DNA from: a virus
Strand: one strand, 5' to 3'
IMG/VR virus record: IMGVR_UViG_3300005529_000001
Span: 144,882-208,881 of that record
Length of the DNA: 64,000 nt
The notes beneath the pieces are model-generated. The model searched no databases. It was not told the origin of the DNA and worked only from the letters and a program-made list of their open reading frames with translations. Shown here piece after piece: positions 1-64,000 of this stretch (within the stretch, counting starts at the first letter, position 1; the number at the start of each line of letters is the position of its first letter). A program made the translations under genes and the position numbers.

Positions 1-51
1 CAACTCTGATACAGGGAGCGTGTCAGACCATATTCATGATCTTAGAGGTGA

Positions 52-945
52 GTGATGAAGCGTCTTGCTTTGTGGGCCAGTGTTGTATTGCTGCCTGCTT
101 GTTGCGTCATGGCCAAGACGTCTACAACGAACCCGGCGAGCCACGATACGTTAGTCGAACAACTCGAACAGGAGACCCCAGCGATAGTCCGTTGGTACGA
201 CGAAGACAAGACTGACGATGACGATCATCCCATCCATTACGATGATCCCGAGAAGATTCCTGATGATGCCAAGACAACGTTGAGAGCCTTCTGCTCGGCG
301 GTGTGGCTGACAAACGATGTCATGTTGACCGCGGCACACTGTGTTGATGACATTGGCAAGCCCGCCAGCAGTGATGACGACGATGACATCACCGATCCGG
401 TTGGAAAGCTCCAACACTTGCTGGAGATGTTGCAACACGGGCAAAACCCAATGACCGAAACGGCTCGTTGGAGCCCAGTTGGTCAGACTGTCTATTACTC
501 TTCACATGGTGATGTCGATGTCAAACACAAGGCGTATCACTCAGGCAAGGTGAAAGCCGTTGACTGGAACAACGACATCGCTCTGATAAAGGCTGACAGC
601 CCAGGAAACCATCCCGTTGCTCGCCTCCGTGTGAGCGACGTCCATGACGGAGAAGAGCTTCACATTATCGGTCATCCCCTGGGCATGTGGTGGACATACG
701 TTCACGGGTATGTTGCAGCACAACGTCCAGAGTACCACGATGATCACGGGCACGTCTACCCCATCACCCAAGTGTCAGCCCCCGTTTACTTCGGGAACTC
801 TGGTGGCGGAGCGTTTGATGTTGATGGCAACCTCATCGGGATGGCAGACGCCATCACCAAGGCACCCGACACTGCGATCTTCATCCCGGTGACAACGATC
901 CGTGCCTTCATGGAGCACGAACAGGTCATCCCACCCAAGCGTTAG
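52..945 (+). CDS. Secreted trypsin-like (S1 chymotrypsin-family) serine protease
   Basis: N-terminal signal peptide (MMKRLALWASVVLLPACC). Catalytic triad motifs: LTAAHCV (His), DIALIK (Asp), GNSGGG (Ser). GTG start. Only plus-strand gene in the first 42 kb. Confidence 0.7.
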   Translation: MMKRLALWASVVLLPACCVMAKTSTTNPASHDTLVEQLEQETPAIVRWYDEDKTDDDDHPIHYDDPEKIPDDAKTTLRAFCSAVWLTNDVMLTAAHCVDDIGKPASSDDDDDITDPVGKLQHLLEMLQHGQNPMTETARWSPVGQTVYYSSHGDVDVKHKAYHSGKVKAVDWNNDIALIKADSPGNHPVARLRVSDVHDGEELHIIGHPLGMWWTYVHGYVAAQRPEYHDDHGHVYPITQVSAPVYFGNSGGGAFDVDGNLIGMADAITKAPDTAIFIPVTTIRAFMEHEQVIPPKR

Positions 946-1235
946 TGTCCCGGGGGCCCGTCCCAACACTTCAGCTGGCACGCTGTGAGACACTCGCTGT
1001 CGTCAGCAAGACATGCAACGTCACAGCTGTCGATACAGCACTCAAACCACGTCTTCTTCTTGATGAAGTCGTGCCAGCTCTCACCTGGAACGGGAGCGTT
1101 CAAGACCACGCAAGAATCTAACGTCATCTTGACAGCTTGCTTGCTAGGCTGAACAGAGGTCGTGAAGACCGCGCAACCAGCAACAAACACTGTCGTCACA
1201 AACCAGGGCTTCAAGCAACCCTCTGTCGGAACCAA
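942..1235 (-). CDS. Small Cys-rich putative lipoprotein
   Basis: Fills the otherwise unoccupied 945-1211 interval on the prevailing strand. N-terminal hydrophobic segment ends FVAGC (lipobox-like). 12 Cys in 97 aa. Confidence 0.3.
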   Translation of the reverse strand: MVPTEGCLKPWFVTTVFVAGCAVFTTSVQPSKQAVKMTLDSCVVLNAPVPGESWHDFIKKKTWFECCIDSCDVACLADDSECLTACQLKCWDGPPGH

Positions 1236-1642
1236 CGCCAGTAATCATTAAGGGCGTGGTCATTGGGACATTCATCACCGATGGTTCCCTGGCAGAAGAT
1301 CTCCCAAGACCTTGCACCGTACTCCCCGATGCCATGCAGCTCTCGAGCGTGAGACCACCCGCCGTCCACGAACTGGTGGGTCATCTTCATCATGTTGTCT
1401 GTCCGTCTCGTTGCAAAGCCCAGGCTTCGGCAGACGTCCGCAACTGCAAGCGGGTTAGCATCGAGGAACGCTTGCGGCGTGGGCCACAGTCTTCTGAATT
1501 CAGGCAGTACCTTCTCGACTTGTTTCCTGCTCGTCTGGTTCAGCATCATGCAAGAGATCAGGATCATCCACTCGTTGGGCCACAGGTCCTCCTGCAGCAA
1601 CCCGAACGGGCTCCTGGGCGGTGTCCACTTTGTGTTCATCAT
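1211..1642 (-). CDS. HhH-GPD superfamily DNA glycosylase-like protein (EndoIII/MagIII-like, lacks the C-terminal FeS region)
   Basis: ILISCMMLNQTSRKQVEKVLPEFRRLWPTPQAFLDANPLAVADV aligns with the EndoIII N-terminal helices. HhH motif LHGIGEYGARSW, then an Asp-containing loop PNDHALNDYW (cf. VDTHIFRV). The protein ends about 10 aa later. Overlaps 1500-2036. Confidence 0.45.
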   Translation of the reverse strand: MMNTKWTPPRSPFGLLQEDLWPNEWMILISCMMLNQTSRKQVEKVLPEFRRLWPTPQAFLDANPLAVADVCRSLGFATRRTDNMMKMTHQFVDGGWSHARELHGIGEYGARSWEIFCQGTIGDECPNDHALNDYWRWFRQRVA

Positions 1643-2036
1643 TGTTCCCTCGCATCATTGCGAGCAATTTTGCTTGCTCCGCAATGAGTTCAGCTTGCTC
1701 GGCTCTTGCATCTTTCAACGCAGTGATCGCCGTTTCTCGGAATGAAGTGTATGACTTATCAACGTAGTGTGAGCTGCTCGCGTTCGAACGTAACTGGCTT
1801 ATTTGGTTTTCAAGCTCTTTTCGTCGTTCTAACAACACCGTCAGAGCCTGCTGGGCTGGGTTGTCTTTGATCGGTGGCGTGTCAAGCTCTGCTTGCCTCA
1901 GGTCGTTCTCAGCTTGGTACCTCTCAACGCTAGCACGCGTTGAAACGGCATGCTTGCTGATGCTAGAGCCAACCAGCAACGCAATAACGATCACCAGGGT
2001 GACACAACCCACGATGATGAAAGGTAACGAAACCAT
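1500..2036 (-). CDS. N-terminally membrane-anchored coiled-coil protein
   Basis: One TM helix (LPFIIVGCVTLVIVIALLVG) followed by a long charged coiled-coil region. The 3' end overlaps the start of 1211-1642. Start ATG is preceded by GTGTTAGGGTGAcaac. Confidence 0.4.
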   Translation of the reverse strand: MVSLPFIIVGCVTLVIVIALLVGSSISKHAVSTRASVERYQAENDLRQAELDTPPIKDNPAQQALTVLLERRKELENQISQLRSNASSSHYVDKSYTSFRETAITALKDARAEQAELIAEQAKLLAMMRGNNDEHKVDTAQEPVRVAAGGPVAQRVDDPDLLHDAEPDEQETSREGTA

Positions 2037-2073
2037 GTTGTCACCCTAACACAAGAAACGGTGCTTTGACAAC

Positions 2074-3147
2074 TCAGACGTATTTGTAGCTTGCCAGCAA
2101 CTTTCCAGCAGCCTCAAAGTCTTCGGGAGTTTTGATTGGTTGGTAACGTGCCTGTCGGGGTACACAGACGTATTGCGTTGGAAACTCTTCGGTGTATTGC
2201 TGCAACAATCGTTCGTGTTGGACGACGAGTTTGTTACCCATCTGTTTTCTGGTGCGATGCCAACGCCATTCGATGTTTGATTTTAGGACGTCAACATCAA
2301 TGATCATTGTATTGGTATTGTGAAACTTTGCCTCATCAGCAAAACCAGCGGGTAACCGCCAGTCTTCAGCAACCTGCAAGCGGTTGTTGACATACGCTAA
2401 CACGCCACCTTTGTCACTTGGCAAGCGCTCGACAACCTCTACTGTTACGTTAACGCCCTGGCGCTTGTGGAAACCCAACAAGCCGCTATGTGGTGCAGCT
2501 AGCACGTTATCAACGTTACAGATGAAAGCGTACTTGACGTCGGGATACTCGTCAAGGACCCCGTTCTCAACCAGAGCAGGTCCCACATCACCGTGGCCCA
2601 ACGGATATAGATCGGGGGCACCGGGAGCGAACAGAGCAAGCCTGTTGTCCGGTGTCAACCTATAACCCTCAAACTGGGTGAAGATGCTTCCACGCGTCTT
2701 TGGTGACAACGCAAGCGTATGCATGTGACGAGCGACGCTGCTTTGCATGTCAGGCGAGGTCATGATCCAGATGGGCATGTCTCCACCCTGCATCAGTTTC
2801 CAAGCCAACAAGCTGGTTTCGACGCCCGGGATCTTGGCAAAGACCTTGGGACCACCCACCCGAGTCCCGGTCCCGCCCGCCAAAATGACAAAAGCGACCT
2901 CACCCCGACGAACCATCTCGTCTCCAACGAGTTCATCACCGTTGCTGATCTCATCAATTGAGTAAACGCTCTTTGGGTCTGGGTGATCGGGCAAGTACAT
3001 CGCGGGGTCTGCGTCCTGCCTAGTCGTCATCCGGACGAGCTCTTCGTCAGTCAACCCACCAGCTCGATGGACTCGAGCCTGGAATTCGGGCAACACCTGG
3101 GTCAGCTCTTCACGTAACGAACGTGCGAAGCCAGGTTCAGGTTTCAC
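2074..3147 (-). CDS. UDP-sugar pyrophosphorylase (UDPGP family; UAP1/UGPase-like nucleotidyltransferase)
   Basis: VAFVILAGGTGTRVGGPKVFAKIPG matches the LAGGQGTRLGxxxPKG signature of eukaryotic-type UDP-GlcNAc/UDP-glucose pyrophosphorylases. 357 aa. Confidence 0.55.
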   Translation of the reverse strand: MKPEPGFARSLREELTQVLPEFQARVHRAGGLTDEELVRMTTRQDADPAMYLPDHPDPKSVYSIDEISNGDELVGDEMVRRGEVAFVILAGGTGTRVGGPKVFAKIPGVETSLLAWKLMQGGDMPIWIMTSPDMQSSVARHMHTLALSPKTRGSIFTQFEGYRLTPDNRLALFAPGAPDLYPLGHGDVGPALVENGVLDEYPDVKYAFICNVDNVLAAPHSGLLGFHKRQGVNVTVEVVERLPSDKGGVLAYVNNRLQVAEDWRLPAGFADEAKFHNTNTMIIDVDVLKSNIEWRWHRTRKQMGNKLVVQHERLLQQYTEEFPTQYVCVPRQARYQPIKTPEDFEAAGKLLASYKYV

Positions 3148-3335
3148 TTGAACTCTTCGAACGCCTTGGTCAACATCGCATCAGATCGTTGGCAACGAGC
3201 TTGGGTTTCGTTGTCAACTGATCCCGATTTTCGATACTGAGCGTATGCCATCTTGAGGCATCGTTGTCGTTCAGCAACGGCAATACGAAGCTGCACATAC
3301 TCCCACGGGATGATGTTGTTCATTCGCACTTGCAT
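3144..3335 (-). CDS. Hypothetical small protein
   Basis: 63-aa ORF on the prevailing strand with a 4-nt overlap to the upstream gene's stop. No recognisable motif. Confidence 0.25.
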   Translation of the reverse strand: MQVRMNNIIPWEYVQLRIAVAERQRCLKMAYAQYRKSGSVDNETQARCQRSDAMLTKAFEEFK

Positions 3336-4045
3336 GAGCTTTGTGACCAGACCTTGACTACACTAAAACCGTTGATGACATCAGACCCAGCGCCACCGCA
3401 GATGTCTCCGACCTCGCCCCCGCCCTTGTCATCAAAGTACCCAGTGCTGACATCGGGGTCAGTGACGGTTTCATAGAGCTCGTGTGAAACGGTCGCGTTC
3501 AAGTTCGAGACGTTGTTGTTATAACCGATGATAGCAAATGAGTAGGGAACCGTTCCGTAGTTCGAAGTGTAATGGTAACCATTCCACTTGTTCGACTTCA
3601 TTTTCTGCGTGATTGCTCCCGGAGGGAGGAAAACGACGTATATGCTGCTGTTGTCAGGAACAGGAAGAAACCCATTCTGAAAGTCAGACTCCAATTGAGT
3701 GGTTATCTTGCCATCGTCGATCGGGTTCCCGGTCGGGAGCGGATCATTGAACTGTTTGTCATCCATGACTCCTTCCTGGATCCCGTATTCGGCCAGACGG
3801 TCGAAAACTTTGCTCGCATTCAACAACGTCAGCCATTCACCCATCTCGTTTTGAGATTCGTTGCTCGTTGACCAGTAATCGCCCAAGAACACAAACCTGA
3901 CGACAGGTTGTGGGATCAACCGCGGGGGTGATGCATGTGCAACAACGTCGTGTGCACAGCTAGTTGGTGTTGGGCTAAACGATTCAGTGGCACCGCTGCA
4001 CGCGATGAATGTCACAAAACCCAACGTGGTCAACCACTTCTTCAT
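3320..4045 (-). CDS. Putative secreted lipoprotein, unknown function
   Basis: An internal Met gives MKKWLTTLGFVTFIACSG (signal peptide plus lipobox-like FIAC). The first 12 codons of the longer ORF look like read-through. C-terminal Cys pair. Confidence 0.45.
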   Translation of the reverse strand: MKKWLTTLGFVTFIACSGATESFSPTPTSCAHDVVAHASPPRLIPQPVVRFVFLGDYWSTSNESQNEMGEWLTLLNASKVFDRLAEYGIQEGVMDDKQFNDPLPTGNPIDDGKITTQLESDFQNGFLPVPDNSSIYVVFLPPGAITQKMKSNKWNGYHYTSNYGTVPYSFAIIGYNNNVSNLNATVSHELYETVTDPDVSTGYFDDKGGGEVGDICGGAGSDVINGFSVVKVWSQSSCKCE

Positions 4046-4052
4046 GTTTGCC

Positions 4053-4256
4053 TCAGTTCGCGAAAGTTCGATGCTTGACAAAGACCATGCACTTATCGCT
4101 GCCTTTCGCAGCGATCTGTTCCAGGAACAATTCTAATTGGTTCTTGGTGAAGACCAAGACATAACCGTCCTTGACGGTGACGACAGCAACTCCTTCACGA
4201 TCGGCCATGTCTAAAATGTCACTCGGGCCCAGGTCGGACTTGACTGTCATGATCAA
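4053..4256 (-). CDS. Small protein with Phd/YefM-antitoxin-like sequence features
   Basis: 67 aa. VAVVTVKDGYVLVFTKNQLELFLEQIA resembles the Phd/YefM beta-strand/helix core. No obvious toxin partner is adjacent. Confidence 0.3.
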   Translation of the reverse strand: MIMTVKSDLGPSDILDMADREGVAVVTVKDGYVLVFTKNQLELFLEQIAAKGSDKCMVFVKHRTFAN

Positions 4257-4298
4257 AGTCTACAACCTGGGCCCGAGTTTGTTACTCAGGGTTGTTCA

Positions 4299-5366
4299 TC
4301 AGGAAGTGGGCCAGTTCTCTATCAACAACGCGATCACATCATCAAGTGACAGCAACGATCCCGTTACTGGCGCTGGATCGGGCTGAGGATCTGGACACGG
4401 ATCCGGTGGAACGGGTTGCGGGTCTGGCGGGGGAAGTGGAACCGGAATGGGAGCTGGTGCCGGAGGAGGCGCGGGCGGCGCCGGTGGAACTGGCGCGGGC
4501 GGCGGGACTGGAACGGGAGCCGGAGGGATCGGCGCTGGTGCTGGGACGGGCGCAGGAACCGGAGCGTTCCCGCCCATCACATTGAAATCATTGACCAGGT
4601 CGGTCCAAGCGACCCCGTTCGGTGCTGATGTCGCCCCCTTCGCAAGCTGGTCGCTCGTCAGCATCACGTAGAGCTCACCGCCACCTGCTGCGCTGCACAG
4701 GTGCGAAAGCGCTGCCCAAGTCAACGTTCCGATGAGACCCCAGCTGTCGATCTGGACACCCTGGGCGTTGTAACCGACGCCCATGACACAGTGGCCGTTG
4801 TTTGGATCGGGCGTGCCATCGTCCCAAACGAAACCGTTGGCTGACGGGAAAGGGTTGATCCAAGCGTCGGGCAACGCCATGCCGATGTAAAGGTTCTCAA
4901 ACAGGTACATCGCCTGCATGACCTCTGTCTTGTTGGAGGCATCGACCGCCAAGTAAGCGATGAGTTTCGTCCCATCAGCAAACTGGTTCTTGATCCACCA
5001 GTCCATCGCCGTCGGCAGGTCGGTACCATTGTCAGTCGACGGATCACCCTTGACATAGCCAGCGATCGCGCTATAGTCTGACACGATCTGGTCGTTGGTT
5101 GCAACGAAGCCGTCACCCGCGTTGCCCGTCTCGGTGCCGACAACGTGGTATCCACCAGCGATGACGCAGTCACCCAGCGTGTCATTCATAAAGACCTGTG
5201 TCAGCGACACAGCCTTGGCACTGTAATCGACAGTTGCAGGCGGCGCTGGCAGCGTCTTCAGGTAGTCTGCCAGCTTCAGGTGCTTGAGTGACGGATCAGA
5301 AGGCTTGCGGCCTCCCAGCTTGATGATGTGGCCCAGGTGTGGGGCTGTGACTTCCTTCAAGGACAT
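4299..5366 (-). CDS. Papain-like (C1-like) cysteine peptidase with long Pro-rich C-terminal linker
   Basis: GDCVIAGGY (Cys), NGHCVMGVGYN (cf. HAVAAVGYG His), IDSWG (cf. NSWG) in papain order. The C-terminus is about 70 aa of PAPVPAP-type repeats. Start has CATACTTAC at -27 and a GGAGG SD. Confidence 0.5.
   Translation of the reverse strand: MSLKEVTAPHLGHIIKLGGRKPSDPSLKHLKLADYLKTLPAPPATVDYSAKAVSLTQVFMNDTLGDCVIAGGYHVVGTETGNAGDGFVATNDQIVSDYSAIAGYVKGDPSTDNGTDLPTAMDWWIKNQFADGTKLIAYLAVDASNKTEVMQAMYLFENLYIGMALPDAWINPFPSANGFVWDDGTPDPNNGHCVMGVGYNAQGVQIDSWGLIGTLTWAALSHLCSAAGGGELYVMLTSDQLAKGATSAPNGVAWTDLVNDFNVMGGNAPVPAPVPAPAPIPPAPVPVPPPAPVPPAPPAPPPAPAPIPVPLPPPDPQPVPPDPCPDPQPDPAPVTGSLLSLDDVIALLIENWPTS
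4370..4570 (-). repeat. GC-rich imperfect coding repeat encoding (P-A/V-P)n linker
   Basis: Direct reading shows reiterated ggcgcgggcggcg / ggaacgggagccgg-type units inside the papain-like peptidase gene. Confidence 0.4.
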
Positions 5367-5381
5367 TTACGACCTCCGGCC

Positions 5382-5390
5382 GTAAGTATG
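5382..5390 (-). promoter_or_regulatory. CATACTTAC promoter-like motif upstream of 4299-5366
   Basis: Minus-sense CATACTTACggccGGAGGtcgtaaATG. Confidence 0.35.
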
Positions 5391-5411
5391 TCCCTCAAGA
5401 AAACGCGGGTG

Positions 5412-5975
5412 TTACTTTTCAGGCAATCCTAGTTTGGCCCACAGCTGTTTGTTGTAGTTACCAAAAGGCCCCGCGAACAGGACAGAGGGTTTGACCCACT
5501 TGATGACGCCCGTCTCGGGCGTGTTGATCTCACCTTCTACTTCACACGCAAAAGTGTACGTGATGTAACCGTCATCTTCCTGGTGGGTGAAGACGTGGGA
5601 GAGCTTGGTCGCGGTCAGGCCCGTCTCTTCGTAGAGCTCACGGGCCGCAGCTTGTTCGGGAGTCTCACCGGGATCGACTTTACCACCCGGTAAACCAAAC
5701 GCTGATGGGTCGTCCTTGCGGCTGACGGCCAAAGCATGACCATCGTCTGTCAGGATCAGACAACACGCCGCCAGCTTCTTGCCTTGCATCTCCTGGTTCT
5801 CCTCGTTAGCTTCGTCATCAAGAATGTTGCTGCTAGCACCAGGCCTGATGCCCGCATCGCCCGTCGAGTTTCCTGTTGGGAACAACGGGCCTGCAACGCC
5901 GTCCTTGCCATACTCCTTGTTGCCGAAGCCCGTCAGGACTTCAACAATGTATTCACGGAGCAATCGTTTGCTCAT
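5412..5975 (-). CDS. NUDIX hydrolase
   Basis: Nudix box GLPGGKVDPGETPEQAAARELYEETGL. N-terminus MSKRLLREYIVEVLTG resembles the targeting-peptide family. Confidence 0.7.
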   Translation of the reverse strand: MSKRLLREYIVEVLTGFGNKEYGKDGVAGPLFPTGNSTGDAGIRPGASSNILDDEANEENQEMQGKKLAACCLILTDDGHALAVSRKDDPSAFGLPGGKVDPGETPEQAAARELYEETGLTATKLSHVFTHQEDDGYITYTFACEVEGEINTPETGVIKWVKPSVLFAGPFGNYNKQLWAKLGLPEK

Positions 5976-6184
5976 TGGTATCGCTCCGGGTTGAACGGGC
6001 TCATTCCATGCTTACCACCGGGCGTTGGACACGAAGTGGTACTGGTGCAAATGGGCGTTTCTGTTGTGGAATGCCCGTCGTCAGAAACAACCCTGTGTTG
6101 CTGGCACTGTGAGCACAGGTTGCTGATGACAACGAGGCCAAACATGAACGCAAGCAGGAACAGGATGCCCTTGTTTACTTTCAT
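5972..6184 (-). CDS. Small secreted Cys-rich protein
   Basis: Signal-like N-terminus (MKVNKGILFLLAFMFGLVVIS) and 7 Cys. 4-nt overlap with the NUDIX gene start. Confidence 0.3.
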   Translation of the reverse strand: MKVNKGILFLLAFMFGLVVISNLCSQCQQHRVVSDDGHSTTETPICTSTTSCPTPGGKHGMSPFNPERYQ

Positions 6185-6501
6185 CAGTCTTCACCCTCAC
6201 TCAACCTCGTGTCGAGCAAGTTGTACATCGTCTGTCTCGCGGCGTGTTTGTCGCCCCGGAAACGGCTGACAAGCATGGGCCACTTCCGAGCCACATAACG
6301 GTGGACGCGCAGCTTGTGATGGTGAGACCGTTCACCCATTTCTTCTAGCCACTCATCAGCGATGTGATGTGCTTCCTTGTCGGAAGGTTCGTCAGGAGAG
6401 TCTTGAAAGCCAGTCCCGTGTAGGACAGACATCATCCTGGGATCGATGCGTAGCTCCGCCAACGTGGCGTGAATGAACTGGCGCAGCAAGCTTGACATCA
6501 C
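6184..6501 (-). CDS. Hypothetical protein
   Basis: 105-aa ORF tiling the prevailing strand. N-terminus MMSSLLRQFIHATLAEL is targeting-peptide-like. Confidence 0.35.
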   Translation of the reverse strand: MMSSLLRQFIHATLAELRIDPRMMSVLHGTGFQDSPDEPSDKEAHHIADEWLEEMGERSHHHKLRVHRYVARKWPMLVSRFRGDKHAARQTMYNLLDTRLSEGED

Positions 6502-7754
6502 GTCCTCGGTTTCAACAACATCTTAACCAACCAGGTGATGGCATCGATGAAGCTCTGGAAGCCCGACTTGGCTGGCCCATGGACGGGGACAGGAGTGACT
6601 GGCGCGGGCAGAGGGGTGGGCATTGGCCCGGGTTGCACGGGCGGTGGAGGGGGCGGCGTGGGGGCCGGCTGGTCCTGCACGAGGACGGGGATGCCGAGCT
6701 TGTCTGGGTCCCACCACTCTTGCATGGGCCTGCCAAGGGACGTCAGGACGTTCCCGGTACCCTCCGTGATCGCGTTGTTGGCGCGGCCACCTCCGCCATG
6801 GTCAGCGATGCCGTTTGCATCGACATCGCTGAGACACCACTCAACGTGGTCGTTATTGGTTCCCGGCGTGTTGTAACGCATCAGAGCGCCACGCTTTGGC
6901 ATTGTCTTTCCATCAAACTTGACAAGAGCGCCCGTGTTGATGCCGATCTGTCGGACCCATGACACCGCCATGCCCGACACGTACTTCTTGTTCAGGATCG
7001 GGTCACGGACACCCGCCTCAGCCATGATGCCCAAAGCGGACGTTGCACAGTTGGTGGAGACGGTGACGACCGCGTTTGGGTCATCGACGCCACGTGCCAC
7101 AAGCTTGCCCAGCTCATCACGCCGCGTGCTGAGGTTGCAACCGACGTGCGACTTCACCAGCCTGACGATCCGGTCAGCTGGGCTCTCGTTCGCGAGCAAC
7201 GGTTGCTGGTTGACGGGAACGTTGCTGCTCGAGGGATCAGGATGGGTTGGTGGCGCTGGTGGAGGGGGAGGATCGATGGGAGCTGGGTGAACCAACGGCT
7301 GGCCATCGGGGGTCAAGAACAGCTGACGTTCGCGGACTCGCCGGTTGTAGAGGCCCTTGTCTTGAGTCAGCTTGCCGTTGATGACAGCGTGGCACCAGAG
7401 GAGCATCGCGTCAGCTGCGCCCGCAACATCGCCAGCATTTAGCTTGGTTCGCATCGACGAACCGGCCAACGAACCTGTGCCGCAGTTGAAGGTGAACGAC
7501 ACCAGGGCATCAAACATGTTCTGGGTCAAGCCGGAGTACGTGATGTCCTTGTTGACAGCACCTTCCGCAGTGCTCACGTCACCGGCTAGGATCTGCAACG
7601 CTTGGTCATGGGTGATGCCGTTTGGGAACGACTCACCAGGCCGCACAACGTGCCCGATCCCGATCGTTGGGATCCCAGCAATGTCCTTGTAAACGTGATC
7701 GACTTCCCCTTCTTCGCGTGCGATGAAGTTAAGTCCATTCTGGGACGTTTTCAT
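6498..7754 (-). CDS. Multidomain endolysin: N-terminal GH24 (T4-lysozyme-like) muramidase, Pro-rich linkers, Cys/His-containing C-terminal domain
   Basis: GLNFIAREEGEVDHVYKDIAGIPTIGIGH resembles the T4 lysozyme [21 protein letters not shown] catalytic region. PPPPPAPP linkers. Middle domain has conserved Cys (TNCATSA) and His (DHVEWC). C-terminal amphipathic helix. Confidence 0.65.
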   Translation of the reverse strand: MKTSQNGLNFIAREEGEVDHVYKDIAGIPTIGIGHVVRPGESFPNGITHDQALQILAGDVSTAEGAVNKDITYSGLTQNMFDALVSFTFNCGTGSLAGSSMRTKLNAGDVAGAADAMLLWCHAVINGKLTQDKGLYNRRVRERQLFLTPDGQPLVHPAPIDPPPPPAPPTHPDPSSSNVPVNQQPLLANESPADRIVRLVKSHVGCNLSTRRDELGKLVARGVDDPNAVVTVSTNCATSALGIMAEAGVRDPILNKKYVSGMAVSWVRQIGINTGALVKFDGKTMPKRGALMRYNTPGTNNDHVEWCLSDVDANGIADHGGGGRANNAITEGTGNVLTSLGRPMQEWWDPDKLGIPVLVQDQPAPTPPPPPPVQPGPMPTPLPAPVTPVPVHGPAKSGFQSFIDAITWLVKMLLKPRT

Positions 7755-7769
7755 GTCCCTAAATAGGCG
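7755..7769 (-). promoter_or_regulatory. CCTATTTAGGGAC start-proximal motif upstream of the endolysin gene
   Basis: Minus-sense cgCCTATTTAGGGACATG. Confidence 0.3.
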
Positions 7770-7777
7770 TGGGACGG

Positions 7778-8080
7778 TCAGGCAGCTACGGGCTTTTTCT
7801 CGCCCTTCGGTGCTGCAGACTTGAGCTTCGCGACGCTTGCTCGGATGAGAGCGGTGACCTGGTTATGCAGGTCTGACATCTCCCTCTCGACGTCCTGGGG
7901 CGGGAACTGTGCTTTCAGCTTCTCGCCCACCGTGTTGACGAGCTGGGCGACCTGTTGCTTGACGCTGCCCTCAGCACCGCTGCCCGGTTCACCGCCTTTT
8001 GCAGCGGGATCCCTGGGGGCGTCCATGGCTTCTTTGACGAGCTTCTTGATGAGTGCGTTGGTAACAGGGGTGCGGGCCAT
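7778..8080 (-). CDS. Hypothetical protein
   Basis: 100 aa. N-terminus MARTPVTNALIKKLVKEAMD matches the LxxL[IV]xEA targeting-like motif. Confidence 0.4.
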   Translation of the reverse strand: MARTPVTNALIKKLVKEAMDAPRDPAAKGGEPGSGAEGSVKQQVAQLVNTVGEKLKAQFPPQDVEREMSDLHNQVTALIRASVAKLKSAAPKGEKKPVAA

Positions 8081-8088
8081 GCCAGTAA

Positions 8089-8604
8089 CTAGGCTTTCAC
8101 CCGTGCGACTGCTTCATCAAACCAACGGCTGACAGTCTTGGGAAAGGGCCACATGTAACCGTAAGCGCTCGAGACGAACTGCTTCAAGTACCAAGCTCGA
8201 CGCTTGTCATCATTGTAATCGATCCCGTAATCTGCAAAAGCTTGGAGAGACTCTGCATACGCTTGCTGTTCCAGCTTGGCTCGGCAATAGGACAGGCCCA
8301 CCGGGAAAAGGATGAGCAAGTAAAGAAGGGCATACACGGGGTACGTCAACGTGCGTGATTGCCGCATGTGAACGCGCTCGTGACGCAGGATCGAGCACCT
8401 ATCGTCATCGCCGAACGTCTCCCAGCCATCAGGCACGTACACCGTGTGATAGATCGTCGTCACGTAGCTAGTCATGAATTGCTGGCCCAGGACGAGTCCA
8501 ACCAGCTTCATGAACCAGCTATCGTTCTTTTTAGCGATGTTGAAAGAGGGGAACTCTGTTTTTATCTCGGCGCACAGACCTTGATAATCAGGTGTGATTG
8601 TCAT
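8089..8604 (-). CDS. Hypothetical protein
   Basis: 171-aa ORF on the prevailing strand with tight spacing to neighbours. Confidence 0.4.
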   Translation of the reverse strand: MTITPDYQGLCAEIKTEFPSFNIAKKNDSWFMKLVGLVLGQQFMTSYVTTIYHTVYVPDGWETFGDDDRCSILRHERVHMRQSRTLTYPVYALLYLLILFPVGLSYCRAKLEQQAYAESLQAFADYGIDYNDDKRRAWYLKQFVSSAYGYMWPFPKTVSRWFDEAVARVKA

Positions 8605-8608
8605 GCTG

Positions 8609-9103
8609 TTACGTATTCTTCTTGGACGGCAGCTTGAGCCGTCCTTCTGTTGCAGCCCTCTTCACCGCACCGATGACGTCCACCACTTGACCAGCTGCGC
8701 GTCGCGCGTCGATCTCAAATGGGTTGTCATAGTAGGGGTGAGCGTGCAAGCAGAACTTCAGTCCCACGTACGCTAGTCCGTAAAAGATGGGCAAGAAAAC
8801 GCCCAGCACCATGCCCTGACGTACGTGTTCCTGTTCGTGTCGCAGGGCCATGCGACCGTGGTGGGTGTCCAGGTTCCCGTTAAGAACGACGACGTTGCCG
8901 ATGGTGTGCCCCGCCCAGTGCCTCCACGAGTATCTCAACCAGCTGGGCATCAGGTCATTGTTGACAAACCAAACCAGCGCGTCATCTTTGCGACCCTCGT
9001 TGGTGTACCACCCAAGGACGGTGAATGCTGTGACGTAGATGAGGCCACACAACGTGAGCGGGAGGGCCCACAACCAGCCCAACGTCCGCCAAGGTTGCTT
9101 CAC
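8609..9103 (-). CDS. Hypothetical membrane protein
   Basis: Several hydrophobic helices (LGWLWALPLTLCGLIYVTAFTVLGW; VLGVFLPIFYGLAYVGL). Confidence 0.4.
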   Translation of the reverse strand: MKQPWRTLGWLWALPLTLCGLIYVTAFTVLGWYTNEGRKDDALVWFVNNDLMPSWLRYSWRHWAGHTIGNVVVLNGNLDTHHGRMALRHEQEHVRQGMVLGVFLPIFYGLAYVGLKFCLHAHPYYDNPFEIDARRAAGQVVDVIGAVKRAATEGRLKLPSKKNT

Positions 9104-9147
9104 ACCCCACCTCCCATACGGGTAGGTAGGCCAGTTCGTTCAATTGT

Positions 9148-9552
9148 TCACTTCGGAAGAATCACGTGTGGCACTCGTGACTTCCACTCAACGTACTCGC
9201 CAACAACCTTCTGGTGACGCTTGCGAAGCTGCTCAAACTTCTCAGTGAAGTCGACATTCAGGGCAACCCTCTCAACAAAGAGATCGTCCCAAGTAACCTT
9301 GGGCAACGCCACCTTCAGTTCCCAGAGGTTGGCACCTTCAATCGCACCAGGAGCGTCGTTGTAAAACGTGACAGTTGAGACCCCCTGGGGTGAATCGAAT
9401 TCAACGAGCGCCCCATCTATTGACAGCTTTTTGCCCTCTTGGCGAATGACGTCTTTCAAACCCTCGAGGTCGGCTGTCAGCGACCTGATGGTGCGATTGA
9501 GTTCCACTGCTTTGGCGATGGCCTGGCTCACGCGAGCGTTCTTGACCGGCAT
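9148..9552 (-). CDS. Hypothetical protein
   Basis: 134-aa ORF. GGAGG SD 5 nt upstream. Conserved 12-mer TTGTGGTAGACT upstream. Confidence 0.4.
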   Translation of the reverse strand: MPVKNARVSQAIAKAVELNRTIRSLTADLEGLKDVIRQEGKKLSIDGALVEFDSPQGVSTVTFYNDAPGAIEGANLWELKVALPKVTWDDLFVERVALNVDFTEKFEQLRKRHQKVVGEYVEWKSRVPHVILPK

Positions 9553-9594
9553 GGTGCCTCCACACCATCCAGTCTACCACAAATCATACATGAC

Positions 9595-9858
9595 TTACAC
9601 TGTCGGAACCCACTCCATTTTGGAGCGGTCGAAGCGCATGATGTGAGGCGGTTTCTTGCATATCAAGATGACATCTTTTGGAGCAACCATCGCTAGCTGG
9701 TAATCGAGCGGTAGCTCGAACGCAGGCAGGTCCTCCCATGTCTTCACTCCCTCTGGGATGGGAAACAGGTGGATGAGGTTGATGTATGCGTTTGGGTCGA
9801 TGAGAAGCAGCTGGCCTGGCGTGATCTTGACGATGGGAATCGTTGCTTTGGTGCTCAT
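9595..9858 (-). CDS. Hypothetical protein
   Basis: An internal Met start (MSTKATIP) abuts the FEN gene stop. The longer ORF would overlap FEN by 112 nt. Confidence 0.3.
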   Translation of the reverse strand: MSTKATIPIVKITPGQLLLIDPNAYINLIHLFPIPEGVKTWEDLPAFELPLDYQLAMVAPKDVILICKKPPHIMRFDRSKMEWVPTV

Positions 9859-10697
9859 TGTGGACCCCACAGAGGATCGAACGTTGCGACGAACTTGTCC
9901 CAAGTTGATTCCTTTAGCATGCTCTTGAAAGCCATCCCTTCGAACTCGGCCTTTATGAGCGTCCAATCACGTGGACAGCCCGATGACCGCATCTTCAACG
10001 CTTCTGCGTCAGACCACCTGTAGAACCTGATGAGCCTGACGTTACGGTCAGCGTGTTCAGCCAACGTGTTGTCCTTATCAAGGAAGTTCATCAGCTTGTG
10101 TGGGTCGCTCGCAAGCTCAGCGGCCCGCGTGTCTCCAACGCCCGGCAACCCCGGGATGTTGTCACTGCCGTCTCCCCTCAGAGACTTCCACACAACGTAG
10201 CTGTAACCCTCGGGAGGGCTGACATACTTTTTGGTGATCGGGTTGTAGAGCTTGACGTTGCCAAACTCCTGGAGCATCTGGATGAAATCGGTGTCAGTCG
10301 AGACCACAGTGAACTCGATCGCCGAGCTCGCTCGACAGACCAGATTATAGATCAGGTCGTCAGCCTCAAAATCGGGGTGTTGTACCACGGTGATCGGCAA
10401 CATGTGTGACAGGATGCGAACGATGATCTCGTTCTGCCGCCTGTAATCTTCCTCGCTACGCTTTCCCTCCTTGGGCTCATCACGCCCAATGCGGTTTGCC
10501 TTGTACGTGGGAAGCATGTCTAGCTGACGTTTTGGTGCGCCCTCCAACGTGAAATAGACCCGGGTCGGTTCCATCGTCTCAACCAATGACCGCAGGTTAC
10601 GGACAAAGTTGAAGACGACGTTAAAGTCACCCAACTGGAAGCCAGCGCGAGCACGGTACATGAAATTGTGCCCGTCAATGATCAGTACCTTGCTCAT
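9855..10697 (-). CDS. 5'-3' exonuclease / flap endonuclease (FEN, T4 RNase H / PolI 5'-exo family)
   Basis: MSKVLIIDGHNFMYRA (cf. LLLVDGSSLAYRA) and EADDLIYNL acidic motif. Several conserved Asp clusters. Confidence 0.75.
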   Translation of the reverse strand: MSKVLIIDGHNFMYRARAGFQLGDFNVVFNFVRNLRSLVETMEPTRVYFTLEGAPKRQLDMLPTYKANRIGRDEPKEGKRSEEDYRRQNEIIVRILSHMLPITVVQHPDFEADDLIYNLVCRASSAIEFTVVSTDTDFIQMLQEFGNVKLYNPITKKYVSPPEGYSYVVWKSLRGDGSDNIPGLPGVGDTRAAELASDPHKLMNFLDKDNTLAEHADRNVRLIRFYRWSDAEALKMRSSGCPRDWTLIKAEFEGMAFKSMLKESTWDKFVATFDPLWGPQ

Positions 10698-11032
10698 GTT
10701 CTCCCCAGCGGGTACTCCTTGTCGGGTACCATGTTTGTGTGTTCGGGTGGCCCAGAAACCACACCTTGTTCAGCGAACCTGCAACAGGGCCCATCACCTT
10801 GCGTGTTGTGGTCATATAGGACGGTCATGAAGTATCGCCCGTCAGCTTGCTTGCGAGCCCACCAGTCGATGCTGGGCATGATGTCCTTGCATGACGTTAC
10901 GTCAATGACGACTCCACGAGGCGTGACATCTACGACCCGGTGCGCCCATGTCCGGATACCAAAAGTGACAACGTCACCGACCTTGAACTTCCGTTGCGCC
11001 TTCTTGCGCTGGGCTCGGGTCAGGTTTCTCAC
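10694..11032 (-). CDS. Hypothetical protein (GTG start)
   Basis: 112 aa. The conserved 12-mer TTGTGGTAGACT lies 6 nt upstream of the GTG. Confidence 0.35.
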   Translation of the reverse strand: MRNLTRAQRKKAQRKFKVGDVVTFGIRTWAHRVVDVTPRGVVIDVTSCKDIMPSIDWWARKQADGRYFMTVLYDHNTQGDGPCCRFAEQGVVSGPPEHTNMVPDKEYPLGRT

Positions 11033-11068
11033 CAGACAAGTCTACCACAACCGGGGCGAAAATTACAC

Positions 11069-11356
11069 TTACTTGTTGCCAAGGGCGCTGGAGCGATCGA
11101 GGTCATGCAATACCTCATCAATGATTCCCATCGCCTGCCGTAAGCGGACATCGATCGTCGGTGTCGGCGGGATGCCTCTCAGAGCAGCATACCTCTTCAC
11201 GTCCTCGCGTGAAGCGAAAATCTTCTCCCATGCTGAAGCAAGTCGCGCCTGCAAGACATCGATGGGACCGTCAGGGATGTCACGTTTTCGGGCGGTGACC
11301 TCGAGCCGTGCCAGTGTGGCTTGTGAATCGTGCCGCAAAGCCTGTTCTCCGTTCAT
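11069..11356 (-). CDS. Hypothetical protein
   Basis: 95-aa ORF tiling the prevailing strand. Confidence 0.3.
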   Translation of the reverse strand: MNGEQALRHDSQATLARLEVTARKRDIPDGPIDVLQARLASAWEKIFASREDVKRYAALRGIPPTPTIDVRLRQAMGIIDEVLHDLDRSSALGNK

Positions 11357-12273
11357 GGCGTGCTCTTTTCCAACAGAGATCCGACAACACTCTGGCCCAG
11401 TTGTTCAGCGATCTGGTCAAGCGTCAGGTCACAGACCTCGTCGATCCAATCACCCACAACATAGAGGACACGACGGTCCTTCATCAAGCCAAACAAGATC
11501 GGGTCACGCTTGGCTGCTTTTTCAGCCTGCGTCTCAGCATAAGACTTGGCTTGGGGATCGTAATGAAGGACAGCATAGTTGTCAAAGATGCCCAGCTCGT
11601 TGGCGCGTTGCATCTTGGCGACGATGTTCTCTGGGATGGTTCGTCCAAAGTTGCGAACCCAATCCAATCGTAGGCCCTTCTTGGCTTGCTTGACGAACTT
11701 GACGACCGTCTCTTCGGTCAAGAACTTGGGCATGCCGAGAGCAACGAGCTGCGTCTCCATCCTGTAAGCATTGAGCCCGCCCTTCAGTTGCTCAACCAAG
11801 GCGTGTTGGCCCGCGGCCAAAGCGTTGGTGATGGCGCGGTCGTAACCCTTGGCTCGGGCTTCAACAACGCTGAGCTCCTCAGCGTTGTTTTTCAGGTGAC
11901 TGAAGAACTCCAGGATGGTAATGCCCGGGTTTTCCTCCGGGGACGGTGGGGGCGGAGGTGGCTTTCGCCAGAAGGCGAGCCTAGACCAGAAACCTGGTCC
12001 CTCTTTTTTAGAAGAGTCATATGGGACCATGCGAATGTTGAAGTCGCTGTTTAACGCGGTGCCCAAGTTGACGACTTGCGCCGGGCCCGCGGGATTTAAG
12101 ACGATACTCCCGTTCCACGGGTTCCCCATCATCACTTCGCCCTCGCTGTCCTCTAACGTGTCGTCATACTTCGACGTCTTGTCACGCTTCTTGCCCTTCT
12201 GGAACTTGGGCAACAGAGGATCAGTCACGAAGAACTCAAACACCTCGAGCTTGTTGTTGCGGATCATTGCCAC
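11353..12273 (-). CDS. Hypothetical protein
   Basis: 306 aa. 4-nt overlap with the downstream gene. Internal PPPPPP stretch. Confidence 0.4.
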   Translation of the reverse strand: MAMIRNNKLEVFEFFVTDPLLPKFQKGKKRDKTSKYDDTLEDSEGEVMMGNPWNGSIVLNPAGPAQVVNLGTALNSDFNIRMVPYDSSKKEGPGFWSRLAFWRKPPPPPPSPEENPGITILEFFSHLKNNAEELSVVEARAKGYDRAITNALAAGQHALVEQLKGGLNAYRMETQLVALGMPKFLTEETVVKFVKQAKKGLRLDWVRNFGRTIPENIVAKMQRANELGIFDNYAVLHYDPQAKSYAETQAEKAAKRDPILFGLMKDRRVLYVVGDWIDEVCDLTLDQIAEQLGQSVVGSLLEKSTP

Positions 12274-13412
12274 TCCAACGCATCGCGGTACTCGCGTGCG
12301 GTTTGCCTAATGTCCTCGTGCTGCTTTTTGTCCCACTCCCTACGCCTGCGATCGCGCTCCTCAAGGGAGAGCCGCCAGTCATCGCTATGGTAGTAGGGAC
12401 GCCGGCAACCGGGTCCCAGCTTCCACTCTTCGGCAAGGTCAGTCCACTGTTGTGCGGTGCGGTAGTTGTGCCTGTTGTGCTCGTTGGTTCGGATCTCAGC
12501 AACGAAGTCATCGCTGACCTCGCCGACGTCAGCCTCAAACTTGGGCGATGCCATGAAGATGATCGGTGGATTGCTGTAGCGATCTCCTTCTTTGCTGACG
12601 TAATAGAGATTTGGCTCTTCATTCCAGTAAAAGTTGCACCTCTCAAGCCACGTCATCTTGTCCCAGTTGCGGCAGACCTCCATGTACCGCTTCCGACCCG
12701 CTTTCCAGGTGTCAGAAGCGTATTCGAGATCATCAATGTCCTCGTCCGTCTGGTCGGCCTCTTTGTTCGAGGGCGGCATCTCAACGAAGGCAAACTGGAC
12801 CTTGGCACACCTCGGCCTCTTCACCCTGCCCAAAAAGAGGTGCAGCGTCTTGTCTTTCTTCCTGTAGATGTGGCCTACCTGTAACGTGCTCTCAGTCGGG
12901 GTCAGCCCCGCCTTTTGGGCAAGCTCGAATGCCTTCTTGTCGTTGGCACCGCGCAGCATCGACTGGTGCAGCTCGCCGTCAACAAGCACGAGGCGTACCT
13001 GGCTCCCCAACACGCCCCAGACGAAAGTGCCTGACACGATCCCCATTGGGAGGATACCCACCCGTTTCATCACCTCGAGGACCTGGTCTTCGCGGAGGTC
13101 AAACCTGCGGTTGTTGTCATCGATGACCTTGTAGGCTCGGCCACCCTCACTCCTGACGTGGAGGTCGGTGATGGTGATAGCGAAGGGCTCGTTGTCTCGG
13201 ACAATGACTTCGGGTTCGTGCTTGTCGTTGCTTCGCCAACCATAACCCCGTGCCCAACGTTTGGCTGTCTCGGGAGCTGTCTTCGACTCAGGGTTGTACG
13301 GGAAGGTGTCTCGTACCTCGATCTTCTCATCAACGATGTTGGTTGCTTTGCACTTGGGCCGCATGCAGTAAGCGACCCTATCGAGCAACCGACCGCCCTC
13401 GGGAGACTTCAT
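12264..13412 (-). CDS. Hypothetical protein
   Basis: 382 aa. Start preceded by GTGTTAGGGTGgtgac, the same 11-mer as upstream of 1500-2036. Confidence 0.4.
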   Translation of the reverse strand: MKSPEGGRLLDRVAYCMRPKCKATNIVDEKIEVRDTFPYNPESKTAPETAKRWARGYGWRSNDKHEPEVIVRDNEPFAITITDLHVRSEGGRAYKVIDDNNRRFDLREDQVLEVMKRVGILPMGIVSGTFVWGVLGSQVRLVLVDGELHQSMLRGANDKKAFELAQKAGLTPTESTLQVGHIYRKKDKTLHLFLGRVKRPRCAKVQFAFVEMPPSNKEADQTDEDIDDLEYASDTWKAGRKRYMEVCRNWDKMTWLERCNFYWNEEPNLYYVSKEGDRYSNPPIIFMASPKFEADVGEVSDDFVAEIRTNEHNRHNYRTAQQWTDLAEEWKLGPGCRRPYYHSDDWRLSLEERDRRRREWDKKQHEDIRQTAREYRDALEWQ

Positions 13413-13443
13413 GTCACCACCCTAACACGTCAGGGGGTGTTTT

Positions 13444-13860
13444 TCATACATTCATCAAAACACAACCCGCAACGATCATGATCCCGCCGAGAGCACGGAC
13501 CACGGTCATCGGTTCACCCAACAACAGCCACGCTAGCACGAAAGCGATGCCTGGGTAAACGCTGGTCAGTGACGCAACGACATTGACTGGCTTGTGTTCA
13601 AGCGCGAACATGAACGCATAGACCGCAATCAGACCAAGCACCGATGTCACTGTTGCCCAAAAGATGCCAGGACGCGTCCATGCAAACGTGTCACCACGCC
13701 ACTTCATCCACAAGAAAACGAGCGGAGCGACTGAGGAGTAAACATACAGCGTCACCAGCTGGACCAGCATCGGTGACATGTTGCGAACGGCGAGTTTTGA
13801 TGTGATGACCCACGTGCCCCAACCCAAAAGAGCGCACGCGATGTAAAACCAATCACGCAT
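13444..13860 (-). CDS. Small 4-TM membrane protein (DMT/EamA-like half-transporter fold)
   Basis: 138 aa with four predicted TM helices. N-terminus WFYIACALLGWGTWVITSKLAV. Confidence 0.4.
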   Translation of the reverse strand: MRDWFYIACALLGWGTWVITSKLAVRNMSPMLVQLVTLYVYSSVAPLVFLWMKWRGDTFAWTRPGIFWATVTSVLGLIAVYAFMFALEHKPVNVVASLTSVYPGIAFVLAWLLLGEPMTVVRALGGIMIVAGCVLMNV

Positions 13861-14186
13861 CAGATGTCCTTCAGTTTTTCACCGCCCAAGATGTGGAAAT
13901 GCAAGTGTTTCATCGTCTGGCCCGAATCTGAACCTACGTTGGTCACGATCCGGTAACCCTCCGGGAGGTTGATGTTGGCAAAGTGAGTGGCCAGCGACAG
14001 CATCCTTCCCGCGTGGACGAAATCACGTTGGCAGGTGGCATGGATGTCGGGGTCACAGTGACGGCCAATCGCCAGGTAATGCCTGGTAGCTGCTGGGTCT
14101 TTGGCACGGATGATGATCCCGACCTCGTTTGTGTCAAGGATCTCGGTTGAGATCTCTTTGTTCACGATCTTACAGAAGACGCACAT
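13860..14186 (-). CDS. HIT-family (histidine triad) nucleotide hydrolase/transferase
   Basis: CVFCKIV N-terminal motif and histidine triad HLHFHILGG. Confidence 0.7.
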   Translation of the reverse strand: MCVFCKIVNKEISTEILDTNEVGIIIRAKDPAATRHYLAIGRHCDPDIHATCQRDFVHAGRMLSLATHFANINLPEGYRIVTNVGSDSGQTMKHLHFHILGGEKLKDI

Positions 14187-14566
14187 CAGTTAACCTTCTT
14201 GGACGCCTCGGCCCGTTCTTTCTCAGTCACGCCCTCGCTCAGCTTGCCATGCCCAATGTTCCAGGTGCAACCCGCGGCTTCGCTGACAATCAAGCTCCAA
14301 AACTTGCCCTTGACCAGTTTCATCACATCACACAGCTCAGCATGGATGCCCGAAGCGTTGTACTCTTTCTTCTCTTCCTCGGACTTCGGAGCTCGATGGA
14401 TGGACAAAGCAACTACACACGCTGGGGACTCCTCGTACTCGAGGATCATGCACCGTGCTAGCGGGCCGACCGTCCACCCACGCCTGATCATCTTTGCACA
14501 CAAAGCTTCGGCAAAGTTCGTGTTTGACGTAGTAAACCAGACATACCAGATTGCTGACAAGTTCAC
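14186..14566 (-). CDS. Hypothetical protein
   Basis: 126-aa ORF. Stop/start overlap with neighbours. Confidence 0.35.
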   Translation of the reverse strand: MNLSAIWYVWFTTSNTNFAEALCAKMIRRGWTVGPLARCMILEYEESPACVVALSIHRAPKSEEEKKEYNASGIHAELCDVMKLVKGKFWSLIVSEAAGCTWNIGHGKLSEGVTEKERAEASKKVN

Positions 14567-15000
14567 CCCTGCTTCAAGTGATCAGTTGATGGCATCTCGT
14601 ATTGAGCCATTGCGACCTCACCCTGGAACGCTTTGCCGATGGCCTCGCTAATGAACATCTTGCGGTGGTAACGTTGTCGATAGTAAGCGGCATGAAAGAC
14701 CTCGGTCTCTCCCTCTTTCCTAGGAACCCTGACCAGGTGATCGATGCTCTTTCCCCAACCGCCAAAAGAAACGAAGTCATCGATGCTCAGCGTCCGGTAA
14801 CCGAGACCGCTGTAAGCCTTTTCCGTCAGTTGCCACTGGTCTAGCAACCTGTCAAAGCCGACGCACTCTCCCATGTAGATCATGGAGACAACGCTACCCA
14901 TCTCCGCGCCTGCAAGGACATACGCTTCGATGATCTCATCATCTCGGAAGACCCGGACGTCCTTGCCAAACCGGTTGCGCCACCACCGTTTGAGTCCCAT
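14563..15000 (-). CDS. Hypothetical protein
   Basis: 145-aa ORF with 4-nt overlaps on both sides. Confidence 0.35.
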   Translation of the reverse strand: MGLKRWWRNRFGKDVRVFRDDEIIEAYVLAGAEMGSVVSMIYMGECVGFDRLLDQWQLTEKAYSGLGYRTLSIDDFVSFGGWGKSIDHLVRVPRKEGETEVFHAAYYRQRYHRKMFISEAIGKAFQGEVAMAQYEMPSTDHLKQG

Positions 15001-15206
15001 CAGACTGCCTCACCGATCTCTTCATCGATCGCAGCACAAACGAGCTCACCAGCCGTGGCAGGCAAGCTGACTGCGACCTGGTCCTTGAGCCGGTACAGGC
15101 TCATGACGTGTCTCAGCTTCATCGTGTAAACTTGCCGAGCTCGCCGGCTCTCGCTCCAGATGAGCGCAAAGACCAGGAACCCGATCACCGCCACGATGAA
15201 GTGCAT
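15000..15206 (-). CDS. Small membrane protein
   Basis: 68 aa with one TM helix (HFIVAVIGFLVFALIW). TGTAGGGTTAGGC immediately upstream. Confidence 0.3.
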   Translation of the reverse strand: MHFIVAVIGFLVFALIWSESRRARQVYTMKLRHVMSLYRLKDQVAVSLPATAGELVCAAIDEEIGEAV

Positions 15207-15237
15207 GCCTAACCCTACAACGGGTTGCGCGCTTTTT

Positions 15238-15510
15238 TCAGGCGCTCTTCTTGGTGGGATGGCCCGCCATCTTCGACCAGACTTCGAATGGGACCATCTT
15301 GAGCGCTTTCAATGCCATGTCAGCAGCGTCTGCCCACGCCTCCACACCAGCTTGGTCGTTGATCTCGCCTGACTTGACCAAGTCAATGATGTGTTGCTGC
15401 ATGTGCTCGCGAACGGCTTCCTTCTTCATGTAATCAGGATGAGCAGCGATACGAGCTTCCTCTATCGCTTTCGCAAACATCTGGCGCAGCCTACCGACTG
15501 TCGTCCGCAT
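15238..15510 (-). CDS. Hypothetical protein, MKTT-family N-terminus
   Basis: MRTTVGRLRQMFAKAIEEA closely parallels MKTTVGNLKAMVAQVIAE (53690-54004). Confidence 0.4.
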   Translation of the reverse strand: MRTTVGRLRQMFAKAIEEARIAAHPDYMKKEAVREHMQQHIIDLVKSGEINDQAGVEAWADAADMALKALKMVPFEVWSKMAGHPTKKSA

Positions 15511-15525
15511 TCTCGTAAGTATCGA

Positions 15526-16068
15526 TCAGCCCTGCATGCTTTCGGGCACTTTGATGCTGTTTACCTTCACCCGTGTGCCATCGGGCATCTCAACCTCTAG
15601 CTTCTCGTTGTCAGCCTGGAGTTCAGCAGCGAGTTCAGCGAGTTCGGGGGGCGGGGCCTGAGGCCGCTTGGGTTGCTTCTTGGGCGGGGGCGGGACCCGG
15701 GTCTGCTTGATCTGTCCCGGCTCTGCGGGCTTCAGGGGCACGGGCATGTCCTCTGAATTTGTCTCCTCGAACCCAGAAGGGTACCACTCCTGTGCTTTAG
15801 CAACCGCAGCCTCTACCATCGTGTTGATCCCGCTGGTCGCTCGCTCTAAGAGAGCTCTCTGGACCTTGGCAGCGGAGTCGAAGAATTCCCCCTCGACCCT
15901 GTCAATCGCAACGGGTTCACCAGCTGACGGACCACCGCGGACCATGTAGGTGACAGCTTGGCCCTCGAGAGTCTTCCGAGACACCTCCTCGACGACCTGC
16001 ATCGGGTAGATCTTGGTCTCCTTGTGGAGGACCACATACAGGATCTGGCCGACACGGTAAGATGTCAC
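15526..16068 (-). CDS. Hypothetical protein
   Basis: 180-aa ORF with a Pro/Lys-rich C-terminus. Confidence 0.4.
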   Translation of the reverse strand: MTSYRVGQILYVVLHKETKIYPMQVVEEVSRKTLEGQAVTYMVRGGPSAGEPVAIDRVEGEFFDSAAKVQRALLERATSGINTMVEAAVAKAQEWYPSGFEETNSEDMPVPLKPAEPGQIKQTRVPPPPKKQPKRPQAPPPELAELAAELQADNEKLEVEMPDGTRVKVNSIKVPESMQG

Positions 16069-16550
16069 TTTCGCTTCCCCTTGGTCACAGCAGCCTGACG
16101 TGCGGGCTTTTTCCGTGTGGGCTTGGTGGGTTCAGGAGCACCCCCATCATCGTCATCACCAGGGTGGAAGTGAGGACCGGTCTCCGGCTCGTGAAAGAGA
16201 GCTGACGGGTCTCCGTCAGGGCCGAGCTGTTCCTCTTCACCCATGTCATCTGCGATCCTGATGACATCGAGGATGGGTGCACCCGTTGTCATGACAACAA
16301 AATCCGGCGCTTCCTTGTTGAGCGGGATGTTAGCGCTCTTACAGAGAGCTGACACCTCTGCCCATAGCTGGGTCTCAGCGATGGAACGCTGCTCGCTCGC
16401 GGCCAGTGCTTGGCTCACCGTCCGCGACCCGTCAGGAGGTAGCAAGACCGACAGCACGTCACGCAGGTGTAGCAGCTGCACCTTGGTTAGCAACAGCTCC
16501 CACGTAGGTTGGGGAGTCAGCTGGATTGGTTTGTCCTTCTTGGCCGGCAT
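16065..16550 (-). CDS. Hypothetical protein
   Basis: 161-aa ORF with a 4-nt overlap to the downstream gene. Confidence 0.35.
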   Translation of the reverse strand: MPAKKDKPIQLTPQPTWELLLTKVQLLHLRDVLSVLLPPDGSRTVSQALAASEQRSIAETQLWAEVSALCKSANIPLNKEAPDFVVMTTGAPILDVIRIADDMGEEEQLGPDGDPSALFHEPETGPHFHPGDDDDGGAPEPTKPTRKKPARQAAVTKGKRK

Positions 16551-16572
16551 GATGCGATCCTACTACACACGT

Positions 16573-16869
16573 TCACTCAGTGGGATCGGTCAGCGCCTCG
16601 ATGAACAGGTCAAAAGCGTCACGACGTTGGACTGCGTTCTGGAGCTTGATGATCCGCAGAGCGATCTGGAGCGTTTTCATGTCCAGCTTCTCTTTGTACT
16701 CTTCGATCAGCTCTTTCTTGTCCTGCTTGAGCGTCTCAATCTCGTTGTCGATGTTCTCAGCCTTGGTCATGAACTCCTTGACGAGTTCACGGAGAGCATT
16801 GAGCTCATCCGGCTGCATCTCAGCAATCGCCTTGTCAACCGTGGGTGCGTTTTTCTTTCCTCGTGCCAT
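16573..16869 (-). CDS. Hypothetical coiled-coil protein
   Basis: 98 aa with heptad-like charged repeats. AAAGTAGGGTGgcagc upstream of the ATG. Confidence 0.4.
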   Translation of the reverse strand: MARGKKNAPTVDKAIAEMQPDELNALRELVKEFMTKAENIDNEIETLKQDKKELIEEYKEKLDMKTLQIALRIIKLQNAVQRRDAFDLFIEALTDPTE

Positions 16870-16901
16870 GCTGCCACCCTACTTTGCGGAGCGCTAAAAG
16901 A

Positions 16902-17222
16902 TCACTCATTGCGGAACGGTGGGCAACACTGGCCTTCGTGGTTGTCAACGAGCCGACACAAGCCCATCTTTCCCTCAGAATCATAGACAGGCGAGTTGCA
17001 ACGTGGTGCCCGTTCCGCTTCCGGCGTCCAGTTGTCGATATGGATGTTCGGAGCTGACAAATCATTTTCTGCGCCGAACGTGATCGTTGCTCCAGTCACG
17101 TTCTGACCAGCTTTACGAAGCTGCTTGACGAACTCCGCCGCCAGACGATCAGCGTCAGTCGGGCTGCTGTTGTGGTGACACCCGATGCCCTTGATTACGA
17201 TGGACCAGTTTCCCATGGTCAC
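16902..17222 (-). CDS. Hypothetical protein
   Basis: 106-aa ORF on the prevailing strand. Confidence 0.35.
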   Translation of the reverse strand: MTMGNWSIVIKGIGCHHNSSPTDADRLAAEFVKQLRKAGQNVTGATITFGAENDLSAPNIHIDNWTPEAERAPRCNSPVYDSEGKMGLCRLVDNHEGQCCPPFRNE

Positions 17223-17234
17223 ATCTTACTTCGA

Positions 17235-18323
17235 TCACAGCGACTTGATCTTGCTGATCGTCTGCTGGTAATCTTGCGCGATCGGAGAGTTTCCAAACTT
17301 CTTCGCTTGTTGTTGCAAGCTCTTGACGTAAAAAGCCTTCATCGACTTCTTGACGCCAACTAGCAGCTGCTGTTCTGCAGCTCGACGAGCGTTTGGCTCG
17401 ATCTGGGCCAACTTCTCTGCACCCTTGATTCGCTTGCCCAGCTTTTGTTGCAAGTCTTGGACCGAGTTCGCTTTCAACACTGCTTGCGCTTGCTTGTAGA
17501 CTTGCGTTAGGGGCGTCCTGATGAGTTGCTGCGCCTGCTGTCGCATCTTACGACCCAACTGGCTGTCGTTGACAGCAGCGATCAGTTTCGGGTTGTTGAG
17601 CATCTGGTCGCCGCTGGCTTGCTGTTTATCCGCATCTTCACGGATGACGCCCTCCATGTGCCCACCAAAGCCCATGTCGCCGTAGCCGCCGAGGTCATAG
17701 CCCCCACCACCTCCCATTGCCTTGTTGAGGTTCTTGTCATCCTTGCGATGGGGACCCTCTTCACCGCCCAGCTCTTTCTTGAGACGATCGAGGTAACCGT
17801 CAATGGTTCCTCCAGTGAGCGTGCTCAGCAGGCCGATCGCTGCACCTGGCGCTTTCTTTGCAAGCGAACCGATGATGAACTTGGCGGGGTCATACATGAA
17901 TGACAAGAACAAGAAATCTTCGTCCTTGAAGGCGTCCCAGTTCGCTTGGTAAACCTCAGCGTACTCCTGACGGATCTTGTCGATGTTCTCTTTTTCTTTC
18001 TGGAAGATCTCGTTGTACGAGTCTGTCAGGACCGGGATCAGAGTCGTAGCGATGGTCTCAAAAGCGACCCTAACGAGGGTCTGCGCTTTCTGGGACAGCT
18101 CTTTGGTCTTGCCCGCCGCAGTCTGGACTACGTCAACGAAGGGCCGAACGAAGATGTTGTAGAGCTGGTCGTTGGAGCCGAACGAGACTCCCCAGGGAGA
18201 GTTCGTGGCATCCCACATGGCCAGGTCATAGTAGGTGGAATCTCCACCAAACCCACCATCGTCCTCTTGTAGGACCTCTTGGACAAACTCCTTGAGAAGG
18301 ACCTTTTCAGCTAGACGCCCCAT
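17235..18323 (-). CDS. Hypothetical Gly-rich protein (possible virion component)
   Basis: 362 aa. N-terminus MGRLAEKVLLKEFVQEVLQE is T4 capsid-targeting-sequence-like. GGGGGYDLGGYGDMGFGG stretch. CCTATTTAGGGTGG immediately upstream. Confidence 0.4.
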   Translation of the reverse strand: MGRLAEKVLLKEFVQEVLQEDDGGFGGDSTYYDLAMWDATNSPWGVSFGSNDQLYNIFVRPFVDVVQTAAGKTKELSQKAQTLVRVAFETIATTLIPVLTDSYNEIFQKEKENIDKIRQEYAEVYQANWDAFKDEDFLFLSFMYDPAKFIIGSLAKKAPGAAIGLLSTLTGGTIDGYLDRLKKELGGEEGPHRKDDKNLNKAMGGGGGYDLGGYGDMGFGGHMEGVIREDADKQQASGDQMLNNPKLIAAVNDSQLGRKMRQQAQQLIRTPLTQVYKQAQAVLKANSVQDLQQKLGKRIKGAEKLAQIEPNARRAAEQQLLVGVKKSMKAFYVKSLQQQAKKFGNSPIAQDYQQTISKIKSL

Positions 18324-18338
18324 CCACCCTAAATAGGC
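18324..18338 (-). promoter_or_regulatory. CCTATTTAGGGTGG start-proximal motif upstream of 17235-18323
   Basis: Minus-sense gagCCTATTTAGGGTGGATG. Confidence 0.3.
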
Positions 18339-18800
18339 TCACAGAGGCCTAGCGACGTTCCCGTTCTCCAAGTGCTTGAACAGGGCTTCTACGCCCGTCG
18401 CGACCAGTGGACGCTGGTAGACGTGGATCGTTGGGAGCTCCCCCACGTCGAACCACCGAGCGTCGGCAACCTCGCTGTCGGGATCATCGTGCCGCGGGTC
18501 ATCACTGCCCACCACGGTGCATAACCAGGAGACAACTGTCTTGTCTTCGTTTTGCGTCAAGCAGCCCACGTCGGGCAGCTTCATCCCAAGGACGACTTGG
18601 ACACCAGCTTCCTCACGAACTTCACGAATTGCGCACTCTTCCTGAGTCTCTCCCGGGTGCATGTGCCCCTTCGGGATTCCCCATGAGTCCTTGTGAGCAA
18701 ACTGCTTGATCAGGAGCACCTCGATCCGTCCGTCGCGCTGTCGCCAGGGCAGCCCGCCGCAGGACATTGACTTCCTACGTTCCTTGTTCTCTGTCTTCAT
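18339..18800 (-). CDS. NUDIX hydrolase
   Basis: Nudix box GIPKGHMHPGETQEECAIREVREEAGV. Sits directly downstream of the HxGH nucleotidyltransferase gene. Confidence 0.7.
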   Translation of the reverse strand: MKTENKERRKSMSCGGLPWRQRDGRIEVLLIKQFAHKDSWGIPKGHMHPGETQEECAIREVREEAGVQVVLGMKLPDVGCLTQNEDKTVVSWLCTVVGSDDPRHDDPDSEVADARWFDVGELPTIHVYQRPLVATGVEALFKHLENGNVARPL

Positions 18801-18821
18801 GCTACCACTGTAACCCAGGCT

Positions 18822-20492
18822 TCAGCTCGTTGACACACCGCCCAAGAGAAGCGCCCAAACGGCTTCACCATCAATGCTGTTGGGTAGGTTCTTGACGAAT
18901 TGAGCCTTGTCACCGTTAGCGAGCCAATGGCGCATCTGGGTACCAGACACATCTACTGTGGAAGAACGCTCAATTGCTCTTGTCTTGATCTGTCCGTTAG
19001 CAACCAAAGTACCAGCATACTTGGGCAGGGTATCAAACCTGTTGGCGTCGCTGGGGTCTGAATAGATGCTGAAGATGTCACGGCTGGAGTCGTCGTTAGC
19101 GTGACCCAGGAGCTCGAAGACCTTGCCCACTGGCGAGCCCCCGTATACGACAGCAACGTTGTCAGGTAGCGAGGGTACGATCTGCTCTTGCCAGATTCGC
19201 TCCATTGCTTTGCCGCTGATGTTGTCACGATCTGATAGCGACACAAAGACAGTGACCCTATCGTTTTCCTGTGCAGCCAGTCGGATGATAGCATCATGAC
19301 CCGCATGGTAAGGTTTGTATGCACCAGGAACGAGACCGATCTTCATGGGTGTTACCATCGATGCAGGCTGGAAGTATTTGAAGTGCGCATCGCCTTTAGA
19401 CATGTTGAGAAACTTCACTGTCTTGTCATAGTCGGCTTTTGGGATAACGAGGTATTGGGTGGGTCTATCCACGGGACGCACCAGGAAGATGTAATCAGTG
19501 AAGAAACTCTCGCTGCCCTTCATCGTGTGGCTGACATACCTGCAGAAATGGTAGATGCCTTCCGGATCTCGGATCATCTGGTCTTCGCGGTACAGGCTCG
19601 GCGTGCCGTTCCAATCAAGGTGATTAAGGATCTCAATCACGGAATAAAACTCTTGCCAGTCACCGAGGTGCATGTTGCCATACTCAAGGCTGGCATTGAC
19701 ATTGTTGAGCAACCTGACAACCCACTCAAGTTTTCGAACCTCTTGGTCAGACAGTCGCTTGCCTGCTTTCTTGATCAGATCAGGCATAATGTCGATGATC
19801 CGTTCAATTCGGCGTCGGACACGGTTGATGTTTCGCCGAGAGTGAGCTCCCCCGCGGAAGGTGTTGTCGTCAGTTGCTTTGGTTTCCGCAGTCTCTCCGC
19901 CAGGTAATGCATGGTCGCACCGGCCACCCTTGGGAGGAATTGCACCCATCAACGCATTGATCTCGTTCTCCCCAGGACCCTTGCCTCGTGCGTACTTGAC
20001 ATCAGCAGTCACGGGTGGCAGGTGCAACCAGGTATGAAACGCTGGAAACTGGAACTTGGGACCGTCTGGGAAGACGATGGGAGGCAGCGCGGGTCGGACA
20101 CGACAAGTGAACTCTTCTGGGATCTCTCCCAACTCAATGGCAAGGTCTCGTGCTAATTGCCTGTCTTCGGCGATGTACTTGGGCTCAACGGGATAACGCC
20201 GGAGGTTCCGTAGCTTGGCTGCGGTATTGCACTTAGCTTTGTCACGTTCCCACCGTTCTTTTTCAGCTGCTAGAAACTGGTCGAACGTCTCCAACTTGGA
20301 GCTGACATCAACCAGTCGATCGAACGTGGCGACACGTTGTAGCTCGATGGTGGTCGGGTCTTCCAGTTCACGGAGAGGTTGGACCCGATCGCGGATGCTC
20401 TCAAGCAGCATGCTCAACTCTACACAACATGTGAAGCTAAGTTCAGCCGCCAGCGAGTGCGTCGATATACTCGAGAGCCTTCTCGGGCTCAT
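18822..20492 (-). CDS. Two-domain protein: unknown N-terminal region plus C-terminal HxGH-motif nucleotidyltransferase (NMN/NaMN adenylyltransferase- or cytidylyltransferase-like)
   Basis: C-terminal GLVPGAYKPYHAGHDAII (HxGH) then VTVFVSLSDRD, typical of the NadD/NMNAT/CTase Rossmann family. The true start may be the internal Met at about 20411 (MLLESIRDRVQPL), which avoids overlap with 20443-21258. Confidence 0.5.
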   Translation of the reverse strand: MSPRRLSSISTHSLAAELSFTCCVELSMLLESIRDRVQPLRELEDPTTIELQRVATFDRLVDVSSKLETFDQFLAAEKERWERDKAKCNTAAKLRNLRRYPVEPKYIAEDRQLARDLAIELGEIPEEFTCRVRPALPPIVFPDGPKFQFPAFHTWLHLPPVTADVKYARGKGPGENEINALMGAIPPKGGRCDHALPGGETAETKATDDNTFRGGAHSRRNINRVRRRIERIIDIMPDLIKKAGKRLSDQEVRKLEWVVRLLNNVNASLEYGNMHLGDWQEFYSVIEILNHLDWNGTPSLYREDQMIRDPEGIYHFCRYVSHTMKGSESFFTDYIFLVRPVDRPTQYLVIPKADYDKTVKFLNMSKGDAHFKYFQPASMVTPMKIGLVPGAYKPYHAGHDAIIRLAAQENDRVTVFVSLSDRDNISGKAMERIWQEQIVPSLPDNVAVVYGGSPVGKVFELLGHANDDSSRDIFSIYSDPSDANRFDTLPKYAGTLVANGQIKTRAIERSSTVDVSGTQMRHWLANGDKAQFVKNLPNSIDGEAVWALLLGGVSTS

Positions 20493-21258
20493 CTCCCAAC
20501 AAGCGAGGTGTCTTCGTCACAAGCTCACGCATCTCACTGGCAAACGTCAGCATGATTTGTGGACCAAGCTTCTTCCAACGTGACCGGAACAGCGCGACAA
20601 CGACGCCCTCAAACGTCCGTGTGTCCTGGGCTGACGCTTTCTTGCCAAACACCTTGTGAACGATGGTGTCCGGGTCGCTGCTGACGCGGAAACGACAATT
20701 AGTTTTCCAGTCTTTCAGGACCCGCCCGTTCTTTCCCCTTTTCGTCTGCTTGACTTCAAACAGTCCCATGTCAAAGTCAATGCACCACCTGTAACGTTCA
20801 AGGGGAGAGACGCTGGGCCACTTCTCTTCTGAGGCAAAACGGGTTATGACGTTTAGCAACACGTTCCGAGCCACGTTCTTGACGTGGCTGTAATCTGGGT
20901 GCTTTGGGTCTTCTGATGTGCCTGCTCGGGCCCACCGAAGGTATGTTGGATCACCCAGCATGATGTCGACTTGATATCCAGGGTCTTCTGCACCGTAACA
21001 CACAGACACGATGTTGCCACCGACCCGACGGGTGTTATGCTTGCCGAAGTGCTGGGCGATGGCTTCATACGCTTCTTCAGGGGTTCCCTTAAACTTGCAA
21101 GCAACATCGATGTCGCCCATCAGCTGCTTCTTGCCAGTGGTACCGATTGGCTCTGGATCTGTCAAACCTGCCATCGCTAGATCACGTTGCAGCTGCGGCC
21201 ACTCCCTCTCAAACATCTCAAGGGTGATGGGTTCGATGGTGTCAAACCTGTTACACAT
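20443..21258 (-). CDS. Pol-beta-superfamily-like nucleotidyltransferase candidate
   Basis: GKKQLMGDIDVACKF fits the minimal nucleotidyltransferase G[GS]x9-13DxD pattern. The start is set at the internal ATG (MCNRFD) with a GGAG SD. The 105-aa upstream extension is R/S-rich and overlaps the neighbour. Confidence 0.35.
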   Translation of the reverse strand: MCNRFDTIEPITLEMFEREWPQLQRDLAMAGLTDPEPIGTTGKKQLMGDIDVACKFKGTPEEAYEAIAQHFGKHNTRRVGGNIVSVCYGAEDPGYQVDIMLGDPTYLRWARAGTSEDPKHPDYSHVKNVARNVLLNVITRFASEEKWPSVSPLERYRWCIDFDMGLFEVKQTKRGKNGRVLKDWKTNCRFRVSSDPDTIVHKVFGKKASAQDTRTFEGVVVALFRSRWKKLGPQIMLTFASEMRELVTKTPRLLGDEPEKALEYIDALAGG

Positions 21259-22471
21259 GCTGCATCTCCATCTTCGGGATGTCCTTGCGACCGAACTTGA
21301 ACAGCGCCATGATCTGGTGAGCGGGAGCAAAAGCTCCTGTGAACTTGTATGCTTGGCCCTTGTAGAAGAAGACGATTCCCTCCATCGCCGCGGCCAGGTT
21401 CTCGACGCTGCCCAGGCGTGACATCTCCTTCCGCAGGACTGCCATGGCTGCCTGGTGCCCGCTAGCCTGGATTGTCTCGATGGCTCGAGCGAGGTATGCC
21501 TGCAGCCTCGCAACCTCTGCGTCGGATCGGGAAATGAGTGACGATGGCAAGCCCCGCAACACTTCAATGGCAAACGCGTGGATCGTCTTCTCGATAGGTG
21601 CCAAGTACTTGGGCTTCAGCACCTCGTCGCTATGCCGGACAAAGACCTGGATCTTCTCGTGGAGTTCCTTGGGAGCGACACGCTTGATAGTGATGACAGT
21701 GGGCGCCCCGGGCCTGCCCACCACACGTTCTAACGTCATCTTGGCAACGACGCCGGGTAAGTCGAGAGCCCTGACATCAAGTTCCAGACGTTTGTTGAGA
21801 TAGTCGTAGATACTGGCGCCTTCGGTAACGCCGGCAACGACCATCGCCGCTTCAAATTGCCAGAACGCCTTGTTCACGACCGAGAAAGGTAGCGTCTTGA
21901 GCTTCAAGCCGACAGGGCCACGGACATGCCAGTCCTTGACGGTCACCGCCTGCTGCATCCTGTCCAGCTGGCTGAGCATCAGCTCCAAACCACGGTTGTC
22001 GTCAACCTGCGTGAACTCGTCACCGGTTGCCTGATAGATGGGCCAGCTATGGAAAACGACGCTGTTGGAGTCGTATGTGATGACGTTGGGGTCAGCCGCG
22101 TAGATGATCTCCATCGAGTACCAGCGGTGACCGCCCTTGAAGATCCACTGACGTTGCCTGTCGCTCAGCGAGTTCAGAGCTTGGGTCAACACCTTGAAGG
22201 CATCGTTGAACGCGGTCTCGACGTTGCCCCTGCCAAAGAACTTCTTGGCCAACGCTGCAGCGTCCATGCCCCCGCTCCTGATGTCATTGGGATTTCGGGC
22301 GACCCTGAGCACCTCACCGTCACAGGTGAAGACGAGGTTCATCCCATCAAGCTTCTCGGTGACCCCCTCGAGTTTTCCAGCTGCCGCAGAGGCAAGCACT
22401 TCCTTGATCTCGCCAAAGGTGAGACCTAGGTTCTCGTAGAGGTGTTGGAGATGGCCTGCTGCGCCACCCAT
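21251..22471 (-). CDS. ATP-dependent polynucleotide ligase-like protein (probable RNA ligase; KxDG adenylyltransferase)
   Basis: EKLDGMN matches the covalent nucleotidyltransferase motif I (KxDG[ILMV]). 406 aa. Overlaps the downstream gene by 8 nt. Confidence 0.5.
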   Translation of the reverse strand: MGGAAGHLQHLYENLGLTFGEIKEVLASAAAGKLEGVTEKLDGMNLVFTCDGEVLRVARNPNDIRSGGMDAAALAKKFFGRGNVETAFNDAFKVLTQALNSLSDRQRQWIFKGGHRWYSMEIIYAADPNVITYDSNSVVFHSWPIYQATGDEFTQVDDNRGLELMLSQLDRMQQAVTVKDWHVRGPVGLKLKTLPFSVVNKAFWQFEAAMVVAGVTEGASIYDYLNKRLELDVRALDLPGVVAKMTLERVVGRPGAPTVITIKRVAPKELHEKIQVFVRHSDEVLKPKYLAPIEKTIHAFAIEVLRGLPSSLISRSDAEVARLQAYLARAIETIQASGHQAAMAVLRKEMSRLGSVENLAAAMEGIVFFYKGQAYKFTGAFAPAHQIMALFKFGRKDIPKMEMQHV

Positions 22472-22475
22472 GGCA

Positions 22476-22769
22476 CTACCTCGAATCGGTGCTGGTTGGT
22501 GCGGGGTTGTCGACCTTGCCCGAGCGCTTCGCTGATGACAGCTCGCTCTTCAAGCGTCCGATCAGACGTGAGTAGTTAGCCCGCGCTTCGCTACCACGCT
22601 TCTGTTTGCTACGAAAGTGCATCAGTTCCTCGATGCGGCGTTCCAGGTCGCGGATGTGCTTGGTGGATCCGTGCTTCACCCGAGAGCCGTCACTGACGTC
22701 AGCTTCCCTGACTTTTCTTTCGACGACGAGTTCGACGAACTCTTTCAGGGTTTTCTTCGGGCTTGGCAT
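22476..22769 (-). CDS. Hypothetical protein
   Basis: 97 aa. N-terminus KTLKEFVELVVE resembles the T4 CTS (KTYQEFIAEA). Overlaps 22699-23022. Confidence 0.3.
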   Translation of the reverse strand: MPSPKKTLKEFVELVVERKVREADVSDGSRVKHGSTKHIRDLERRIEELMHFRSKQKRGSEARANYSRLIGRLKSELSSAKRSGKVDNPAPTSTDSR

Positions 22770-23022
22770 CCTGCTTCATCTCCCGCTCGGCCTTGTCAAC
22801 AGCGCCGTTGAGGCTACCCCATACATACATCCGAACGTGGTCGTCATCCAGGGTCTGGTCACCCGTGAGCCCATAGTGCTGGCGCAGCTTGGCGATGAAC
22901 TGGGGTGACATTTCAACCTCCAGCACGCCGCCTTGGGGCAAGGTGATGCTGCGTTTTTCAGCGACCTTGTCAGGCGGGAGTTGGGGGTGGTTGCTCATGT
23001 GGGAACAGTAACCCATTCCCAA
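22699..23022 (-). CDS. Hypothetical protein
   Basis: 107-aa ORF. The basic C-terminus overlaps 22476-22769 by 71 nt, so one of the two may be mis-called. Confidence 0.3.
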   Translation of the reverse strand: MGMGYCSHMSNHPQLPPDKVAEKRSITLPQGGVLEVEMSPQFIAKLRQHYGLTGDQTLDDDHVRMYVWGSLNGAVDKAEREMKQDAKPEENPERVRRTRRRKKSQGS

Positions 23023-23031
23023 ACAAGTGTT

Positions 23032-23811
23032 TCACTTACGTCTTTTCGGGACGATGGGTGAGGGCGGTGTGGTGTCTTCCTCGGCTCCCGCACCAGCCGG
23101 TGCAGGACCGCCAGCGGGTGCAGCGGGTTTCGGTGATGCCTTGCTGGTCTCGCCGGGCCCCTTGATGACATTGGGCTTCTTCTGGATCGTCTTGGGCTCG
23201 TTGCCCTTTTCCATGTTGACGTCAGCGGGTTGTGCGTCAGGCGAGACAGCGGCTTGGCCGGGCACCTCTCCTGTCACGATCTGGCTGATCCCCTGGAGGA
23301 ATGACATCAGGGCCACGCGCTCGGGCTTCTTCAGCTTGGCAACGTAAGTGTCGATAGCTTGTGAGACTGCGCTGTCCTTGAAGGACTTGCCGCTGCGGAT
23401 CGAGTTCAGCTTCTCGACGATGTCCTTGACACTGATGTCGCCACGCTTCAGCTTATCAGCGGTGTCATCAGCGGGCTCGACCTGGTCATCCTTGTCAGGC
23501 ATGTTGTCGGGCATCGGGCTCTCTGCATCCTCGGCGCCGCCACCCGCCATCGCATCATCCCCACCAGCGTCACCGCCCCCGCCGTCGAACAGGCTGTCAA
23601 CGTCACCGCCCAAGTCCGGTTCTGAAGCAGGCTCATCAGGCTTGCCCGCCACAGAGCTAGCTGTCTTCAGCTGCTTCTCCTTCTCAGTCAACGCTTTGTG
23701 CGCCAACGAGCTCTTGTAACCCGTCTCAAAGACGTGGCCCAGGTATGCTCGCAACGACTTTCCGCTGTCGATCTTCACCGTACGTTCGTCTGACATCACC
23801 GGCCTCCCCAT
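23032..23811 (-). CDS. Acidic low-complexity (D/G/A-rich) protein
   Basis: 259 aa. Long GGDVDSLFDGGGGDAGGDDAMAGGGAEDAE region and a Pro/Ala-rich C-terminus. Confidence 0.4.
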   Translation of the reverse strand: MGRPVMSDERTVKIDSGKSLRAYLGHVFETGYKSSLAHKALTEKEKQLKTASSVAGKPDEPASEPDLGGDVDSLFDGGGGDAGGDDAMAGGGAEDAESPMPDNMPDKDDQVEPADDTADKLKRGDISVKDIVEKLNSIRSGKSFKDSAVSQAIDTYVAKLKKPERVALMSFLQGISQIVTGEVPGQAAVSPDAQPADVNMEKGNEPKTIQKKPNVIKGPGETSKASPKPAAPAGGPAPAGAGAEEDTTPPSPIVPKRRK

Positions 23812-24176
23812 CGTGTCTTGTTCATCGGACGGTCCTGGATGCGAGCCGCGCGCCGGCGTTGCGGGTTGTCCTCGGTCTTGCGATCGATCTTCTGGCGCTG
23901 GTGTTCATCAACAACGATGCGGTCCATGAACTTGTCGAACTCCGTCACCTTGTTTTCGAATTGCCTCTCACCTGGCGGCAAGAAAGACTTTGAAAGATCG
24001 TAGTCTTCGTCCCTATCGACATGACCGCCTTCCTCTTCTGGGCAGCCCATGCCTGGGATGCACGGGCCATCGTGGCCGTCACGGCCCCCGCAACCATAGC
24101 AGATCGCTTCGTCAGGAAGCTCCATGTCGAGGTCTTCGGGACCCTCTAATCCTGTGCGTGGTGCCATACCGGGCAT
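23796..24176 (-). CDS. Hypothetical Cys-rich protein
   Basis: 126 aa. CYGCGGRDGHDGPCIPGMGC metal-binding-like cluster. Confidence 0.35.
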   Translation of the reverse strand: MPGMAPRTGLEGPEDLDMELPDEAICYGCGGRDGHDGPCIPGMGCPEEEGGHVDRDEDYDLSKSFLPPGERQFENKVTEFDKFMDRIVVDEHQRQKIDRKTEDNPQRRRAARIQDRPMNKTRWGGR

Positions 24177-24208
24177 GATCTTCTCCTGTGATAACTAGGA
24201 GGTTCGAG

Positions 24209-24631
24209 TCACCGTGCGGGGCGCTTGAGACCAAGGCCCAGGACGCACAGACCGTTCCTGACGTCCAGATGGTCCATCCGTGCCGCCTTGATCAGGAAGG
24301 GACCCGGAGCCTTGATGACACGATCGCCATAGTGCAGCTCGTAACCCTGGAAGACAAGCTGTGCCGCTGACACGACATTGAATGCGTCTTCGAGCGTTAC
24401 CTTGAACTCTAGCTCGGGTTCGACATCGAACAGGACTGACTGCAGGTGACCGACAACCGCGGTGCCCTTGCCCGAACCAAATTGGATGTTCGCCACGACG
24501 GTGACAACGGAACCCTCGAGCTGGTCAGCTGCTTGGACGATCGCCTCGTCTTCTAGCTCCGCAGGGACCTGGCCCCTGAGGACCTCGCTCATCAGGACTT
24601 TAGACGTCTCCGGTTGGATCCTCGTCTCCAT
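24209..24631 (-). CDS. Hypothetical protein
   Basis: 140-aa ORF. TAGGAGG SD upstream. Confidence 0.35.
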   Translation of the reverse strand: METRIQPETSKVLMSEVLRGQVPAELEDEAIVQAADQLEGSVVTVVANIQFGSGKGTAVVGHLQSVLFDVEPELEFKVTLEDAFNVVSAAQLVFQGYELHYGDRVIKAPGPFLIKAARMDHLDVRNGLCVLGLGLKRPAR

Positions 24632-25016
24632 CCTCGAATCCTACAACAACGTTGGGCCTGGAGACGAGGTCTTTGAAGACACAGTCAGCAAACCGAGCGT
24701 ATTCCTTGTCTAGCTCGGTCACGCGTTCAGCGGTCTTGGTCTGCACCCTGAGGCTCACTTCGCCCTCATCGATCCTGATCTGCGCGTTGTGCTGGACATC
24801 ACGCTCGTGGGCTAACAATGCGATGACAAACTGGTCACGTTGGTCGCCCTCGCGGAACGTGTAGGTCTTGTAGAGGGCGCCGTCAGCTTCGTGCCACCTG
24901 TCCATCGGGATGATGGGCGCTTGGGGCGTACGCGCTCTGATGGGCAAGCCACCGAGCTGCATCGGGCGCTGCGCTCGTTGGATGAACTGTTCGTTGAGTT
25001 GCGTTAGCTTGGTCAT
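24600..25016 (-). CDS. Hypothetical protein
   Basis: 138-aa ORF. N-terminus MTKLTQLNEQFIQRA. Confidence 0.35.
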   Translation of the reverse strand: MTKLTQLNEQFIQRAQRPMQLGGLPIRARTPQAPIIPMDRWHEADGALYKTYTFREGDQRDQFVIALLAHERDVQHNAQIRIDEGEVSLRVQTKTAERVTELDKEYARFADCVFKDLVSRPNVVVGFEDGDEDPTGDV

Positions 25017-25564
25017 CAGTTCTTTTGTGAGCCGGGCTCGTCTTCTGGGTATGTGTTATCAATTGTACCCTCTTGCCAGTGTTCTCGGACAGTCATTGAC
25101 GTGTCTGTAACGATCCACGCGCCAGGCGAGCTTGGAATGAAAACGGCGAGGATGACTTTGTCCCCTGGCTTGAAACGCGTCTTTTTGATGGGCTGGAATC
25201 CGGTGGGATCCATGTCAGCCGCGAGATCAGGGTAGCTGATCATAACGCTTGACCCGGCATCGTAGCTGTCACCAAACGCATGTTCGACTGTCGTTATTGC
25301 GGTACCCTTGATGAGGGGATCGCCGGCGGGCAAGACGATTGGGCACCCGTCAGCTTCACCAGGATCATTTTCAATCTCCTGCTTGTCAGTGATGTGCGTG
25401 CCAAGCAACGTTGCCATCTGCTGGGCGGCAGCATGGCACGCTTGTTCGTTGCCTTTGACAAACCAAGCACAAAGATCACCTTCCCAGTCAAACATGCACG
25501 TCATGAACTGGCCTTTTGCGGCTTCCGCAATCAGAGCACGAAGTTGTCTTAGAGTAGTTTTCAT
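25016..25564 (-). CDS. MKTT-family protein (candidate virion-packaged/ejected protein with CTS-like propeptide)
   Basis: N-terminus MKTTLRQLRALIAEAAKG. Paralogous N-terminus and near-identical upstream region to 25572-25961. Confidence 0.5.
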   Translation of the reverse strand: MKTTLRQLRALIAEAAKGQFMTCMFDWEGDLCAWFVKGNEQACHAAAQQMATLLGTHITDKQEIENDPGEADGCPIVLPAGDPLIKGTAITTVEHAFGDSYDAGSSVMISYPDLAADMDPTGFQPIKKTRFKPGDKVILAVFIPSSPGAWIVTDTSMTVREHWQEGTIDNTYPEDEPGSQKN

Positions 25565-25571
25565 CCCAACA

Positions 25572-25961
25572 TCACATCTCCCACTCGTCGCCCGTCCATT
25601 TCATGTCGCTGCCACCGCCAGCGAGATTCGCGACGGCTTCATCGTCATAGAAGTGAAGAACGTATCCGGGGAAATCGGACAATGCATTTTCATAGTATGG
25701 GCTATCAAAATCACCGAACGCTTGCAACGACCAACGGCACTGATCAGGTGAAAGCAACCCAGGCTCTTGTGGGTCCCAATCTCCCGTCTCTTTGGCGGCT
25801 TCTACGTTATCTTTGTAGAGTTCCAGTGCAGAAGCCCATGCTTCAGGAAAGAACTGCATGACCTGGTCAATTGACAATGGCACGGTATGCTGACCGCTAC
25901 TAATGTCTGGCTTGAGGGCTTCTTGAATCAGCTTCTTGAGCTTACCGATTGTTGTTTTCAT
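25572..25961 (-). CDS. MKTT-family protein (candidate virion-packaged/ejected protein with CTS-like propeptide)
   Basis: N-terminus MKTTIGKLKKLIQEALKPD. GGAG SD. Tandem with 25016-25564. Confidence 0.5.
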   Translation of the reverse strand: MKTTIGKLKKLIQEALKPDISSGQHTVPLSIDQVMQFFPEAWASALELYKDNVEAAKETGDWDPQEPGLLSPDQCRWSLQAFGDFDSPYYENALSDFPGYVLHFYDDEAVANLAGGGSDMKWTGDEWEM

Positions 25962-26734
25962 CCCAGCACCACAACTCCACCAACGACCGCTGCTTCCGTG
26001 AAGCTGCTGCCATGTGTCCAGATCCGACGGTCACGGTCGATGACACATGACCCACCCTTGTATGACATGTCACGTTCAGTGCCCACGCGGTTGCTGACGA
26101 CCACGTTTGCGCGTGTCTCCTCAACCAGCTCGACCCAAGCGTTGTCCGGGTAACCGTACGCAGCGCCCCAGTTCGTCAGCAGGGCGATGGTGTCAACGCT
26201 GCCCAGCTTGTAAAAACGCTGTGTTGTTGCATGGTGGATGTACGACTCACGGTAACGGTTCGATGCGTCTCTGCAGATCAGGACACCCAACCTTCCCGCG
26301 GGGGTGATGATGACCGGAGCGGGTGCCTCGCTGGGCTGTGCCCACAGGTTGTCGCTGCCATAGAGGTTGTGCTTCTGGGCGTTGCCCGCCAACCCGTTGG
26401 GTCCCACGACGGCGGCTGAGTTGTACAGCTTTCCCTCACAGAGCTCGGTGTAACCGAAGACGACGTAGCAACCAAACTTCCGGGTGATAGCTTCGAAAGC
26501 ACAGGTTTGGTAACCATCACGTGTCTGTGCGACCTCGACGGCTTCACGGGGCGAGTGCAGGTTGTAACCCCCGATACAAGTCTCGGGCAACACGACCAGC
26601 ATCGCGCCCTTGGCTGCAGCTTCGAACGTCAGCTCGAGCGCAGTCGCCAGGTTCTCTTGGACCCGCCCGAGCTTGGGCTCGTACTGGACCGCAGCGACAA
26701 CCTGTGTCTGTGGGATCGCGGTGACAAACTCCAT
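25958..26734 (-). CDS. Carbon-nitrogen hydrolase (nitrilase superfamily)
   Basis: Catalytic E-K-C motifs: LVVLPETCIGG, KHNLYG, VLICRDAS. Start set at the internal ATG (MEFVTAIP) forming TGATG with the upstream stop. Confidence 0.6.
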   Translation of the reverse strand: MEFVTAIPQTQVVAAVQYEPKLGRVQENLATALELTFEAAAKGAMLVVLPETCIGGYNLHSPREAVEVAQTRDGYQTCAFEAITRKFGCYVVFGYTELCEGKLYNSAAVVGPNGLAGNAQKHNLYGSDNLWAQPSEAPAPVIITPAGRLGVLICRDASNRYRESYIHHATTQRFYKLGSVDTIALLTNWGAAYGYPDNAWVELVEETRANVVVSNRVGTERDMSYKGGSCVIDRDRRIWTHGSSFTEAAVVGGVVVLG

Positions 26735-28230
26735 CACTTCTTGCCCTTCTTGGGAGACTCCTTGATCACGTTGGACCACTTCTCTCCGTTTGGCATCTCA
26801 ACGATGAAGATGCCCTTCTTACCGTGACGGTGGACGTTGACCTTGGTGCCCGCCCTGTACTGCGTCTTGTTTGGGTTCGTTGGCCGAGCCTCGACGCCGT
26901 CAGCGATGACGTACGGTCCCTTGTTATCAGCCATGACCATCGCGGCGGCTTCAGATAGCAACGGGCTCTTCGCTCGCTTGCTCTCGTCAAACCCGCTCCA
27001 GTCAACAGCAGCTGACTTGCCCGATGCCATCTTGACATCCTTGCTCTTGCCCGGGCGACCCACTGGCTTTGACGGCTTGCTTGGGTCAGCTGCAACGCTC
27101 TTGCCGCTGATGTTTGCAGGGTCATCCTCGTCAAGCTGTTCATCGCCCTCGCCCAACGGGTCCTCGAGATCTTCGGGCTTGGCTTTCATGTTGCGACGGA
27201 TAGTGTTGTGAAGGTACTCACGGAAACCGTCCAGCTCACGGACGATGTCTGGGTGGTCCTTCATCAGCTGGACATCAGCCGCGGTCAGCTCACCCGTCTT
27301 GTTCAGCATGCCGATGTAATCGTTCATTGCCGTCAAGACCAGGATCTCACGGTCATCTTCCGGCAGCTCATAAAGGAACTTGAACCGCAGCAACGCCTTG
27401 TCGACGGCTTGCTTGGCGCCTGACACCGACATGCCAGCTTCTTTGGCGATGTCCTCAAATGAAGCAGCGCCGACCTGGCCCAGAGCTCCGATCTCCTGGT
27501 GAGCGTGCTTCGGCTTCTTCTCAGCCTCTTCATCACCACCCTCTTCGTCTGGGAGATGGGGTTCTTCTTCAGCCGCGGGCTCCTCCTCGTACTTCTCGAC
27601 AGATGGGCCCAACGTCTTCCGCAGGTCTCCGACAGTCTTCTCGTGCCGCTTCTGGTATTCACCACCGTGAACGCCCATCGGGATCTTCTTTGCGACCACG
27701 TTGTTCGGGTTCGTGGCGGGCGACAAGTCTTTCTTCTCCTTGCCAGCTTGATCCAGGTCCGCCTCAGTCAGGCCACGTGCTTCCAGGATCGCCTTGCGGA
27801 TGCGTGCCCGCAGCATTTCTTCTACCTTGTTCGTCGTCGGCATCTTGCCCTCGTGTTGTTCCTTGTCTTTGCCGCTGTTGCCAGCGTTGTCGATCGCTTC
27901 TTGGCTACCGGCCACCATGGCTGCCTGGGTCGCAGCATCAATCTCGTCTTTTTCGCTACGCCTGTCAAGTGCAGTCTTGACCGCGGTGAACACCGCCGGC
28001 ATGTCGGTGTCAGGCAGGTTCTTGACCAGCTGCTGGATCGCCACTCCGAACTCTGTCTTGTCCTGTGGCGTGAAGTTCGGGTTGACGGGGTCAGTCACAG
28101 CGACGGACGGGTCGGTGATGGGATTGATCTTAACAGCCGGGCTCTCGCCCTCGCCTGACCATCCCGTCGAATCCAGGGCTTCGCGCACCATCTCCCGGAG
28201 CGCTTTGTCGCTGATGACGACCTTTGTCAC
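26734..28230 (-). CDS. DNA-binding protein with sigma-70 region-4-like HTH; CTS-like N-terminus
   Basis: SFEDIAKEAGMSVSGAKQAVDKALLRFK parallels sigma region 4.2 ([28 protein letters not shown]). Start set at a GTG with a perfect GGAGG SD 5 nt upstream, giving MTKVVISDKALREMVREALD. Lys-rich C-terminus. Confidence 0.45.
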   Translation of the reverse strand: MTKVVISDKALREMVREALDSTGWSGEGESPAVKINPITDPSVAVTDPVNPNFTPQDKTEFGVAIQQLVKNLPDTDMPAVFTAVKTALDRRSEKDEIDAATQAAMVAGSQEAIDNAGNSGKDKEQHEGKMPTTNKVEEMLRARIRKAILEARGLTEADLDQAGKEKKDLSPATNPNNVVAKKIPMGVHGGEYQKRHEKTVGDLRKTLGPSVEKYEEEPAAEEEPHLPDEEGGDEEAEKKPKHAHQEIGALGQVGAASFEDIAKEAGMSVSGAKQAVDKALLRFKFLYELPEDDREILVLTAMNDYIGMLNKTGELTAADVQLMKDHPDIVRELDGFREYLHNTIRRNMKAKPEDLEDPLGEGDEQLDEDDPANISGKSVAADPSKPSKPVGRPGKSKDVKMASGKSAAVDWSGFDESKRAKSPLLSEAAAMVMADNKGPYVIADGVEARPTNPNKTQYRAGTKVNVHRHGKKGIFIVEMPNGEKWSNVIKESPKKGKK

Positions 28231-28231
28231 T

Positions 28232-28588
28232 TCAGCCTCCCGACACTGGGTTCTTCGCGTTTGAATCAACCCAGTGACGTCCGAAGTACAACGTCAGGAT
28301 CGGGATGAAGTATGCACCCGCAGCCGCGGCGTCAAAGGGCCTGAAAGAGACAGGACCTACTTTGTCAACGATCGACAGGATGTATGCGATTGACGTGATG
28401 ACAAAAGCGACGGTGACGAACGTGGTGCTGACGCTCCCGTTTCCGTTGGTGTCCTTGATCCAGAACCACGATGCCTTGACCTCGGTGGGATCTGACACGG
28501 GCGTCTCACTGACCGCTTGGGCTGGCACATGTTGCACTCCAGCAGCGGGAGCCTGGGGATCGGGCGGGAGGGGCTGTGACTCGTCCAT
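28232..28588 (-). CDS. Membrane protein
   Basis: 118 aa with two C-terminal TM helices. A promoter-like CCTACTTAC plus TATAGT lies upstream. Confidence 0.4.
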   Translation of the reverse strand: MDESQPLPPDPQAPAAGVQHVPAQAVSETPVSDPTEVKASWFWIKDTNGNGSVSTTFVTVAFVITSIAYILSIVDKVGPVSFRPFDAAAAGAYFIPILTLYFGRHWVDSNAKNPVSGG

Positions 28589-28627
28589 GGTTACCTCTGA
28601 TGGGCACTATACCACAGCCCACCGCAG

Positions 28628-28636
28628 GTAAGTAGG
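28628..28636 (-). promoter_or_regulatory. CCTACTTAC motif plus TATAGT and GAGGT SD upstream of 28232-28588
   Basis: Minus-sense CCTACTTACctgcggtgggctgtggTATAGTgcccatcaGAGGTaaccATG. Confidence 0.3.
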
Positions 28637-28648
28637 ATGCCCGGGACG

Positions 28649-29197
28649 TCAGTGTGTGGCTTTCGAGAGCGCAAAAGCCGTCAGGACGGTGGTAACCACC
28701 CCGCCGACGAACCCGACACCGATCCACACCCCAGCTCCAGGCCCGCCCGTGTTCTTTTTAAGCTGGTCCTGCAAGATCTGGCTCTGCTTCTGTGCATCGG
28801 TGAGCTGGGCGTTCAGGATGTTCTTGTCAGCTGTGCACGTAGTCGCTGATGAATCTAGCGCGTATTTCTTGTCAGCTGCGTCAACCTCCTGTTGGCGCTG
28901 GACCGCGAGCTGTGCTGCCGCTGCTGCGGTGTCACGTTGCGCGATGACTGATGCCACCGCCTCGGGAGAAAACAGCACCCCCGTCAAAGGAGACGCTTGC
29001 CCCTTGTTAAGCGGGTAGATGACCGGGGGCGGCGAGGGAGCCGCAGGAGCAGTCGCAACAGGTGCTGCTGGCGCGGGAGGGCTTGCCCAAGCGGGTGAGG
29101 CAGTGACCAGCATCGTGGTGACGAGCAACGCTGAGATTCCTCTGTAGATGGGCCGAGGGGGGAGGGGCCGGGGTGACTTTTTCATGTTGGACCTCAT
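28649..29197 (-). CDS. Secreted/membrane coiled-coil protein
   Basis: Signal-like N-terminus with a Pro/Ala-rich region, a coiled coil and a C-terminal hydrophobic helix. 4-nt overlap with the upstream gene. Confidence 0.4.
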   Translation of the reverse strand: MRSNMKKSPRPLPPRPIYRGISALLVTTMLVTASPAWASPPAPAAPVATAPAAPSPPPVIYPLNKGQASPLTGVLFSPEAVASVIAQRDTAAAAAQLAVQRQQEVDAADKKYALDSSATTCTADKNILNAQLTDAQKQSQILQDQLKKNTGGPGAGVWIGVGFVGGVVTTVLTAFALSKATH

Positions 29198-29589
29198 TGC
29201 GCTGGCACCTGGACGACGAACCCGAACTTCGATGCAGCGAGGTCAGCGAGCCCTTTCGCATCGTTGCCATACTTCTTGACGATCTGGCTGGTCTCCTGTG
29301 TCTGTTGCTGCTGCAGCTGAGCCTGAGCCTGGACGTACTCCTGTTGGATCTGAGCTAACTGCGTTTGGTACTGCTGCAACTCTTGCTGGTGCTGTGCCAC
29401 CTCGTCAGCGCGAGCCTTGTTGACTGCCGCTATCTCCTGTGCATGTGCAGCATCAAGCTTGTTGACGATGTCAACCTGAGCTTTCTGTTCGTGCCTGACC
29501 CAGGCGTAACCCACAACGATGGCAACAACCAGCAAGATCGCTTGCCAGTGGGTTTTGAAGAAACTCCAGACAGACGTGAGCACGGGCAT
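29194..29589 (-). CDS. N-terminal-TM coiled-coil protein (i-spanin-like architecture)
   Basis: TM (WQAILLVVAIVVGYAWV) followed by a Q/A-rich coiled coil, as in inner-membrane spanin subunits. Confidence 0.4.
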   Translation of the reverse strand: MPVLTSVWSFFKTHWQAILLVVAIVVGYAWVRHEQKAQVDIVNKLDAAHAQEIAAVNKARADEVAQHQQELQQYQTQLAQIQQEYVQAQAQLQQQQTQETSQIVKKYGNDAKGLADLAASKFGFVVQVPAQ

Positions 29590-29622
29590 GTTTACCTCAG
29601 AGGATGGGATCAGTTCCGGGAA

Positions 29623-29979
29623 TCAATTTGGTTTCTCCCCAGCTTGTTTACGAAGCTTTGCAGCTTCGACAGCGGTGGTATCTTTGGTGTCGATGACGGG
29701 CGTCTCGATGTCGGGCATCTCCATGTTCATCGAGTTCTCATTGAGCTTCTTGAAGATGACCTGCTGCATCTGCCACATCTGCTGCATCACTCCGTGGTGG
29801 ACGCGCTGGTTGTGGGCGAGGACGGCAACTGCTTCCGCGACGTGACCCAGCTGCTCAGCACAAGCATGAAGACCTAGGGCTAACATCTTGACAGTCCGCG
29901 TTGCTTCGACGGCTTTGTCAAAGACGCGATCGATAAACGACACCGCATCCTCAGCCTCAGGCGGATAGTGAATCTTCAT
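29623..29979 (-). CDS. Hypothetical protein
   Basis: 118-aa ORF on the prevailing strand. Confidence 0.3.
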   Translation of the reverse strand: MKIHYPPEAEDAVSFIDRVFDKAVEATRTVKMLALGLHACAEQLGHVAEAVAVLAHNQRVHHGVMQQMWQMQQVIFKKLNENSMNMEMPDIETPVIDTKDTTAVEAAKLRKQAGEKPN

Positions 29980-30283
29980 CGTCGATTTCCTCCGAATCGT
30001 CGTTTATCAAATCGTACAACGTATCAGAGTCAAGTTCATTAAGCCCACGTCGTCGGGTACGAAGCCCAGGCCTCAAACCCGTACCAGCCAGAGCAGCTCG
30101 TGCCCGTTCACGTTTCATCTGCTCGACCAGGCGAACAGCTGACTTGTTGCCCTCAGCCACGCACTTGGCAAACCACTCGAACGCTTCTTGCATCGAAGCG
30201 TCCATCTCAACCAGGGTCGACTTGAACCTGGTGTGGACGGGCTTCATCAGCTTCACGTGAACGTTGGTGCTCTTGCCCTCCAC
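29957..30283 (-). CDS. Hypothetical protein
   Basis: 108-aa ORF with a short overlap to its neighbour. Confidence 0.3.
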   Translation of the reverse strand: MEGKSTNVHVKLMKPVHTRFKSTLVEMDASMQEAFEWFAKCVAEGNKSAVRLVEQMKRERARAALAGTGLRPGLRTRRRGLNELDSDTLYDLINDDSEEIDDEDSLSA

Positions 30284-30286
30284 TTG

Positions 30287-30964
30287 TCACGCCGGCGCGC
30301 CGCCGCCTCCTGGGCCCGCCTCAGCAGAGCCGCTTGCACGAGCAGCGGGCGGTGCTGGGAATTTGTCGTCATCGACTGACTGCCTATCCTGGCCGGGGAC
30401 CATGCCATGATCGTCACGCATGACGTTGTCAAACGCTTGCAGGACCTCGTCGTTGTAGTTCTTCTGCAAGAAACCACGCGCTCGGCGCATCAACGTAGCC
30501 TTGACTTCAAGCAAGCTGTCATAGTTCTCAATGAGCCTGACGACATCATCACAGAACTTGGCGACATCAACGTCTTCCATCGTCAGCTTCCCAGCGTCAT
30601 CGTCACCCATCATGTCGTCAGCACCGGGAGCAGCATCATCAGCGCCCTGGGCATCCTTGTCTCCCTGGCCCGCCTCGATCAGGACTCCCTTGACCAGGTC
30701 ACGCCAGTCCATCGCTTCCATCTGTGCGGCGCTGCCGGGACCCTGGAGCGAGTTGTCTGTCTTCTTGGAATCGGTCTCGTACTGCATCAGGTACTTGTCG
30801 ACCTGCTCATCCAGCGAGTCACCGCTAGCGCCCGTCACGTGTGCCTGGCTGTCATCGGGCGCTTCCTCAGGAGCCTCCTCGAGGACACGAAGGTAAGTGT
30901 CCATCCGACCGCGTTTTGCTTCGGACATGATCTGACGGAGATCACCCATCCTTAATCGCATCAT
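30287..30964 (-). CDS. Acidic protein with CTS-like N-terminus
   Basis: MMRLRMGDLRQIMSEAKRG. Asp-rich, 225 aa. Parallels MMRLTLGQLRNLLSEE (55226-55450). Confidence 0.45.
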   Translation of the reverse strand: MMRLRMGDLRQIMSEAKRGRMDTYLRVLEEAPEEAPDDSQAHVTGASGDSLDEQVDKYLMQYETDSKKTDNSLQGPGSAAQMEAMDWRDLVKGVLIEAGQGDKDAQGADDAAPGADDMMGDDDAGKLTMEDVDVAKFCDDVVRLIENYDSLLEVKATLMRRARGFLQKNYNDEVLQAFDNVMRDDHGMVPGQDRQSVDDDKFPAPPAARASGSAEAGPGGGGAPA

Positions 30965-31719
30965 GAGCCCCTCTTCTGTCCCTGGCCCATCACCTGTGCC
31001 AGCTCCTCAGCCTTCTTGAAACGTTCTTCGATGACATCGAAGTTAAGCTCTTTCATCATCGCAACCAGGTATGACTCCTTGTCGGTCTGGTAATCTTTGA
31101 AGTACGAGTGCTCGTGCATGTCAATGACGACCAACGGGTAGAACCCGAGCATCACGTCTTGTGAGTTGTTGCTGACCATCGTGTTGATGTAGCGTTGGAG
31201 GTACATGTGATAGCCGCAGACAGCCCATCCCTGCCCGCTGCCCATCGCGCAAGCCATGAAGTCTTTCTGCCAGTCGTTGAATGTTCCAAAGTCACGTTCT
31301 AACCTCAGGTACGTCATCGAGTCCATGTAGACTTCGCTGTGAGGATCGAAGCAGTTGGCAAAGTACAGCTCGTGAAGCCACACTGCATTGAGGTTGTATG
31401 TCTCATCCAGCTTCAGGCTACGGTAATCGCTGTGCTTGCTGTCGGCTTGCGCTCGTTCTGCGGTGTCGAGCTCGCTGCTGACGCGGTTCAGCGTCTCGAT
31501 GTGGCCCTTGTAAAGAGCCTCGTGAGCGTCCTTCGTCTTCTGTGACGCAAACTCGGTCACCTGACTGTACTGCTTGGGTTGCGCGACGTACGCCTCGTCA
31601 AGCGGTTCGGGTCCCGGGATCTGCTTCTTCAGCGACTCTTTGATGATGCCAGCGAGGTCAACACCCTCTGCAAGACCCAGCAAGCCGTCACCTGTCTTTC
31701 CGTTCGAGCTCATGGCCAT
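30961..31719 (-). CDS. Fe/Mn superoxide dismutase-like protein with ~45-aa N-terminal extension
   Basis: ERDFGTFNDWQKDF (cf. ERDFGSVDNFKAEF), VIDMHEHSYFKDYQTDKESYL (cf. [20 protein letters not shown]) and AHEALYKGHIETLN (cf. HHTKHHQTYVNN). The four metal-ligand positions are occupied: His, His, Asp, His. Confidence 0.5.
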   Translation of the reverse strand: MAMSSNGKTGDGLLGLAEGVDLAGIIKESLKKQIPGPEPLDEAYVAQPKQYSQVTEFASQKTKDAHEALYKGHIETLNRVSSELDTAERAQADSKHSDYRSLKLDETYNLNAVWLHELYFANCFDPHSEVYMDSMTYLRLERDFGTFNDWQKDFMACAMGSGQGWAVCGYHMYLQRYINTMVSNNSQDVMLGFYPLVVIDMHEHSYFKDYQTDKESYLVAMMKELNFDVIEERFKKAEELAQVMGQGQKRGS

Positions 31720-31725
31720 ACTTAT
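31716..31725 (+). promoter_or_regulatory. CCATACTTAT promoter-like motif upstream of 31747-32022
   Basis: Plus-sense ggCCATACTTATcaggtgggtcgggcgcaggacATG. Overlaps the start codon of the divergent SOD-like gene. Confidence 0.3.
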
Positions 31726-31746
31726 CAGGTGGGTCGGGCGCAGGAC

Positions 31747-32022
31747 ATGACAGAACAGCTCCTCAGGCAGTTCATCAAGGAGACTCTGGACAGTCTCGAC
31801 CTCGACCAGAGCCTGGTCAAGAAGGATGACACTGACGGCAAGCCCGTCATTCGCAAACTAGTCACCTTCAAGAAACGTGGCACACGGTTTCACAAGGGCG
31901 ACAACCTGAACACTGACATCAACATGGATGGTAACCTCGTCGTTGATGACAGTGAGATCTGGGAACCCGATATGACCAAAGAGAAGGTCAAGACGGGCCG
32001 GACCGTCCACCGAGTAGCGTAA
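31747..32022 (+). CDS. Small plus-strand protein with CTS-like N-terminus
   Basis: MTEQLLRQFIKETLDSL. CCATACTTA promoter-like motif 22 nt upstream. Minus-strand ORFs overlapping it are judged spurious or less likely. Confidence 0.4.
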   Translation: MTEQLLRQFIKETLDSLDLDQSLVKKDDTDGKPVIRKLVTFKKRGTRFHKGDNLNTDINMDGNLVVDDSEIWEPDMTKEKVKTGRTVHRVA

Positions 32023-32254
32023 ATAGCTGGCCTCGGATGACATCGTCACGGATGTCGTGAGCAAACTTGACGCATTCCGGGTCCTTGGAATGAGCCTCCT
32101 GGTCCTCGTAGGCCTCATCGCACCCACACGGAGAACCGTTGATGTCACGGGTGCCCCCGTTGCAACAGTTGTTACCACAGTCGGCGCAGATGACCATGTC
32201 ACACTCGCAACCGAAACAGTATGACAGGGTGTGACGAGACGGGCGTGCCATGGG

Positions 32255-32914
32255 TCAGACTGTAAACTGTCCAGCTTTGAATTGTTTGTCAGTCACTCTT
32301 ATCAACTTCAAGTTATTCTTGTGGAACCACTCGTCCTGTCGCCTATCGATCTGGTACTTCAACAGGATTGTACGATCGCGTGGCGTCTTGAACCTCATAA
32401 TCTCTTCCAGCGAGCGGTCAAGCCCGTGCCAGTACTCGCCGTCAAACTGCACGTAGGTATCGATGCTCTTAACGTAAAAGTCGATGGGCCACTTGTTGAC
32501 GACAACTTGACGTTCTACGTTGCCGAACTGTAACACGAGCCACTCGTAAAACGCATCTTCACTCTTGGAGTTGAAGTACGAACCGTTCCGTTTCATCGTC
32601 TCATGACGTTGTCGGCACTTTTCGGGCGTGTTAGCTAGAAAATGTACTTCAGGAAGCGAGAGAACTGATTTGACACCAAAGCGTGCTAGTACGGTCGCTT
32701 GTTGCTTAGCAACAACATCAGGTTGAACTCTTGCCTGCGTACACAGTTCTCGATGTTCAGCTTGCGAACACTTACATGAACAGAAGTGTTGTGGTTGGCT
32801 CTCATATCCCGACGAGAAGTTTGTTACGAATCTTCGACCACAGTGATCACACTGAACTTCCAGCTTTTGAAGAGGCTTACGACGACTAGGCACTGAAAAC
32901 TTACGAAGCAACAC
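32255..32914 (-). CDS. Zn-finger plus DUF559/Vsr-like (PD-(D/E)XK) endonuclease; probable homing-endonuclease-type mobile gene
   Basis: CDHCGRRF...CSCKC Zn-finger. C-terminal FYVKSIDTYVQFDGEYWHGL matches the DUF559 core (hhhDFyh...hEhDGxxWH). Local GC about 45% versus about 58% in flanks. Confidence 0.5.
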   Translation of the reverse strand: MLLRKFSVPSRRKPLQKLEVQCDHCGRRFVTNFSSGYESQPQHFCSCKCSQAEHRELCTQARVQPDVVAKQQATVLARFGVKSVLSLPEVHFLANTPEKCRQRHETMKRNGSYFNSKSEDAFYEWLVLQFGNVERQVVVNKWPIDFYVKSIDTYVQFDGEYWHGLDRSLEEIMRFKTPRDRTILLKYQIDRRQDEWFHKNNLKLIRVTDKQFKAGQFTV

Positions 32915-32954
32915 GAGATCTACATATCTCCCGCGTCTAATTCGTACTCAGTTT

Positions 32955-33236
32955 CTAGTCCAACTCATATTCTTGTTCGAGCGTAGACTTATCGACGATG
33001 AACTTCTCGTCCTCAGGCGTCCTTAGGATGACATCCCGGGGTCCAACGCTGTCGATGGTGTAACGGATCTGACTGCCCTTGTGCTTCACCTTGAGCTCGG
33101 GCGACAGCACGTCCTTCGGGTCGTGACCGACCTTCGAGTTCATGACCATGTCGATCTGCTCGGCGAGCTGGTCAACCTTCTTCTGCCACTCCTCACGCAT
33201 CACACGGAGGACGTCTGCTTCTGTTAGCGGCTTCAC
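32955..33236 (-). CDS. Hypothetical protein, MKP-LTEA N-terminal subfamily
   Basis: MKPLTEADVLRVMREEW parallels MKPQLTEAHVAEIMEHLLE (52728-53687). Confidence 0.4.
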   Translation of the reverse strand: MKPLTEADVLRVMREEWQKKVDQLAEQIDMVMNSKVGHDPKDVLSPELKVKHKGSQIRYTIDSVGPRDVILRTPEDEKFIVDKSTLEQEYELD

Positions 33237-33244
33237 GACAGTAA

Positions 33245-33805
33245 CTATCGCCGGGCCAGAGCTTGGTAGATGGCTTCCTGCAGGGTCAACACCTCGACCC
33301 CAGCGCTTTTCAGGAGATCGATCCCATCAGTGATCCGATACGGGATCTCATAGACGACTCTGGCAATCTCCGCGTTGACGATCAGCTTCGCACACTCCTT
33401 GCACGGGCTGTTCGTCACGTACATGTGCTTCGGTCTGGCAAAGTTGTAGTCGCACTTGACGAGAGCGTTGACCTCAGCGTGGACAGTGCCGCTCTTCCCG
33501 CGTTCGAGCGATTCAACGTGATTGGGACCGCCCTTCCACATCCCGTTGTACCCTACGCTGAGCATCTGCGTGTTGTTCGACGAAACGACGATCGCTCCCA
33601 CTTTCAATGCCGGGTCGATCGAGCGCAAAGCGATTGTCTTTGCGACCTGCATCCAGACTGACGGCCAGGTCGGACGTTCGGGTTCCTTGTCCTCAACGAG
33701 AACAGTCAAGCAGAACTTGCACGTCTGCCCACCGGCATCATTCTCCACCCAATGATGGAAGATGTCTTTGGTGTTTGCTAGACACGCTTCGTTTAGGTTT
33801 CCCAT
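33245..33805 (-). CDS. dCMP deaminase (zinc-dependent cytidine/deoxycytidylate deaminase family) with N-terminal extension
   Basis: HAEVNAL (Zn His/Glu) and SPCKECAKLI (PCxxC). Resembles T4 Cd. Confidence 0.75.
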   Translation of the reverse strand: MGNLNEACLANTKDIFHHWVENDAGGQTCKFCLTVLVEDKEPERPTWPSVWMQVAKTIALRSIDPALKVGAIVVSSNNTQMLSVGYNGMWKGGPNHVESLERGKSGTVHAEVNALVKCDYNFARPKHMYVTNSPCKECAKLIVNAEIARVVYEIPYRITDGIDLLKSAGVEVLTLQEAIYQALARR

Positions 33806-34980
33806 CAAGCCCCCACCATGGATTGGAACAACTCGCTCTCAAGGCGATGGATTTCCTGGCCTAGCGCTTTGCCCGAAAACCCCTGTGCCATCAGGGGCTC
33901 ACCCCTGAAAGGCTCAGAGCCCAGGTACCGCAAGAAAGCATCGAACTCTGCGTTCGAGGGCATCCCGCGAGCACGAACGTACTCAACGTACATCGTGAAG
34001 GCGTCATCTTCTGACATGCCCAGGGCTTTCTCGGCCTTGCGGAGCTTCAGAGCGGTGTCCTTCGTGATGTTACGGAGCCGGAGCAAGAACGTGACTTGCG
34101 CGACCTCGTCAACCGAGTACTTCAGGTGAAGCAGCTTTTTCCCCAACGTCTCAAGGTTCTCATCATCCAAGATGAGAGCTAGCACGACCGGGACGGTGTT
34201 GGAATCGACCCCACGCGTAGACACGAGGTTGTCCAGGTACGTTGACACTTTGAGCCCGGGCAGCACCCGATCCCACAACCCCAACGACGTCATGAGGTTC
34301 ATCAACCGTTGTGGTTTCTCAGCTGCTACGATCGACTTGACAAGCTCGTCCCGGACCCGTTCAAACGAGACGCCATCAAGGTTGTTGTCACGCTGAATGG
34401 CTGCGAACGTTTCTTTGGAGATCTCAAAGCCGAGCTTGACTGCGAACCTGATGGCTCGCAACACCCTGAGCCTGTCTTCGGCAAACCTGTCCTCGGGACG
34501 TCCAACCGTCCTGATGACCTTGTGACGAATGTCATCGAGCCCGCCGACTAGGTCAACGACCTCTTGCGCGGTGATGTCATAGAACAGAGCGTTGATCGTC
34601 AGGTCCCGACGTTGCACGTCTTCCTTGATCGTCGCGAAGCGTACCTGTGGGTGGCGACCCGCGCTCAGGTCCTCACGGAACGTTGCGATCTCGTACTCCT
34701 CGGAAGGAGACCCATCGTGGGTGTACGTCCTCGTTCGGATGACGCCGAAAGCCTTGCCGACTGCATCCGTTAGCCATCGTCCCGTGGTGTGGAGCAAGCG
34801 CTCCACTTGGTCAGGAGTGGCATCAGTTGCGAGGTCGAAATCCTTGGGCTTCTTGCCCATCACCGCGTCACGCACTGCACCACCGACCAGGTGCAGTGCG
34901 TAGCCATTCGTATGAAAGAGCATCGCCAGCGATTTGACATCGCTGTGCAAGTCAATCTTGAGAGGCTGACGGACTACCAT
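33805..34980 (-). CDS. cca: CCA-adding enzyme / poly(A) polymerase-family tRNA nucleotidyltransferase
   Basis: Class II head domain LVGGAVRDAVMGKKPKDFDLATDATP. 391 aa. Confidence 0.7.
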   Translation of the reverse strand: MVVRQPLKIDLHSDVKSLAMLFHTNGYALHLVGGAVRDAVMGKKPKDFDLATDATPDQVERLLHTTGRWLTDAVGKAFGVIRTRTYTHDGSPSEEYEIATFREDLSAGRHPQVRFATIKEDVQRRDLTINALFYDITAQEVVDLVGGLDDIRHKVIRTVGRPEDRFAEDRLRVLRAIRFAVKLGFEISKETFAAIQRDNNLDGVSFERVRDELVKSIVAAEKPQRLMNLMTSLGLWDRVLPGLKVSTYLDNLVSTRGVDSNTVPVVLALILDDENLETLGKKLLHLKYSVDEVAQVTFLLRLRNITKDTALKLRKAEKALGMSEDDAFTMYVEYVRARGMPSNAEFDAFLRYLGSEPFRGEPLMAQGFSGKALGQEIHRLESELFQSMVGA

Positions 34981-35012
34981 GCGGTCATCCTACCATCGTT
35001 GGTGGTTGGTTT

Positions 35013-35594
35013 TCACTCTTTCGCGATGTTCGCTCGTTTGTCAACGGCAAGATGGTGGCGAAAGCAACGCGGCTCATAGAGCTCCGCGCCACCGACCTGG
35101 ATCTCCTCGCCGTCTGTCTGTTTCTTGTGAGTGTAGAAAGCGTCACGCCCACATTCAGTGCAGACCGCTGCACATTTTTCGACATGCGTTGCCCAAGCCA
35201 TCAGCTTCTCGACCTCGTGGAATGGCTTGCCCAGGTATGACAGGTCCAACGTTGAGACCACGACATCGATGCCGAGCTGGTAAAGGTAGATCAGGACGTC
35301 GGCGACGCCCGGGATCATGAACGCTTCGTCAACGGCAACCACCTCGGGCATCTGTTCCGCTTCCGCAAGCGCGCCCAAGATGTCTGACCCCTCCTTGACA
35401 AGGGTAGCATCGTGTTTCCAGCCCGAGTGACTGACAACCTCAGTGTTGCTGTACCTGGCATCGATCGCGGGCTTGAAGACCTGGATTCGCTTGTGTTGGT
35501 ACTTGGCACGCTCAAGAGCGAGCAACAGTTTCGTCGTTTTTGACGAGAACATTGCGCCCGCGAAGACCGTCAGCGTTGGGTTCTGCCCGCTCAT
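35013..35594 (-). CDS. tdk: Thymidine kinase
   Basis: P-loop FAGAMFSSKTTKLL, VDEAFMIPG, C-terminal Zn ribbon CxxC...C. Confidence 0.75.
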   Translation of the reverse strand: MSGQNPTLTVFAGAMFSSKTTKLLLALERAKYQHKRIQVFKPAIDARYSNTEVVSHSGWKHDATLVKEGSDILGALAEAEQMPEVVAVDEAFMIPGVADVLIYLYQLGIDVVVSTLDLSYLGKPFHEVEKLMAWATHVEKCAAVCTECGRDAFYTHKKQTDGEEIQVGGAELYEPRCFRHHLAVDKRANIAKE

Positions 35595-36148
35595 GCGAAC
35601 CTATGTTCCAGGATGACGAAGGGAGCGCGGCACACCGAGTCATACCTTGCTGCAGCCTCAAGGGCTAACGTGATTCGTTTCTTTGGGTCCATTTGCATGT
35701 CTCTTGTCGCGTACATTGCCCCGTTGGCAACTTGCGCGCCCACACCGATGCAACAGTAATCATCCTGAGGACAACCAACATCAAAATCTTCTTCGATGGA
35801 ATAGAGCTTGCCGTTGTATCCCACCAGCAACCCAACCGAGTGAAACTCTTCTTCGTCTTCCCTCTTCAGAGATCCTTTTTCCTTGTGCAACTCTCTGACA
35901 GCATCGATGAAGTTGATGACCATGTAAGCCATGTCATCGTGCTTCTTGGGCTTGTCAGGTGCTTCGAAAGCGTACCGCAACAGCTGTCCCACACGGAAGC
36001 TTCCCGCAAAACCTATGATGAAGTCACCGTTGATGAAGACTTTTTCGTCAGCCCGGCCGAGAACAGAGGTGCCTTTCGTATCGGATGCCAACGAATCAGC
36101 ACCCATATAGATCACGCCGTTCTCGACCAAGCCAACGATACAGGTCAT
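35591..36148 (-). CDS. HslV-like N-terminal-Thr peptidase (proteasome beta-type Ntn hydrolase), copy 1
   Basis: MTCIVGLVENGVIYMGAD, ADEKVFINGDFIIGFAGS and CIGVGAQVANGAMYA align with HslV TTIVSVRRNGHVVIAGD / [20 protein letters not shown] / IAIGSGGPYAQAAARA. Thr follows the initiator Met. Confidence 0.6.
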   Translation of the reverse strand: MTCIVGLVENGVIYMGADSLASDTKGTSVLGRADEKVFINGDFIIGFAGSFRVGQLLRYAFEAPDKPKKHDDMAYMVINFIDAVRELHKEKGSLKREDEEEFHSVGLLVGYNGKLYSIEEDFDVGCPQDDYCCIGVGAQVANGAMYATRDMQMDPKKRITLALEAAARYDSVCRAPFVILEHRFA

Positions 36149-36152
36149 GGAC

Positions 36153-36722
36153 TCAGTTCCGGTTCTTCACCACCAGCGTATCGAACGGTGGAGCACAGCC
36201 TGCGTTCTTGGTAGAAGCTTCGAGTGCCATGAGAACACGCTTCTTGGCGCCGCCCCACATTTTCTTGGTCGCTTCGAACGAACCGAGCGCCAGCTTGCTG
36301 CCGCTGCCGACAGAAGCAAACTTCTCATCGCCTTCGACCAGCTGAAAGTTACCCTCGAGCGTGTAGAGATGGCCACGATAAGCGACCAACATCGCGCCTT
36401 CAAAGCAGATCTCACCGTTACCGCCGAATGGGCTGTTGTCAGGACCCGCTGCGTCGAGCTTCTTGAGGCCCTCGCGGATCGCTGGAACTAGCTCGGTCAC
36501 TAGGAACTGCCTATCATCGCCGCCTGCCTGGATGGGCAGCTCGATGCCATGTTTTAGCGCGTCCATGACCTTGGGCAGGCCGCAGACACCAAAGCCCACA
36601 TCGCCCTTTGCAAAGATCTTGGGCTCCTTGAGCAAGGTCCTATTGAGACCGCCATCCGTGGCCGCCCGATCTCCGCCGAGCCACACCTTGTTCCCATCAA
36701 CCAAACCGACTATGCAGGTCAT
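36153..36722 (-). CDS. HslV-like N-terminal-Thr peptidase, copy 2
   Basis: MTCIVGLVDGNKVWLGGD, KIFAKGDVGFGVCG, GSGSKLALGS. Paralog of 35591-36148, 4 nt upstream. Confidence 0.6.
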   Translation of the reverse strand: MTCIVGLVDGNKVWLGGDRAATDGGLNRTLLKEPKIFAKGDVGFGVCGLPKVMDALKHGIELPIQAGGDDRQFLVTELVPAIREGLKKLDAAGPDNSPFGGNGEICFEGAMLVAYRGHLYTLEGNFQLVEGDEKFASVGSGSKLALGSFEATKKMWGGAKKRVLMALEASTKNAGCAPPFDTLVVKNRN

Positions 36723-36901
36723 GACTTGTTCTCCGAGCTTGACTTCTTGGTGTCCTGTTCACCGGCAACGTACGACGACCAAGCGATCAACGTCATCGCG
36801 TTGAATGCTTCGCCAGTGTAGCCGAGTTTCTTTGCTGCCTTGATCGCTTTCGTGATCGACGAAGCGAGTGTATCACGCCAAACAGTGTTGTCTTCGCTCA
36901 T
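36719..36901 (-). CDS. Hypothetical small protein
   Basis: 60 aa. GGAAGG SD. Overlaps the stop of the upstream gene. Confidence 0.3.
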   Translation of the reverse strand: MSEDNTVWRDTLASSITKAIKAAKKLGYTGEAFNAMTLIAWSSYVAGEQDTKKSSSENKS

Positions 36902-36904
36902 TAG

Positions 36905-37672
36905 TCATCCTTCCTTTGTGTTGTACGGCGAGTCTGGGTAGAGTTCACGGTATTGTGACTTGGATACGGCGATCTCTCCCGTCTTGGTAAAATGGTCTAC
37001 CAAGTAGAAGTGTCGCTCGTAGACGTGGAGACTGCCTGCGCTCCAGTGAATGTCACCCTCAGGCAACTGGAGATCCTTGGCAAGGTTGGCAAGGACGGTA
37101 TACTGCCAGGCTCGATCGTTCTTGTAACCCAGAACCGCGTCATTGGATCGCATCTGGACCACGGCATGAAGAGCACCATCACGGACTAGGTACTGTACCG
37201 CGTTGGTGCACATGAAGTCGCTCCGGCCATCGATGTTGTACTCCTCCCACATCGAGGGACGGGTGTAGATGACAACAGCCCTCCGGCTCTCCGGGTTTTT
37301 CTTGAGCTCGGCCAGCACTTTTGTGTACTGGCCACCGTTCTCTGGGCTGTAGGTCGTCCACCCGTAGTTGCTGTTGATGGTACCGTCCTTAGAAGCGACA
37401 GCTTTCCACACCGTGGGTGCCCCGCCCGGGATGTCATTGACGTTCCGGCTCTGGCTCATGTACCACATCTCCTCGCGGTGGATGTAGTCCCAGTCAACCT
37501 TGCCGAACAGGGCGTCGTCCGAAGCGATGAAGTTAGCCCCAACGATCTCAATCGTCCTCTTGCCAACCAGAGAGGTCATCGACGCTTCCCGGTTGACGCT
37601 AGTGAATTTCTCCTCGGCAAGAAGAGAAGCGAATTGGTCCCTGATCGACTGCGTTGAATTGTAGAGCGTCAT
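36905..37672 (-). CDS. Thymidylate-synthase-family pyrimidine C5-modifying enzyme (divergent; ThyA or dNMP hydroxymethylase-like)
   Basis: FMCTNAVQYLVRDGALHAVVQMRSNDAVLGYKND aligns with ThyA [33 protein letters not shown]: catalytic Cys, RSxD and Asn retained. IHREEMWYM matches IHELLWFL. The folate/N-terminal regions diverge far more than between true ThyAs. Confidence 0.6.
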   Translation of the reverse strand: MTLYNSTQSIRDQFASLLAEEKFTSVNREASMTSLVGKRTIEIVGANFIASDDALFGKVDWDYIHREEMWYMSQSRNVNDIPGGAPTVWKAVASKDGTINSNYGWTTYSPENGGQYTKVLAELKKNPESRRAVVIYTRPSMWEEYNIDGRSDFMCTNAVQYLVRDGALHAVVQMRSNDAVLGYKNDRAWQYTVLANLAKDLQLPEGDIHWSAGSLHVYERHFYLVDHFTKTGEIAVSKSQYRELYPDSPYNTKEG

Positions 37673-38622
37673 TTGTTAAGCTTCATCTTTCCGACCCAAT
37701 CCCAGTTGTCTTCGTACCATTTGACGGTCCGATCCAGACCCTCCCAGAACCTGACCAGTGGGACATATCCTAACAACTGTTGTGCTTTTGTCACGTCGGC
37801 TTGGGTGTGCATGACATCGCCGGCGCGCCAGGGCGCGTTGCAGACCTGAGCACCTGGATAACGCTTGCCCAGCTCGATGATGATGTCACGGTTAGTCGTT
37901 CGGTCTCCACATGCTACGTTGATGCACTCAGCATTGAGCAAACCTGATACGTTTCCAGCCTTGACACACGCATCGACAACGTTGTCAACGTAACACATGT
38001 CGCGGCTCTGGCTGCCGTCGCCGTCGCTACGAAGAGGGATGCCCTTCTTGATCGCTGTCAACCAGGCTGACACCGCGGTTGAATACGGGCTGTCACCCAG
38101 CTGGTTGGGTCCAAAGACATTGAAGAAACGCAAACAAACGCTGTCAAGCTTGTAAAGATCGCGGTACAAGACCAGGTAATCTTCAATGATCGACTTCTGA
38201 AGAGCATATGGTGACTTGGGGTTCTTACGCTCGTTCTCGCTGGTGGGTAGTATGTCAGCCCCACCGTATACCGACGAGCTAGACGCGAAAACGAACCGCT
38301 TGACGTTGTCCCGACAGGCATCCATCAACGCCAACGTCCGGGACACGTTGACGTGGTTGGTTTCTAGCGGGTGCTCGACTGAGTACGACACCCTGGGAAC
38401 AGCCGCCAAGTGAAAGATGACATCGTACCTGCCCTGCTTTATCTCGTGCAATACATCAGCATGAGCAAAATCTTTCGTGATTACCGCCTGGCCATGAGGT
38501 ACAAACTCCAGGTGACCGTTGGACAGATCGTCAACAGTGTCAACATCCCACCCTTCGTCCAAGCAACGCTTGACAAGGTTCGATCCGATGAAGCCCGCGC
38601 CGCCAGTGACAAGGACGTGCAT
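37669..38622 (-). CDS. NAD-dependent nucleotide-sugar 4-epimerase (GalE/WbpP-like extended SDR)
   Basis: VLVTGGAGFIGSNLV Rossmann motif, SSSSVYG, catalytic YALQK. 4-nt overlap (translational coupling) with the TS-family gene. Confidence 0.75.
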   Translation of the reverse strand: MHVLVTGGAGFIGSNLVKRCLDEGWDVDTVDDLSNGHLEFVPHGQAVITKDFAHADVLHEIKQGRYDVIFHLAAVPRVSYSVEHPLETNHVNVSRTLALMDACRDNVKRFVFASSSSVYGGADILPTSENERKNPKSPYALQKSIIEDYLVLYRDLYKLDSVCLRFFNVFGPNQLGDSPYSTAVSAWLTAIKKGIPLRSDGDGSQSRDMCYVDNVVDACVKAGNVSGLLNAECINVACGDRTTNRDIIIELGKRYPGAQVCNAPWRAGDVMHTQADVTKAQQLLGYVPLVRFWEGLDRTVKWYEDNWDWVGKMKLNK

Positions 38623-38655
38623 GAGCGGATCATAACCCGCCCGCCGTCCAAAGTT

Positions 38656-39177
38656 TCAGTACCGCGTGGTGTCGACCCAAGCACCGTCGGCAGGAACCCA
38701 CTGCCACGGTGGCATGTCTTCCTCTTCGCTTGGTTCACCCTCGGTTGCCATCAGAGCCCAAGGAACACCATCAACAACAATCGATGGGTCATTTTCGTCG
38801 ACCGCTTCAAGGACGTAAAAGTACGTGAGATCAGCAGGAGCATCAGCAAGAGCAACAACGGCTTCAGGCACCATCTTTTCTAGCTCTTGAAGGGTGAATG
38901 CCTGCATGTGATGCAAGCCCTCAGACAACACCTTCATGGCATCGTTGACGTAATAGTCGAGGATGTCGGCTTCGACCTTGTTGGATCCTGCTTCCTGGAC
39001 TGCGCTGCTCCAGCTCGTGAAGGTAGTGTCCCACCCATCACTGTCATCTGTGAACCGGCGACCGATCTTAGCCTCGACAAGACGTCGAAACTTCCGATGA
39101 TCATCAATGATCATTTCTTCATTCAGTGCGCGTTCGATCTCCTCACGCACCAGGGCCCTTAGCGACTTCTCATCCAT
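38656..39177 (-). CDS. Acidic protein with CTS-like N-terminus
   Basis: Start set at the internal ATG (MDEKSLRALVREEIERALNE) right after the upstream stop, with CCTACTTAC 5 nt upstream. The upstream ORF extension looks non-coding. Confidence 0.4.
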   Translation of the reverse strand: MDEKSLRALVREEIERALNEEMIIDDHRKFRRLVEAKIGRRFTDDSDGWDTTFTSWSSAVQEAGSNKVEADILDYYVNDAMKVLSEGLHHMQAFTLQELEKMVPEAVVALADAPADLTYFYVLEAVDENDPSIVVDGVPWALMATEGEPSEEEDMPPWQWVPADGAWVDTTRY

Positions 39178-39178
39178 G

Positions 39179-40612
39179 TCAGGTAAGTAGGCCCATCCTG
39201 CGCATGGCGGCGGGAGTTGTTGCCTCGTAGGAGCACCGCTTCCTGATGACTTCCAACAGCTTCTGGTTGATGTTGTGACGGGCATTCTCCCGTGATGGAC
39301 ACTGAACACGCCCAATCGACCTGTCAAGCAAATCAACCAAATTGATGAGATTTACTTCACCCAGCACGTATTGGCTCACCCCAGCCTCCTCAGCCAGGCT
39401 CGAATACTCGTAGTTGTCGAGCCACAGTGGCATGCATCCCAACTCGACGCATTCTCGAGCAGCTGTCCCGCCATACGGATCCTTGTTATAGAGGCCCAGA
39501 GCGATGTGGGAGTTCCGTGCCACGTACTTGTACTCGTCACGGTTGAAAGTGTCATCCGTCAGCTTGACGTAGCCGTTGGCCCCACATTTCTCTTCGAGCT
39601 CAGCGTTAGAGAACTTGAAATTTGGATTGCCACACACTACGACGTAGTCCCGTCGCCGTTGTCGCAGCTGGGGAAGGATATCGAACATGAACTTCATACC
39701 GTTGGTATAGTCGCCGCTCGACGGAGAGATCCGATTGGGGAAGAACAGGACGCACTTTCCCTCCGTCTTGGCTTTCCATTCCGCCGCAGAAAAACGGACG
39801 TTCTTCATGTCAGGTTCCAGCAACGTCTCCGCCGAGGAGTACCCGTCGTCCCAGGGCATTGACTTGGCACGAACGTCATCAACCACGTCCTGGGTGAACC
39901 ACTTGCCCATGCTGTCAAAGAACTGCAACATCGCTGACTCGCACTGCCAGAAGTTGTAGTCGGCCCGGAGTGCGGCTTCACACTGGCCAAGCCACAGTGA
40001 ACACTCTTGCGGGAACTTGGGGACTTCAGGCACATCTACAAAGTGGGAGTGGACGTAGAACTTGGGTTGGTAACCACCGTTGATGTGAAACATCGCCTTG
40101 AAGTTACGAAGGTGCATCGGATCATTGATGTAGACCGCGTCGTACTTCAACTCTGGGTGCTTTTTGTGATTGTGGATCCCGATGCTCAGGGAGACCTTGT
40201 TGAAGTTGAGATCGTACCTGGTCGCCAGCGCGTTTGCCATTACTTCGTGCTGGATATAGTTGAGCCGGCCCCGGTCTTCTTTGGTCGGATCGACATAACC
40301 ATAGAGGCAATGCCAGTCAAGATCCGGGTTGACGATCCACGGATAATCAACGCACTGGCTAGCGTTTTCATAGTAGGTATCGAACAGCTTCGGTCCCATC
40401 ACGTCGATCTGGAGATCTGGGTTGCGGCGCAACATCTCTCGCACCCGCCCCATCACCATCTGCCACCCGCTGTCGCAAGCCAGGTCAAACTTGTTGTGTT
40501 TGTAGTTGATGTTACTCAGCTGAGTCTGGACTAGCAGGCGCATGCTTGAACCTTTCCCTGATGTCGGCGTGGTGTTCATCGCAGTGTGCACGTGCCTGCT
40601 CAAAAAGCGCAA
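39179..40612 (-). CDS. Putative glycosyltransferase (GT-B-like C-terminal domain)
   Basis: DPYGGTAARECVELGCMPLWL resembles the GT4 Ex7E motif (EGFGLxxLEAMAxGxPVI). 477 aa. The true start may be the internal Met at 40543 or 40579. Confidence 0.35.
   Translation of the reverse strand: MRFLSRHVHTAMNTTPTSGKGSSMRLLVQTQLSNINYKHNKFDLACDSGWQMVMGRVREMLRRNPDLQIDVMGPKLFDTYYENASQCVDYPWIVNPDLDWHCLYGYVDPTKEDRGRLNYIQHEVMANALATRYDLNFNKVSLSIGIHNHKKHPELKYDAVYINDPMHLRNFKAMFHINGGYQPKFYVHSHFVDVPEVPKFPQECSLWLGQCEAALRADYNFWQCESAMLQFFDSMGKWFTQDVVDDVRAKSMPWDDGYSSAETLLEPDMKNVRFSAAEWKAKTEGKCVLFFPNRISPSSGDYTNGMKFMFDILPQLRQRRRDYVVVCGNPNFKFSNAELEEKCGANGYVKLTDDTFNRDEYKYVARNSHIALGLYNKDPYGGTAARECVELGCMPLWLDNYEYSSLAEEAGVSQYVLGEVNLINLVDLLDRSIGRVQCPSRENARHNINQKLLEVIRKRCSYEATTPAAMRRMGLLT
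39183..39191 (-). promoter_or_regulatory. CCTACTTAC promoter-like motif upstream of 38656-39177
   Basis: Minus-sense gcCTACTTACctgacATG. Confidence 0.3.
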
Positions 40613-40922
40613 CTAGGATGCGACGCAGTTTCCTGTTGTCGTCGAAAGTCAGGTCTTCAATGATTTCCCTGGCGCAGTGCTCAGCCCACTTCTCCTTGTT
40701 GAACGTGACCTCACCGTACTGATCATCGATCACCCATGACCCGGGCGCTGCGGCTTTTGACCTGAACTTGGTCTTGAAGGTGATGTGACCGCTCGACCAA
40801 TCCTCGAAGCCAGGAACGCACTCCTTTCGAGCGTCGAGCATGTGGAACTCGACGCCCATGATGAAAGCGCTCTTGCTCATGTCGTGCTTCGCTTCAGGTT
40901 CTGTCTCAGCCACTCGGTACAC
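40512..40922 (-). CDS. Hypothetical protein
   Basis: 136-aa ORF. Overlaps both neighbours. Confidence 0.3.
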   Translation of the reverse strand: MYRVAETEPEAKHDMSKSAFIMGVEFHMLDARKECVPGFEDWSSGHITFKTKFRSKAAAPGSWVIDDQYGEVTFNKEKWAEHCAREIIEDLTFDDNRKLRRILVALFEQARAHCDEHHADIRERFKHAPASPDSAE

Positions 40923-41440
40923 TCCTTACCATGTGCGATGCTCTCGAGAACGTCGTCTTGGGCACGGTGCGCTTGGGCTTTCTTGAGCTGCGGCATTCCC
41001 ATCGACCGGCAGTACAGTTTCAGCACCGAGACGTCATAGCACCTGACATCGTTCTCACGGAACTCGAACCGCGTTGCTACCCTAGGCATGTGGACTTTCA
41101 TGAACTTGTAATCAAAACGGATGCTAGATCCTCCCATGACGGGTCGTTCGTCTGGGTCACCAACAAGCGGGACAACACGAAGGAGGTCTTCCTCAACGTC
41201 CCGTACCTGTTTCGCAAGCCACGACGAACAGTCAGCAAGCAGACCGTTCTTGGTGTGCATCTCCAAGACGATCGGTCTCAGATCAGATGGAATCCACGGG
41301 GCCAACGGCATCACTGCATGGTACACGGGCCTGGCGTTGAAGGGGTCGTTGAAGTCCGCGACGGACACCGCGAGCTCCAACGGCTTGTCTTTGTCAGGAT
41401 CGATGCCCGTTGACTCAAAGTCAAGCCAGAAGATCTTCAT
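40877..41440 (-). CDS. DEDD-family 3'-5' exonuclease (DnaQ/oligoribonuclease-like)
   Basis: Exo I motif IFWLDFESTGIDPDKD, with later conserved acidic/His positions (HxxxD near HRAQDDV). Confidence 0.6.
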   Translation of the reverse strand: MKIFWLDFESTGIDPDKDKPLELAVSVADFNDPFNARPVYHAVMPLAPWIPSDLRPIVLEMHTKNGLLADCSSWLAKQVRDVEEDLLRVVPLVGDPDERPVMGGSSIRFDYKFMKVHMPRVATRFEFRENDVRCYDVSVLKLYCRSMGMPQLKKAQAHRAQDDVLESIAHGKECTEWLRQNLKRSTT

Positions 41441-41721
41441 GCGTTTCTCAGCGCAGCTGTCAGCAAACCGATCAATGGTCGCAACGTTTGTCCCGTACGC
41501 GCTGCCTCTTTCCCACCGCGACTGAGCAGCGCATCTAAGGATAACGCCATTGCTCGAGCTTCATCGTGGTCGAGCTCAATGGTGACTGTCTTCGCCAACC
41601 GCTTGGGATCAGTCTTAGCGTTCTCCCAGATGCCCAAGCAAGTGGGACACCCATCGGGATACTTCGCTGTCTTCATCGGCATCCGACGTGCCTGGTACTT
41701 CGGGTGTTCTTTGCACTTCAT
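41437..41721 (-). CDS. Hypothetical Zn-ribbon-like protein
   Basis: 94 aa. CKEH...CPTC Cys pairs. Confidence 0.35.
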   Translation of the reverse strand: MKCKEHPKYQARRMPMKTAKYPDGCPTCLGIWENAKTDPKRLAKTVTIELDHDEARAMALSLDALLSRGGKEAARTGQTLRPLIGLLTAALRNA

Positions 41722-42272
41722 CAGACCACCCTGTAGATGAAATAATGAACGTCATCGAGCTCACGTTGGAGGTTCTCATCGTCAACGTTGAGCTTCAGGA
41801 GCTTGCATTTGGTCCATGACGCAAAGTCCATGTACGCATCATGGATCTGCTGGAGCGTCTCCCCCTTGACGGTTGGGTCAAGATCATCAACGATCTTTGA
41901 GTAATCTGTACGGCAAGCAAGGATGATGCGAGCGTCGAGCTTGGCCCACTCTTCGTCGAGATGCCTCAGCATCCTGTCGTCAGTCACCCGGCCGAACGTC
42001 TTGCTGTAAGCATACTCGCATGGGTAACCACGATCGAAGATGACAGACTGGCCTGTTTGTTTGAGCAGGTCCATAACCCGGGGGTCAGCATACCGCAGCT
42101 GTTCTAGGAACAGCTCACGTTTCGAGACCCGGCTTGACAAGAAAGCATCGTGCTCGCTCGACGCCTTGAAGTAAGGGATGTCGGTGACCCTGGAGAGGGC
42201 CTTGCTTATCTCTGTTTTCCCAGACATGTCGGGCCCAACGAAGAAAACGATGCGTTGCCGTCCCACGTACAT
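41721..42272 (-). CDS. P-loop nucleotide/polynucleotide kinase-like protein
   Basis: Walker A VGPDMSGKTEISKAL near the N-terminus. 183 aa, the size of dNMP/thymidylate or polynucleotide kinase domains. Confidence 0.5.
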   Translation of the reverse strand: MYVGRQRIVFFVGPDMSGKTEISKALSRVTDIPYFKASSEHDAFLSSRVSKRELFLEQLRYADPRVMDLLKQTGQSVIFDRGYPCEYAYSKTFGRVTDDRMLRHLDEEWAKLDARIILACRTDYSKIVDDLDPTVKGETLQQIHDAYMDFASWTKCKLLKLNVDDENLQRELDDVHYFIYRVV

Positions 42273-42304
42273 GGCTCTATCCTAACCTACCGCCCTGCAA
42301 ATCG

Positions 42305-42312
42305 ATACTTAG
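42305..42312 (+). promoter_or_regulatory. ATACTTAG promoter-like motif upstream of 42319-45432
   Basis: Plus-sense cgATACTTAGagagtcATG in the divergent intergenic region 42273-42318. Confidence 0.3.
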
Positions 42313-42318
42313 AGAGTC

Positions 42319-45300
42319 ATGAGGGTCAGTCTGGGCGTCCTGAGGGACTACGTCTCCAACCTGTTGGTTGAGAATCGCATCGATGATGCACGTGAAAAAT
42401 ACCCCGACATCGAAGAGGATGTCTTCCAAAACCTCGTCGCGAACCAACCCGGCGGGTCGAACAACAAGTACCTGATGTGGTCAGCCAAGCAGGTTGACGA
42501 CGAGGTAATGCCTGAAGAGGTCATCATGGCCATCAGGTTGTTTCACGACAACGTTCACCGTCTCAAGCAAAAGGACATCAACCAGTACGAGAGCGTCGAA
42601 GCCCTCGACACCGCCATTGACGAGCTCCAGAAGAACAAGAGCAAGAGCCAAGAAGCCAAGCAAGCGAAGGCTGACACCCAGGTCATCTACAACGACGACA
42701 ACTGGCTCGTTGTCCGCCCGTACACTGCTGACGCATCATGCAAGTACGGCGCAGGTTCAAAGTGGTGCATCTCGGCCACTGCATCTCGCAACTACTTCAA
42801 CTCGTACTCAGAGACCAACAACAAGTTCTACTTTGTCATCGACAAGAAATCAACTAGCAACACGCCCAACTCAAAGTTCGCTATCGCTATCGTTGCAGCG
42901 GGCTTGGCTGCCGCCGGTCGCGAGATCCAGGTCTACAACGCCTCCGATAGCTTGGTGTCTCTGAACACCGTAGCTAGCGCCGTCGGTAGCAAGTGGCCTG
43001 AAATCTGGGAAAAGATCCAAGCTCACGTCGCAGCAAACCCGAAGACCCGTGAGGTCGAAGACGCTGAGAGAGCGACTGAAGAGCATGTTGCTGCGTTGTT
43101 GAAAGGCGAGAAGCTTAGCGACCAAGCGATGAAGAAGGTCGCCAAGAGCGGCAAGCTATCAAACCAAGTCATCAAGAAGATCCTCGGACGTTACGAGAAC
43201 TACACGGGACCCACCGATTACCGTGATGAACGACAGGACATCATGAACTCGTTGTCCAGCCGCGCCAGTGAGATGGAATCTGAAGGGGCGATGGCTGTAT
43301 TGAAGTGGATCTCAGAGAACAGCGCCAACAGCTATTGGCGTACTTCCTACCTCGAACGCATGTTGGCAGCCGCTCCCTTCAAACCAGAAGACTTCCGTGA
43401 GATCGCTAAGACTAACGATGAAGAGATCCTCGCTAACATCTTTAGTAACCCAGCAACTCCTGATGACGTAAAGCGAGTGATCTCTGATGCTGCAATGCGT
43501 TTCGTGTCGGAGTCAGCTACCCGAAAAGTTTACTGGGAGCTCATCAAGTCGGGTGCCATCACCAAAGAGCAGATGGCACACGCGATGGAGATGGATAACA
43601 AGAGGGGCTCATACAGGTACCTGACAAGCCAGATCCTCAACCATCCTGAAGACGTTCGCATGGAACCCGAGTTGGTCAAGATGTTAACCATCAACAACGC
43701 AGGAGAGTTCAAAAACCTGTTGCGGATCCCGAACGTCCCACACGATTTTGCTGTCAAGATCCTCAGCAAGCTGATGAGCAGCGAGAGCCTGAAGAAATAC
43801 GACATGCTCGAGTTGCTCCGGACAACACCGTTGGGTCCGAAGCAGATCGAGAAGCTGTGGGCTGACTGGCCCCAAGCAACCGTCAGGACAGCGTTGCTAC
43901 AAAACCCTGGGATCGGTGAGGGGAACGCTAACAAGTTCGCCAAAAGCAAGAACAGCGCGTACCGTTTTTCGGTTGCACACAACACCATCACTCCAGTTGA
44001 TGCGCTCAACACACTCTCCAAAGACGAGTCAGTCTCAACCAGGTCAGCTGTCGCTGCTAACCCCAAGACATCACCCGAGACGCTGTACACGCTAGCAAAG
44101 GACCAAGCTGTTGCGGTCAGAGCGAGCGTCGCTAGCAACGCATCGTCACCGACCAACCTTGTACGTGCTCTGAAACGAGACTCAGACGACTTTGTCAGGA
44201 AAGCTGCTCGGAAGACGCTCAAAGCTTTGGACGTGACAGAAGCTTACATCGGGATGGCGATGGGCATGCGTGGTTTGCTCGTTGAAGAGCTGACCGATGA
44301 TGATGTCACGCCTGACATCATGAACCCAAGCTGGCGTGACATCATTCCTAGCACCATTGACAAGGAAGAGTTTGTCGCGGTCTTTCTGTTGCAGAACAAT
44401 GGTAGCGCAACGCGAGAAGAGATCACCAAAGCGTACAAGGATTGGATGGGCAGCGCTGGTGGAGCGGGCGAGCTCTGGAAGACAAACAAGTGGAGTGACC
44501 AGATCATCCGCGGCATCATGTCTCAGGGTAAGGGCTGGTTCTGGTCGCCTCCAGGCATCAACAAAGGTGCTCTGTTTCGTCTGACGCCAGCAGGTGCGAG
44601 CGCAGCTTTGGACATTATCAGGAAACTCGCTCACCTCACGAACCTATCTTCTCCCGTACAGATCACGTCTGCCAAGGCTCGACCAGGAAAGACGTACTTT
44701 GTCAAGGGCGCTGAAGAAGCCCTTGACGTCACGGGCATGGAGAAGGGTGACCTTGAGGTCGAAGAAGTTGCAGCAAACTACAACAACGAGCCCATCAAGA
44801 CTGATGGGAAATACACGAAGCTGTCACCAAACCGCAGCTGGCGACAGAAGCGCCGCCAACGCAGCGTGAAGATGTTCAAGTACACCTCCCCAACAGGGGA
44901 AGTGAAGTACACTCGAGAGCTTCCCAAGGTCTCCGTCCCCAACAATGCCAAGGTACAGTTCATCAAGACATTCCACGGCCAGGCGACGAATGACAGGTAT
45001 TCCACCAGCGAACCCAACCGAGCGATCGTCAAGTACAACGACAAGTACCTGCTTGTCAAGTTCCCGATGTGGGCAAAAGAGGGTGGTGCTGTTCCAGACA
45101 ACTCCGAAAAGGAGACAAACGTACCGCCGCCCGTCAGGAAGTCTCCTCCACCACGTGAGCTGACGGGCGAACCCGCCGCTGCACCAGCACGAACTGGTGG
45201 GGGTGAAGCTCCCGCAGCTCCCCGTGGACCCAAAGTCGGTTACAAGATCTACGGCCGCCACCGTGGGGCTCCCGCTCACACGCGTCTGAAGGGCCAAGCT

Positions 45301-45432
45301 TACGCTGCACCTACAGACACCCAGTTCTCACCCGGAGAGCAAGCGACCATCCAGGTCGGTGCTGATGGCAAGCTGAAGGTCAAGAAAGTGGCTGGCGATC
45401 ACGAACAGACGTGGGACCCCGTCGAGGGTTGA
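42319..45432 (+). CDS. Large (1037 aa) protein with HEAT/LRV-type repeats; possible virion/ejected protein
   Basis: Clean 3.1-kb plus-strand ORF. Repeats of type VSTRSAVAANPKTSPETLYTLAKDQAVAVRASVASNAS (leucine-rich-repeat-variant-like). N-terminus MRVSLGVLRDYVSNLLVEN is CTS-like. ATACTTAG promoter-like motif upstream. Confidence 0.55.
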   Translation: MRVSLGVLRDYVSNLLVENRIDDAREKYPDIEEDVFQNLVANQPGGSNNKYLMWSAKQVDDEVMPEEVIMAIRLFHDNVHRLKQKDINQYESVEALDTAIDELQKNKSKSQEAKQAKADTQVIYNDDNWLVVRPYTADASCKYGAGSKWCISATASRNYFNSYSETNNKFYFVIDKKSTSNTPNSKFAIAIVAAGLAAAGREIQVYNASDSLVSLNTVASAVGSKWPEIWEKIQAHVAANPKTREVEDAERATEEHVAALLKGEKLSDQAMKKVAKSGKLSNQVIKKILGRYENYTGPTDYRDERQDIMNSLSSRASEMESEGAMAVLKWISENSANSYWRTSYLERMLAAAPFKPEDFREIAKTNDEEILANIFSNPATPDDVKRVISDAAMRFVSESATRKVYWELIKSGAITKEQMAHAMEMDNKRGSYRYLTSQILNHPEDVRMEPELVKMLTINNAGEFKNLLRIPNVPHDFAVKILSKLMSSESLKKYDMLELLRTTPLGPKQIEKLWADWPQATVRTALLQNPGIGEGNANKFAKSKNSAYRFSVAHNTITPVDALNTLSKDESVSTRSAVAANPKTSPETLYTLAKDQAVAVRASVASNASSPTNLVRALKRDSDDFVRKAARKTLKALDVTEAYIGMAMGMRGLLVEELTDDDVTPDIMNPSWRDIIPSTIDKEEFVAVFLLQNNGSATREEITKAYKDWMGSAGGAGELWKTNKWSDQIIRGIMSQGKGWFWSPPGINKGALFRLTPAGASAALDIIRKLAHLTNLSSPVQITSAKARPGKTYFVKGAEEALDVTGMEKGDLEVEEVAANYNNEPIKTDGKYTKLSPNRSWRQKRRQRSVKMFKYTSPTGEVKYTRELPKVSVPNNAKVQFIKTFHGQATNDRYSTSEPNRAIVKYNDKYLLVKFPMWAKEGGAVPDNSEKETNVPPPVRKSPPPRELTGEPAAAPARTGGGEAPAAPRGPKVGYKIYGRHRGAPAHTRLKGQAYAAPTDTQFSPGEQATIQVGADGKLKVKKVAGDHEQTWDPVEG

Positions 45433-45780
45433 TCACCCGCCGTGGCCGACGACGCCGTTCACGACTGCAACGGTCGAGAACACAACATCGGGTGGTAACG
45501 AGATCGTCTGGGTGTTCTGTGACAACGTCACGATCTCCTGCTCACGAGCGTCAATCTCGCTCGCCATGCTTGATGCGATCTCAGCGAGCTGGCGAAGCTG
45601 TGCGGCGGTCAAGTGCCGACTGAGGTACATCTCAGCCTTGCCGTCGCGGTAAGTCACCTGGAAGTCTTGGGTGTGAAGAGAGATCAACCCGCTCCCGGGC
45701 CCCTGTGACAGGGTGAAGTCGGGTTCGAGCGTGTGGGGTGGGCGACTCAGCGTTAGCCTTGTGTCATACGCGATGAGCAT
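45433..45780 (-). CDS. Hypothetical protein
   Basis: 115-aa ORF. Abuts the convergent plus gene with zero spacer. Confidence 0.35.
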   Translation of the reverse strand: MLIAYDTRLTLSRPPHTLEPDFTLSQGPGSGLISLHTQDFQVTYRDGKAEMYLSRHLTAAQLRQLAEIASSMASEIDAREQEIVTLSQNTQTISLPPDVVFSTVAVVNGVVGHGG

Positions 45781-45784
45781 GTTT

Positions 45785-46153
45785 TTACTCCAAAGGTTTC
45801 ATGTCAACGAAGCCCCACTGCCGTCGTTTGGGCCCGGTGATGACGATCGACCAGTTGACCTTCTGACCGGTGATGACGTTGTGAACGAACTCCGCAGGCC
45901 TGAACAGTACACTACCCGGGCCGCGCCACTTGCGTTCAGCCTGTGTCCGTTCTAGGTAACCACCCCATAACACGATCGCAACGAAAGACCACGGGTGATC
46001 GTGACCTTGCGGGTGCCACACTGGGCACCACAGCCTGTGAACAAACACCCTGAACCAGGGCGTGACCAACAACCGGTAGCGAGTGAACTCTTCGCCGACT
46101 TCGGTCCACCCGATCTCTTCGTGTGGAAAGATGTCAAACCAGCTCTTCACCAC
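45785..46153 (-). CDS. Hypothetical His/Trp-rich protein
   Basis: 122 aa. HRLWCPVWHPQGHDHPW His cluster (possible metal site). Confidence 0.35.
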   Translation of the reverse strand: MVKSWFDIFPHEEIGWTEVGEEFTRYRLLVTPWFRVFVHRLWCPVWHPQGHDHPWSFVAIVLWGGYLERTQAERKWRGPGSVLFRPAEFVHNVITGQKVNWSIVITGPKRRQWGFVDMKPLE

Positions 46154-46365
46154 TCACCAGGCCGGCAATACGATGGGTGCTCAGGATGGCGCCGGTCCAT
46201 CCCGTGCTCGACGCAAAATAATTCATGACAAAGTTTGCACTCATCACCGTAAGTGTGATGGAGGTTATGATCGTTGGGCGTGTTTCGCAGCGGCATCTCA
46301 CATTGGGGACACTTGTACGTGGACGGACTAGATTGCGGAACGATTATCGGTGGCACCCACATCAC
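46147..46365 (-). CDS. Zn-ribbon protein
   Basis: CPQCE...CKLCHELFCVEHG. Overlaps the DnaE start by 4 nt, so probably co-translated. Confidence 0.4.
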   Translation of the reverse strand: MMWVPPIIVPQSSPSTYKCPQCEMPLRNTPNDHNLHHTYGDECKLCHELFCVEHGMDRRHPEHPSYCRPGEW

Positions 46366-49300
46366 GCGATCTCCTTCACCTTGTAAGCGCTGGTCGCAAA
46401 CCCATAATCGTCCCGGCGGACCTCAGCCGCCATCAGCTTGAAGGGCTCGTACAGGTCCTCTCGCCCCCACACCGTGAGGCGGACTGGCTTCCCGACCGGG
46501 CCCGTGACAAACGCTTGGATGTACCCCTTCCCCTTCTTGGTCTTTTTCTGGAGCCCGGCGGTGGGCTTGCCACCCTTCTTACCCGCCGCCAGCACGGTGA
46601 CGAACCAACAGAACCTGTTGTCGCCATGTTCCAGGTCTTCGATTGGGATGACTCCCATCTTGTCAAGCTTGCTGAGCATCGCCTGCTCAAACATCTGGGT
46701 CGGGTCCGAAGTGCCGAAGTAAAAGGCGTTGAACTCAACCCGTTCACGGTTCGTCCACTCGTCTCGGGCGTCGGTCTCGGCGAGGGCTCTCGCCAGCTCG
46801 TAAAAGTTCTTGCGCCCCTCGTGCGGGTCCTTCTTGGTTGACCGTCGGATCAGGGCCGCGTGTTCACGGACACGCTCGACCATGATGCCCGTGCCCTTCT
46901 TTTTCTCAACGGTGTCGGTGTACTCACCCAACAACGTTTCGTGCATGTGCTTGTACGACTTGAAGACCTTGTCCTCACCGATGCAGCCGACTGACTCGAA
47001 AGCGCCGATCTTGATGAGAGCTTCCAGCGCCTTCTTGTTGAACTTGCTGGGCCGCCAGGTTCCATCCTCGTTCCACAGCATCTCTTCTATGCTGTTGATG
47101 GGCCGCATCTGGATTATCTCCTCGACCGCTGACTCCCCCACCCCCTTCACCGACGTCATCGATGGCATCAGCTTCTTGCCTGGCAACACCGTCCAACCCA
47201 GGCCAGCATGGTTGATGTCGATCGGGACGATGGTGTAACCCAGGGCCCGTGCTTCACCAAATGCTTTGGCACGCTTGACGGGCGTCGTTGAGTACGCTTC
47301 AAGGTAAGCCGATAGCCATTGTTCCTCGTAGTATGTCATCAGCCAGGCACACCAGAATGAATCGATAGCATACGCCACCGCGTGGGCCTTGTTGAAGCCG
47401 TAACCGGCAAAGTAGAGGATCTTGTCATACAGGTTGTTGGCGACCTTGTCGGTGTAACCGTTCTTGATGCAACCTTGGACGAACCCGTCACGGGTCTCTT
47501 GTGCTGCTTTCTTTGCTGCCTCGCCGCCGGAGATCGACCGTTTCATGATGGCGCGGCGGACCTCATCGCACTTGTCCTTCGGGAAGCCAGCCACCTTCTC
47601 GGCGAGCTCCATGACCTGCTCCTGGAAGATGATGCAGGAGTTGGTCTTTTTCAGGATGTCATTGATGCGATGGTCACCCCACTCGAGCTCCTTTCCATCG
47701 TTCTTAGCCTCGAGGTACAGCTTGTCAACGTGAGCTGCCAACGGGCCCGGCCGGTAGATGCTGGTCAGGGTCGCGATGTCGATGATGCTCTTTGGCTTGG
47801 CCTTGACGAACAGGCGTTGCGCGCCTTGACTCGTCAGCTGGAAGATGCCTCCCCACTTCGCCTTCTCGTAAACTTCGTAAGGTTTGGGATCGTTGAAGTT
47901 GACCCTTGACGGATGAAGGTGTTCCTCGTACCATGCTTTGACATCGTCAAAAGCGTGGGGCTTGCCTTCCTTGATGAGGATCAGCTCGATCGTCCGCTCG
48001 ATGAGTCGCAGAGTTTCAAGACCGAGCAGGTCATACTTGATGAACTCACCGATCTTCTCAAGGTGCTTGTAGTTGACGCCCTCGACCCAGGGTGATTGCG
48101 GTTCACGCTTGCCACCATCGCCCTTCGACGTCACGAGCGGCATCTTGTTGGGAAGGTCGTCGGCGATGAGAACGCCACCAGCGTGCCGACCCAATGACCT
48201 GTTCTGCTTGAACAGGATCTTGATTGACTCAGCCACCACGGGATTTTTGTCAATGAAAGACCTGAACGACGGTGACACGGGCGTGTTACATGACTCAGTG
48301 CAACCCTGACAGACTGACTTCGACACAGCGGTCTTGGGCGCCTTGCAATGGAAACCCATTGCCTCGTCATAGGTGAGGACGAACAGGTTCTTGTCATCGC
48401 CCTCCTTCATTGTTGCCTTGCGGACCTCGTCCTCGACTGACCGGGTCGCTGCATTGGTCTCCTCGAAGGAGACACCGTAAAACTTGCCGATGTCCTTCAC
48501 CAGCGTCTTCAGCTTGAAAGTGTTGTAGTTGGAGATAGGAACAACGTTCTCCCAACCGAAGAAGCCCCGAAGCTGCTCCAGTACCTTGTCACGGTCAGCG
48601 AGGTCAGTGTCAATGTCAGGCGCGCCTTTGCGATAGACGCTAAGGAAACGGGCGAATGGCAAGTCCCAAAACAGAGGATCGAGGTCGGTGATGTAGAGGA
48701 CGTAGGCGACCAACGAACCACCGCCGGAACCACGACCGGGTCCGCAGAGGCACACCTTCCGCGCCAGCTCCATGATCTTCTGGTACGAGATGAAGTAGTC
48801 AGCGTTCTTCATCTGCTTGATGACACCGAGCTCTTCTTTGATGCGATCGATATACTCGGGTCTGTCTTGCAAGCCACGTTTCCGCATACCGTCCATGCAG
48901 AGCTTGACCAGGTGATTGAAGGACGGCGTCCCCTCGGGGATCAGGAGCTTGTTGGGAAACTTGGGTGACCGATCGGGCGGAACCTCACCGATGACCTGGT
49001 GAGCGATGTCATGGGTCCGCTCGATCGCATCGGCGATCAAGTCGTCATCATAGAAACCCGTCCCATCCTTGGAGATGCAATACTCATCCCACATCTGCTG
49101 GGCGTTCTTCGGGTACAACTCACACTTGAGCTGCTCTTTGGACTTGGGAAGAGAGTCAGCGTTGATCTCGGTGTAGTTCATCCAGCCGAGTTTCTTGTAG
49201 AGCTCACGGTCCTTCCACCGGTCAGGGTTGAAGTAGTGAGCATCACCAGTGACTATCAACTGTTGGGTCTTGTTGTTGCGACGGCAGAACTCGATGATGG

Positions 49301-50171
49301 CACGGTTCACCAGGTTCTGGGCTGGCAGCCGGTTGAACTGGAGCTCGAGGAAGTAGTTCCCCTCGCCGACGGCTTCCACCATCGAGTCATAGACGTTGGC
49401 CACAGCCTGGACGCACTTGTCCATCAAGACCTTGTCATCCAACAGCTTCTCGCTGAACTGGTCGAACTGGATCTTCTGCATTTCCTGGAAGACTGCGTAT
49501 GCCGGCATCCCACCGATGCAGGCTGAAGTGACGACCAGGTTACCGTCCTTGCCTGCCTCACGCAGGACCTTCCAGTCGACGCGGGGAAACTTGTAGAACC
49601 CGTTTAGGTATGCCTTGGACGAAGCCGCGAAGATTTGTTGGAGGCCCCTCTGGTTCTTGGGTAGGATGACGAGATGATGCCGACGATTGATCGGGTTGAA
49701 GTGCTTGGTTGACTTGGTTTCGTCCTCATTCTCAACAGTCAACGCATTGGTTGTCTCGATCTCTTCGGTCTCATCGGCCTGATCAACGACTGCGATGACC
49801 TTGGTCGGCAGCTCTTCTTCTTTGTCTTTTAGCTTTTTGGCAACTTTCTTGTCGAGCTTCGCCTTTTCAGCGGCTTCGTAATCACGTTGCCATTGCTCAA
49901 GGTCGGGATGATAGTACGCCTCGATGCCTGGGATGTACTTGAACTTCTTGTCCTTGTTGGACTTGGACCAGTCCTCGATCCAGAGCTGAGCATGCGCGTA
50001 CGAATTTAGGTTCCCGTGTTCCGTGATGGCATGGGCATCGATGCCGTTTGCCATGCAAAACTTAAAATGCTCGTCAGGATACCCCAGCCCGTCAAACGGT
50101 GAAAAACCCGTGTGATTGTGAAGACCAACAAAGCGATTCGGGACCCTGGACATGTGTGTCCATCGTACCAC
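46362..50171 (-). CDS. dnaE: DNA polymerase III alpha subunit (DnaE-type C-family replicase) with N-terminal PHP domain
   Basis: PHP motif LHNHTGFSPFDGLGYPDEHFKFCMANGIDAHAITEHGN. 1269 aa. Polymerase core region GRGSGGGSLVAYVLYITDLDPL and others. Confidence 0.9.
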   Translation of the reverse strand: MVRWTHMSRVPNRFVGLHNHTGFSPFDGLGYPDEHFKFCMANGIDAHAITEHGNLNSYAHAQLWIEDWSKSNKDKKFKYIPGIEAYYHPDLEQWQRDYEAAEKAKLDKKVAKKLKDKEEELPTKVIAVVDQADETEEIETTNALTVENEDETKSTKHFNPINRRHHLVILPKNQRGLQQIFAASSKAYLNGFYKFPRVDWKVLREAGKDGNLVVTSACIGGMPAYAVFQEMQKIQFDQFSEKLLDDKVLMDKCVQAVANVYDSMVEAVGEGNYFLELQFNRLPAQNLVNRAIIEFCRRNNKTQQLIVTGDAHYFNPDRWKDRELYKKLGWMNYTEINADSLPKSKEQLKCELYPKNAQQMWDEYCISKDGTGFYDDDLIADAIERTHDIAHQVIGEVPPDRSPKFPNKLLIPEGTPSFNHLVKLCMDGMRKRGLQDRPEYIDRIKEELGVIKQMKNADYFISYQKIMELARKVCLCGPGRGSGGGSLVAYVLYITDLDPLFWDLPFARFLSVYRKGAPDIDTDLADRDKVLEQLRGFFGWENVVPISNYNTFKLKTLVKDIGKFYGVSFEETNAATRSVEDEVRKATMKEGDDKNLFVLTYDEAMGFHCKAPKTAVSKSVCQGCTESCNTPVSPSFRSFIDKNPVVAESIKILFKQNRSLGRHAGGVLIADDLPNKMPLVTSKGDGGKREPQSPWVEGVNYKHLEKIGEFIKYDLLGLETLRLIERTIELILIKEGKPHAFDDVKAWYEEHLHPSRVNFNDPKPYEVYEKAKWGGIFQLTSQGAQRLFVKAKPKSIIDIATLTSIYRPGPLAAHVDKLYLEAKNDGKELEWGDHRINDILKKTNSCIIFQEQVMELAEKVAGFPKDKCDEVRRAIMKRSISGGEAAKKAAQETRDGFVQGCIKNGYTDKVANNLYDKILYFAGYGFNKAHAVAYAIDSFWCAWLMTYYEEQWLSAYLEAYSTTPVKRAKAFGEARALGYTIVPIDINHAGLGWTVLPGKKLMPSMTSVKGVGESAVEEIIQMRPINSIEEMLWNEDGTWRPSKFNKKALEALIKIGAFESVGCIGEDKVFKSYKHMHETLLGEYTDTVEKKKGTGIMVERVREHAALIRRSTKKDPHEGRKNFYELARALAETDARDEWTNRERVEFNAFYFGTSDPTQMFEQAMLSKLDKMGVIPIEDLEHGDNRFCWFVTVLAAGKKGGKPTAGLQKKTKKGKGYIQAFVTGPVGKPVRLTVWGREDLYEPFKLMAAEVRRDDYGFATSAYKVKEIA

Positions 50172-50202
50172 TCGTCAAGTCAGTCCTACACCTTAAACGA
50201 CA

Positions 50203-50224
50203 AACGGGTCCAATCGGACCCGTT
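50203..50224 (-). terminator. Intergenic perfect hairpin (9-bp stem AACGGGTCC / GGACCCGTT, 4-nt loop) between the small membrane gene and dnaE
   Basis: Seen directly in the sequence. Followed in minus sense by GTCGTTTAAGG, a weak T-run. Confidence 0.3.
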
Positions 50225-50248
50225 CATCATCACTTCGTGTTGGTTACT

Positions 50249-50524
50249 TCACTTCGCGGCGGGGGCCTTCTCCGCCTCAGCAAGGCCAGGCAGGAGCAGA
50301 GCGGCAGACGTGACGATCGCAGTCATCACATCGGTGCCTGTTGCAGCGCCACCAAACCAGGTGATGACCTGCGGGAGGTCAAGGACCAGGACGGGAGCAG
50401 CGACCGCGAGCCAACGTGGCATCTTCGCCCAGTAGGGCTGTGCTGCAACGAGAAGCTTTGAAGCGGCGAGAGCACCAGCTCCGACGTAAGACACGACATC
50501 GACAAAAGTGGTTCCAACGGACAT
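50249..50524 (-). CDS. Small multi-TM membrane protein (holin-like topology)
   Basis: Start set at the ATG with a GGAGG SD 8 nt upstream; the TTG-start extension is unnecessary. 2-3 hydrophobic helices. CATAGTTAC promoter-like motif upstream. Confidence 0.35.
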   Translation of the reverse strand: MSVGTTFVDVVSYVGAGALAASKLLVAAQPYWAKMPRWLAVAAPVLVLDLPQVITWFGGAATGTDVMTAIVTSAALLLPGLAEAEKAPAAK

Positions 50525-50542
50525 GATTGAATCCTCCGTCAA

Positions 50543-50551
50543 GTAACTATG
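50543..50551 (-). promoter_or_regulatory. CATAGTTAC promoter-like motif upstream of 50249-50524
   Basis: Minus-sense CATAGTTACttgacGGAGGattcaatcATG, the same architecture as upstream of 4299-5366. Confidence 0.3.
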
Positions 50552-50554
50552 GCT

Positions 50555-50812
50555 TCAACGCCTGTTTCGCCAAGCTGCCCGTTTCGCAACTTCTTCGTGC
50601 GTGGTGCCCTCTTCCTTACAGCGGGTGTCGTAGAGCACATCCAAGATCCCGATCACAAATCCGCTTGCGAGTGCACCGTGCGTGCAGCTATCCAGCACCT
50701 CAAGCACCTGGAGCGTTGATGGCGGGCAATCCCACTTTTCGATCATCAGCTTCGCCGTGTCATCCAGCTGTGAATTTGGCGCTCGCAGCAGAACCTCTAT
50801 TGCTTCTTTCAC
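50555..50812 (-). CDS. Hypothetical protein
   Basis: 85-aa ORF. 4-nt overlap with the UXS-like gene. Confidence 0.3.
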   Translation of the reverse strand: MKEAIEVLLRAPNSQLDDTAKLMIEKWDCPPSTLQVLEVLDSCTHGALASGFVIGILDVLYDTRCKEEGTTHEEVAKRAAWRNRR

Positions 50813-51807
50813 TTCGTCACTTTTTGGATGTACGCGATCGTCTTATCAAGGCCCTGATCCAATGTCACGACTGGGTTCCATCCCAACAATGTTTTTGCTC
50901 TGCTGATGTCCGGGCATCGGCGTCTCGGATCATCGATGGGCAGGTCGCGCATCTGAATGTTGTTGTTGATACCGTTTGAGTCTAGAGGAATGTTGTGTAC
51001 CTTGTTGATCACCTTGCACGCCAGATGCCAGACAGTAAACTCATCTGGGTTACCCAAGTTGACAGGACAGCGTGGGTTCTCTTTGAGAGCTCCCATTGCA
51101 ACGATGCCCCGGATCAGGTCATCAACATAACAAAACGACCGCGTCTGCCTACCCTCGCCATAGACCGTCAGCTGTTCGTTCTTGAGAGCTTGGCGGATGA
51201 AATTGCTGACGACACGCCCATCAAACGGGTCCATGTTAGGACCGTAAGTGTTGAAGATCCTGACAAGACGAGCGTCAACTCCCTCCTGATTGAGGTAATC
51301 AAAACATAGAGCTTCCGCAGCGCGCTTTCCCTCGTCATAGCACGAGCGTGGACCGTATGAGTTGACACAACCCTTGTAATCTTCCCGCTGCGGTGACACA
51401 TCTGGGTCGCCATACACCTCGCTGGTTGACGCATGAACTAGCACTGCGTCATAGTGATCAGCGAGTCGCAGCATCCGTTCAGTGCCCACAACGCAGGTCA
51501 ACATCGTGTGGATGGGCTGTTCCTGATAGCGTGGTGGCGAAGCAGGACACGCAAAGTTATAGATGAGATTGAGCCCACGGTGGTGGTACTGCCATCCGTT
51601 GACATGGCTAGCGATCGCCGGGTCGGTGATGTTGCTCTGGGCGAAGCTGAAGTTCTCGTAAGAACACAGGTCTTTCAGGTGAAGAGAGCCCTTGTCAGAC
51701 GAGCTGAAATCATCAACGCCGAGGACCCTGTCGCCCTTCTCAAGGTGGTGTTTCGCCAGGTGCGATCCCAAGAACCCCGCTGCGCCCGTCACCAGAACGT
51801 TCTTCAT
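50809..51807 (-). CDS. UDP-glucuronate decarboxylase (UDP-xylose synthase, UXS)-like SDR
   Basis: MKNVLVTGAAGFLGSHL and YGDPDVSPQREDYKGCVNSYGPRSCYDEGKRAAEALCFDY closely parallel UXS ([40 protein letters not shown]). Confidence 0.75.
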   Translation of the reverse strand: MKNVLVTGAAGFLGSHLAKHHLEKGDRVLGVDDFSSSDKGSLHLKDLCSYENFSFAQSNITDPAIASHVNGWQYHHRGLNLIYNFACPASPPRYQEQPIHTMLTCVVGTERMLRLADHYDAVLVHASTSEVYGDPDVSPQREDYKGCVNSYGPRSCYDEGKRAAEALCFDYLNQEGVDARLVRIFNTYGPNMDPFDGRVVSNFIRQALKNEQLTVYGEGRQTRSFCYVDDLIRGIVAMGALKENPRCPVNLGNPDEFTVWHLACKVINKVHNIPLDSNGINNNIQMRDLPIDDPRRRCPDISRAKTLLGWNPVVTLDQGLDKTIAYIQKVTK

Positions 51808-52147
51808 CTGCAGACACTACCCCGTGTTCTACGTCCTGTTCAGGGTACGCAGATCGGAAGATATCGAGCAACTCACGTGCCAGAGTCGCGCCCTGTTCAC
51901 CCTCAAGCTGTTGGTTAAACCAGAACATGAACGTGCTCTGGATTGTGTGATAAGCGTGTTCATACGCGTCCTGTTCGGGCATCCTGATTATGAGGCCCTC
52001 AACGAACCTTGATAGGATCGATAACGCTTCCGATTCATACTCTCTCTCCCTGTTTGGGTCGTCAGGAGAGCAGTATCCCAGCGGGTCACGTTCGAAAAGG
52101 TGTTTGGTGAACTCTTCTAGGAGTTGCGAGCGACTCTTCTTCATCAT
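51740..52147 (-). CDS. Hypothetical protein
   Basis: 135-aa ORF. The C-terminal 68 nt overlap the UXS start. Confidence 0.3.
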   Translation of the reverse strand: MMKKSRSQLLEEFTKHLFERDPLGYCSPDDPNREREYESEALSILSRFVEGLIIRMPEQDAYEHAYHTIQSTFMFWFNQQLEGEQGATLARELLDIFRSAYPEQDVEHGVVSADEERSGDGRSGVLGIAPGETPP

Positions 52148-52154
52148 GTCAAGC

Positions 52155-52682
52155 TCACGGCGTGACGGTGAGTGTTCCCTTCATCATCATGTAATGGCCG
52201 GGGAACGTGCAGATGTACGGGTACTTGCCCGCCTCGGGCGCGGTAAACGTGACCTCAGTGCTCTCGCCCGCCTTTGCCTGCGGCGTGAACGTCATCAGGT
52301 CATGGTCCCTGACATCAACGTATCCCGCTCTCTCGCCCATGTTGAGACCGTGAAGCGCAACGCTCGCTTCAGTCCCAGGCCTCACCAGTGCCCAGTTGTG
52401 CTGCATGGTGGTCATCGTCGAGTTGTTCTTGAAAACGAGGTGAACCTCGGCACCCGTTGGGACCGTCAGAGTTACCTTGTCAAACCTCATCTCGTTGCCG
52501 ACGCTAGCAACTTGCAACTCGACGTGAACAGCCGGTGGTTTGGGAGCCTCAACGACGGACGGTGTCGGGGCTGGAGCCACAACGGTGGGTGCGGGTGGAG
52601 CAACGTTCTGCTGGGGAGCGGGCTTTCCGCAAGCGAAACAAGCGACAGTCGCTAGAGCGATCAGGTGAGCTTTCATGGCCAC
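52155..52682 (-). CDS. Azurin-like type-1 copper protein (cupredoxin), lipoprotein with Pro/Ala-rich linker
   Basis: YPYICTFPGHYMMMKGTLTV matches the azurin Cys-x2-Pro-Gly-His-x4-Met copper site (YMFFCTFPGHSALMKGTLTL). GNEMRFDKVTLTV and MQHNWAL match the azurin N-terminal region including the His46-equivalent ligand. Signal plus Cys lipobox, then an APAPTPSVVEAPKPP linker. Confidence 0.75.
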   Translation of the reverse strand: MAMKAHLIALATVACFACGKPAPQQNVAPPAPTVVAPAPTPSVVEAPKPPAVHVELQVASVGNEMRFDKVTLTVPTGAEVHLVFKNNSTMTTMQHNWALVRPGTEASVALHGLNMGERAGYVDVRDHDLMTFTPQAKAGESTEVTFTAPEAGKYPYICTFPGHYMMMKGTLTVTP

Positions 52683-52713
52683 AAAGTAGGCCCCCGCACC
52701 GCTCGTGTTCAGC

Positions 52714-52722
52714 CATACTTAC
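52714..52722 (+). promoter_or_regulatory. CATACTTAC promoter-like motif upstream of 52728-53687
   Basis: Plus-sense agCCATACTTACccatcATG in the divergent intergenic region with the azurin gene. Confidence 0.35.
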
Positions 52723-52727
52723 CCATC

Positions 52728-53687
52728 ATGAAACCACAGCTGACAGAAGCTCACGTTGCCGAGATCATGGAACACTTGCTGGAGCGTTTCGGCGAGCCCA
52801 TCGGCGATGCACAGGGTGATCGCCAAGGGATCCCATCCAAGGGCGGTCGCAAGGAAAAGATGGGCAACCGGGGCTTCGGTGCGAAGCTTGAACACGTCGG
52901 GCTGCCCGGAGCGTGTGGGGGTTGTGGCGGCATGATGGGAATCGAGGGCGACACTTGCACTAACTGCGGCGAGATGCCCAACGCCCTGGAGCCCTCTCCC
53001 AGCCCGCCCAAGACTGCAGGCAACAGCGTCGCCATCGTTGTCAAGGGATCAACACCCGAGGGTGGCAGCCGCGGGGGCAAGTTCGCCCAGGGCCTGAAGG
53101 TCAAGGACATGGACGGCATCCCATCAACGGGATCAGGCCGGGGCACGCAAGCTCCGGCATCCCCTCCGAAACCGATGCCCAAGGCTCCGGCTCCCGGTCC
53201 AGCTGAGCCCACCCCCATGCCAGCAACGCTCGATCAGGCTGACCTTGCGGGTGCTGATGAGCTCGACGAAGAGTCGACAGAAGACAAGCAAGAGCGTCTG
53301 CACTATGATATCGACCGTGATGGCGAGGTTGGTGAGAGCCCGGAACACCGTGAGAAGGTTCTTGGTCACGAAGACGATGAGCTCGACGAAGATGCGATGC
53401 CAAGCGGCAGCTCTTCGCCCCCTCCTCCCCCGTCTAGCAGCTCTCCCGCTCCAGCACCAAAGCCACCGTCGCCCCCGCCATCATCAGGTGGATCATCACC
53501 CCCTCCCCCAAGCGGCGGGTCGTCATCGTCTCCGCCGCCCGCTGAGGAGATGCAGGAAGACATGGACCTCGATGAGGTCACGCCTCCCGGACGTGAGAAG
53601 CAAGTCAAAGCCCTGAAAAAGAAGGGCGACGTCAAGAACCCATGGGCAGTCGCTTGGTCTTCCTACAACAAGAGTCACAAGAAGTGA
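52728..53687 (+). CDS. Intrinsically disordered Pro/Ser/acidic-rich protein with CTS-like N-terminus
   Basis: Start set at the ATG (MKPQLTEAHVAEIMEHLLE), 5 nt downstream of CATACTTAC. The GTG extension would overlap the divergent azurin start. SSSPPPPPSSSSPAPAPKPPSPPP repeats. Confidence 0.45.
   Translation: MKPQLTEAHVAEIMEHLLERFGEPIGDAQGDRQGIPSKGGRKEKMGNRGFGAKLEHVGLPGACGGCGGMMGIEGDTCTNCGEMPNALEPSPSPPKTAGNSVAIVVKGSTPEGGSRGGKFAQGLKVKDMDGIPSTGSGRGTQAPASPPKPMPKAPAPGPAEPTPMPATLDQADLAGADELDEESTEDKQERLHYDIDRDGEVGESPEHREKVLGHEDDELDEDAMPSGSSSPPPPPSSSSPAPAPKPPSPPPSSGGSSPPPPSGGSSSSPPPAEEMQEDMDLDEVTPPGREKQVKALKKKGDVKNPWAVAWSSYNKSHKK
53395..53545 (+). repeat. Coding low-complexity repeat encoding SSSPPPPP/SGGSSPPPP units
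   Basis: Direct reading within 52728-53687. Confidence 0.35.
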
Positions 53688-53689
53688 CC

Positions 53690-54004
53690 ATGAAAACAAC
53701 AGTTGGTAATTTGAAGGCGATGGTTGCTCAAGTCATCGCTGAAACCCGTGGTCACCTCAACCCACAGGAAGTGCTGACCACATACGAAGACCTGTACATC
53801 AACTCGGTCAGGAACAACCGCGCTGGTGACCACGCTATGGGCCCGGCGGGAGTTGTCCCGCTGGAGACGCTAGCCAGCATGCTCGGTGCATCGCCCGAAC
53901 AGCTCGCTGCTGTGATGCACAAAGCGGGTCTGATTGTTGATCGTGACGGCAACGTGGTCGAGCGCGGCAACACGCCGCCCCCGATGAAAGCCGTCAAGGG
54001 CTAA
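53690..54004 (+). CDS. MKTT-family small protein
   Basis: Start set at the ATG 2 nt after the upstream TGA. N-terminus MKTTVGNLKAMVAQVIAETRG. Confidence 0.5.
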   Translation: MKTTVGNLKAMVAQVIAETRGHLNPQEVLTTYEDLYINSVRNNRAGDHAMGPAGVVPLETLASMLGASPEQLAAVMHKAGLIVDRDGNVVERGNTPPPMKAVKG

Positions 54005-54008
54005 GGGC

Positions 54009-55193
54009 TTAGTTCAGTGAGACGGTGAAGCCGACCTTTGAAAGGTCGACTGGGTGGGTCGTCCACTGGAGCCTGATGGGCTCACCTGCCGCAGCTTGCC
54101 TCTTGTTCCAGTGCTCGCAGAACATGTCGAGCGCTCGCTCGTCGATTGCACGGAAAGAACCACCGTGAGGCAACCAGCCGATGACAGGCATCGGGGTGAC
54201 CTTGGTGTTGCCCTCGCCGAGACGGTACTTGCGAATCGCCATCGGGAGCTGCCCTTCCTGGACGCGGAACAACGTCTTGGCTTGCTCGATGAACTGCTCA
54301 CCCGTCAGACGGGCCTCAACCAGCTTGCGGACCGGGTCTTCGACCTCGTTGAGCTCGGGCAGCATGCCCTCGTTCAGGGCCTCTTCCTCTGCCTGTTGCT
54401 CGAGGTAAGCAAGCGTTGACTTGAGGGCGTTCTCTCTCAGAGAGTTTCGTTCCATGGCGAGTTCTTCCTTTTCTTTGATCAGGTCTTTGACACACTTCAG
54501 AAGCTTGGTTTCGTCGATCTCAATCAATGACGTTGCCTTGATGCTGTTGCAGAATCGACGGACCGCCAACTCTTCCCAAGCGTATTCAATGTTACGTCCG
54601 TACTCGTGCATCAATCGCCAAGCTTGCTGGCGGTACCAAGTCTCGCTAAGTTCGGGACCCGGCGCGGTCTTGGCTGCGTCGCCGTAAGCTTCCGCGCCCT
54701 CAACCGGGTCATGGCCCATCGGTTCAGCCTTGGGTTGGGAGACACCTGCCTCATGGAGCTTAGCTGCCTTGCGCTTGCGATAGATGAGACGCAGTTCATC
54801 ATCATTCTTGAACTTCTTCAACATCTCGCGGACAGTCTCGAGCGGGACGCGGCTGGCGACGATGTGACGGACCTTGGGCTCAGCATCGCTCGTCAGCTTG
54901 CCAAGGAATTTCTCGGGCACCACACGTGCCGCGAACTCACGGACTGACGGGTGACGGTGATCGAGGAAACCCGTTGTCACTTGAGCGAGGAAATCAAACC
55001 GAGACGAACGTCCCGTGCGGTCAAGGACATCCATCCAGCTGTTTGCTGACTGGACAACGTCTTCGATCCGGCCTTCAATGATGACCGCTGGACCAAGGAC
55101 GCGCTTGATCTCATTCTTGAGTTCCTCAACTGCCCTCTCTTCGTCGAGGGTCCGCTTGACAGCGGCCTGTAGGTCCCTGAGGTTCAGACGCAT
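54009..55193 (-). CDS. Hypothetical protein with CTS-like N-terminus
   Basis: 394 aa. MRLNLRDLQAAVKRTLDEE. CATACTTAC promoter-like motif plus AGGAG SD upstream. Confidence 0.45.
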   Translation of the reverse strand: MRLNLRDLQAAVKRTLDEERAVEELKNEIKRVLGPAVIIEGRIEDVVQSANSWMDVLDRTGRSSRFDFLAQVTTGFLDHRHPSVREFAARVVPEKFLGKLTSDAEPKVRHIVASRVPLETVREMLKKFKNDDELRLIYRKRKAAKLHEAGVSQPKAEPMGHDPVEGAEAYGDAAKTAPGPELSETWYRQQAWRLMHEYGRNIEYAWEELAVRRFCNSIKATSLIEIDETKLLKCVKDLIKEKEELAMERNSLRENALKSTLAYLEQQAEEEALNEGMLPELNEVEDPVRKLVEARLTGEQFIEQAKTLFRVQEGQLPMAIRKYRLGEGNTKVTPMPVIGWLPHGGSFRAIDERALDMFCEHWNKRQAAAGEPIRLQWTTHPVDLSKVGFTVSLN

Positions 55194-55212
55194 GCGTGCA
55201 CGGCTCCTGGGG

Positions 55213-55221
55213 GTAAGTATG
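55213..55221 (-). promoter_or_regulatory. CATACTTAC promoter-like motif upstream of 54009-55193
   Basis: Minus-sense CCATACTTACccccAGGAGccgtgcacgcATG. Confidence 0.35.
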
Positions 55222-55225
55222 GCCC

Positions 55226-55450
55226 TCAGGGGCGTCCCCTCTTCATCGGTCGAGACAGTCCCATCTTCTCAAGGTACGAGCTGATCTGCTTCTTGACATC
55301 GTTGGGCACCATGACGCTTTCTTTCTGGTGCGCAGGATCGTCTTCGAGCAGCTCGCTATATGTCTCGTCAGGCCGGGAGCCACCCCAACAATCGGGTTCG
55401 ATCTCCTCAGATAACAGGTTCCGTAGCTGGCCCAGGGTTAAGCGCATCAA
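55226..55450 (-). CDS. Small protein with CTS-like N-terminus
   Basis: MMRLTLGQLRNLLSEEIEPD. 74 aa. Confidence 0.4.
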   Translation of the reverse strand: MMRLTLGQLRNLLSEEIEPDCWGGSRPDETYSELLEDDPAHQKESVMVPNDVKKQISSYLEKMGLSRPMKRGRP

Positions 55451-55824
55451 GCACCCTCAAGGGGGAACCAATCATCACGGTGTGGGTCCCAGGTTGCCAG
55501 CTCGACTTGCGGCATCTCAGCCATCGAGACCCGTAATTGCTGTCCGATCTTGAACCACAACGACCGGGCCTTGATGACCTGTGGATCGTCAGCAAACGGG
55601 TAATCTGGGAACATGTCAGGAACGACTTCGGCCCACGCGTCAGCAGCGCCGGGGAACATGTGCTCGACCTGGGCAGTTGACAGCTCTTGGTTCTCTTCTT
55701 CGACCTTGCCGAGCTTGAATTGCCGGCCGCCGGGCTTAGTCTTTCGCAGGCCTCCTGACGGTGTCCCGAACTCGTTCAGAGCCTCAGCAAGCAGCTGCCG
55801 GACCTTGCCCCATGTCGTTTTCAT
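55447..55824 (-). CDS. MKTT-family protein
   Basis: MKTTWGKVRQLLAEALNE. 4-nt overlap with the downstream gene. Confidence 0.45.
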   Translation of the reverse strand: MKTTWGKVRQLLAEALNEFGTPSGGLRKTKPGGRQFKLGKVEEENQELSTAQVEHMFPGAADAWAEVVPDMFPDYPFADDPQVIKARSLWFKIGQQLRVSMAEMPQVELATWDPHRDDWFPLEGA

Positions 55825-56007
55825 GGAGACTAAATACCACGATCTCCCTGTCTAGACGCCGACGAGCACGGCGGAGACCCTTCTTGCGTCCCCACCGCCA
55901 GCTCGCGTGGCGTTTCTTGTCACGGTAGCACGGGACCATGCCCGCGTGGAGACCGTCCCAACCGTGCATGCTGGGACGCTGAGCGCGGATAACGCTAGCC
56001 GCCGCGC

Positions 56008-56538
56008 TCACTCTTCCCTCGGGATGAACGTGTCCCAGTCCTCGTGCCAGCTGTCGCTACGAAGCGCGTCCCAGAAGTGCAGGGAAGTCGGGTTCACCGG
56101 CTTCTTCAGCAACTTCATGCCCGCTTCTTCGGGCGTCTGACAGTCTTTCCGCCTGTTGCACGGGCGACAAGCTGACACACAGTTCAGCCACGATGTGGGC
56201 CCACCACGGGCCTGGGGCATGACGTGGTCAATGGTGATCGACTGCCATCCTAGCTTGGTCCCGCAGTACTGGCACTTCCAACCGTCGCGGTTGAACAGCA
56301 CCTTCTTGCGAAAACGCGGTGGCTTCCACTTCTTCTTGACCCACTTGAGGACGCGGATCGTGGCCGGGACACGGATCGAGGTGGAGGGCGAGCTCCAGAC
56401 CTCGTCCCACTCAGACGGTTTGCCCGTCGCAGTGTTGACGTAGACCTCCGCGCGCCCCTTGTAGAAGAGGATGATCGCCTCCTCGTCCGACACAAAGTGC
56501 AACGGAGTAAAATCCGAATTGAGCAGCAGGGCTCTCAC
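56008..56538 (-). CDS. HNH endonuclease
   Basis: CQYCGTKLGWQSITIDHVMPQARGGPTSWLNCVSACRPCNRRK (HNH motif with Zn Cys pairs). GTG start. Confidence 0.65.
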   Translation of the reverse strand: MRALLLNSDFTPLHFVSDEEAIILFYKGRAEVYVNTATGKPSEWDEVWSSPSTSIRVPATIRVLKWVKKKWKPPRFRKKVLFNRDGWKCQYCGTKLGWQSITIDHVMPQARGGPTSWLNCVSACRPCNRRKDCQTPEEAGMKLLKKPVNPTSLHFWDALRSDSWHEDWDTFIPREE

Positions 56539-56605
56539 TGTACGTCACGTCTCCCATCTCGCCAGTTTTCACAATCCTATATCTAGGACGCACGATTGTG
56601 CACCG

Positions 56606-56992
56606 TCATTTGAAGGTAATCGAGTGACCGCAGCCACACCGTGACGCTTCACGAGGATTGTCAAACTCAAAACCCTGCTTCATCAACGTCTTTGTCCAAC
56701 TCACTGTTGAACCCGACAAGTAAATGGCTGACTTCTTGTCAACCATGAAAATCAAGCCGCCCTCTTGCCATGAAATGTCCCTGAGTCCGGGCATGTCGTA
56801 CTCGAAACCAAGGTAGTAAGTGAAACCCGAGCAACCCCCGCCCGTCAGCCCAAACCGGTAACCCACAGGACCCATTCCGGGATCCCTCTCGCCCAGCGCC
56901 AGCTGCTTCTGGAACTGCTCGAGGGCCTCAGGAGTAATCTTGACGACGGGGTCCATTGCCACACCGTACCGAGAACGCAAATTCTTGTTCAA
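56606..56992 (-). CDS. IscA/HesB/ErpA-type iron-sulfur cluster insertion protein
   Basis: GGGCSGFTYYLGF and C-terminal CGCGHSITF signature Cys residues. Confidence 0.7.
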   Translation of the reverse strand: MNKNLRSRYGVAMDPVVKITPEALEQFQKQLALGERDPGMGPVGYRFGLTGGGCSGFTYYLGFEYDMPGLRDISWQEGGLIFMVDKKSAIYLSGSTVSWTKTLMKQGFEFDNPREASRCGCGHSITFK

Positions 56993-57942
56993 GCCATCGC
57001 AAAGTCAAACGATACCATGCCGGTGTCAGCATCCATGGTGCACATCGCGCCGACGGGCACCGGGATCGTCCAGTCACCGTGAGAGAAGCTATAACCGTAC
57101 ACGCAAGGTGGTCCCTCGCTCAGGTACTGCACCAAGACGTCATCGATGCTTGGGACTTTGCCGTCACGCTTCTGGGGTACGTCGCAGAACTCCCCGACCA
57201 CGATGCCCGCGATCTTGTCAAGGACTCCGGCGAGCCTACAATGGATCAGGAGACGAGCGATCACCTCTCCGTCCTTGTGAACGTCCTCGATGAAGAGGAT
57301 CGCGCCTTCAAAATCAGGACAGAATGGCGAACCGAGCAACGTGCAAAAAGTGTCAAGGTTGCCACCGATGATGTGGCCCCGGGCTTTTCCGGGTGATACC
57401 GTCCTGGGCATGTATTGGTTGATGGTGAAGGGCTTCTGCTCCCATGGCTCGGGCGACATCATGAACTGCGTCGCAAACCGCAACGACTCTTCGTCGGTGT
57501 AACGAAAGTGTTGGCCCTCGTCAACCCGGATCGCTGGGTACTGCCCGTTGATGCTGATCAAGCCCGCTCCGGCAAGGATGCCGTTGTTTAGAGCGGTGAT
57601 GTCGCTGAGGCCGATGAGTGCACGTTGGCTCTGGCGGATCGCGCCATAATCAAGGTACGGGAGCAGCTCACCTGAACCCATGCCGCCGAGACAGGTATAG
57701 ATGCCCTCGATTCCTGGCGCGGTGAATGCCCACATCAGCTCCTCCACCCGGTCCATCAAGGGGGCCGCGTGGATGTCTAACGTGTTGAGGGTCTTGACAT
57801 TCTTGCCCAAGACGGGCTCTAAGCCACATTCCTTGATGATATCAAGGCCAGCAACGAGCTCGTCAGTCCGGATGGGCGAAGCAGGAGCAACAATGGCTAC
57901 ACGCGCACCAGGGTTGATCCTCTTGGGAGCGATGAAGGGCAT
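56989..57942 (-). CDS. Peptidase S66 family LD-carboxypeptidase (LdcA/MccF-like)
   Basis: N-terminal ARVAIVAPASP motif typical of S66. Start set at the ATG (MPFIAPK), 5 nt downstream of CCTACTTAG. Overlaps the IscA gene start by 4 nt. Confidence 0.6.
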   Translation of the reverse strand: MPFIAPKRINPGARVAIVAPASPIRTDELVAGLDIIKECGLEPVLGKNVKTLNTLDIHAAPLMDRVEELMWAFTAPGIEGIYTCLGGMGSGELLPYLDYGAIRQSQRALIGLSDITALNNGILAGAGLISINGQYPAIRVDEGQHFRYTDEESLRFATQFMMSPEPWEQKPFTINQYMPRTVSPGKARGHIIGGNLDTFCTLLGSPFCPDFEGAILFIEDVHKDGEVIARLLIHCRLAGVLDKIAGIVVGEFCDVPQKRDGKVPSIDDVLVQYLSEGPPCVYGYSFSHGDWTIPVPVGAMCTMDADTGMVSFDFAMA

Positions 57943-57947
57943 CGACC

Positions 57948-57956
57948 CTAAGTAGG
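57948..57956 (-). promoter_or_regulatory. CCTACTTAG promoter-like motif upstream of S66 peptidase gene
   Basis: Minus-sense gaCCTACTTAGggtcgATG. Confidence 0.3.
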
Positions 57957-58892
57957 TCACTTCGGGGGCATGCGGCGATGGATCTCCTGCATTGCAAGGT
58001 CGTACTTTAGGGGCTCCTGGAACCAGGTTGACAGCTCCAACAGCTGCTCACCCGTCATGTGTCGCATCGCGGGACCCAACATGGTCTGTATGACTTTGGG
58101 CGAAGTCAGGATGAACCTTCGTAGTTTGTCGAGCCTCTGGAGACGCTCGTCGTTCGGGTTGAGCTTCTGGATGTCTTCGATGTGGGAGGCTTTCCAGTCA
58201 AGCGTCTTTGATACGAGACGCATGATGTGATCCGCGACGGCGGGGGTCACGCTCTGGTAACGTTTGCGATGCAGCCATTTGAAGACGCGGTTTATCGTCC
58301 ACTTAGACTCCCACGTCACAACGTGAAGCATCCTCTCGCGTTCTAACATCTCCAGGTGCTCTGGGAAGACGAGTGAGTCTTCTGTCACCGCGACCATGCC
58401 GTTGTAGATGTCAAATCGTGATAGCTGTTCGACGATGGGCGCCACGTACTGGGTGATGACTTGGACACGCGCATCCCCATCAACTAGGTACTCAATCGCA
58501 GTGTTCGTCACTGTTGGAGTGATCTGTAACCCAGTCAACGACAACAACTTGGGAGAGTGCGTGAACGCCGTCAGGTTCTTCACGTGTGGGAACCAAACGT
58601 CAATGTCACCGCATCCAGCGTTTTGAAAAGGGCCAAGATCTGCGTCAAGTCGCTTTGGAGCACCTAGATGCATGCGAACTGCGTTCCATAACTCACCTTC
58701 ATCCGGCATGGGTTCCAACAACCCAAACTGGTTCCGTGCCAGGATGTTGGCAAAACCACCCGCGATATAACCACCGTTCTCGAATGCTGCTTCGAGCAAG
58801 GTCCTCGTCGTACGCTTCAGCGTAAAATTGTTAGCCATCATCTGAAGGAATGGCTTTGGAAGCTTGACGGTCTTGAAGTTCAGATCTTCCAT
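57957..58892 (-). CDS. Hypothetical protein with possible nucleotidyltransferase-like GGx...GDIDV motif
   Basis: GGYIAGGFANILARNQ...GCGDIDVWF fits the GG/GS...DxD minimal NTase pattern. 311 aa. Confidence 0.35.
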   Translation of the reverse strand: MEDLNFKTVKLPKPFLQMMANNFTLKRTTRTLLEAAFENGGYIAGGFANILARNQFGLLEPMPDEGELWNAVRMHLGAPKRLDADLGPFQNAGCGDIDVWFPHVKNLTAFTHSPKLLSLTGLQITPTVTNTAIEYLVDGDARVQVITQYVAPIVEQLSRFDIYNGMVAVTEDSLVFPEHLEMLERERMLHVVTWESKWTINRVFKWLHRKRYQSVTPAVADHIMRLVSKTLDWKASHIEDIQKLNPNDERLQRLDKLRRFILTSPKVIQTMLGPAMRHMTGEQLLELSTWFQEPLKYDLAMQEIHRRMPPK

Positions 58893-59680
58893 GACACGTC
58901 CACACCATCAAAACGCTTCTGCATCGTCTCGATGGCCCAGGGACTCGTGTCAGCTAACGTAAAGCTCCTGCCATGGACATGTGCAGCATCGCCCGTTGTC
59001 CCACTACCAGCGAACACGTCCATGACGTGGCCGCCCGGTGGGCTGCTGGCAAGCACCGCTCGTTCGATCAACAACCTGGGCTTTTGGGTGGGGTATCCGT
59101 TCCGTTCTTTGGCGTTGGTCCCAATGATACCGATGTCCCAAACGTCAGTGGGAACCTTGCCAAGAGCGATCCTCTCCTCAGCTTCTTCAGGTGACCTGCC
59201 CACGCGTTGCATCTCAGGTGCCTTGTAGGGTACCCGTGGGATGTCATCCCAGCTGAAGATGTGCTGGTCTTCTTCGCGCGAGTAAACGAGGATGTTGTCG
59301 TGTTTCTTGGGCCAGCATCGCTTGCCTCGGCCTCCAAAATCATAGGCCCAGATGATCTCATTCAAGAAGTTCTCAGCACCGAAAACTTCATCGCACATAA
59401 CCTTGGCCCGATGGACCCAGTGATGGTCGAGGTGGAGATACATGCTGCCAGTTGGCTTCAACACACGTCGGATGCCCTCAACGTGCATCTGCAACCAAGC
59501 AACGTAGTTCTTGTTGGGATCCTCGAACTCGACAAAGCTCATCACCTCACCCGCTTTCTTGCGAGCAAGGGTCTGCTTGTGTCCGGTACCAAACGGCGGG
59601 TCAATGTAAACGAGATCCACGCTGGCTTCGGGCGTCTGTCCAAGAACGCCCATCGCGTTGCAGTGCCAGACAGTGTTCAC
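58880..59680 (-). CDS. DNA N6-adenine/N4-cytosine methyltransferase (beta-class)
   Basis: Motif IV VDLVYIDPPFGTG near the N-terminus and motif I VFAGSGTTGDAA near the C-terminus (beta permutation). Confidence 0.7.
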   Translation of the reverse strand: MNTVWHCNAMGVLGQTPEASVDLVYIDPPFGTGHKQTLARKKAGEVMSFVEFEDPNKNYVAWLQMHVEGIRRVLKPTGSMYLHLDHHWVHRAKVMCDEVFGAENFLNEIIWAYDFGGRGKRCWPKKHDNILVYSREEDQHIFSWDDIPRVPYKAPEMQRVGRSPEEAEERIALGKVPTDVWDIGIIGTNAKERNGYPTQKPRLLIERAVLASSPPGGHVMDVFAGSGTTGDAAHVHGRSFTLADTSPWAIETMQKRFDGVDVSWKI

Positions 59681-59683
59681 TTT

Positions 59684-60109
59684 TCATCCACCAAACGGGT
59701 TCTCGTTCTCAGAGACCGTTGTCGCTGTGGCTGTCCCCGGAGACGGGGGCTGGATGAATGCAGCCGCGTTGTTCTGCAGCTTCGCAATGACTCCCTCGAG
59801 CTTCTTCGCCACTTCATCTGCTGCAGCGACGCACTGCTCGATCGTCTGGGTCGCGGTCACCAGGCGACGGACCATCGTTGCTTTCTTGGCTTGGTCCCAC
59901 TTCTTGGCCTTTTTGCGAGACATCAGCTCCTCAAGGCGCTCCTTTCGGAGGGTCGCTGCCCTGAGCGTGTGCTGGATGTAAGCAAGCTGGTACTGCAACA
60001 CCATCGGGTGGTCTTGCGGGACCTCAGCTGCTGGTTTCTGTCCCGTAACAGGCTGTGTCTTCTTGGAGACGGGCAGTGCCGTCGGTGACCTCAACGTGCT
60101 CTTGCGCAT
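59684..60109 (-). CDS. Hypothetical protein
   Basis: 141 aa with a coiled-coil-like middle. Overlaps the second methyltransferase ORF. Confidence 0.3.
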   Translation of the reverse strand: MRKSTLRSPTALPVSKKTQPVTGQKPAAEVPQDHPMVLQYQLAYIQHTLRAATLRKERLEELMSRKKAKKWDQAKKATMVRRLVTATQTIEQCVAAADEVAKKLEGVIAKLQNNAAAFIQPPSPGTATATTVSENENPFGG

Positions 60110-60913
60110 GGTTTGAAACTACCCACTGGCCATCACCAAGTTCACGTAAATGCTTCAACCTGTGAAGCATCTGTTCGAAGATCTCTTCGTCCTTTTCGAT
60201 GACAACGAATCTGCGACCGAGTTTACGAGCAGCAAGCGCTGTCGTCCCCGCACCCGCAAACGGGTCAACGACCCACTCACCCGGTTGGGTGTGGACTTCA
60301 ATGGGAACCTCGATGACACGTTGGGCTTTCTGAGCATCATGGACCTTCCCGCGCATCACCTCGGTCACGTCAGTCCAGACATTGGTTCGCCTGTAGTGCT
60401 CGCTCTTTGCTGGGTATTTCGCGTTGTACCCAGCGTAACCCCGCTTCTCCTCGAGAAGCGGGATGTTGAAGCACCTGGGTTTCTTGATGTCAAGCCCATT
60501 GATGAAGTAAGCACACTCTTCTCGGGTGAAAAGGTAGTTGTGCTTGACACCATAAGCACGTTTCTTTTTCCACGTGATCAAGTTTGCTAGACGAAGCGAT
60601 GTCTCTTCTTCGACCCTGACAAGGTAGCGGAAGAACGGACGAAACTCGGGCGTGCCGATGCCGCCCCAGACATAGAATGCAGCGTTCGGAAGCAACACCC
60701 GTTGCCATTGTGACGTCCAGTACATCATCCAATGGACGAACCTTGTGTCGGGTTCCATGTACTTGTCCCAATATGCGGGCAAGATGTTTCCATAAGGAGG
60801 ATCAGCAACGATCAGTGGCACATCACCAGTGAGCAAACGAATTTGGAGGGGAGTGTCAGCTTGTGCTGAGTCAGCACAGATCGCGTATCCCCCGTCAACT
60901 TTTTCGATCCTCA
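60024..60913 (-). CDS. DNA N6-adenine/N4-cytosine methyltransferase (beta-class), second copy
   Basis: Motif IV LIVADPPYGN and motif I VVDPFAGAGTTALAARKLGRRFVVIEKDE. Start set at a GTG with a GAGGTGG SD. The longer ORF's R-rich N-terminus overlaps the phosphoesterase gene in another frame. Coordinate uncertain by 1-2 nt. Confidence 0.6.
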
Positions 60914-61738
60914 CGCCACCTCTACCAGACCCGCCAAACCAGGATGCCCGTACTCGGCTCCACCGACCATCACCCTGAGGTTCGGCAAGATCTTTCCTTC
61001 GTACTTGCCGTGTGTGTGCCCTGCGAGCACGGTAAAAGTGACAGCCGGGTACGCTCTTGCAGCGTCCATCAGCATGTCTCCCATCATCTTGCTGGTGAAC
61101 CACGGCATCACATGGGGTTCACCTGGCCTGCCCTCATGGACGTGAGCTTGCGCAAACGGCGGGTAGTGAGTCAGGATGACCAGGTTCTTGTGGTAACGGA
61201 CCGCCTGTTTGATGCTGTTCTGTACGTAAGTCACACCTTCGTGTGCATATTTCCGTGCCAGAGACGCGATCGTGGCTTTGCTCCCGTTGACCTCAATGAA
61301 GTCATGGATAGCATGCCAATCCAGCATGTCAAACGAGCTGTTCTGCCAGTCGCCGTAGAGCGCATCGTACCAGCCATCATGGCCCAGGACCGCCGTTTGG
61401 CCCGACAGACCGGGACCGTTCAACGCGACGTACGGGACTGTCGGCAAGTACCGCAAAAACGGGCTAGCGTTGGTGAGGTCTTTCATCAACCGCCGGACTT
61501 CTTCGACTCGAGCACCATAGTAGTCATGGTTCCCCAACACGAAGTAGATCGGTCGCTTGCAGATCTGTTCAAGAGCGCCCAAGTGATATGCCAGCAGCTT
61601 TGCCACCGACAAATCACCGGTCAGGAAGACCCCCGTCGGGGCCTGTTGGACCAGTGACTCACCAAACTGGATGATGCGTTGCCTGTCGTCCCCGAGATGA
61701 TCGAGGTGAATGTCTGTTGCCCATGCGAACTTCGCCAT
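60911..61738 (-). CDS. Calcineurin-like metallophosphoesterase
   Basis: DIHLD, GDLS, GNHDYYG, ILTHYPP and GHTHG: the full metallophosphatase motif set. Confidence 0.7.
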   Translation of the reverse strand: MAKFAWATDIHLDHLGDDRQRIIQFGESLVQQAPTGVFLTGDLSVAKLLAYHLGALEQICKRPIYFVLGNHDYYGARVEEVRRLMKDLTNASPFLRYLPTVPYVALNGPGLSGQTAVLGHDGWYDALYGDWQNSSFDMLDWHAIHDFIEVNGSKATIASLARKYAHEGVTYVQNSIKQAVRYHKNLVILTHYPPFAQAHVHEGRPGEPHVMPWFTSKMMGDMLMDAARAYPAVTFTVLAGHTHGKYEGKILPNLRVMVGGAEYGHPGLAGLVEVA

Positions 61739-61770
61739 GCAATGATCTTACTGCACGGGCGTTACTCTGT

Positions 61771-62475
61771 TCAGTCACGGAGATCCGAACGATTCTCGAA
61801 TGTTGGATCGTAAACTTTTTTGATGAATGCCAACAAGTCGTCCTCGTTAGCGACGTGGAACTTCTTGCAATTCCACTTCACATTTTCGGGTTTAATGTCG
61901 ATCTTGTCGACGCTCTCTCCCAACAAGACGTTGTAGTCGGCTTGGTCGCAAATCCGTTCACGGAGGTGGGGGCGCAGCCTCACCGCGTCCATATAGACTT
62001 CACGGTAATGGATCGCATCGTGCAATGCGCACCGAGCAAAGAAATCGGGCGGGGCTTCGTCACTAAATTCAGCAAGCATCGCAACCAGCTTACTTGACGG
62101 GTGACAGTAGATTTTTTCTCCGCCATCGAGGCGGCGCTGGCGGTCCTTGAGCCACATCCACTTCCGTTGGACCAAGTCGGGATCGGCGAGCTTGCAATAG
62201 ACCCTGACGTACCAAAACTTTTCCTTGTACTGATCGACAGAGATCGTAGACGTCCACGGGTTACCCTGCCCGTTGATCGTTGGGTACGGGTGTTGGAGCC
62301 GTGCACCAATGAACTCTGCGATGGGTCCGATCAACTCGAAGTTCTCTTTGGCTTCTTTGCACTCGTTGGTTTCGTGCCCACGCTCAAAACACCGACGGCA
62401 AACGGGTACTTGGAACTCATTCATGTCAGAAATCCTGGATTGGTTGAGGGGTCCCGTTATTGGGATCGCTACCAT
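61771..62475 (-). CDS. Hypothetical protein with Zn-knuckle
   Basis: 234 aa. CRRCFERGHETNEC. Confidence 0.4.
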   Translation of the reverse strand: MVAIPITGPLNQSRISDMNEFQVPVCRRCFERGHETNECKEAKENFELIGPIAEFIGARLQHPYPTINGQGNPWTSTISVDQYKEKFWYVRVYCKLADPDLVQRKWMWLKDRQRRLDGGEKIYCHPSSKLVAMLAEFSDEAPPDFFARCALHDAIHYREVYMDAVRLRPHLRERICDQADYNVLLGESVDKIDIKPENVKWNCKKFHVANEDDLLAFIKKVYDPTFENRSDLRD

Positions 62476-63151
62476 CGCTCAGGGGCGTCGTTGACGGGCT
62501 CGCGCACTCGGCAAACTGAGGGATCTGCCATGGTTCAGCACAACCCGTTGAAAACCTGATGAGGACATCCTTGTAGAGGTAAAAGTTCGGGCACGTGATC
62601 AGCTTGTTTGGGCACGCGATCCCGGCACGCCACCGGCACGGGCACTGGGCAGTGGGAAGCTCTCCCTTGTTCCAACACCCGACGTTTCCAGACTCGACCG
62701 GTTTTGGCAACACCTGCTGCGTTCCATCGCAATTCAACACCCAGTCACCTGCAATTTTGACAACAAAAGACTTCTTGTCGATGGGCAAGTTAATGTGCGT
62801 GCCCTTCTCACAGTATGAGACTTGAGCAAACCCATCTGGGATGACTCCATCTGGGAAGTTTTTTGCCAAGCACGCTTGGACTTCGTTCGTCAGACGATCG
62901 ATTAGCTCTCCGGAGATGTTCTGTCCTGAGGGATCAAATGGGGTCCCCTCGGGAGTCACCATCGTCGGATTGACGTCATACCTGTCAAATTCATGTTGAG
63001 TGTAACCCAACCACACCTCGTTGCAAGAACCCGCATCGCTCGATGCTATGTCACCGCTGCTGCAACTGGTCACGGCTGTTCCCGTTGACCCGTAAAGAAC
63101 GGTCACGAACAACACGGAAAGACCACCGACAATCCAGTTCTTTAGCTTCAT
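62426..63151 (-). CDS. Secreted Cys-rich protein
   Basis: Signal peptide MKLKNWIVGGLSVLFVTVLYGSTGTAV. 15+ Cys. TATGATACAAT -10-like element upstream. Confidence 0.4.
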   Translation of the reverse strand: MKLKNWIVGGLSVLFVTVLYGSTGTAVTSCSSGDIASSDAGSCNEVWLGYTQHEFDRYDVNPTMVTPEGTPFDPSGQNISGELIDRLTNEVQACLAKNFPDGVIPDGFAQVSYCEKGTHINLPIDKKSFVVKIAGDWVLNCDGTQQVLPKPVESGNVGCWNKGELPTAQCPCRWRAGIACPNKLITCPNFYLYKDVLIRFSTGCAEPWQIPQFAECASPSTTPLSDGSDPNNGTPQPIQDF

Positions 63152-63951
63152 CCGAACATTGTATCATACGCGCCATCGATCAAGCGGTTCGGGACGATAG
63201 GCCTGTTGAGCCAGTGTTCCTCTTGGTCCATGATCGAGTTCGTAAATGAACTACGGACAAACTTGTAACGACCCAGGACATGGTCAGCGTCCTCCCACTT
63301 GATGTAAAGGCCCTCCATCAGTTCGCTGTGGTCGGTGTGACCCCACGCCTCAGCAGCTACGACTCCAGCTGCTTCGCATGCGTTGTTGAAGTTGAGGATA
63401 CGTTCCGTAGTGACAAAATGGCTACGATGGATGTAATCGCTGAGATCTTTCAGGTGTTCAAACTCACCCACGCCTAGAACCTTGACGGGATACGCAACGT
63501 CGCTAGCAAAACGAAGCAGCTTGTCACGGGCTGGCGTAGACAGGAACTTGTCGGTCTCGGTGTCCAGGACGTCGAACTCCATGAAGTAGTGGGGCAGCGC
63601 ATCGTAGAACATGGTGTGTTTGGCATACATCCACTCGCCATACATGATGTAACGAGTGCCCAACAGCTGGCGTAACTCGCTCTGACGAGCGTTGGCCCAC
63701 GTCTTTAGCAGGTCGAAGTGCTTTTCACGAGGTCCACCACGTAGGTAGTGCCCGCGTGACTGGATCAGTAGTTTGCCATCTTCATCGAAGCTGATGCCTG
63801 CATTGGCACCGTCCATTTTCTCTTCGAGAACGAGACGCACGCCACGAAGATCGTCCCAAGGAACAGCTTCAAGATCATGATCTCCGTGTTGGAATCGTGA
63901 TCCTCTTACATGTGCTGTCCGCGGATACTTTCGCATCTCAGGAGAGATCAC
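63148..63951 (-). CDS. ATP-dependent RNA ligase (Rnl-type, KxDG)
   Basis: N-terminal KYPRTAHV and EEKMDGAN (motif I KxDG) as in the DraRnl/NgrRnl-type RNA ligase family. 267 aa. Confidence 0.6.
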   Translation of the reverse strand: MISPEMRKYPRTAHVRGSRFQHGDHDLEAVPWDDLRGVRLVLEEKMDGANAGISFDEDGKLLIQSRGHYLRGGPREKHFDLLKTWANARQSELRQLLGTRYIMYGEWMYAKHTMFYDALPHYFMEFDVLDTETDKFLSTPARDKLLRFASDVAYPVKVLGVGEFEHLKDLSDYIHRSHFVTTERILNFNNACEAAGVVAAEAWGHTDHSELMEGLYIKWEDADHVLGRYKFVRSSFTNSIMDQEEHWLNRPIVPNRLIDGAYDTMFG

Positions 63952-64000
63952 TTTTCCTCTCCTCCAAGATCTGGTCGATCGTCTTCTTCTGATCGCGCCA

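Follow-up and report, generated by a model that had tools for sequence, protein, structure and literature searches.

Bound to Cu(II), type-1 copper proteins show a charge-transfer band near 600 nm and a small A-parallel in EPR. Azurins are characterized by a Cys3-Cys26 disulfide and by the carbonyl of Gly45, which serves as a fifth, weak copper ligand. In the lipid-modified azurin (Laz) of Neisseria a lipoprotein signal is followed by a linker of AAEAP repeats (the H.8 epitope) and by the azurin domain; protection against copper or oxidative stress has been proposed as a role for Laz and likewise for the cupredoxin-like CopI. The gene for rusticyanin is arranged together with cyc2. The known virus-encoded cupredoxins are plastocyanins. 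Among phages, the best known cupredoxin is the plastocyanin PetE of cyanophages, which is tied to photosynthesis and thought to sustain photosynthetic electron flow during infection. Plastocyanins are also encoded by viruses of ammonia-oxidising archaea (PMC12998224). In Chloroflexus, alternative complex III passes its electrons to auracyanins (PMC3150298), and in the rusticyanin-type pathway of Acidithiobacillus ferrooxidans a periplasmic cupredoxin works with Cyc2, a fused cytochrome-porin (PMC8406198).

Here we analyse a cupredoxin gene in a stretch of 64,000 nucleotides (positions 144,882 to 208,881 of the IMG/VR record IMGVR_UViG_3300005529_000001), hereafter called the window. The initial annotation, made from the sequence alone, had described the gene as a phage-encoded azurin with a Laz-like layout. 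On balance, our analysis favours a working type-1 copper carrier of the auracyanin/azurin branch, which a huge phage captured from a Polyangiaceae-type lineage and keeps as a single-gene insertion.

Results

The cupredoxin coding sequence is located at 52155..52676 on the minus strand and comprises 173 codons plus the stop, as given by the ORF list and by an identical public gene call (P0001). The initially annotated ORF, 52155..52682 (minus strand), is real and yields 175 aa from an in-frame GTG at 52682; the ATG at 52676 is the better start, as it agrees with the public gene call and fits the N-termini of the family. No Shine-Dalgarno sequence is visible ahead of the start codon. Only 7 nt past the cupredoxin stop begins a 135-aa gene of unknown function (51740..52147, minus strand) with homologues in three related viral contigs (L053, L054 and L055). 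No terminator was found between the two genes, and no sigma-70 promoter or terminator near the cupredoxin gene scored above the shuffled background. On the other side a divergent low-complexity gene of 319 aa is encoded at 52728..53687 (plus strand).

A sequence motif opposite the start region had been proposed to drive the divergent plus-strand operon, and this motif is real. CATACTTAC is found at 52714..52722 (plus strand), 5 nt upstream of the ATG at 52728, and a DNA alignment shows that L053 has kept it at the corresponding position. Its TACTTAC core occurs six times in the window against 1.17 copies expected, and each copy has an ATG a short way downstream. Four of these ATGs coincide with the start of an ORF on the list or of a public gene call; those following the copies at 15515 and 39183 do not. 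CATACTTAC is a promoter-like element for the divergent 319-aa gene and not for the cupredoxin. As a tentative suggestion, the cupredoxin may have its own start signal in CCTACTTTG (52682..52690, minus strand), which matches CATACTTAC at 7/9 positions and likewise lies 5 nt ahead of the ATG of its gene; this 9-mer is, however, not confined to that place in the window.

The encoded protein is confirmed as a complete type-1 copper cupredoxin lipoprotein, with copper binding and lipidation predicted from its sequence. Residues 1-16 (MKAHLIALATVACFAC; 52629..52676, minus strand) form a predicted signal peptide with lipobox, as judged from an alignment of 34 sequences and from lipobox rules applied by eye. 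The N-terminus, MKAHLIALATVACFAC followed by GK, shows a basic n-region, a hydrophobic core and the lipobox Cys. This residue, Cys16 (codon 52629-52631), is invariant in 34/34 aligned sequences and has a Cys at position -3, which is disallowed by the pattern of PROSITE PS51257; a second lipobox candidate, Cys13 (52638-52640), fits the residue pattern of that entry (pattern only, by eye). Residues 17-49 (GKPAPQQNVAPPAPTVVAPAPTPSVVEAPKPPA; 52530..52628, minus strand) constitute a flexible tether of 33 residues, 70% of which are Pro, Ala or Val by direct count. AlphaFold2 modelled this part with low confidence (mean pLDDT of 53-78 in 10-residue blocks across residues 11-50), and in the alignment both its length and its sequence vary between homologues. 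The type-1 copper cupredoxin domain, assigned by fold and sequence matches, spans residues 50-173 (52158..52529, minus strand) and was modelled with a pLDDT of 92-98. It matches PF00127 (Copper-bind) with an E-value of 1.4e-14 and 54.8 bits against a gathering cut-off of 21.2, so its identity as a cupredoxin is far beyond chance.

Alignments to azurin and to auracyanins identify His93 (codon 52398..52400, minus strand) as the predicted first copper ligand, equivalent to azurin His46. The other three ligands would be provided by the copper-binding loop C156-TFPG-H161-YMM-M165 (52182..52211, minus strand; ligand codons 52209-52211, 52194-52196 and 52182-52184). Both segments initially cited as azurin signatures, YPYICTFPGHYMMMKGTLTVTP at the C-terminus and MQHNWAL inside the protein, are present; they align residue by residue with the C112/H117/M121 loop and the G45-H46 segment of azurin, and also with auracyanins. 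The C-x4-H-x3-M spacing equals that of azurin and of auracyanin A. While the equivalents of His46, Cys112, His117 and Met121 are thus all kept, the position of Gly45 is occupied by Gln92. All four ligands (His93, Cys156, His161 and Met165) are invariant across the alignment of 34 family members, and the phage protein retains 35/35 family-invariant residues, among them the four ligands and the lipobox Cys. The proposed architecture of lipoprotein signal, Pro/Ala-rich tether and cupredoxin is likewise borne out by the sequence. It is common to all 33 aligned homologues, cellular and phage-borne, and the Laz-like architecture is no phage invention but a layout shared by the cellular family.

By sequence and predicted fold the closest solved relatives of the phage protein are auracyanins. 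A phmmer search returned auracyanin A (2AAN) with an E-value of 4.6e-28, auracyanin B with 1e-20 and azurins with about 1e-14; its top three matches were 2AAN, 1OV8 and 6KOL. The predicted fold is the Greek-key beta-sandwich of cupredoxins. A Foldseek search of the AlphaFold2 model against the PDB yielded 552 matches at E<=1e-3, and the top 50 listed were all auracyanins or azurins. The first three were 2AAN (TM 0.94, rmsd 1.1 A, 45% identity), 6KOL and 1QHQ; azurins came next with a TM of about 0.86. Scores for other models were below their cut-offs, namely 16.1 bits against 87.85 for plastocyanin (TIGR02656, E-value 0.012) and 35.9 bits against 146.7 for rusticyanin (TIGR03095).

The label "azurin" is not supported. 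The azurin model TIGR02695, an NCBIfam equivalog, scores 65.9 bits and stays under its cut-off of 105.1; the cupredoxin domain contains a single Cys, the copper ligand, and lacks the Cys3-Cys26 disulfide; and a Gln precedes the first His. A true Laz-like azurin that feeds denitrification enzymes of the host would account for the azurin-like ligand spacing, for the HNW after the first His and for the strong structural matches to azurins, but in addition to the features just named the identity to azurins amounts to 22-32% against 45% to auracyanin A. The denitrification context also found no support, as no nir, nor or nos genes were detected near the cellular homologues in two annotated loci; the examined cellular loci have a Cyc2-type cytochrome-porin and a second cupredoxin ahead. 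We therefore regard this reading as highly improbable and treat the protein as an auracyanin-like cupredoxin.

Comparison with related contigs by tblastn synteny and DNA alignment revealed the gene to be part of a segment of ~560 bp (52148..52712), consisting of the cupredoxin gene, a 36-bp leader and a 7-bp spacer, that is absent from the closest viral relative, L053. No cupredoxin gene was found at the orthologous spot of L053, L054 or L055, the three syntenic relatives catalogued as viral in IMG/VR. In all three the flanking genes are conserved on both sides, the 319-aa gene being the left flank of the insertion and the 135-aa gene the right flank. The related contig L049 does have a cupredoxin gene, but at a different site. 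We reject the capture of a multi-gene cassette by the phage, since none of the other genes of the host cluster described below, including a 145-aa gene downstream, has a homologue in the window. From sequence and synteny the cupredoxin gene qualifies as a probable host-derived single-gene accessory insertion (a "moron" or auxiliary metabolic gene) on a phage-like carrier.

The carrier assembled as a circle of 369,365 bp (by coordinate arithmetic). Its genes for replication and nucleotide metabolism encode a DnaE polymerase, ThyA-like and ThyX thymidylate synthases, thymidine and thymidylate kinases and a dCMP deaminase. Also encoded are a PNKP polynucleotide kinase-phosphatase, an RNA ligase, a CCA-adding enzyme, a Gad2-like protein, a phage lysozyme, an HNH endonuclease and DNA methylases. 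Large ORFs without family matches were noted on the carrier as well. Cultured phages gave no match to a 24-kb DNA segment or to a 1037-aa protein, and the DnaE polymerase reaches at best 26-30% identity to its cultured-phage relatives. A PHROG match to a "portal protein" proved to be an artefact caused by the NUDIX domain of two NUDIX hydrolases. Taken together, gene content and syntenic IMG/VR relatives support the earlier view of a non-cyanobacterial, phage-like genome.

We also considered that the gene is not phage-borne at all, the 369-kb circle being either another extrachromosomal element, such as a megaplasmid or a relative of the Borgs, or a chimeric assembly with host DNA in it. Inspection of ~84 kb of this circle (ena:ERZ27279688:k141_1055159) revealed no virion gene, IMG/VR assignments are computational, and Borgs, which are large non-viral elements, have been reported with cupredoxins (PMC10654088). 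Against this stand the conservation of both flanks in three IMG/VR viral contigs, the placement of the second copy, on L049, between phage-type genes, and a gene content of the huge-phage type, with no plasmid replication, partition or transfer domains in the annotations read (annotation is partial for window positions 13.4-42 kb). Base composition likewise speaks for the element: the GC3 of the cupredoxin gene (0.695) matches that of the phage genes (mean 0.674 +/- 0.064) and not that of three copies in host context (0.87-0.95). A non-phage carrier is accordingly an unlikely explanation. Which host the phage infects at present is uncertain, since its overall GC content of 56% lies below the 63-73% measured for candidate host loci, and related phage contigs spread from 46 to 62%.

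The phage gene shows signs of strong purifying selection. Over the domain, dN/dS was 0.15 between the window copy and the other phage copy (P0018) and 0.02 for a pair of additional copies located on low-GC contigs. A metagenome scan with P0010 for longer contigs of the low-GC lineage returned one distant relative only. In a poorly resolved tree (124 alignment columns), P0001 and P0018 appeared as sisters in 118/200 bootstraps. A clade of all four non-host copies received a bootstrap value of 22%, and we consequently do not claim a single acquisition. An intact gene under purifying selection, with a composition adapted to its carrier and present at two sites in related phages, argues for a selected function and not for accidental cargo.

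We also considered a function other than redox chemistry. Phages often bear single-gene lipoprotein insertions that alter the cell surface, and a gene that is a single-gene insertion, variably present in related phages, would suit a non-redox envelope lipoprotein (acting for example in superinfection exclusion or receptor masking) with the cupredoxin as a mere scaffold. A scaffold, however, requires no intact copper site, and the retention of all four ligands within 35/35 invariant residues therefore counts against this role, as do the dN/dS values of 0.02-0.15. We consider it very unlikely.

The nearest cellular homologues are found in metagenome-assembled genomes of Polyangiaceae/Polyangiales (57-77% identity); plasmid homologues reach 39% identity at most. 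In ten Polyangiaceae/Polyangiales loci a conserved gene cluster encodes, in this order, a Cyc2-type outer-membrane cytochrome-porin, an amicyanin-like cupredoxin lipoprotein, the homologue of the phage gene and a small Cys-rich protein. According to Keffer et al. 2021 (PMC8406198), Cyc2 is diagnosed by a signal peptide, one CxxCH motif, an upstream A-x-P-x-F-A-R-[QK]-[TY], a downstream PxL and a length of >365 aa. This full signature is present in 10/10 host loci, in a gene of ~490 aa, and the encoded protein ends on an aromatic residue, as is typical of outer-membrane proteins. Searches with the single sequence and with a profile recovered no Pfam, NCBIfam or PDB match for this protein, its porin part included. 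It is the published motif that marks the first cluster gene as a putative Cyc2-type cytochrome-porin, and the link of the phage gene to Cyc2 draws in addition on gene neighbourhood in the hosts. A true Cyc2 would also have a porin domain with a 16-strand beta-barrel and iron-oxidase activity.

The cluster also bears on the question whether the phage lipoprotein protects against copper or oxidative stress, buffering copper or quenching oxidants in the periplasm instead of serving respiration. Several observations would suit such a role: a weak match to the CopI model NF051440 (E-value 6e-5), the Met-rich copper loop YMMMKG, a tethered layout resembling Laz, and, in the same window, genes for a protein with a superoxide dismutase C-terminal domain (30961-31719) and for an Fe-S assembly protein. 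But the CopI score of 22.8 bits is far under the cut-off of 280, the protein is without a His/Met-rich extension, and its complete type-1 site and auracyanin-grade fold favour electron transfer. Moreover, no cop or cus genes adjoin the host homologues, whose neighbours are the cytochrome-porin and another cupredoxin. Stress protection is, in our judgement, improbable, although of the alternatives considered we give it the most weight.

Discussion

Our results point to an electron carrier, and a mechanism can be outlined. The cupredoxin gene would be transcribed together with the minus-strand genes of the phage, as suggested by the absence of a terminator and by the next gene beginning 7 nt past its stop. 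The product would be exported by the Sec pathway, undergo cleavage and lipidation at the lipobox Cys, and stay anchored to a membrane, with its tether of ~33 residues reaching into the periplasm. There it is predicted to bind one copper through His93, Cys156, His161 and Met165, as the conservation of ligands and fold suggests, and by analogy with known cupredoxins it may pass electrons one at a time between redox partners in the periplasm and in the membrane. The phage copy could top up or replace the carrier of the host, so that respiration and ATP supply would continue during infection. Most likely, we infer, the protein shuttles electrons in the periplasm and thereby keeps the host respiring during infection. 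Since the host gene is third in a Cyc2-type cluster, its likeliest job would be to pass electrons from an entry point in the outer membrane toward a terminal oxidase. The presumed redox partners are not encoded in the window; the phage has the cupredoxin only. A further step, which we put forward as a possibility but consider doubtful, is that a mobile cupredoxin cassette circulates within a clade of uncultured huge phages and plugs into a Cyc2-type electron-uptake (iron-oxidase-like) chain of Polyangiaceae-like myxobacteria.

No match to the cupredoxin was found by tblastn against 50,697 GenBank phage records, and no relative emerged when IMG/VR was scanned with the protein alone or with the alignment of its family. 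A fold search of BFVD gave distant matches only (TM about 0.4). The literature we searched contained no description of a viral gene of azurin or auracyanin type; matches to "azurin" referred to the dye azurine. The gene would extend viral electron-carrier genes to the auracyanin/azurin class, to huge phages without cultured relatives and probably to myxobacterial respiration. If the reading of a mobile cassette is true, it would represent both a viral accessory gene for Cyc2-linked respiration and a viral carrier of the auracyanin/azurin class, and we found no report of either. It also provides a Polyangiaceae-type host lead for a phage group otherwise without one. In those bacteria the conserved cluster of a Cyc2-like protein and two cupredoxins suggests extracellular electron uptake or iron oxidation. 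On the cassette reading, the phage gene would also expose this cluster as an unstudied module of predatory soil bacteria. The phage protein is small and would be easy to express.

Among the known systems, the auracyanins are closest. With auracyanin A of Chloroflexus aurantiacus (2AAN) the phage protein shares the His/Cys/His/Met site, the Gln before the first His and an equal length of the C-x4-H-x3-M loop. Auracyanin B is membrane-tethered (PMC3150298), and so would be the phage protein by its predicted lipobox and disordered tether. The identity to auracyanins (2AAN, 1QHQ/1OV8 and 6KOL of Roseiflexus) is, however, only 36-45%; auracyanins originate from Chloroflexota whereas the phage protein comes from a Myxococcota-type family; and any link of the phage protein to alternative complex III or to a photosynthetic reaction centre would be hypothetical. 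Its cellular homologues are found in a Cyc2-type cluster.

With the azurins of Pseudomonas and Alcaligenes the phage protein has in common the fold, the four side-chain ligands with their spacing, and the HNW after the first His, but these azurins are soluble and possess Gly45, whereas the phage protein is a predicted tethered lipoprotein with Gln. Laz displays the same succession of signal peptide, Pro/Ala-rich linker and cupredoxin; the AAEAP pentapeptide repeats are nevertheless absent from the phage linker, and the phage domain is auracyanin-like and fails the azurin equivalog test. The arrangement of rusticyanin with cyc2 has an analogue in the cluster of the cellular homologues, while the phage has the cupredoxin alone; and where the rusticyanin system belongs to A. 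ferrooxidans, the hosts here would be myxobacteria of neutrophilic type, in which iron oxidation is putative. Like the plastocyanins of cyanophages (PetE) and of archaeal viruses (PMC12998224), the phage protein is a probably host-derived, single-domain type-1 copper carrier in the role of an accessory metabolic gene. Those plastocyanins, however, act in photosynthesis or ammonia oxidation, whereas the protein described here represents another class of cupredoxin, predicted to be lipid-tethered, from a myxobacterial-type host lineage and with a Cyc2-linked respiratory context.

Results and discussion

The open reading frame that the initial annotation placed at 52155-52682(-) is present and encodes 175 aa from a GTG. 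The public gene call, P0001, uses an ATG two codons further in, at 52676, as its start (173 aa). The N-terminus that this gives (MKAHL...) resembles those of the homologues, and residues are numbered from this start (the numbering of the initial annotation is higher by two). Both copper-site strings quoted there were found in the reading frame. In HMMER alignments MQHNW is paired with azurin MGHNW (Gly45-His46) and YICTFPGHYMMMKG with azurin YFCSFPGHWAMMKG (Cys112, His117, Met121); auracyanins show the same pairing at both segments. Pfam Copper-bind scores 54.8 bits (cut-off 21.2, E 1.4e-14), and all 35 family-invariant alignment positions are retained, including His93, Cys156, His161 and Met165.

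Residues 1-16 (MKAHLIALATVACFAC) constitute a predicted signal peptide with a terminal lipobox. Cys16 lies in a column that holds Cys in 34/34 aligned family members (consensus ...AGC followed by GK), and Cys13, a second candidate lipidation site, fits the PROSITE lipobox residue pattern better. The following region (residues 17-49, 70% Pro/Ala/Val) differs in length and sequence between homologues and has low model confidence. The cupredoxin domain (residues 50-173) reaches pLDDT 92-98 in the predicted structure. By alignment and model, both the type-1 copper fold and its ligands are intact, and the N-terminus is of the lipoprotein type, with a tether. Set beside the complete copper site, a role as a surface-modifying lipoprotein seems very improbable.

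The azurin assignment of the initial annotation holds for the copper site, since ligand set and loop length are identical in azurin, auracyanin A and the window protein, but not for the family. The NCBIfam azurin equivalog model gives 65.9 bits, under its cut-off of 105.1; rusticyanin, plastocyanin, CopI, halocyanin and other NCBIfam models score far under the azurin model. Ranked by sequence against solved structures, auracyanin A (E 4.6e-28) precedes auracyanin B (1e-20), Roseiflexus auracyanin (2e-18) and azurins (1e-14 and weaker). The order by structure is nearly the same: the predicted structure superposes best on 2AAN (TM 0.94, rmsd 1.1 A, 45% identity), then on 6KOL and 1QHQ, and after these on azurins (the azurins at TM about 0.86 and 22-32% identity). 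Because Gln, as in auracyanins, precedes the first His ligand where azurin has Gly45, and because the azurin disulfide is missing, we classify the protein, from sequence and predicted structure, as auracyanin-like and not as a member of the azurin family. A true azurin serving denitrification would carry the same ligands; in view of the model score, the Gln and the missing disulfide, it is extremely improbable.

The carrier genome

The window exactly matches the 369,506-bp contig ena:ERZ27279688:k141_1055159, the window minus strand being the record plus strand. Two independent exact anchors (r = 382729 - w and r = 13364 - w, with r the record and w the window position) differ by 369,365, that is 369,506 - 141, which argues for a circular contig whose ends overlap by 141 bp, the signature expected of a k=141 assembly. 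By this anchor arithmetic, which assumes collinearity across w 13.4-42 kb, the genome is probably complete at ~369,365 bp. The contig-end junction lies inside the window, at about w 13223-13363; near it, an ORF at 11353-12273(-) matches the PHROG transposase family phrog_10081 (E 2e-18).

Gene content was read from about 84 kb of the genome. This part encodes a DnaE polymerase, ThyA-like and ThyX thymidylate synthases, thymidylate and thymidine kinases, a dCMP deaminase, a dUTPase-like protein, a 5'-3' exonuclease, DNA glycosylases, three DNA methylases, an HNH endonuclease, a polynucleotide kinase-phosphatase (PNKP), an RNA ligase, a CCA-adding enzyme, a Gad2-like protein, two NUDIX hydrolases and a phage lysozyme, together with many ORFs without a family. 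Genes are densely packed and one strand dominates. DnaE recurs in three IMG/VR viral contigs (89%, 71% and 64% identity) with conserved surrounding gene order. Virion genes were not seen in the ~84 kb, and close relatives were not found among GenBank phages; a non-viral carrier is nevertheless quite unlikely beside the lysozyme and the syntenic viral contigs, and a huge phage very likely. A single PHROG 'portal' match proved to be a NUDIX-domain artefact.

Several other genes deserve mention. A 252-aa protein at 30961-31719(-) has a match to Fe/Mn superoxide dismutase that is confined to the C-terminal domain of that enzyme (E 7.5e-19), making it another redox/metal accessory gene of this genome. 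A UDP-sugar pyrophosphorylase, the ThyA-like enzyme, two sugar epimerases, dCMP deaminase and thymidine kinase co-occur in the window (2074-3147, 36905-37672, 37669-38622, 50809-51807, 33245-33808 and 35013-35594, all on the minus strand), a set that would fit sugar-hypermodified DNA bases; the two NAD-dependent epimerases are paralogous (about 28% identical). RNA ligase (63148-63951(-)), CCA-adding enzyme (33805-34980(-)) and PNKP (L051:6426-7415) form a tRNA-repair set of the same type as that of T4, and together with the Gad2-like protein (57957-58892) are likely counter-defence genes. Adjacent genes at 35591-36148(-) and 36153-36722(-) encode HslV/proteasome-like peptidases (PHROG phrog_1040, E 1.7e-23), an assignment inferred because the first has a weak match to Pfam Proteasome (E 3.6e-4); a partner ATPase was not among the annotations examined. 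In the viral relative L055 (10001-15090) the DnaE match is split into residues 9-219 (10001-10648) and 209-1269 (12013-15090), and the intervening 1.36 kb or so is possibly an intein or homing-endonuclease insertion.

Insertion of the cupredoxin gene

Three syntenic viral relatives (L053, L054, L055) keep the 394-aa gene, the divergent 319-aa gene, the 135-aa gene, the epimerase and DnaE, and the cupredoxin is absent. Only 38 bp separate the starts of the divergent and the 135-aa gene in L053, and DNA alignment places an extra ~560 bp in the window at about 52148-52712, exactly the cupredoxin ORF plus a 36-bp leader and a 7-bp spacer. The cupredoxin gene is an insertion in a phage-like genome.

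P0018, which at 77% domain identity is nearer than any other homologue, is encoded at 451-996 of the 1.5-kb contig L049. Its flanks (3-437 and 1007-1480) are 71-72% identical to the second epimerase (37669-38622) and the ThyA-like gene (36905-37672) of the window and are also matched in L053-L055. Since these two genes abut in the window, at 37669-37672, a related phage has the cupredoxin at a different site; judged from these flanks, the same accessory gene occupies two sites within one phage group. Three more Polyangiaceae-type copies (P0007, P0010, P0060) are found on short contigs (L048, L050, L057) of 44-49% GC (L050 49%, L057 44%), with flanks that match neither the host cluster nor the phage group of the window; P0013, a near neighbour, belongs to the host type.

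The gene is under purifying selection. Comparison of the window copy with P0018 gives a domain dN/dS of 0.15, at a dS of ~1.4, near saturation; for P0010 and P0007 the value is 0.02. Its GC3 (0.695) falls inside the phage distribution (0.674 +/- 0.064, 42 genes), and three measured host-context copies have 0.87-0.95. It looks like an old, maintained resident of the genome rather than something captured recently or joined in by the assembly.

A recurrent upstream motif

As the initial annotation proposed, a motif probably serves the divergent gene: CATACTTAC at 52714-52722(+) stands 5 nt upstream of ATG 52728 and is kept at the same place in L053. That gene (52728-53687(+)) encodes a Pro/Ser/Gly-rich, low-complexity protein of 319 aa with a Cys cluster (CGGCGG...CTNCG), without a family match and with ends conserved in L053. 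The TACTTAC core occurs 6 times in the window (1.17 expected), each copy directed at a nearby downstream ATG: at 5382 (motif 5382-5390, minus strand; ATG 5366, spacing 15 nt), 15515 (15515-15523, minus; 4 nt), 28628 (28628-28636, minus; about 39 nt), 39183 (39183-39191, minus; 5 nt), 52716 (52714-52722, plus; ATG 52728, 5 nt) and 55213 (55213-55221, minus; ATG 55193, 19 nt). No listed ORF start coincides with the ATGs that follow 15515 and 39183. A variant, GATACTTAG, lies at 42304-42312(+), 6 nt before ATG 42319(+). The consensus [CG][AC]TACTTA[CG], 4-40 nt ahead of the next ATG and always in the orientation of the gene, may be a phage promoter-like element with the start site just downstream; where the spacing is 4-6 nt, transcripts could be leaderless. 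Ahead of the cupredoxin gene, again at 5 nt, there is only CCTACTTTG, which agrees with the motif at 7 of 9 positions.

Host neighbourhood and possible function

With one genome per species, the nearest homologues come from Polyangiaceae, Polyangiales, Sandaracinaceae and other Myxococcota MAGs (40-72% identity), followed by Rhodothermales and Bacteroidota (27-46%). In ten myxobacterial loci, from Polyangiaceae/Polyangiales MAGs, the cupredoxin gene is third in a conserved cluster (L044:7626-11055; also L002-L006, L009, L011, L013, L015 and L046, in each some 2.5 kb upstream of the match). The first gene encodes a ~490-aa protein with a signal peptide, one N-terminal CxxCH and a C-terminal aromatic residue; the second a ~285-aa lipoprotein combining an amicyanin-type C-x2-H-x2-M cupredoxin (PF00127, E 2e-4) with a CarboxypepD_reg domain; the third is the auracyanin-like homologue of the phage gene; and the fourth, in 8/10 loci, encodes a small Cys-rich protein. 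All ten ~490-aa proteins contain A-x-P-x-F-A-R-[QK]-[TY], then CxxCH, then PxL, which according to Keffer et al. 2021 (PMC8406198) is the signature that sets apart Cyc2, an iron oxidase in which a cytochrome is fused to a porin. By this signature they are Cyc2-like, with a putative barrel, and the cluster suggests a so far unstudied myxobacterial module for extracellular electron uptake or iron oxidation. None of its partner genes lies within the window.

The phage cupredoxin would be exported, lipidated and loaded with copper, and would shuttle single electrons in the periplasm. Its host neighbourhood would place it between a Cyc2-like outer-membrane entry, with the partner cupredoxin, and a terminal oxidase, where the phage copy could keep the Cyc2-linked branch running as host gene expression fails. 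Beside the Cyc2-type neighbourhood we consider protection against copper or oxidants unlikely. The proposed electron-carrier placement has parallels in Acidithiobacillus, with its chain from Cyc2 to rusticyanin, and in Chloroflexus, where ACIII passes electrons to auracyanin (PMC3150298).

Viruses with an electron carrier taken from a host are already known. Blue copper proteins are present in giant viruses according to our BFVD search, and the cupredoxins of cyanophages are plastocyanins. Viruses of ammonia-oxidising archaea encode plastocyanins (PMC12998224), and thaumarchaeal integrated elements carry plastocyanin/azurin-family genes (PMC6563490). We found no relative of the auracyanin/azurin class in GenBank phages, IMG/VR or BFVD, and no report of such a viral gene in the literature searched. 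What is new is the class of cupredoxin, its lipid tether, its carriage by a huge phage, the likely lineage of the host and the Cyc2-type context.
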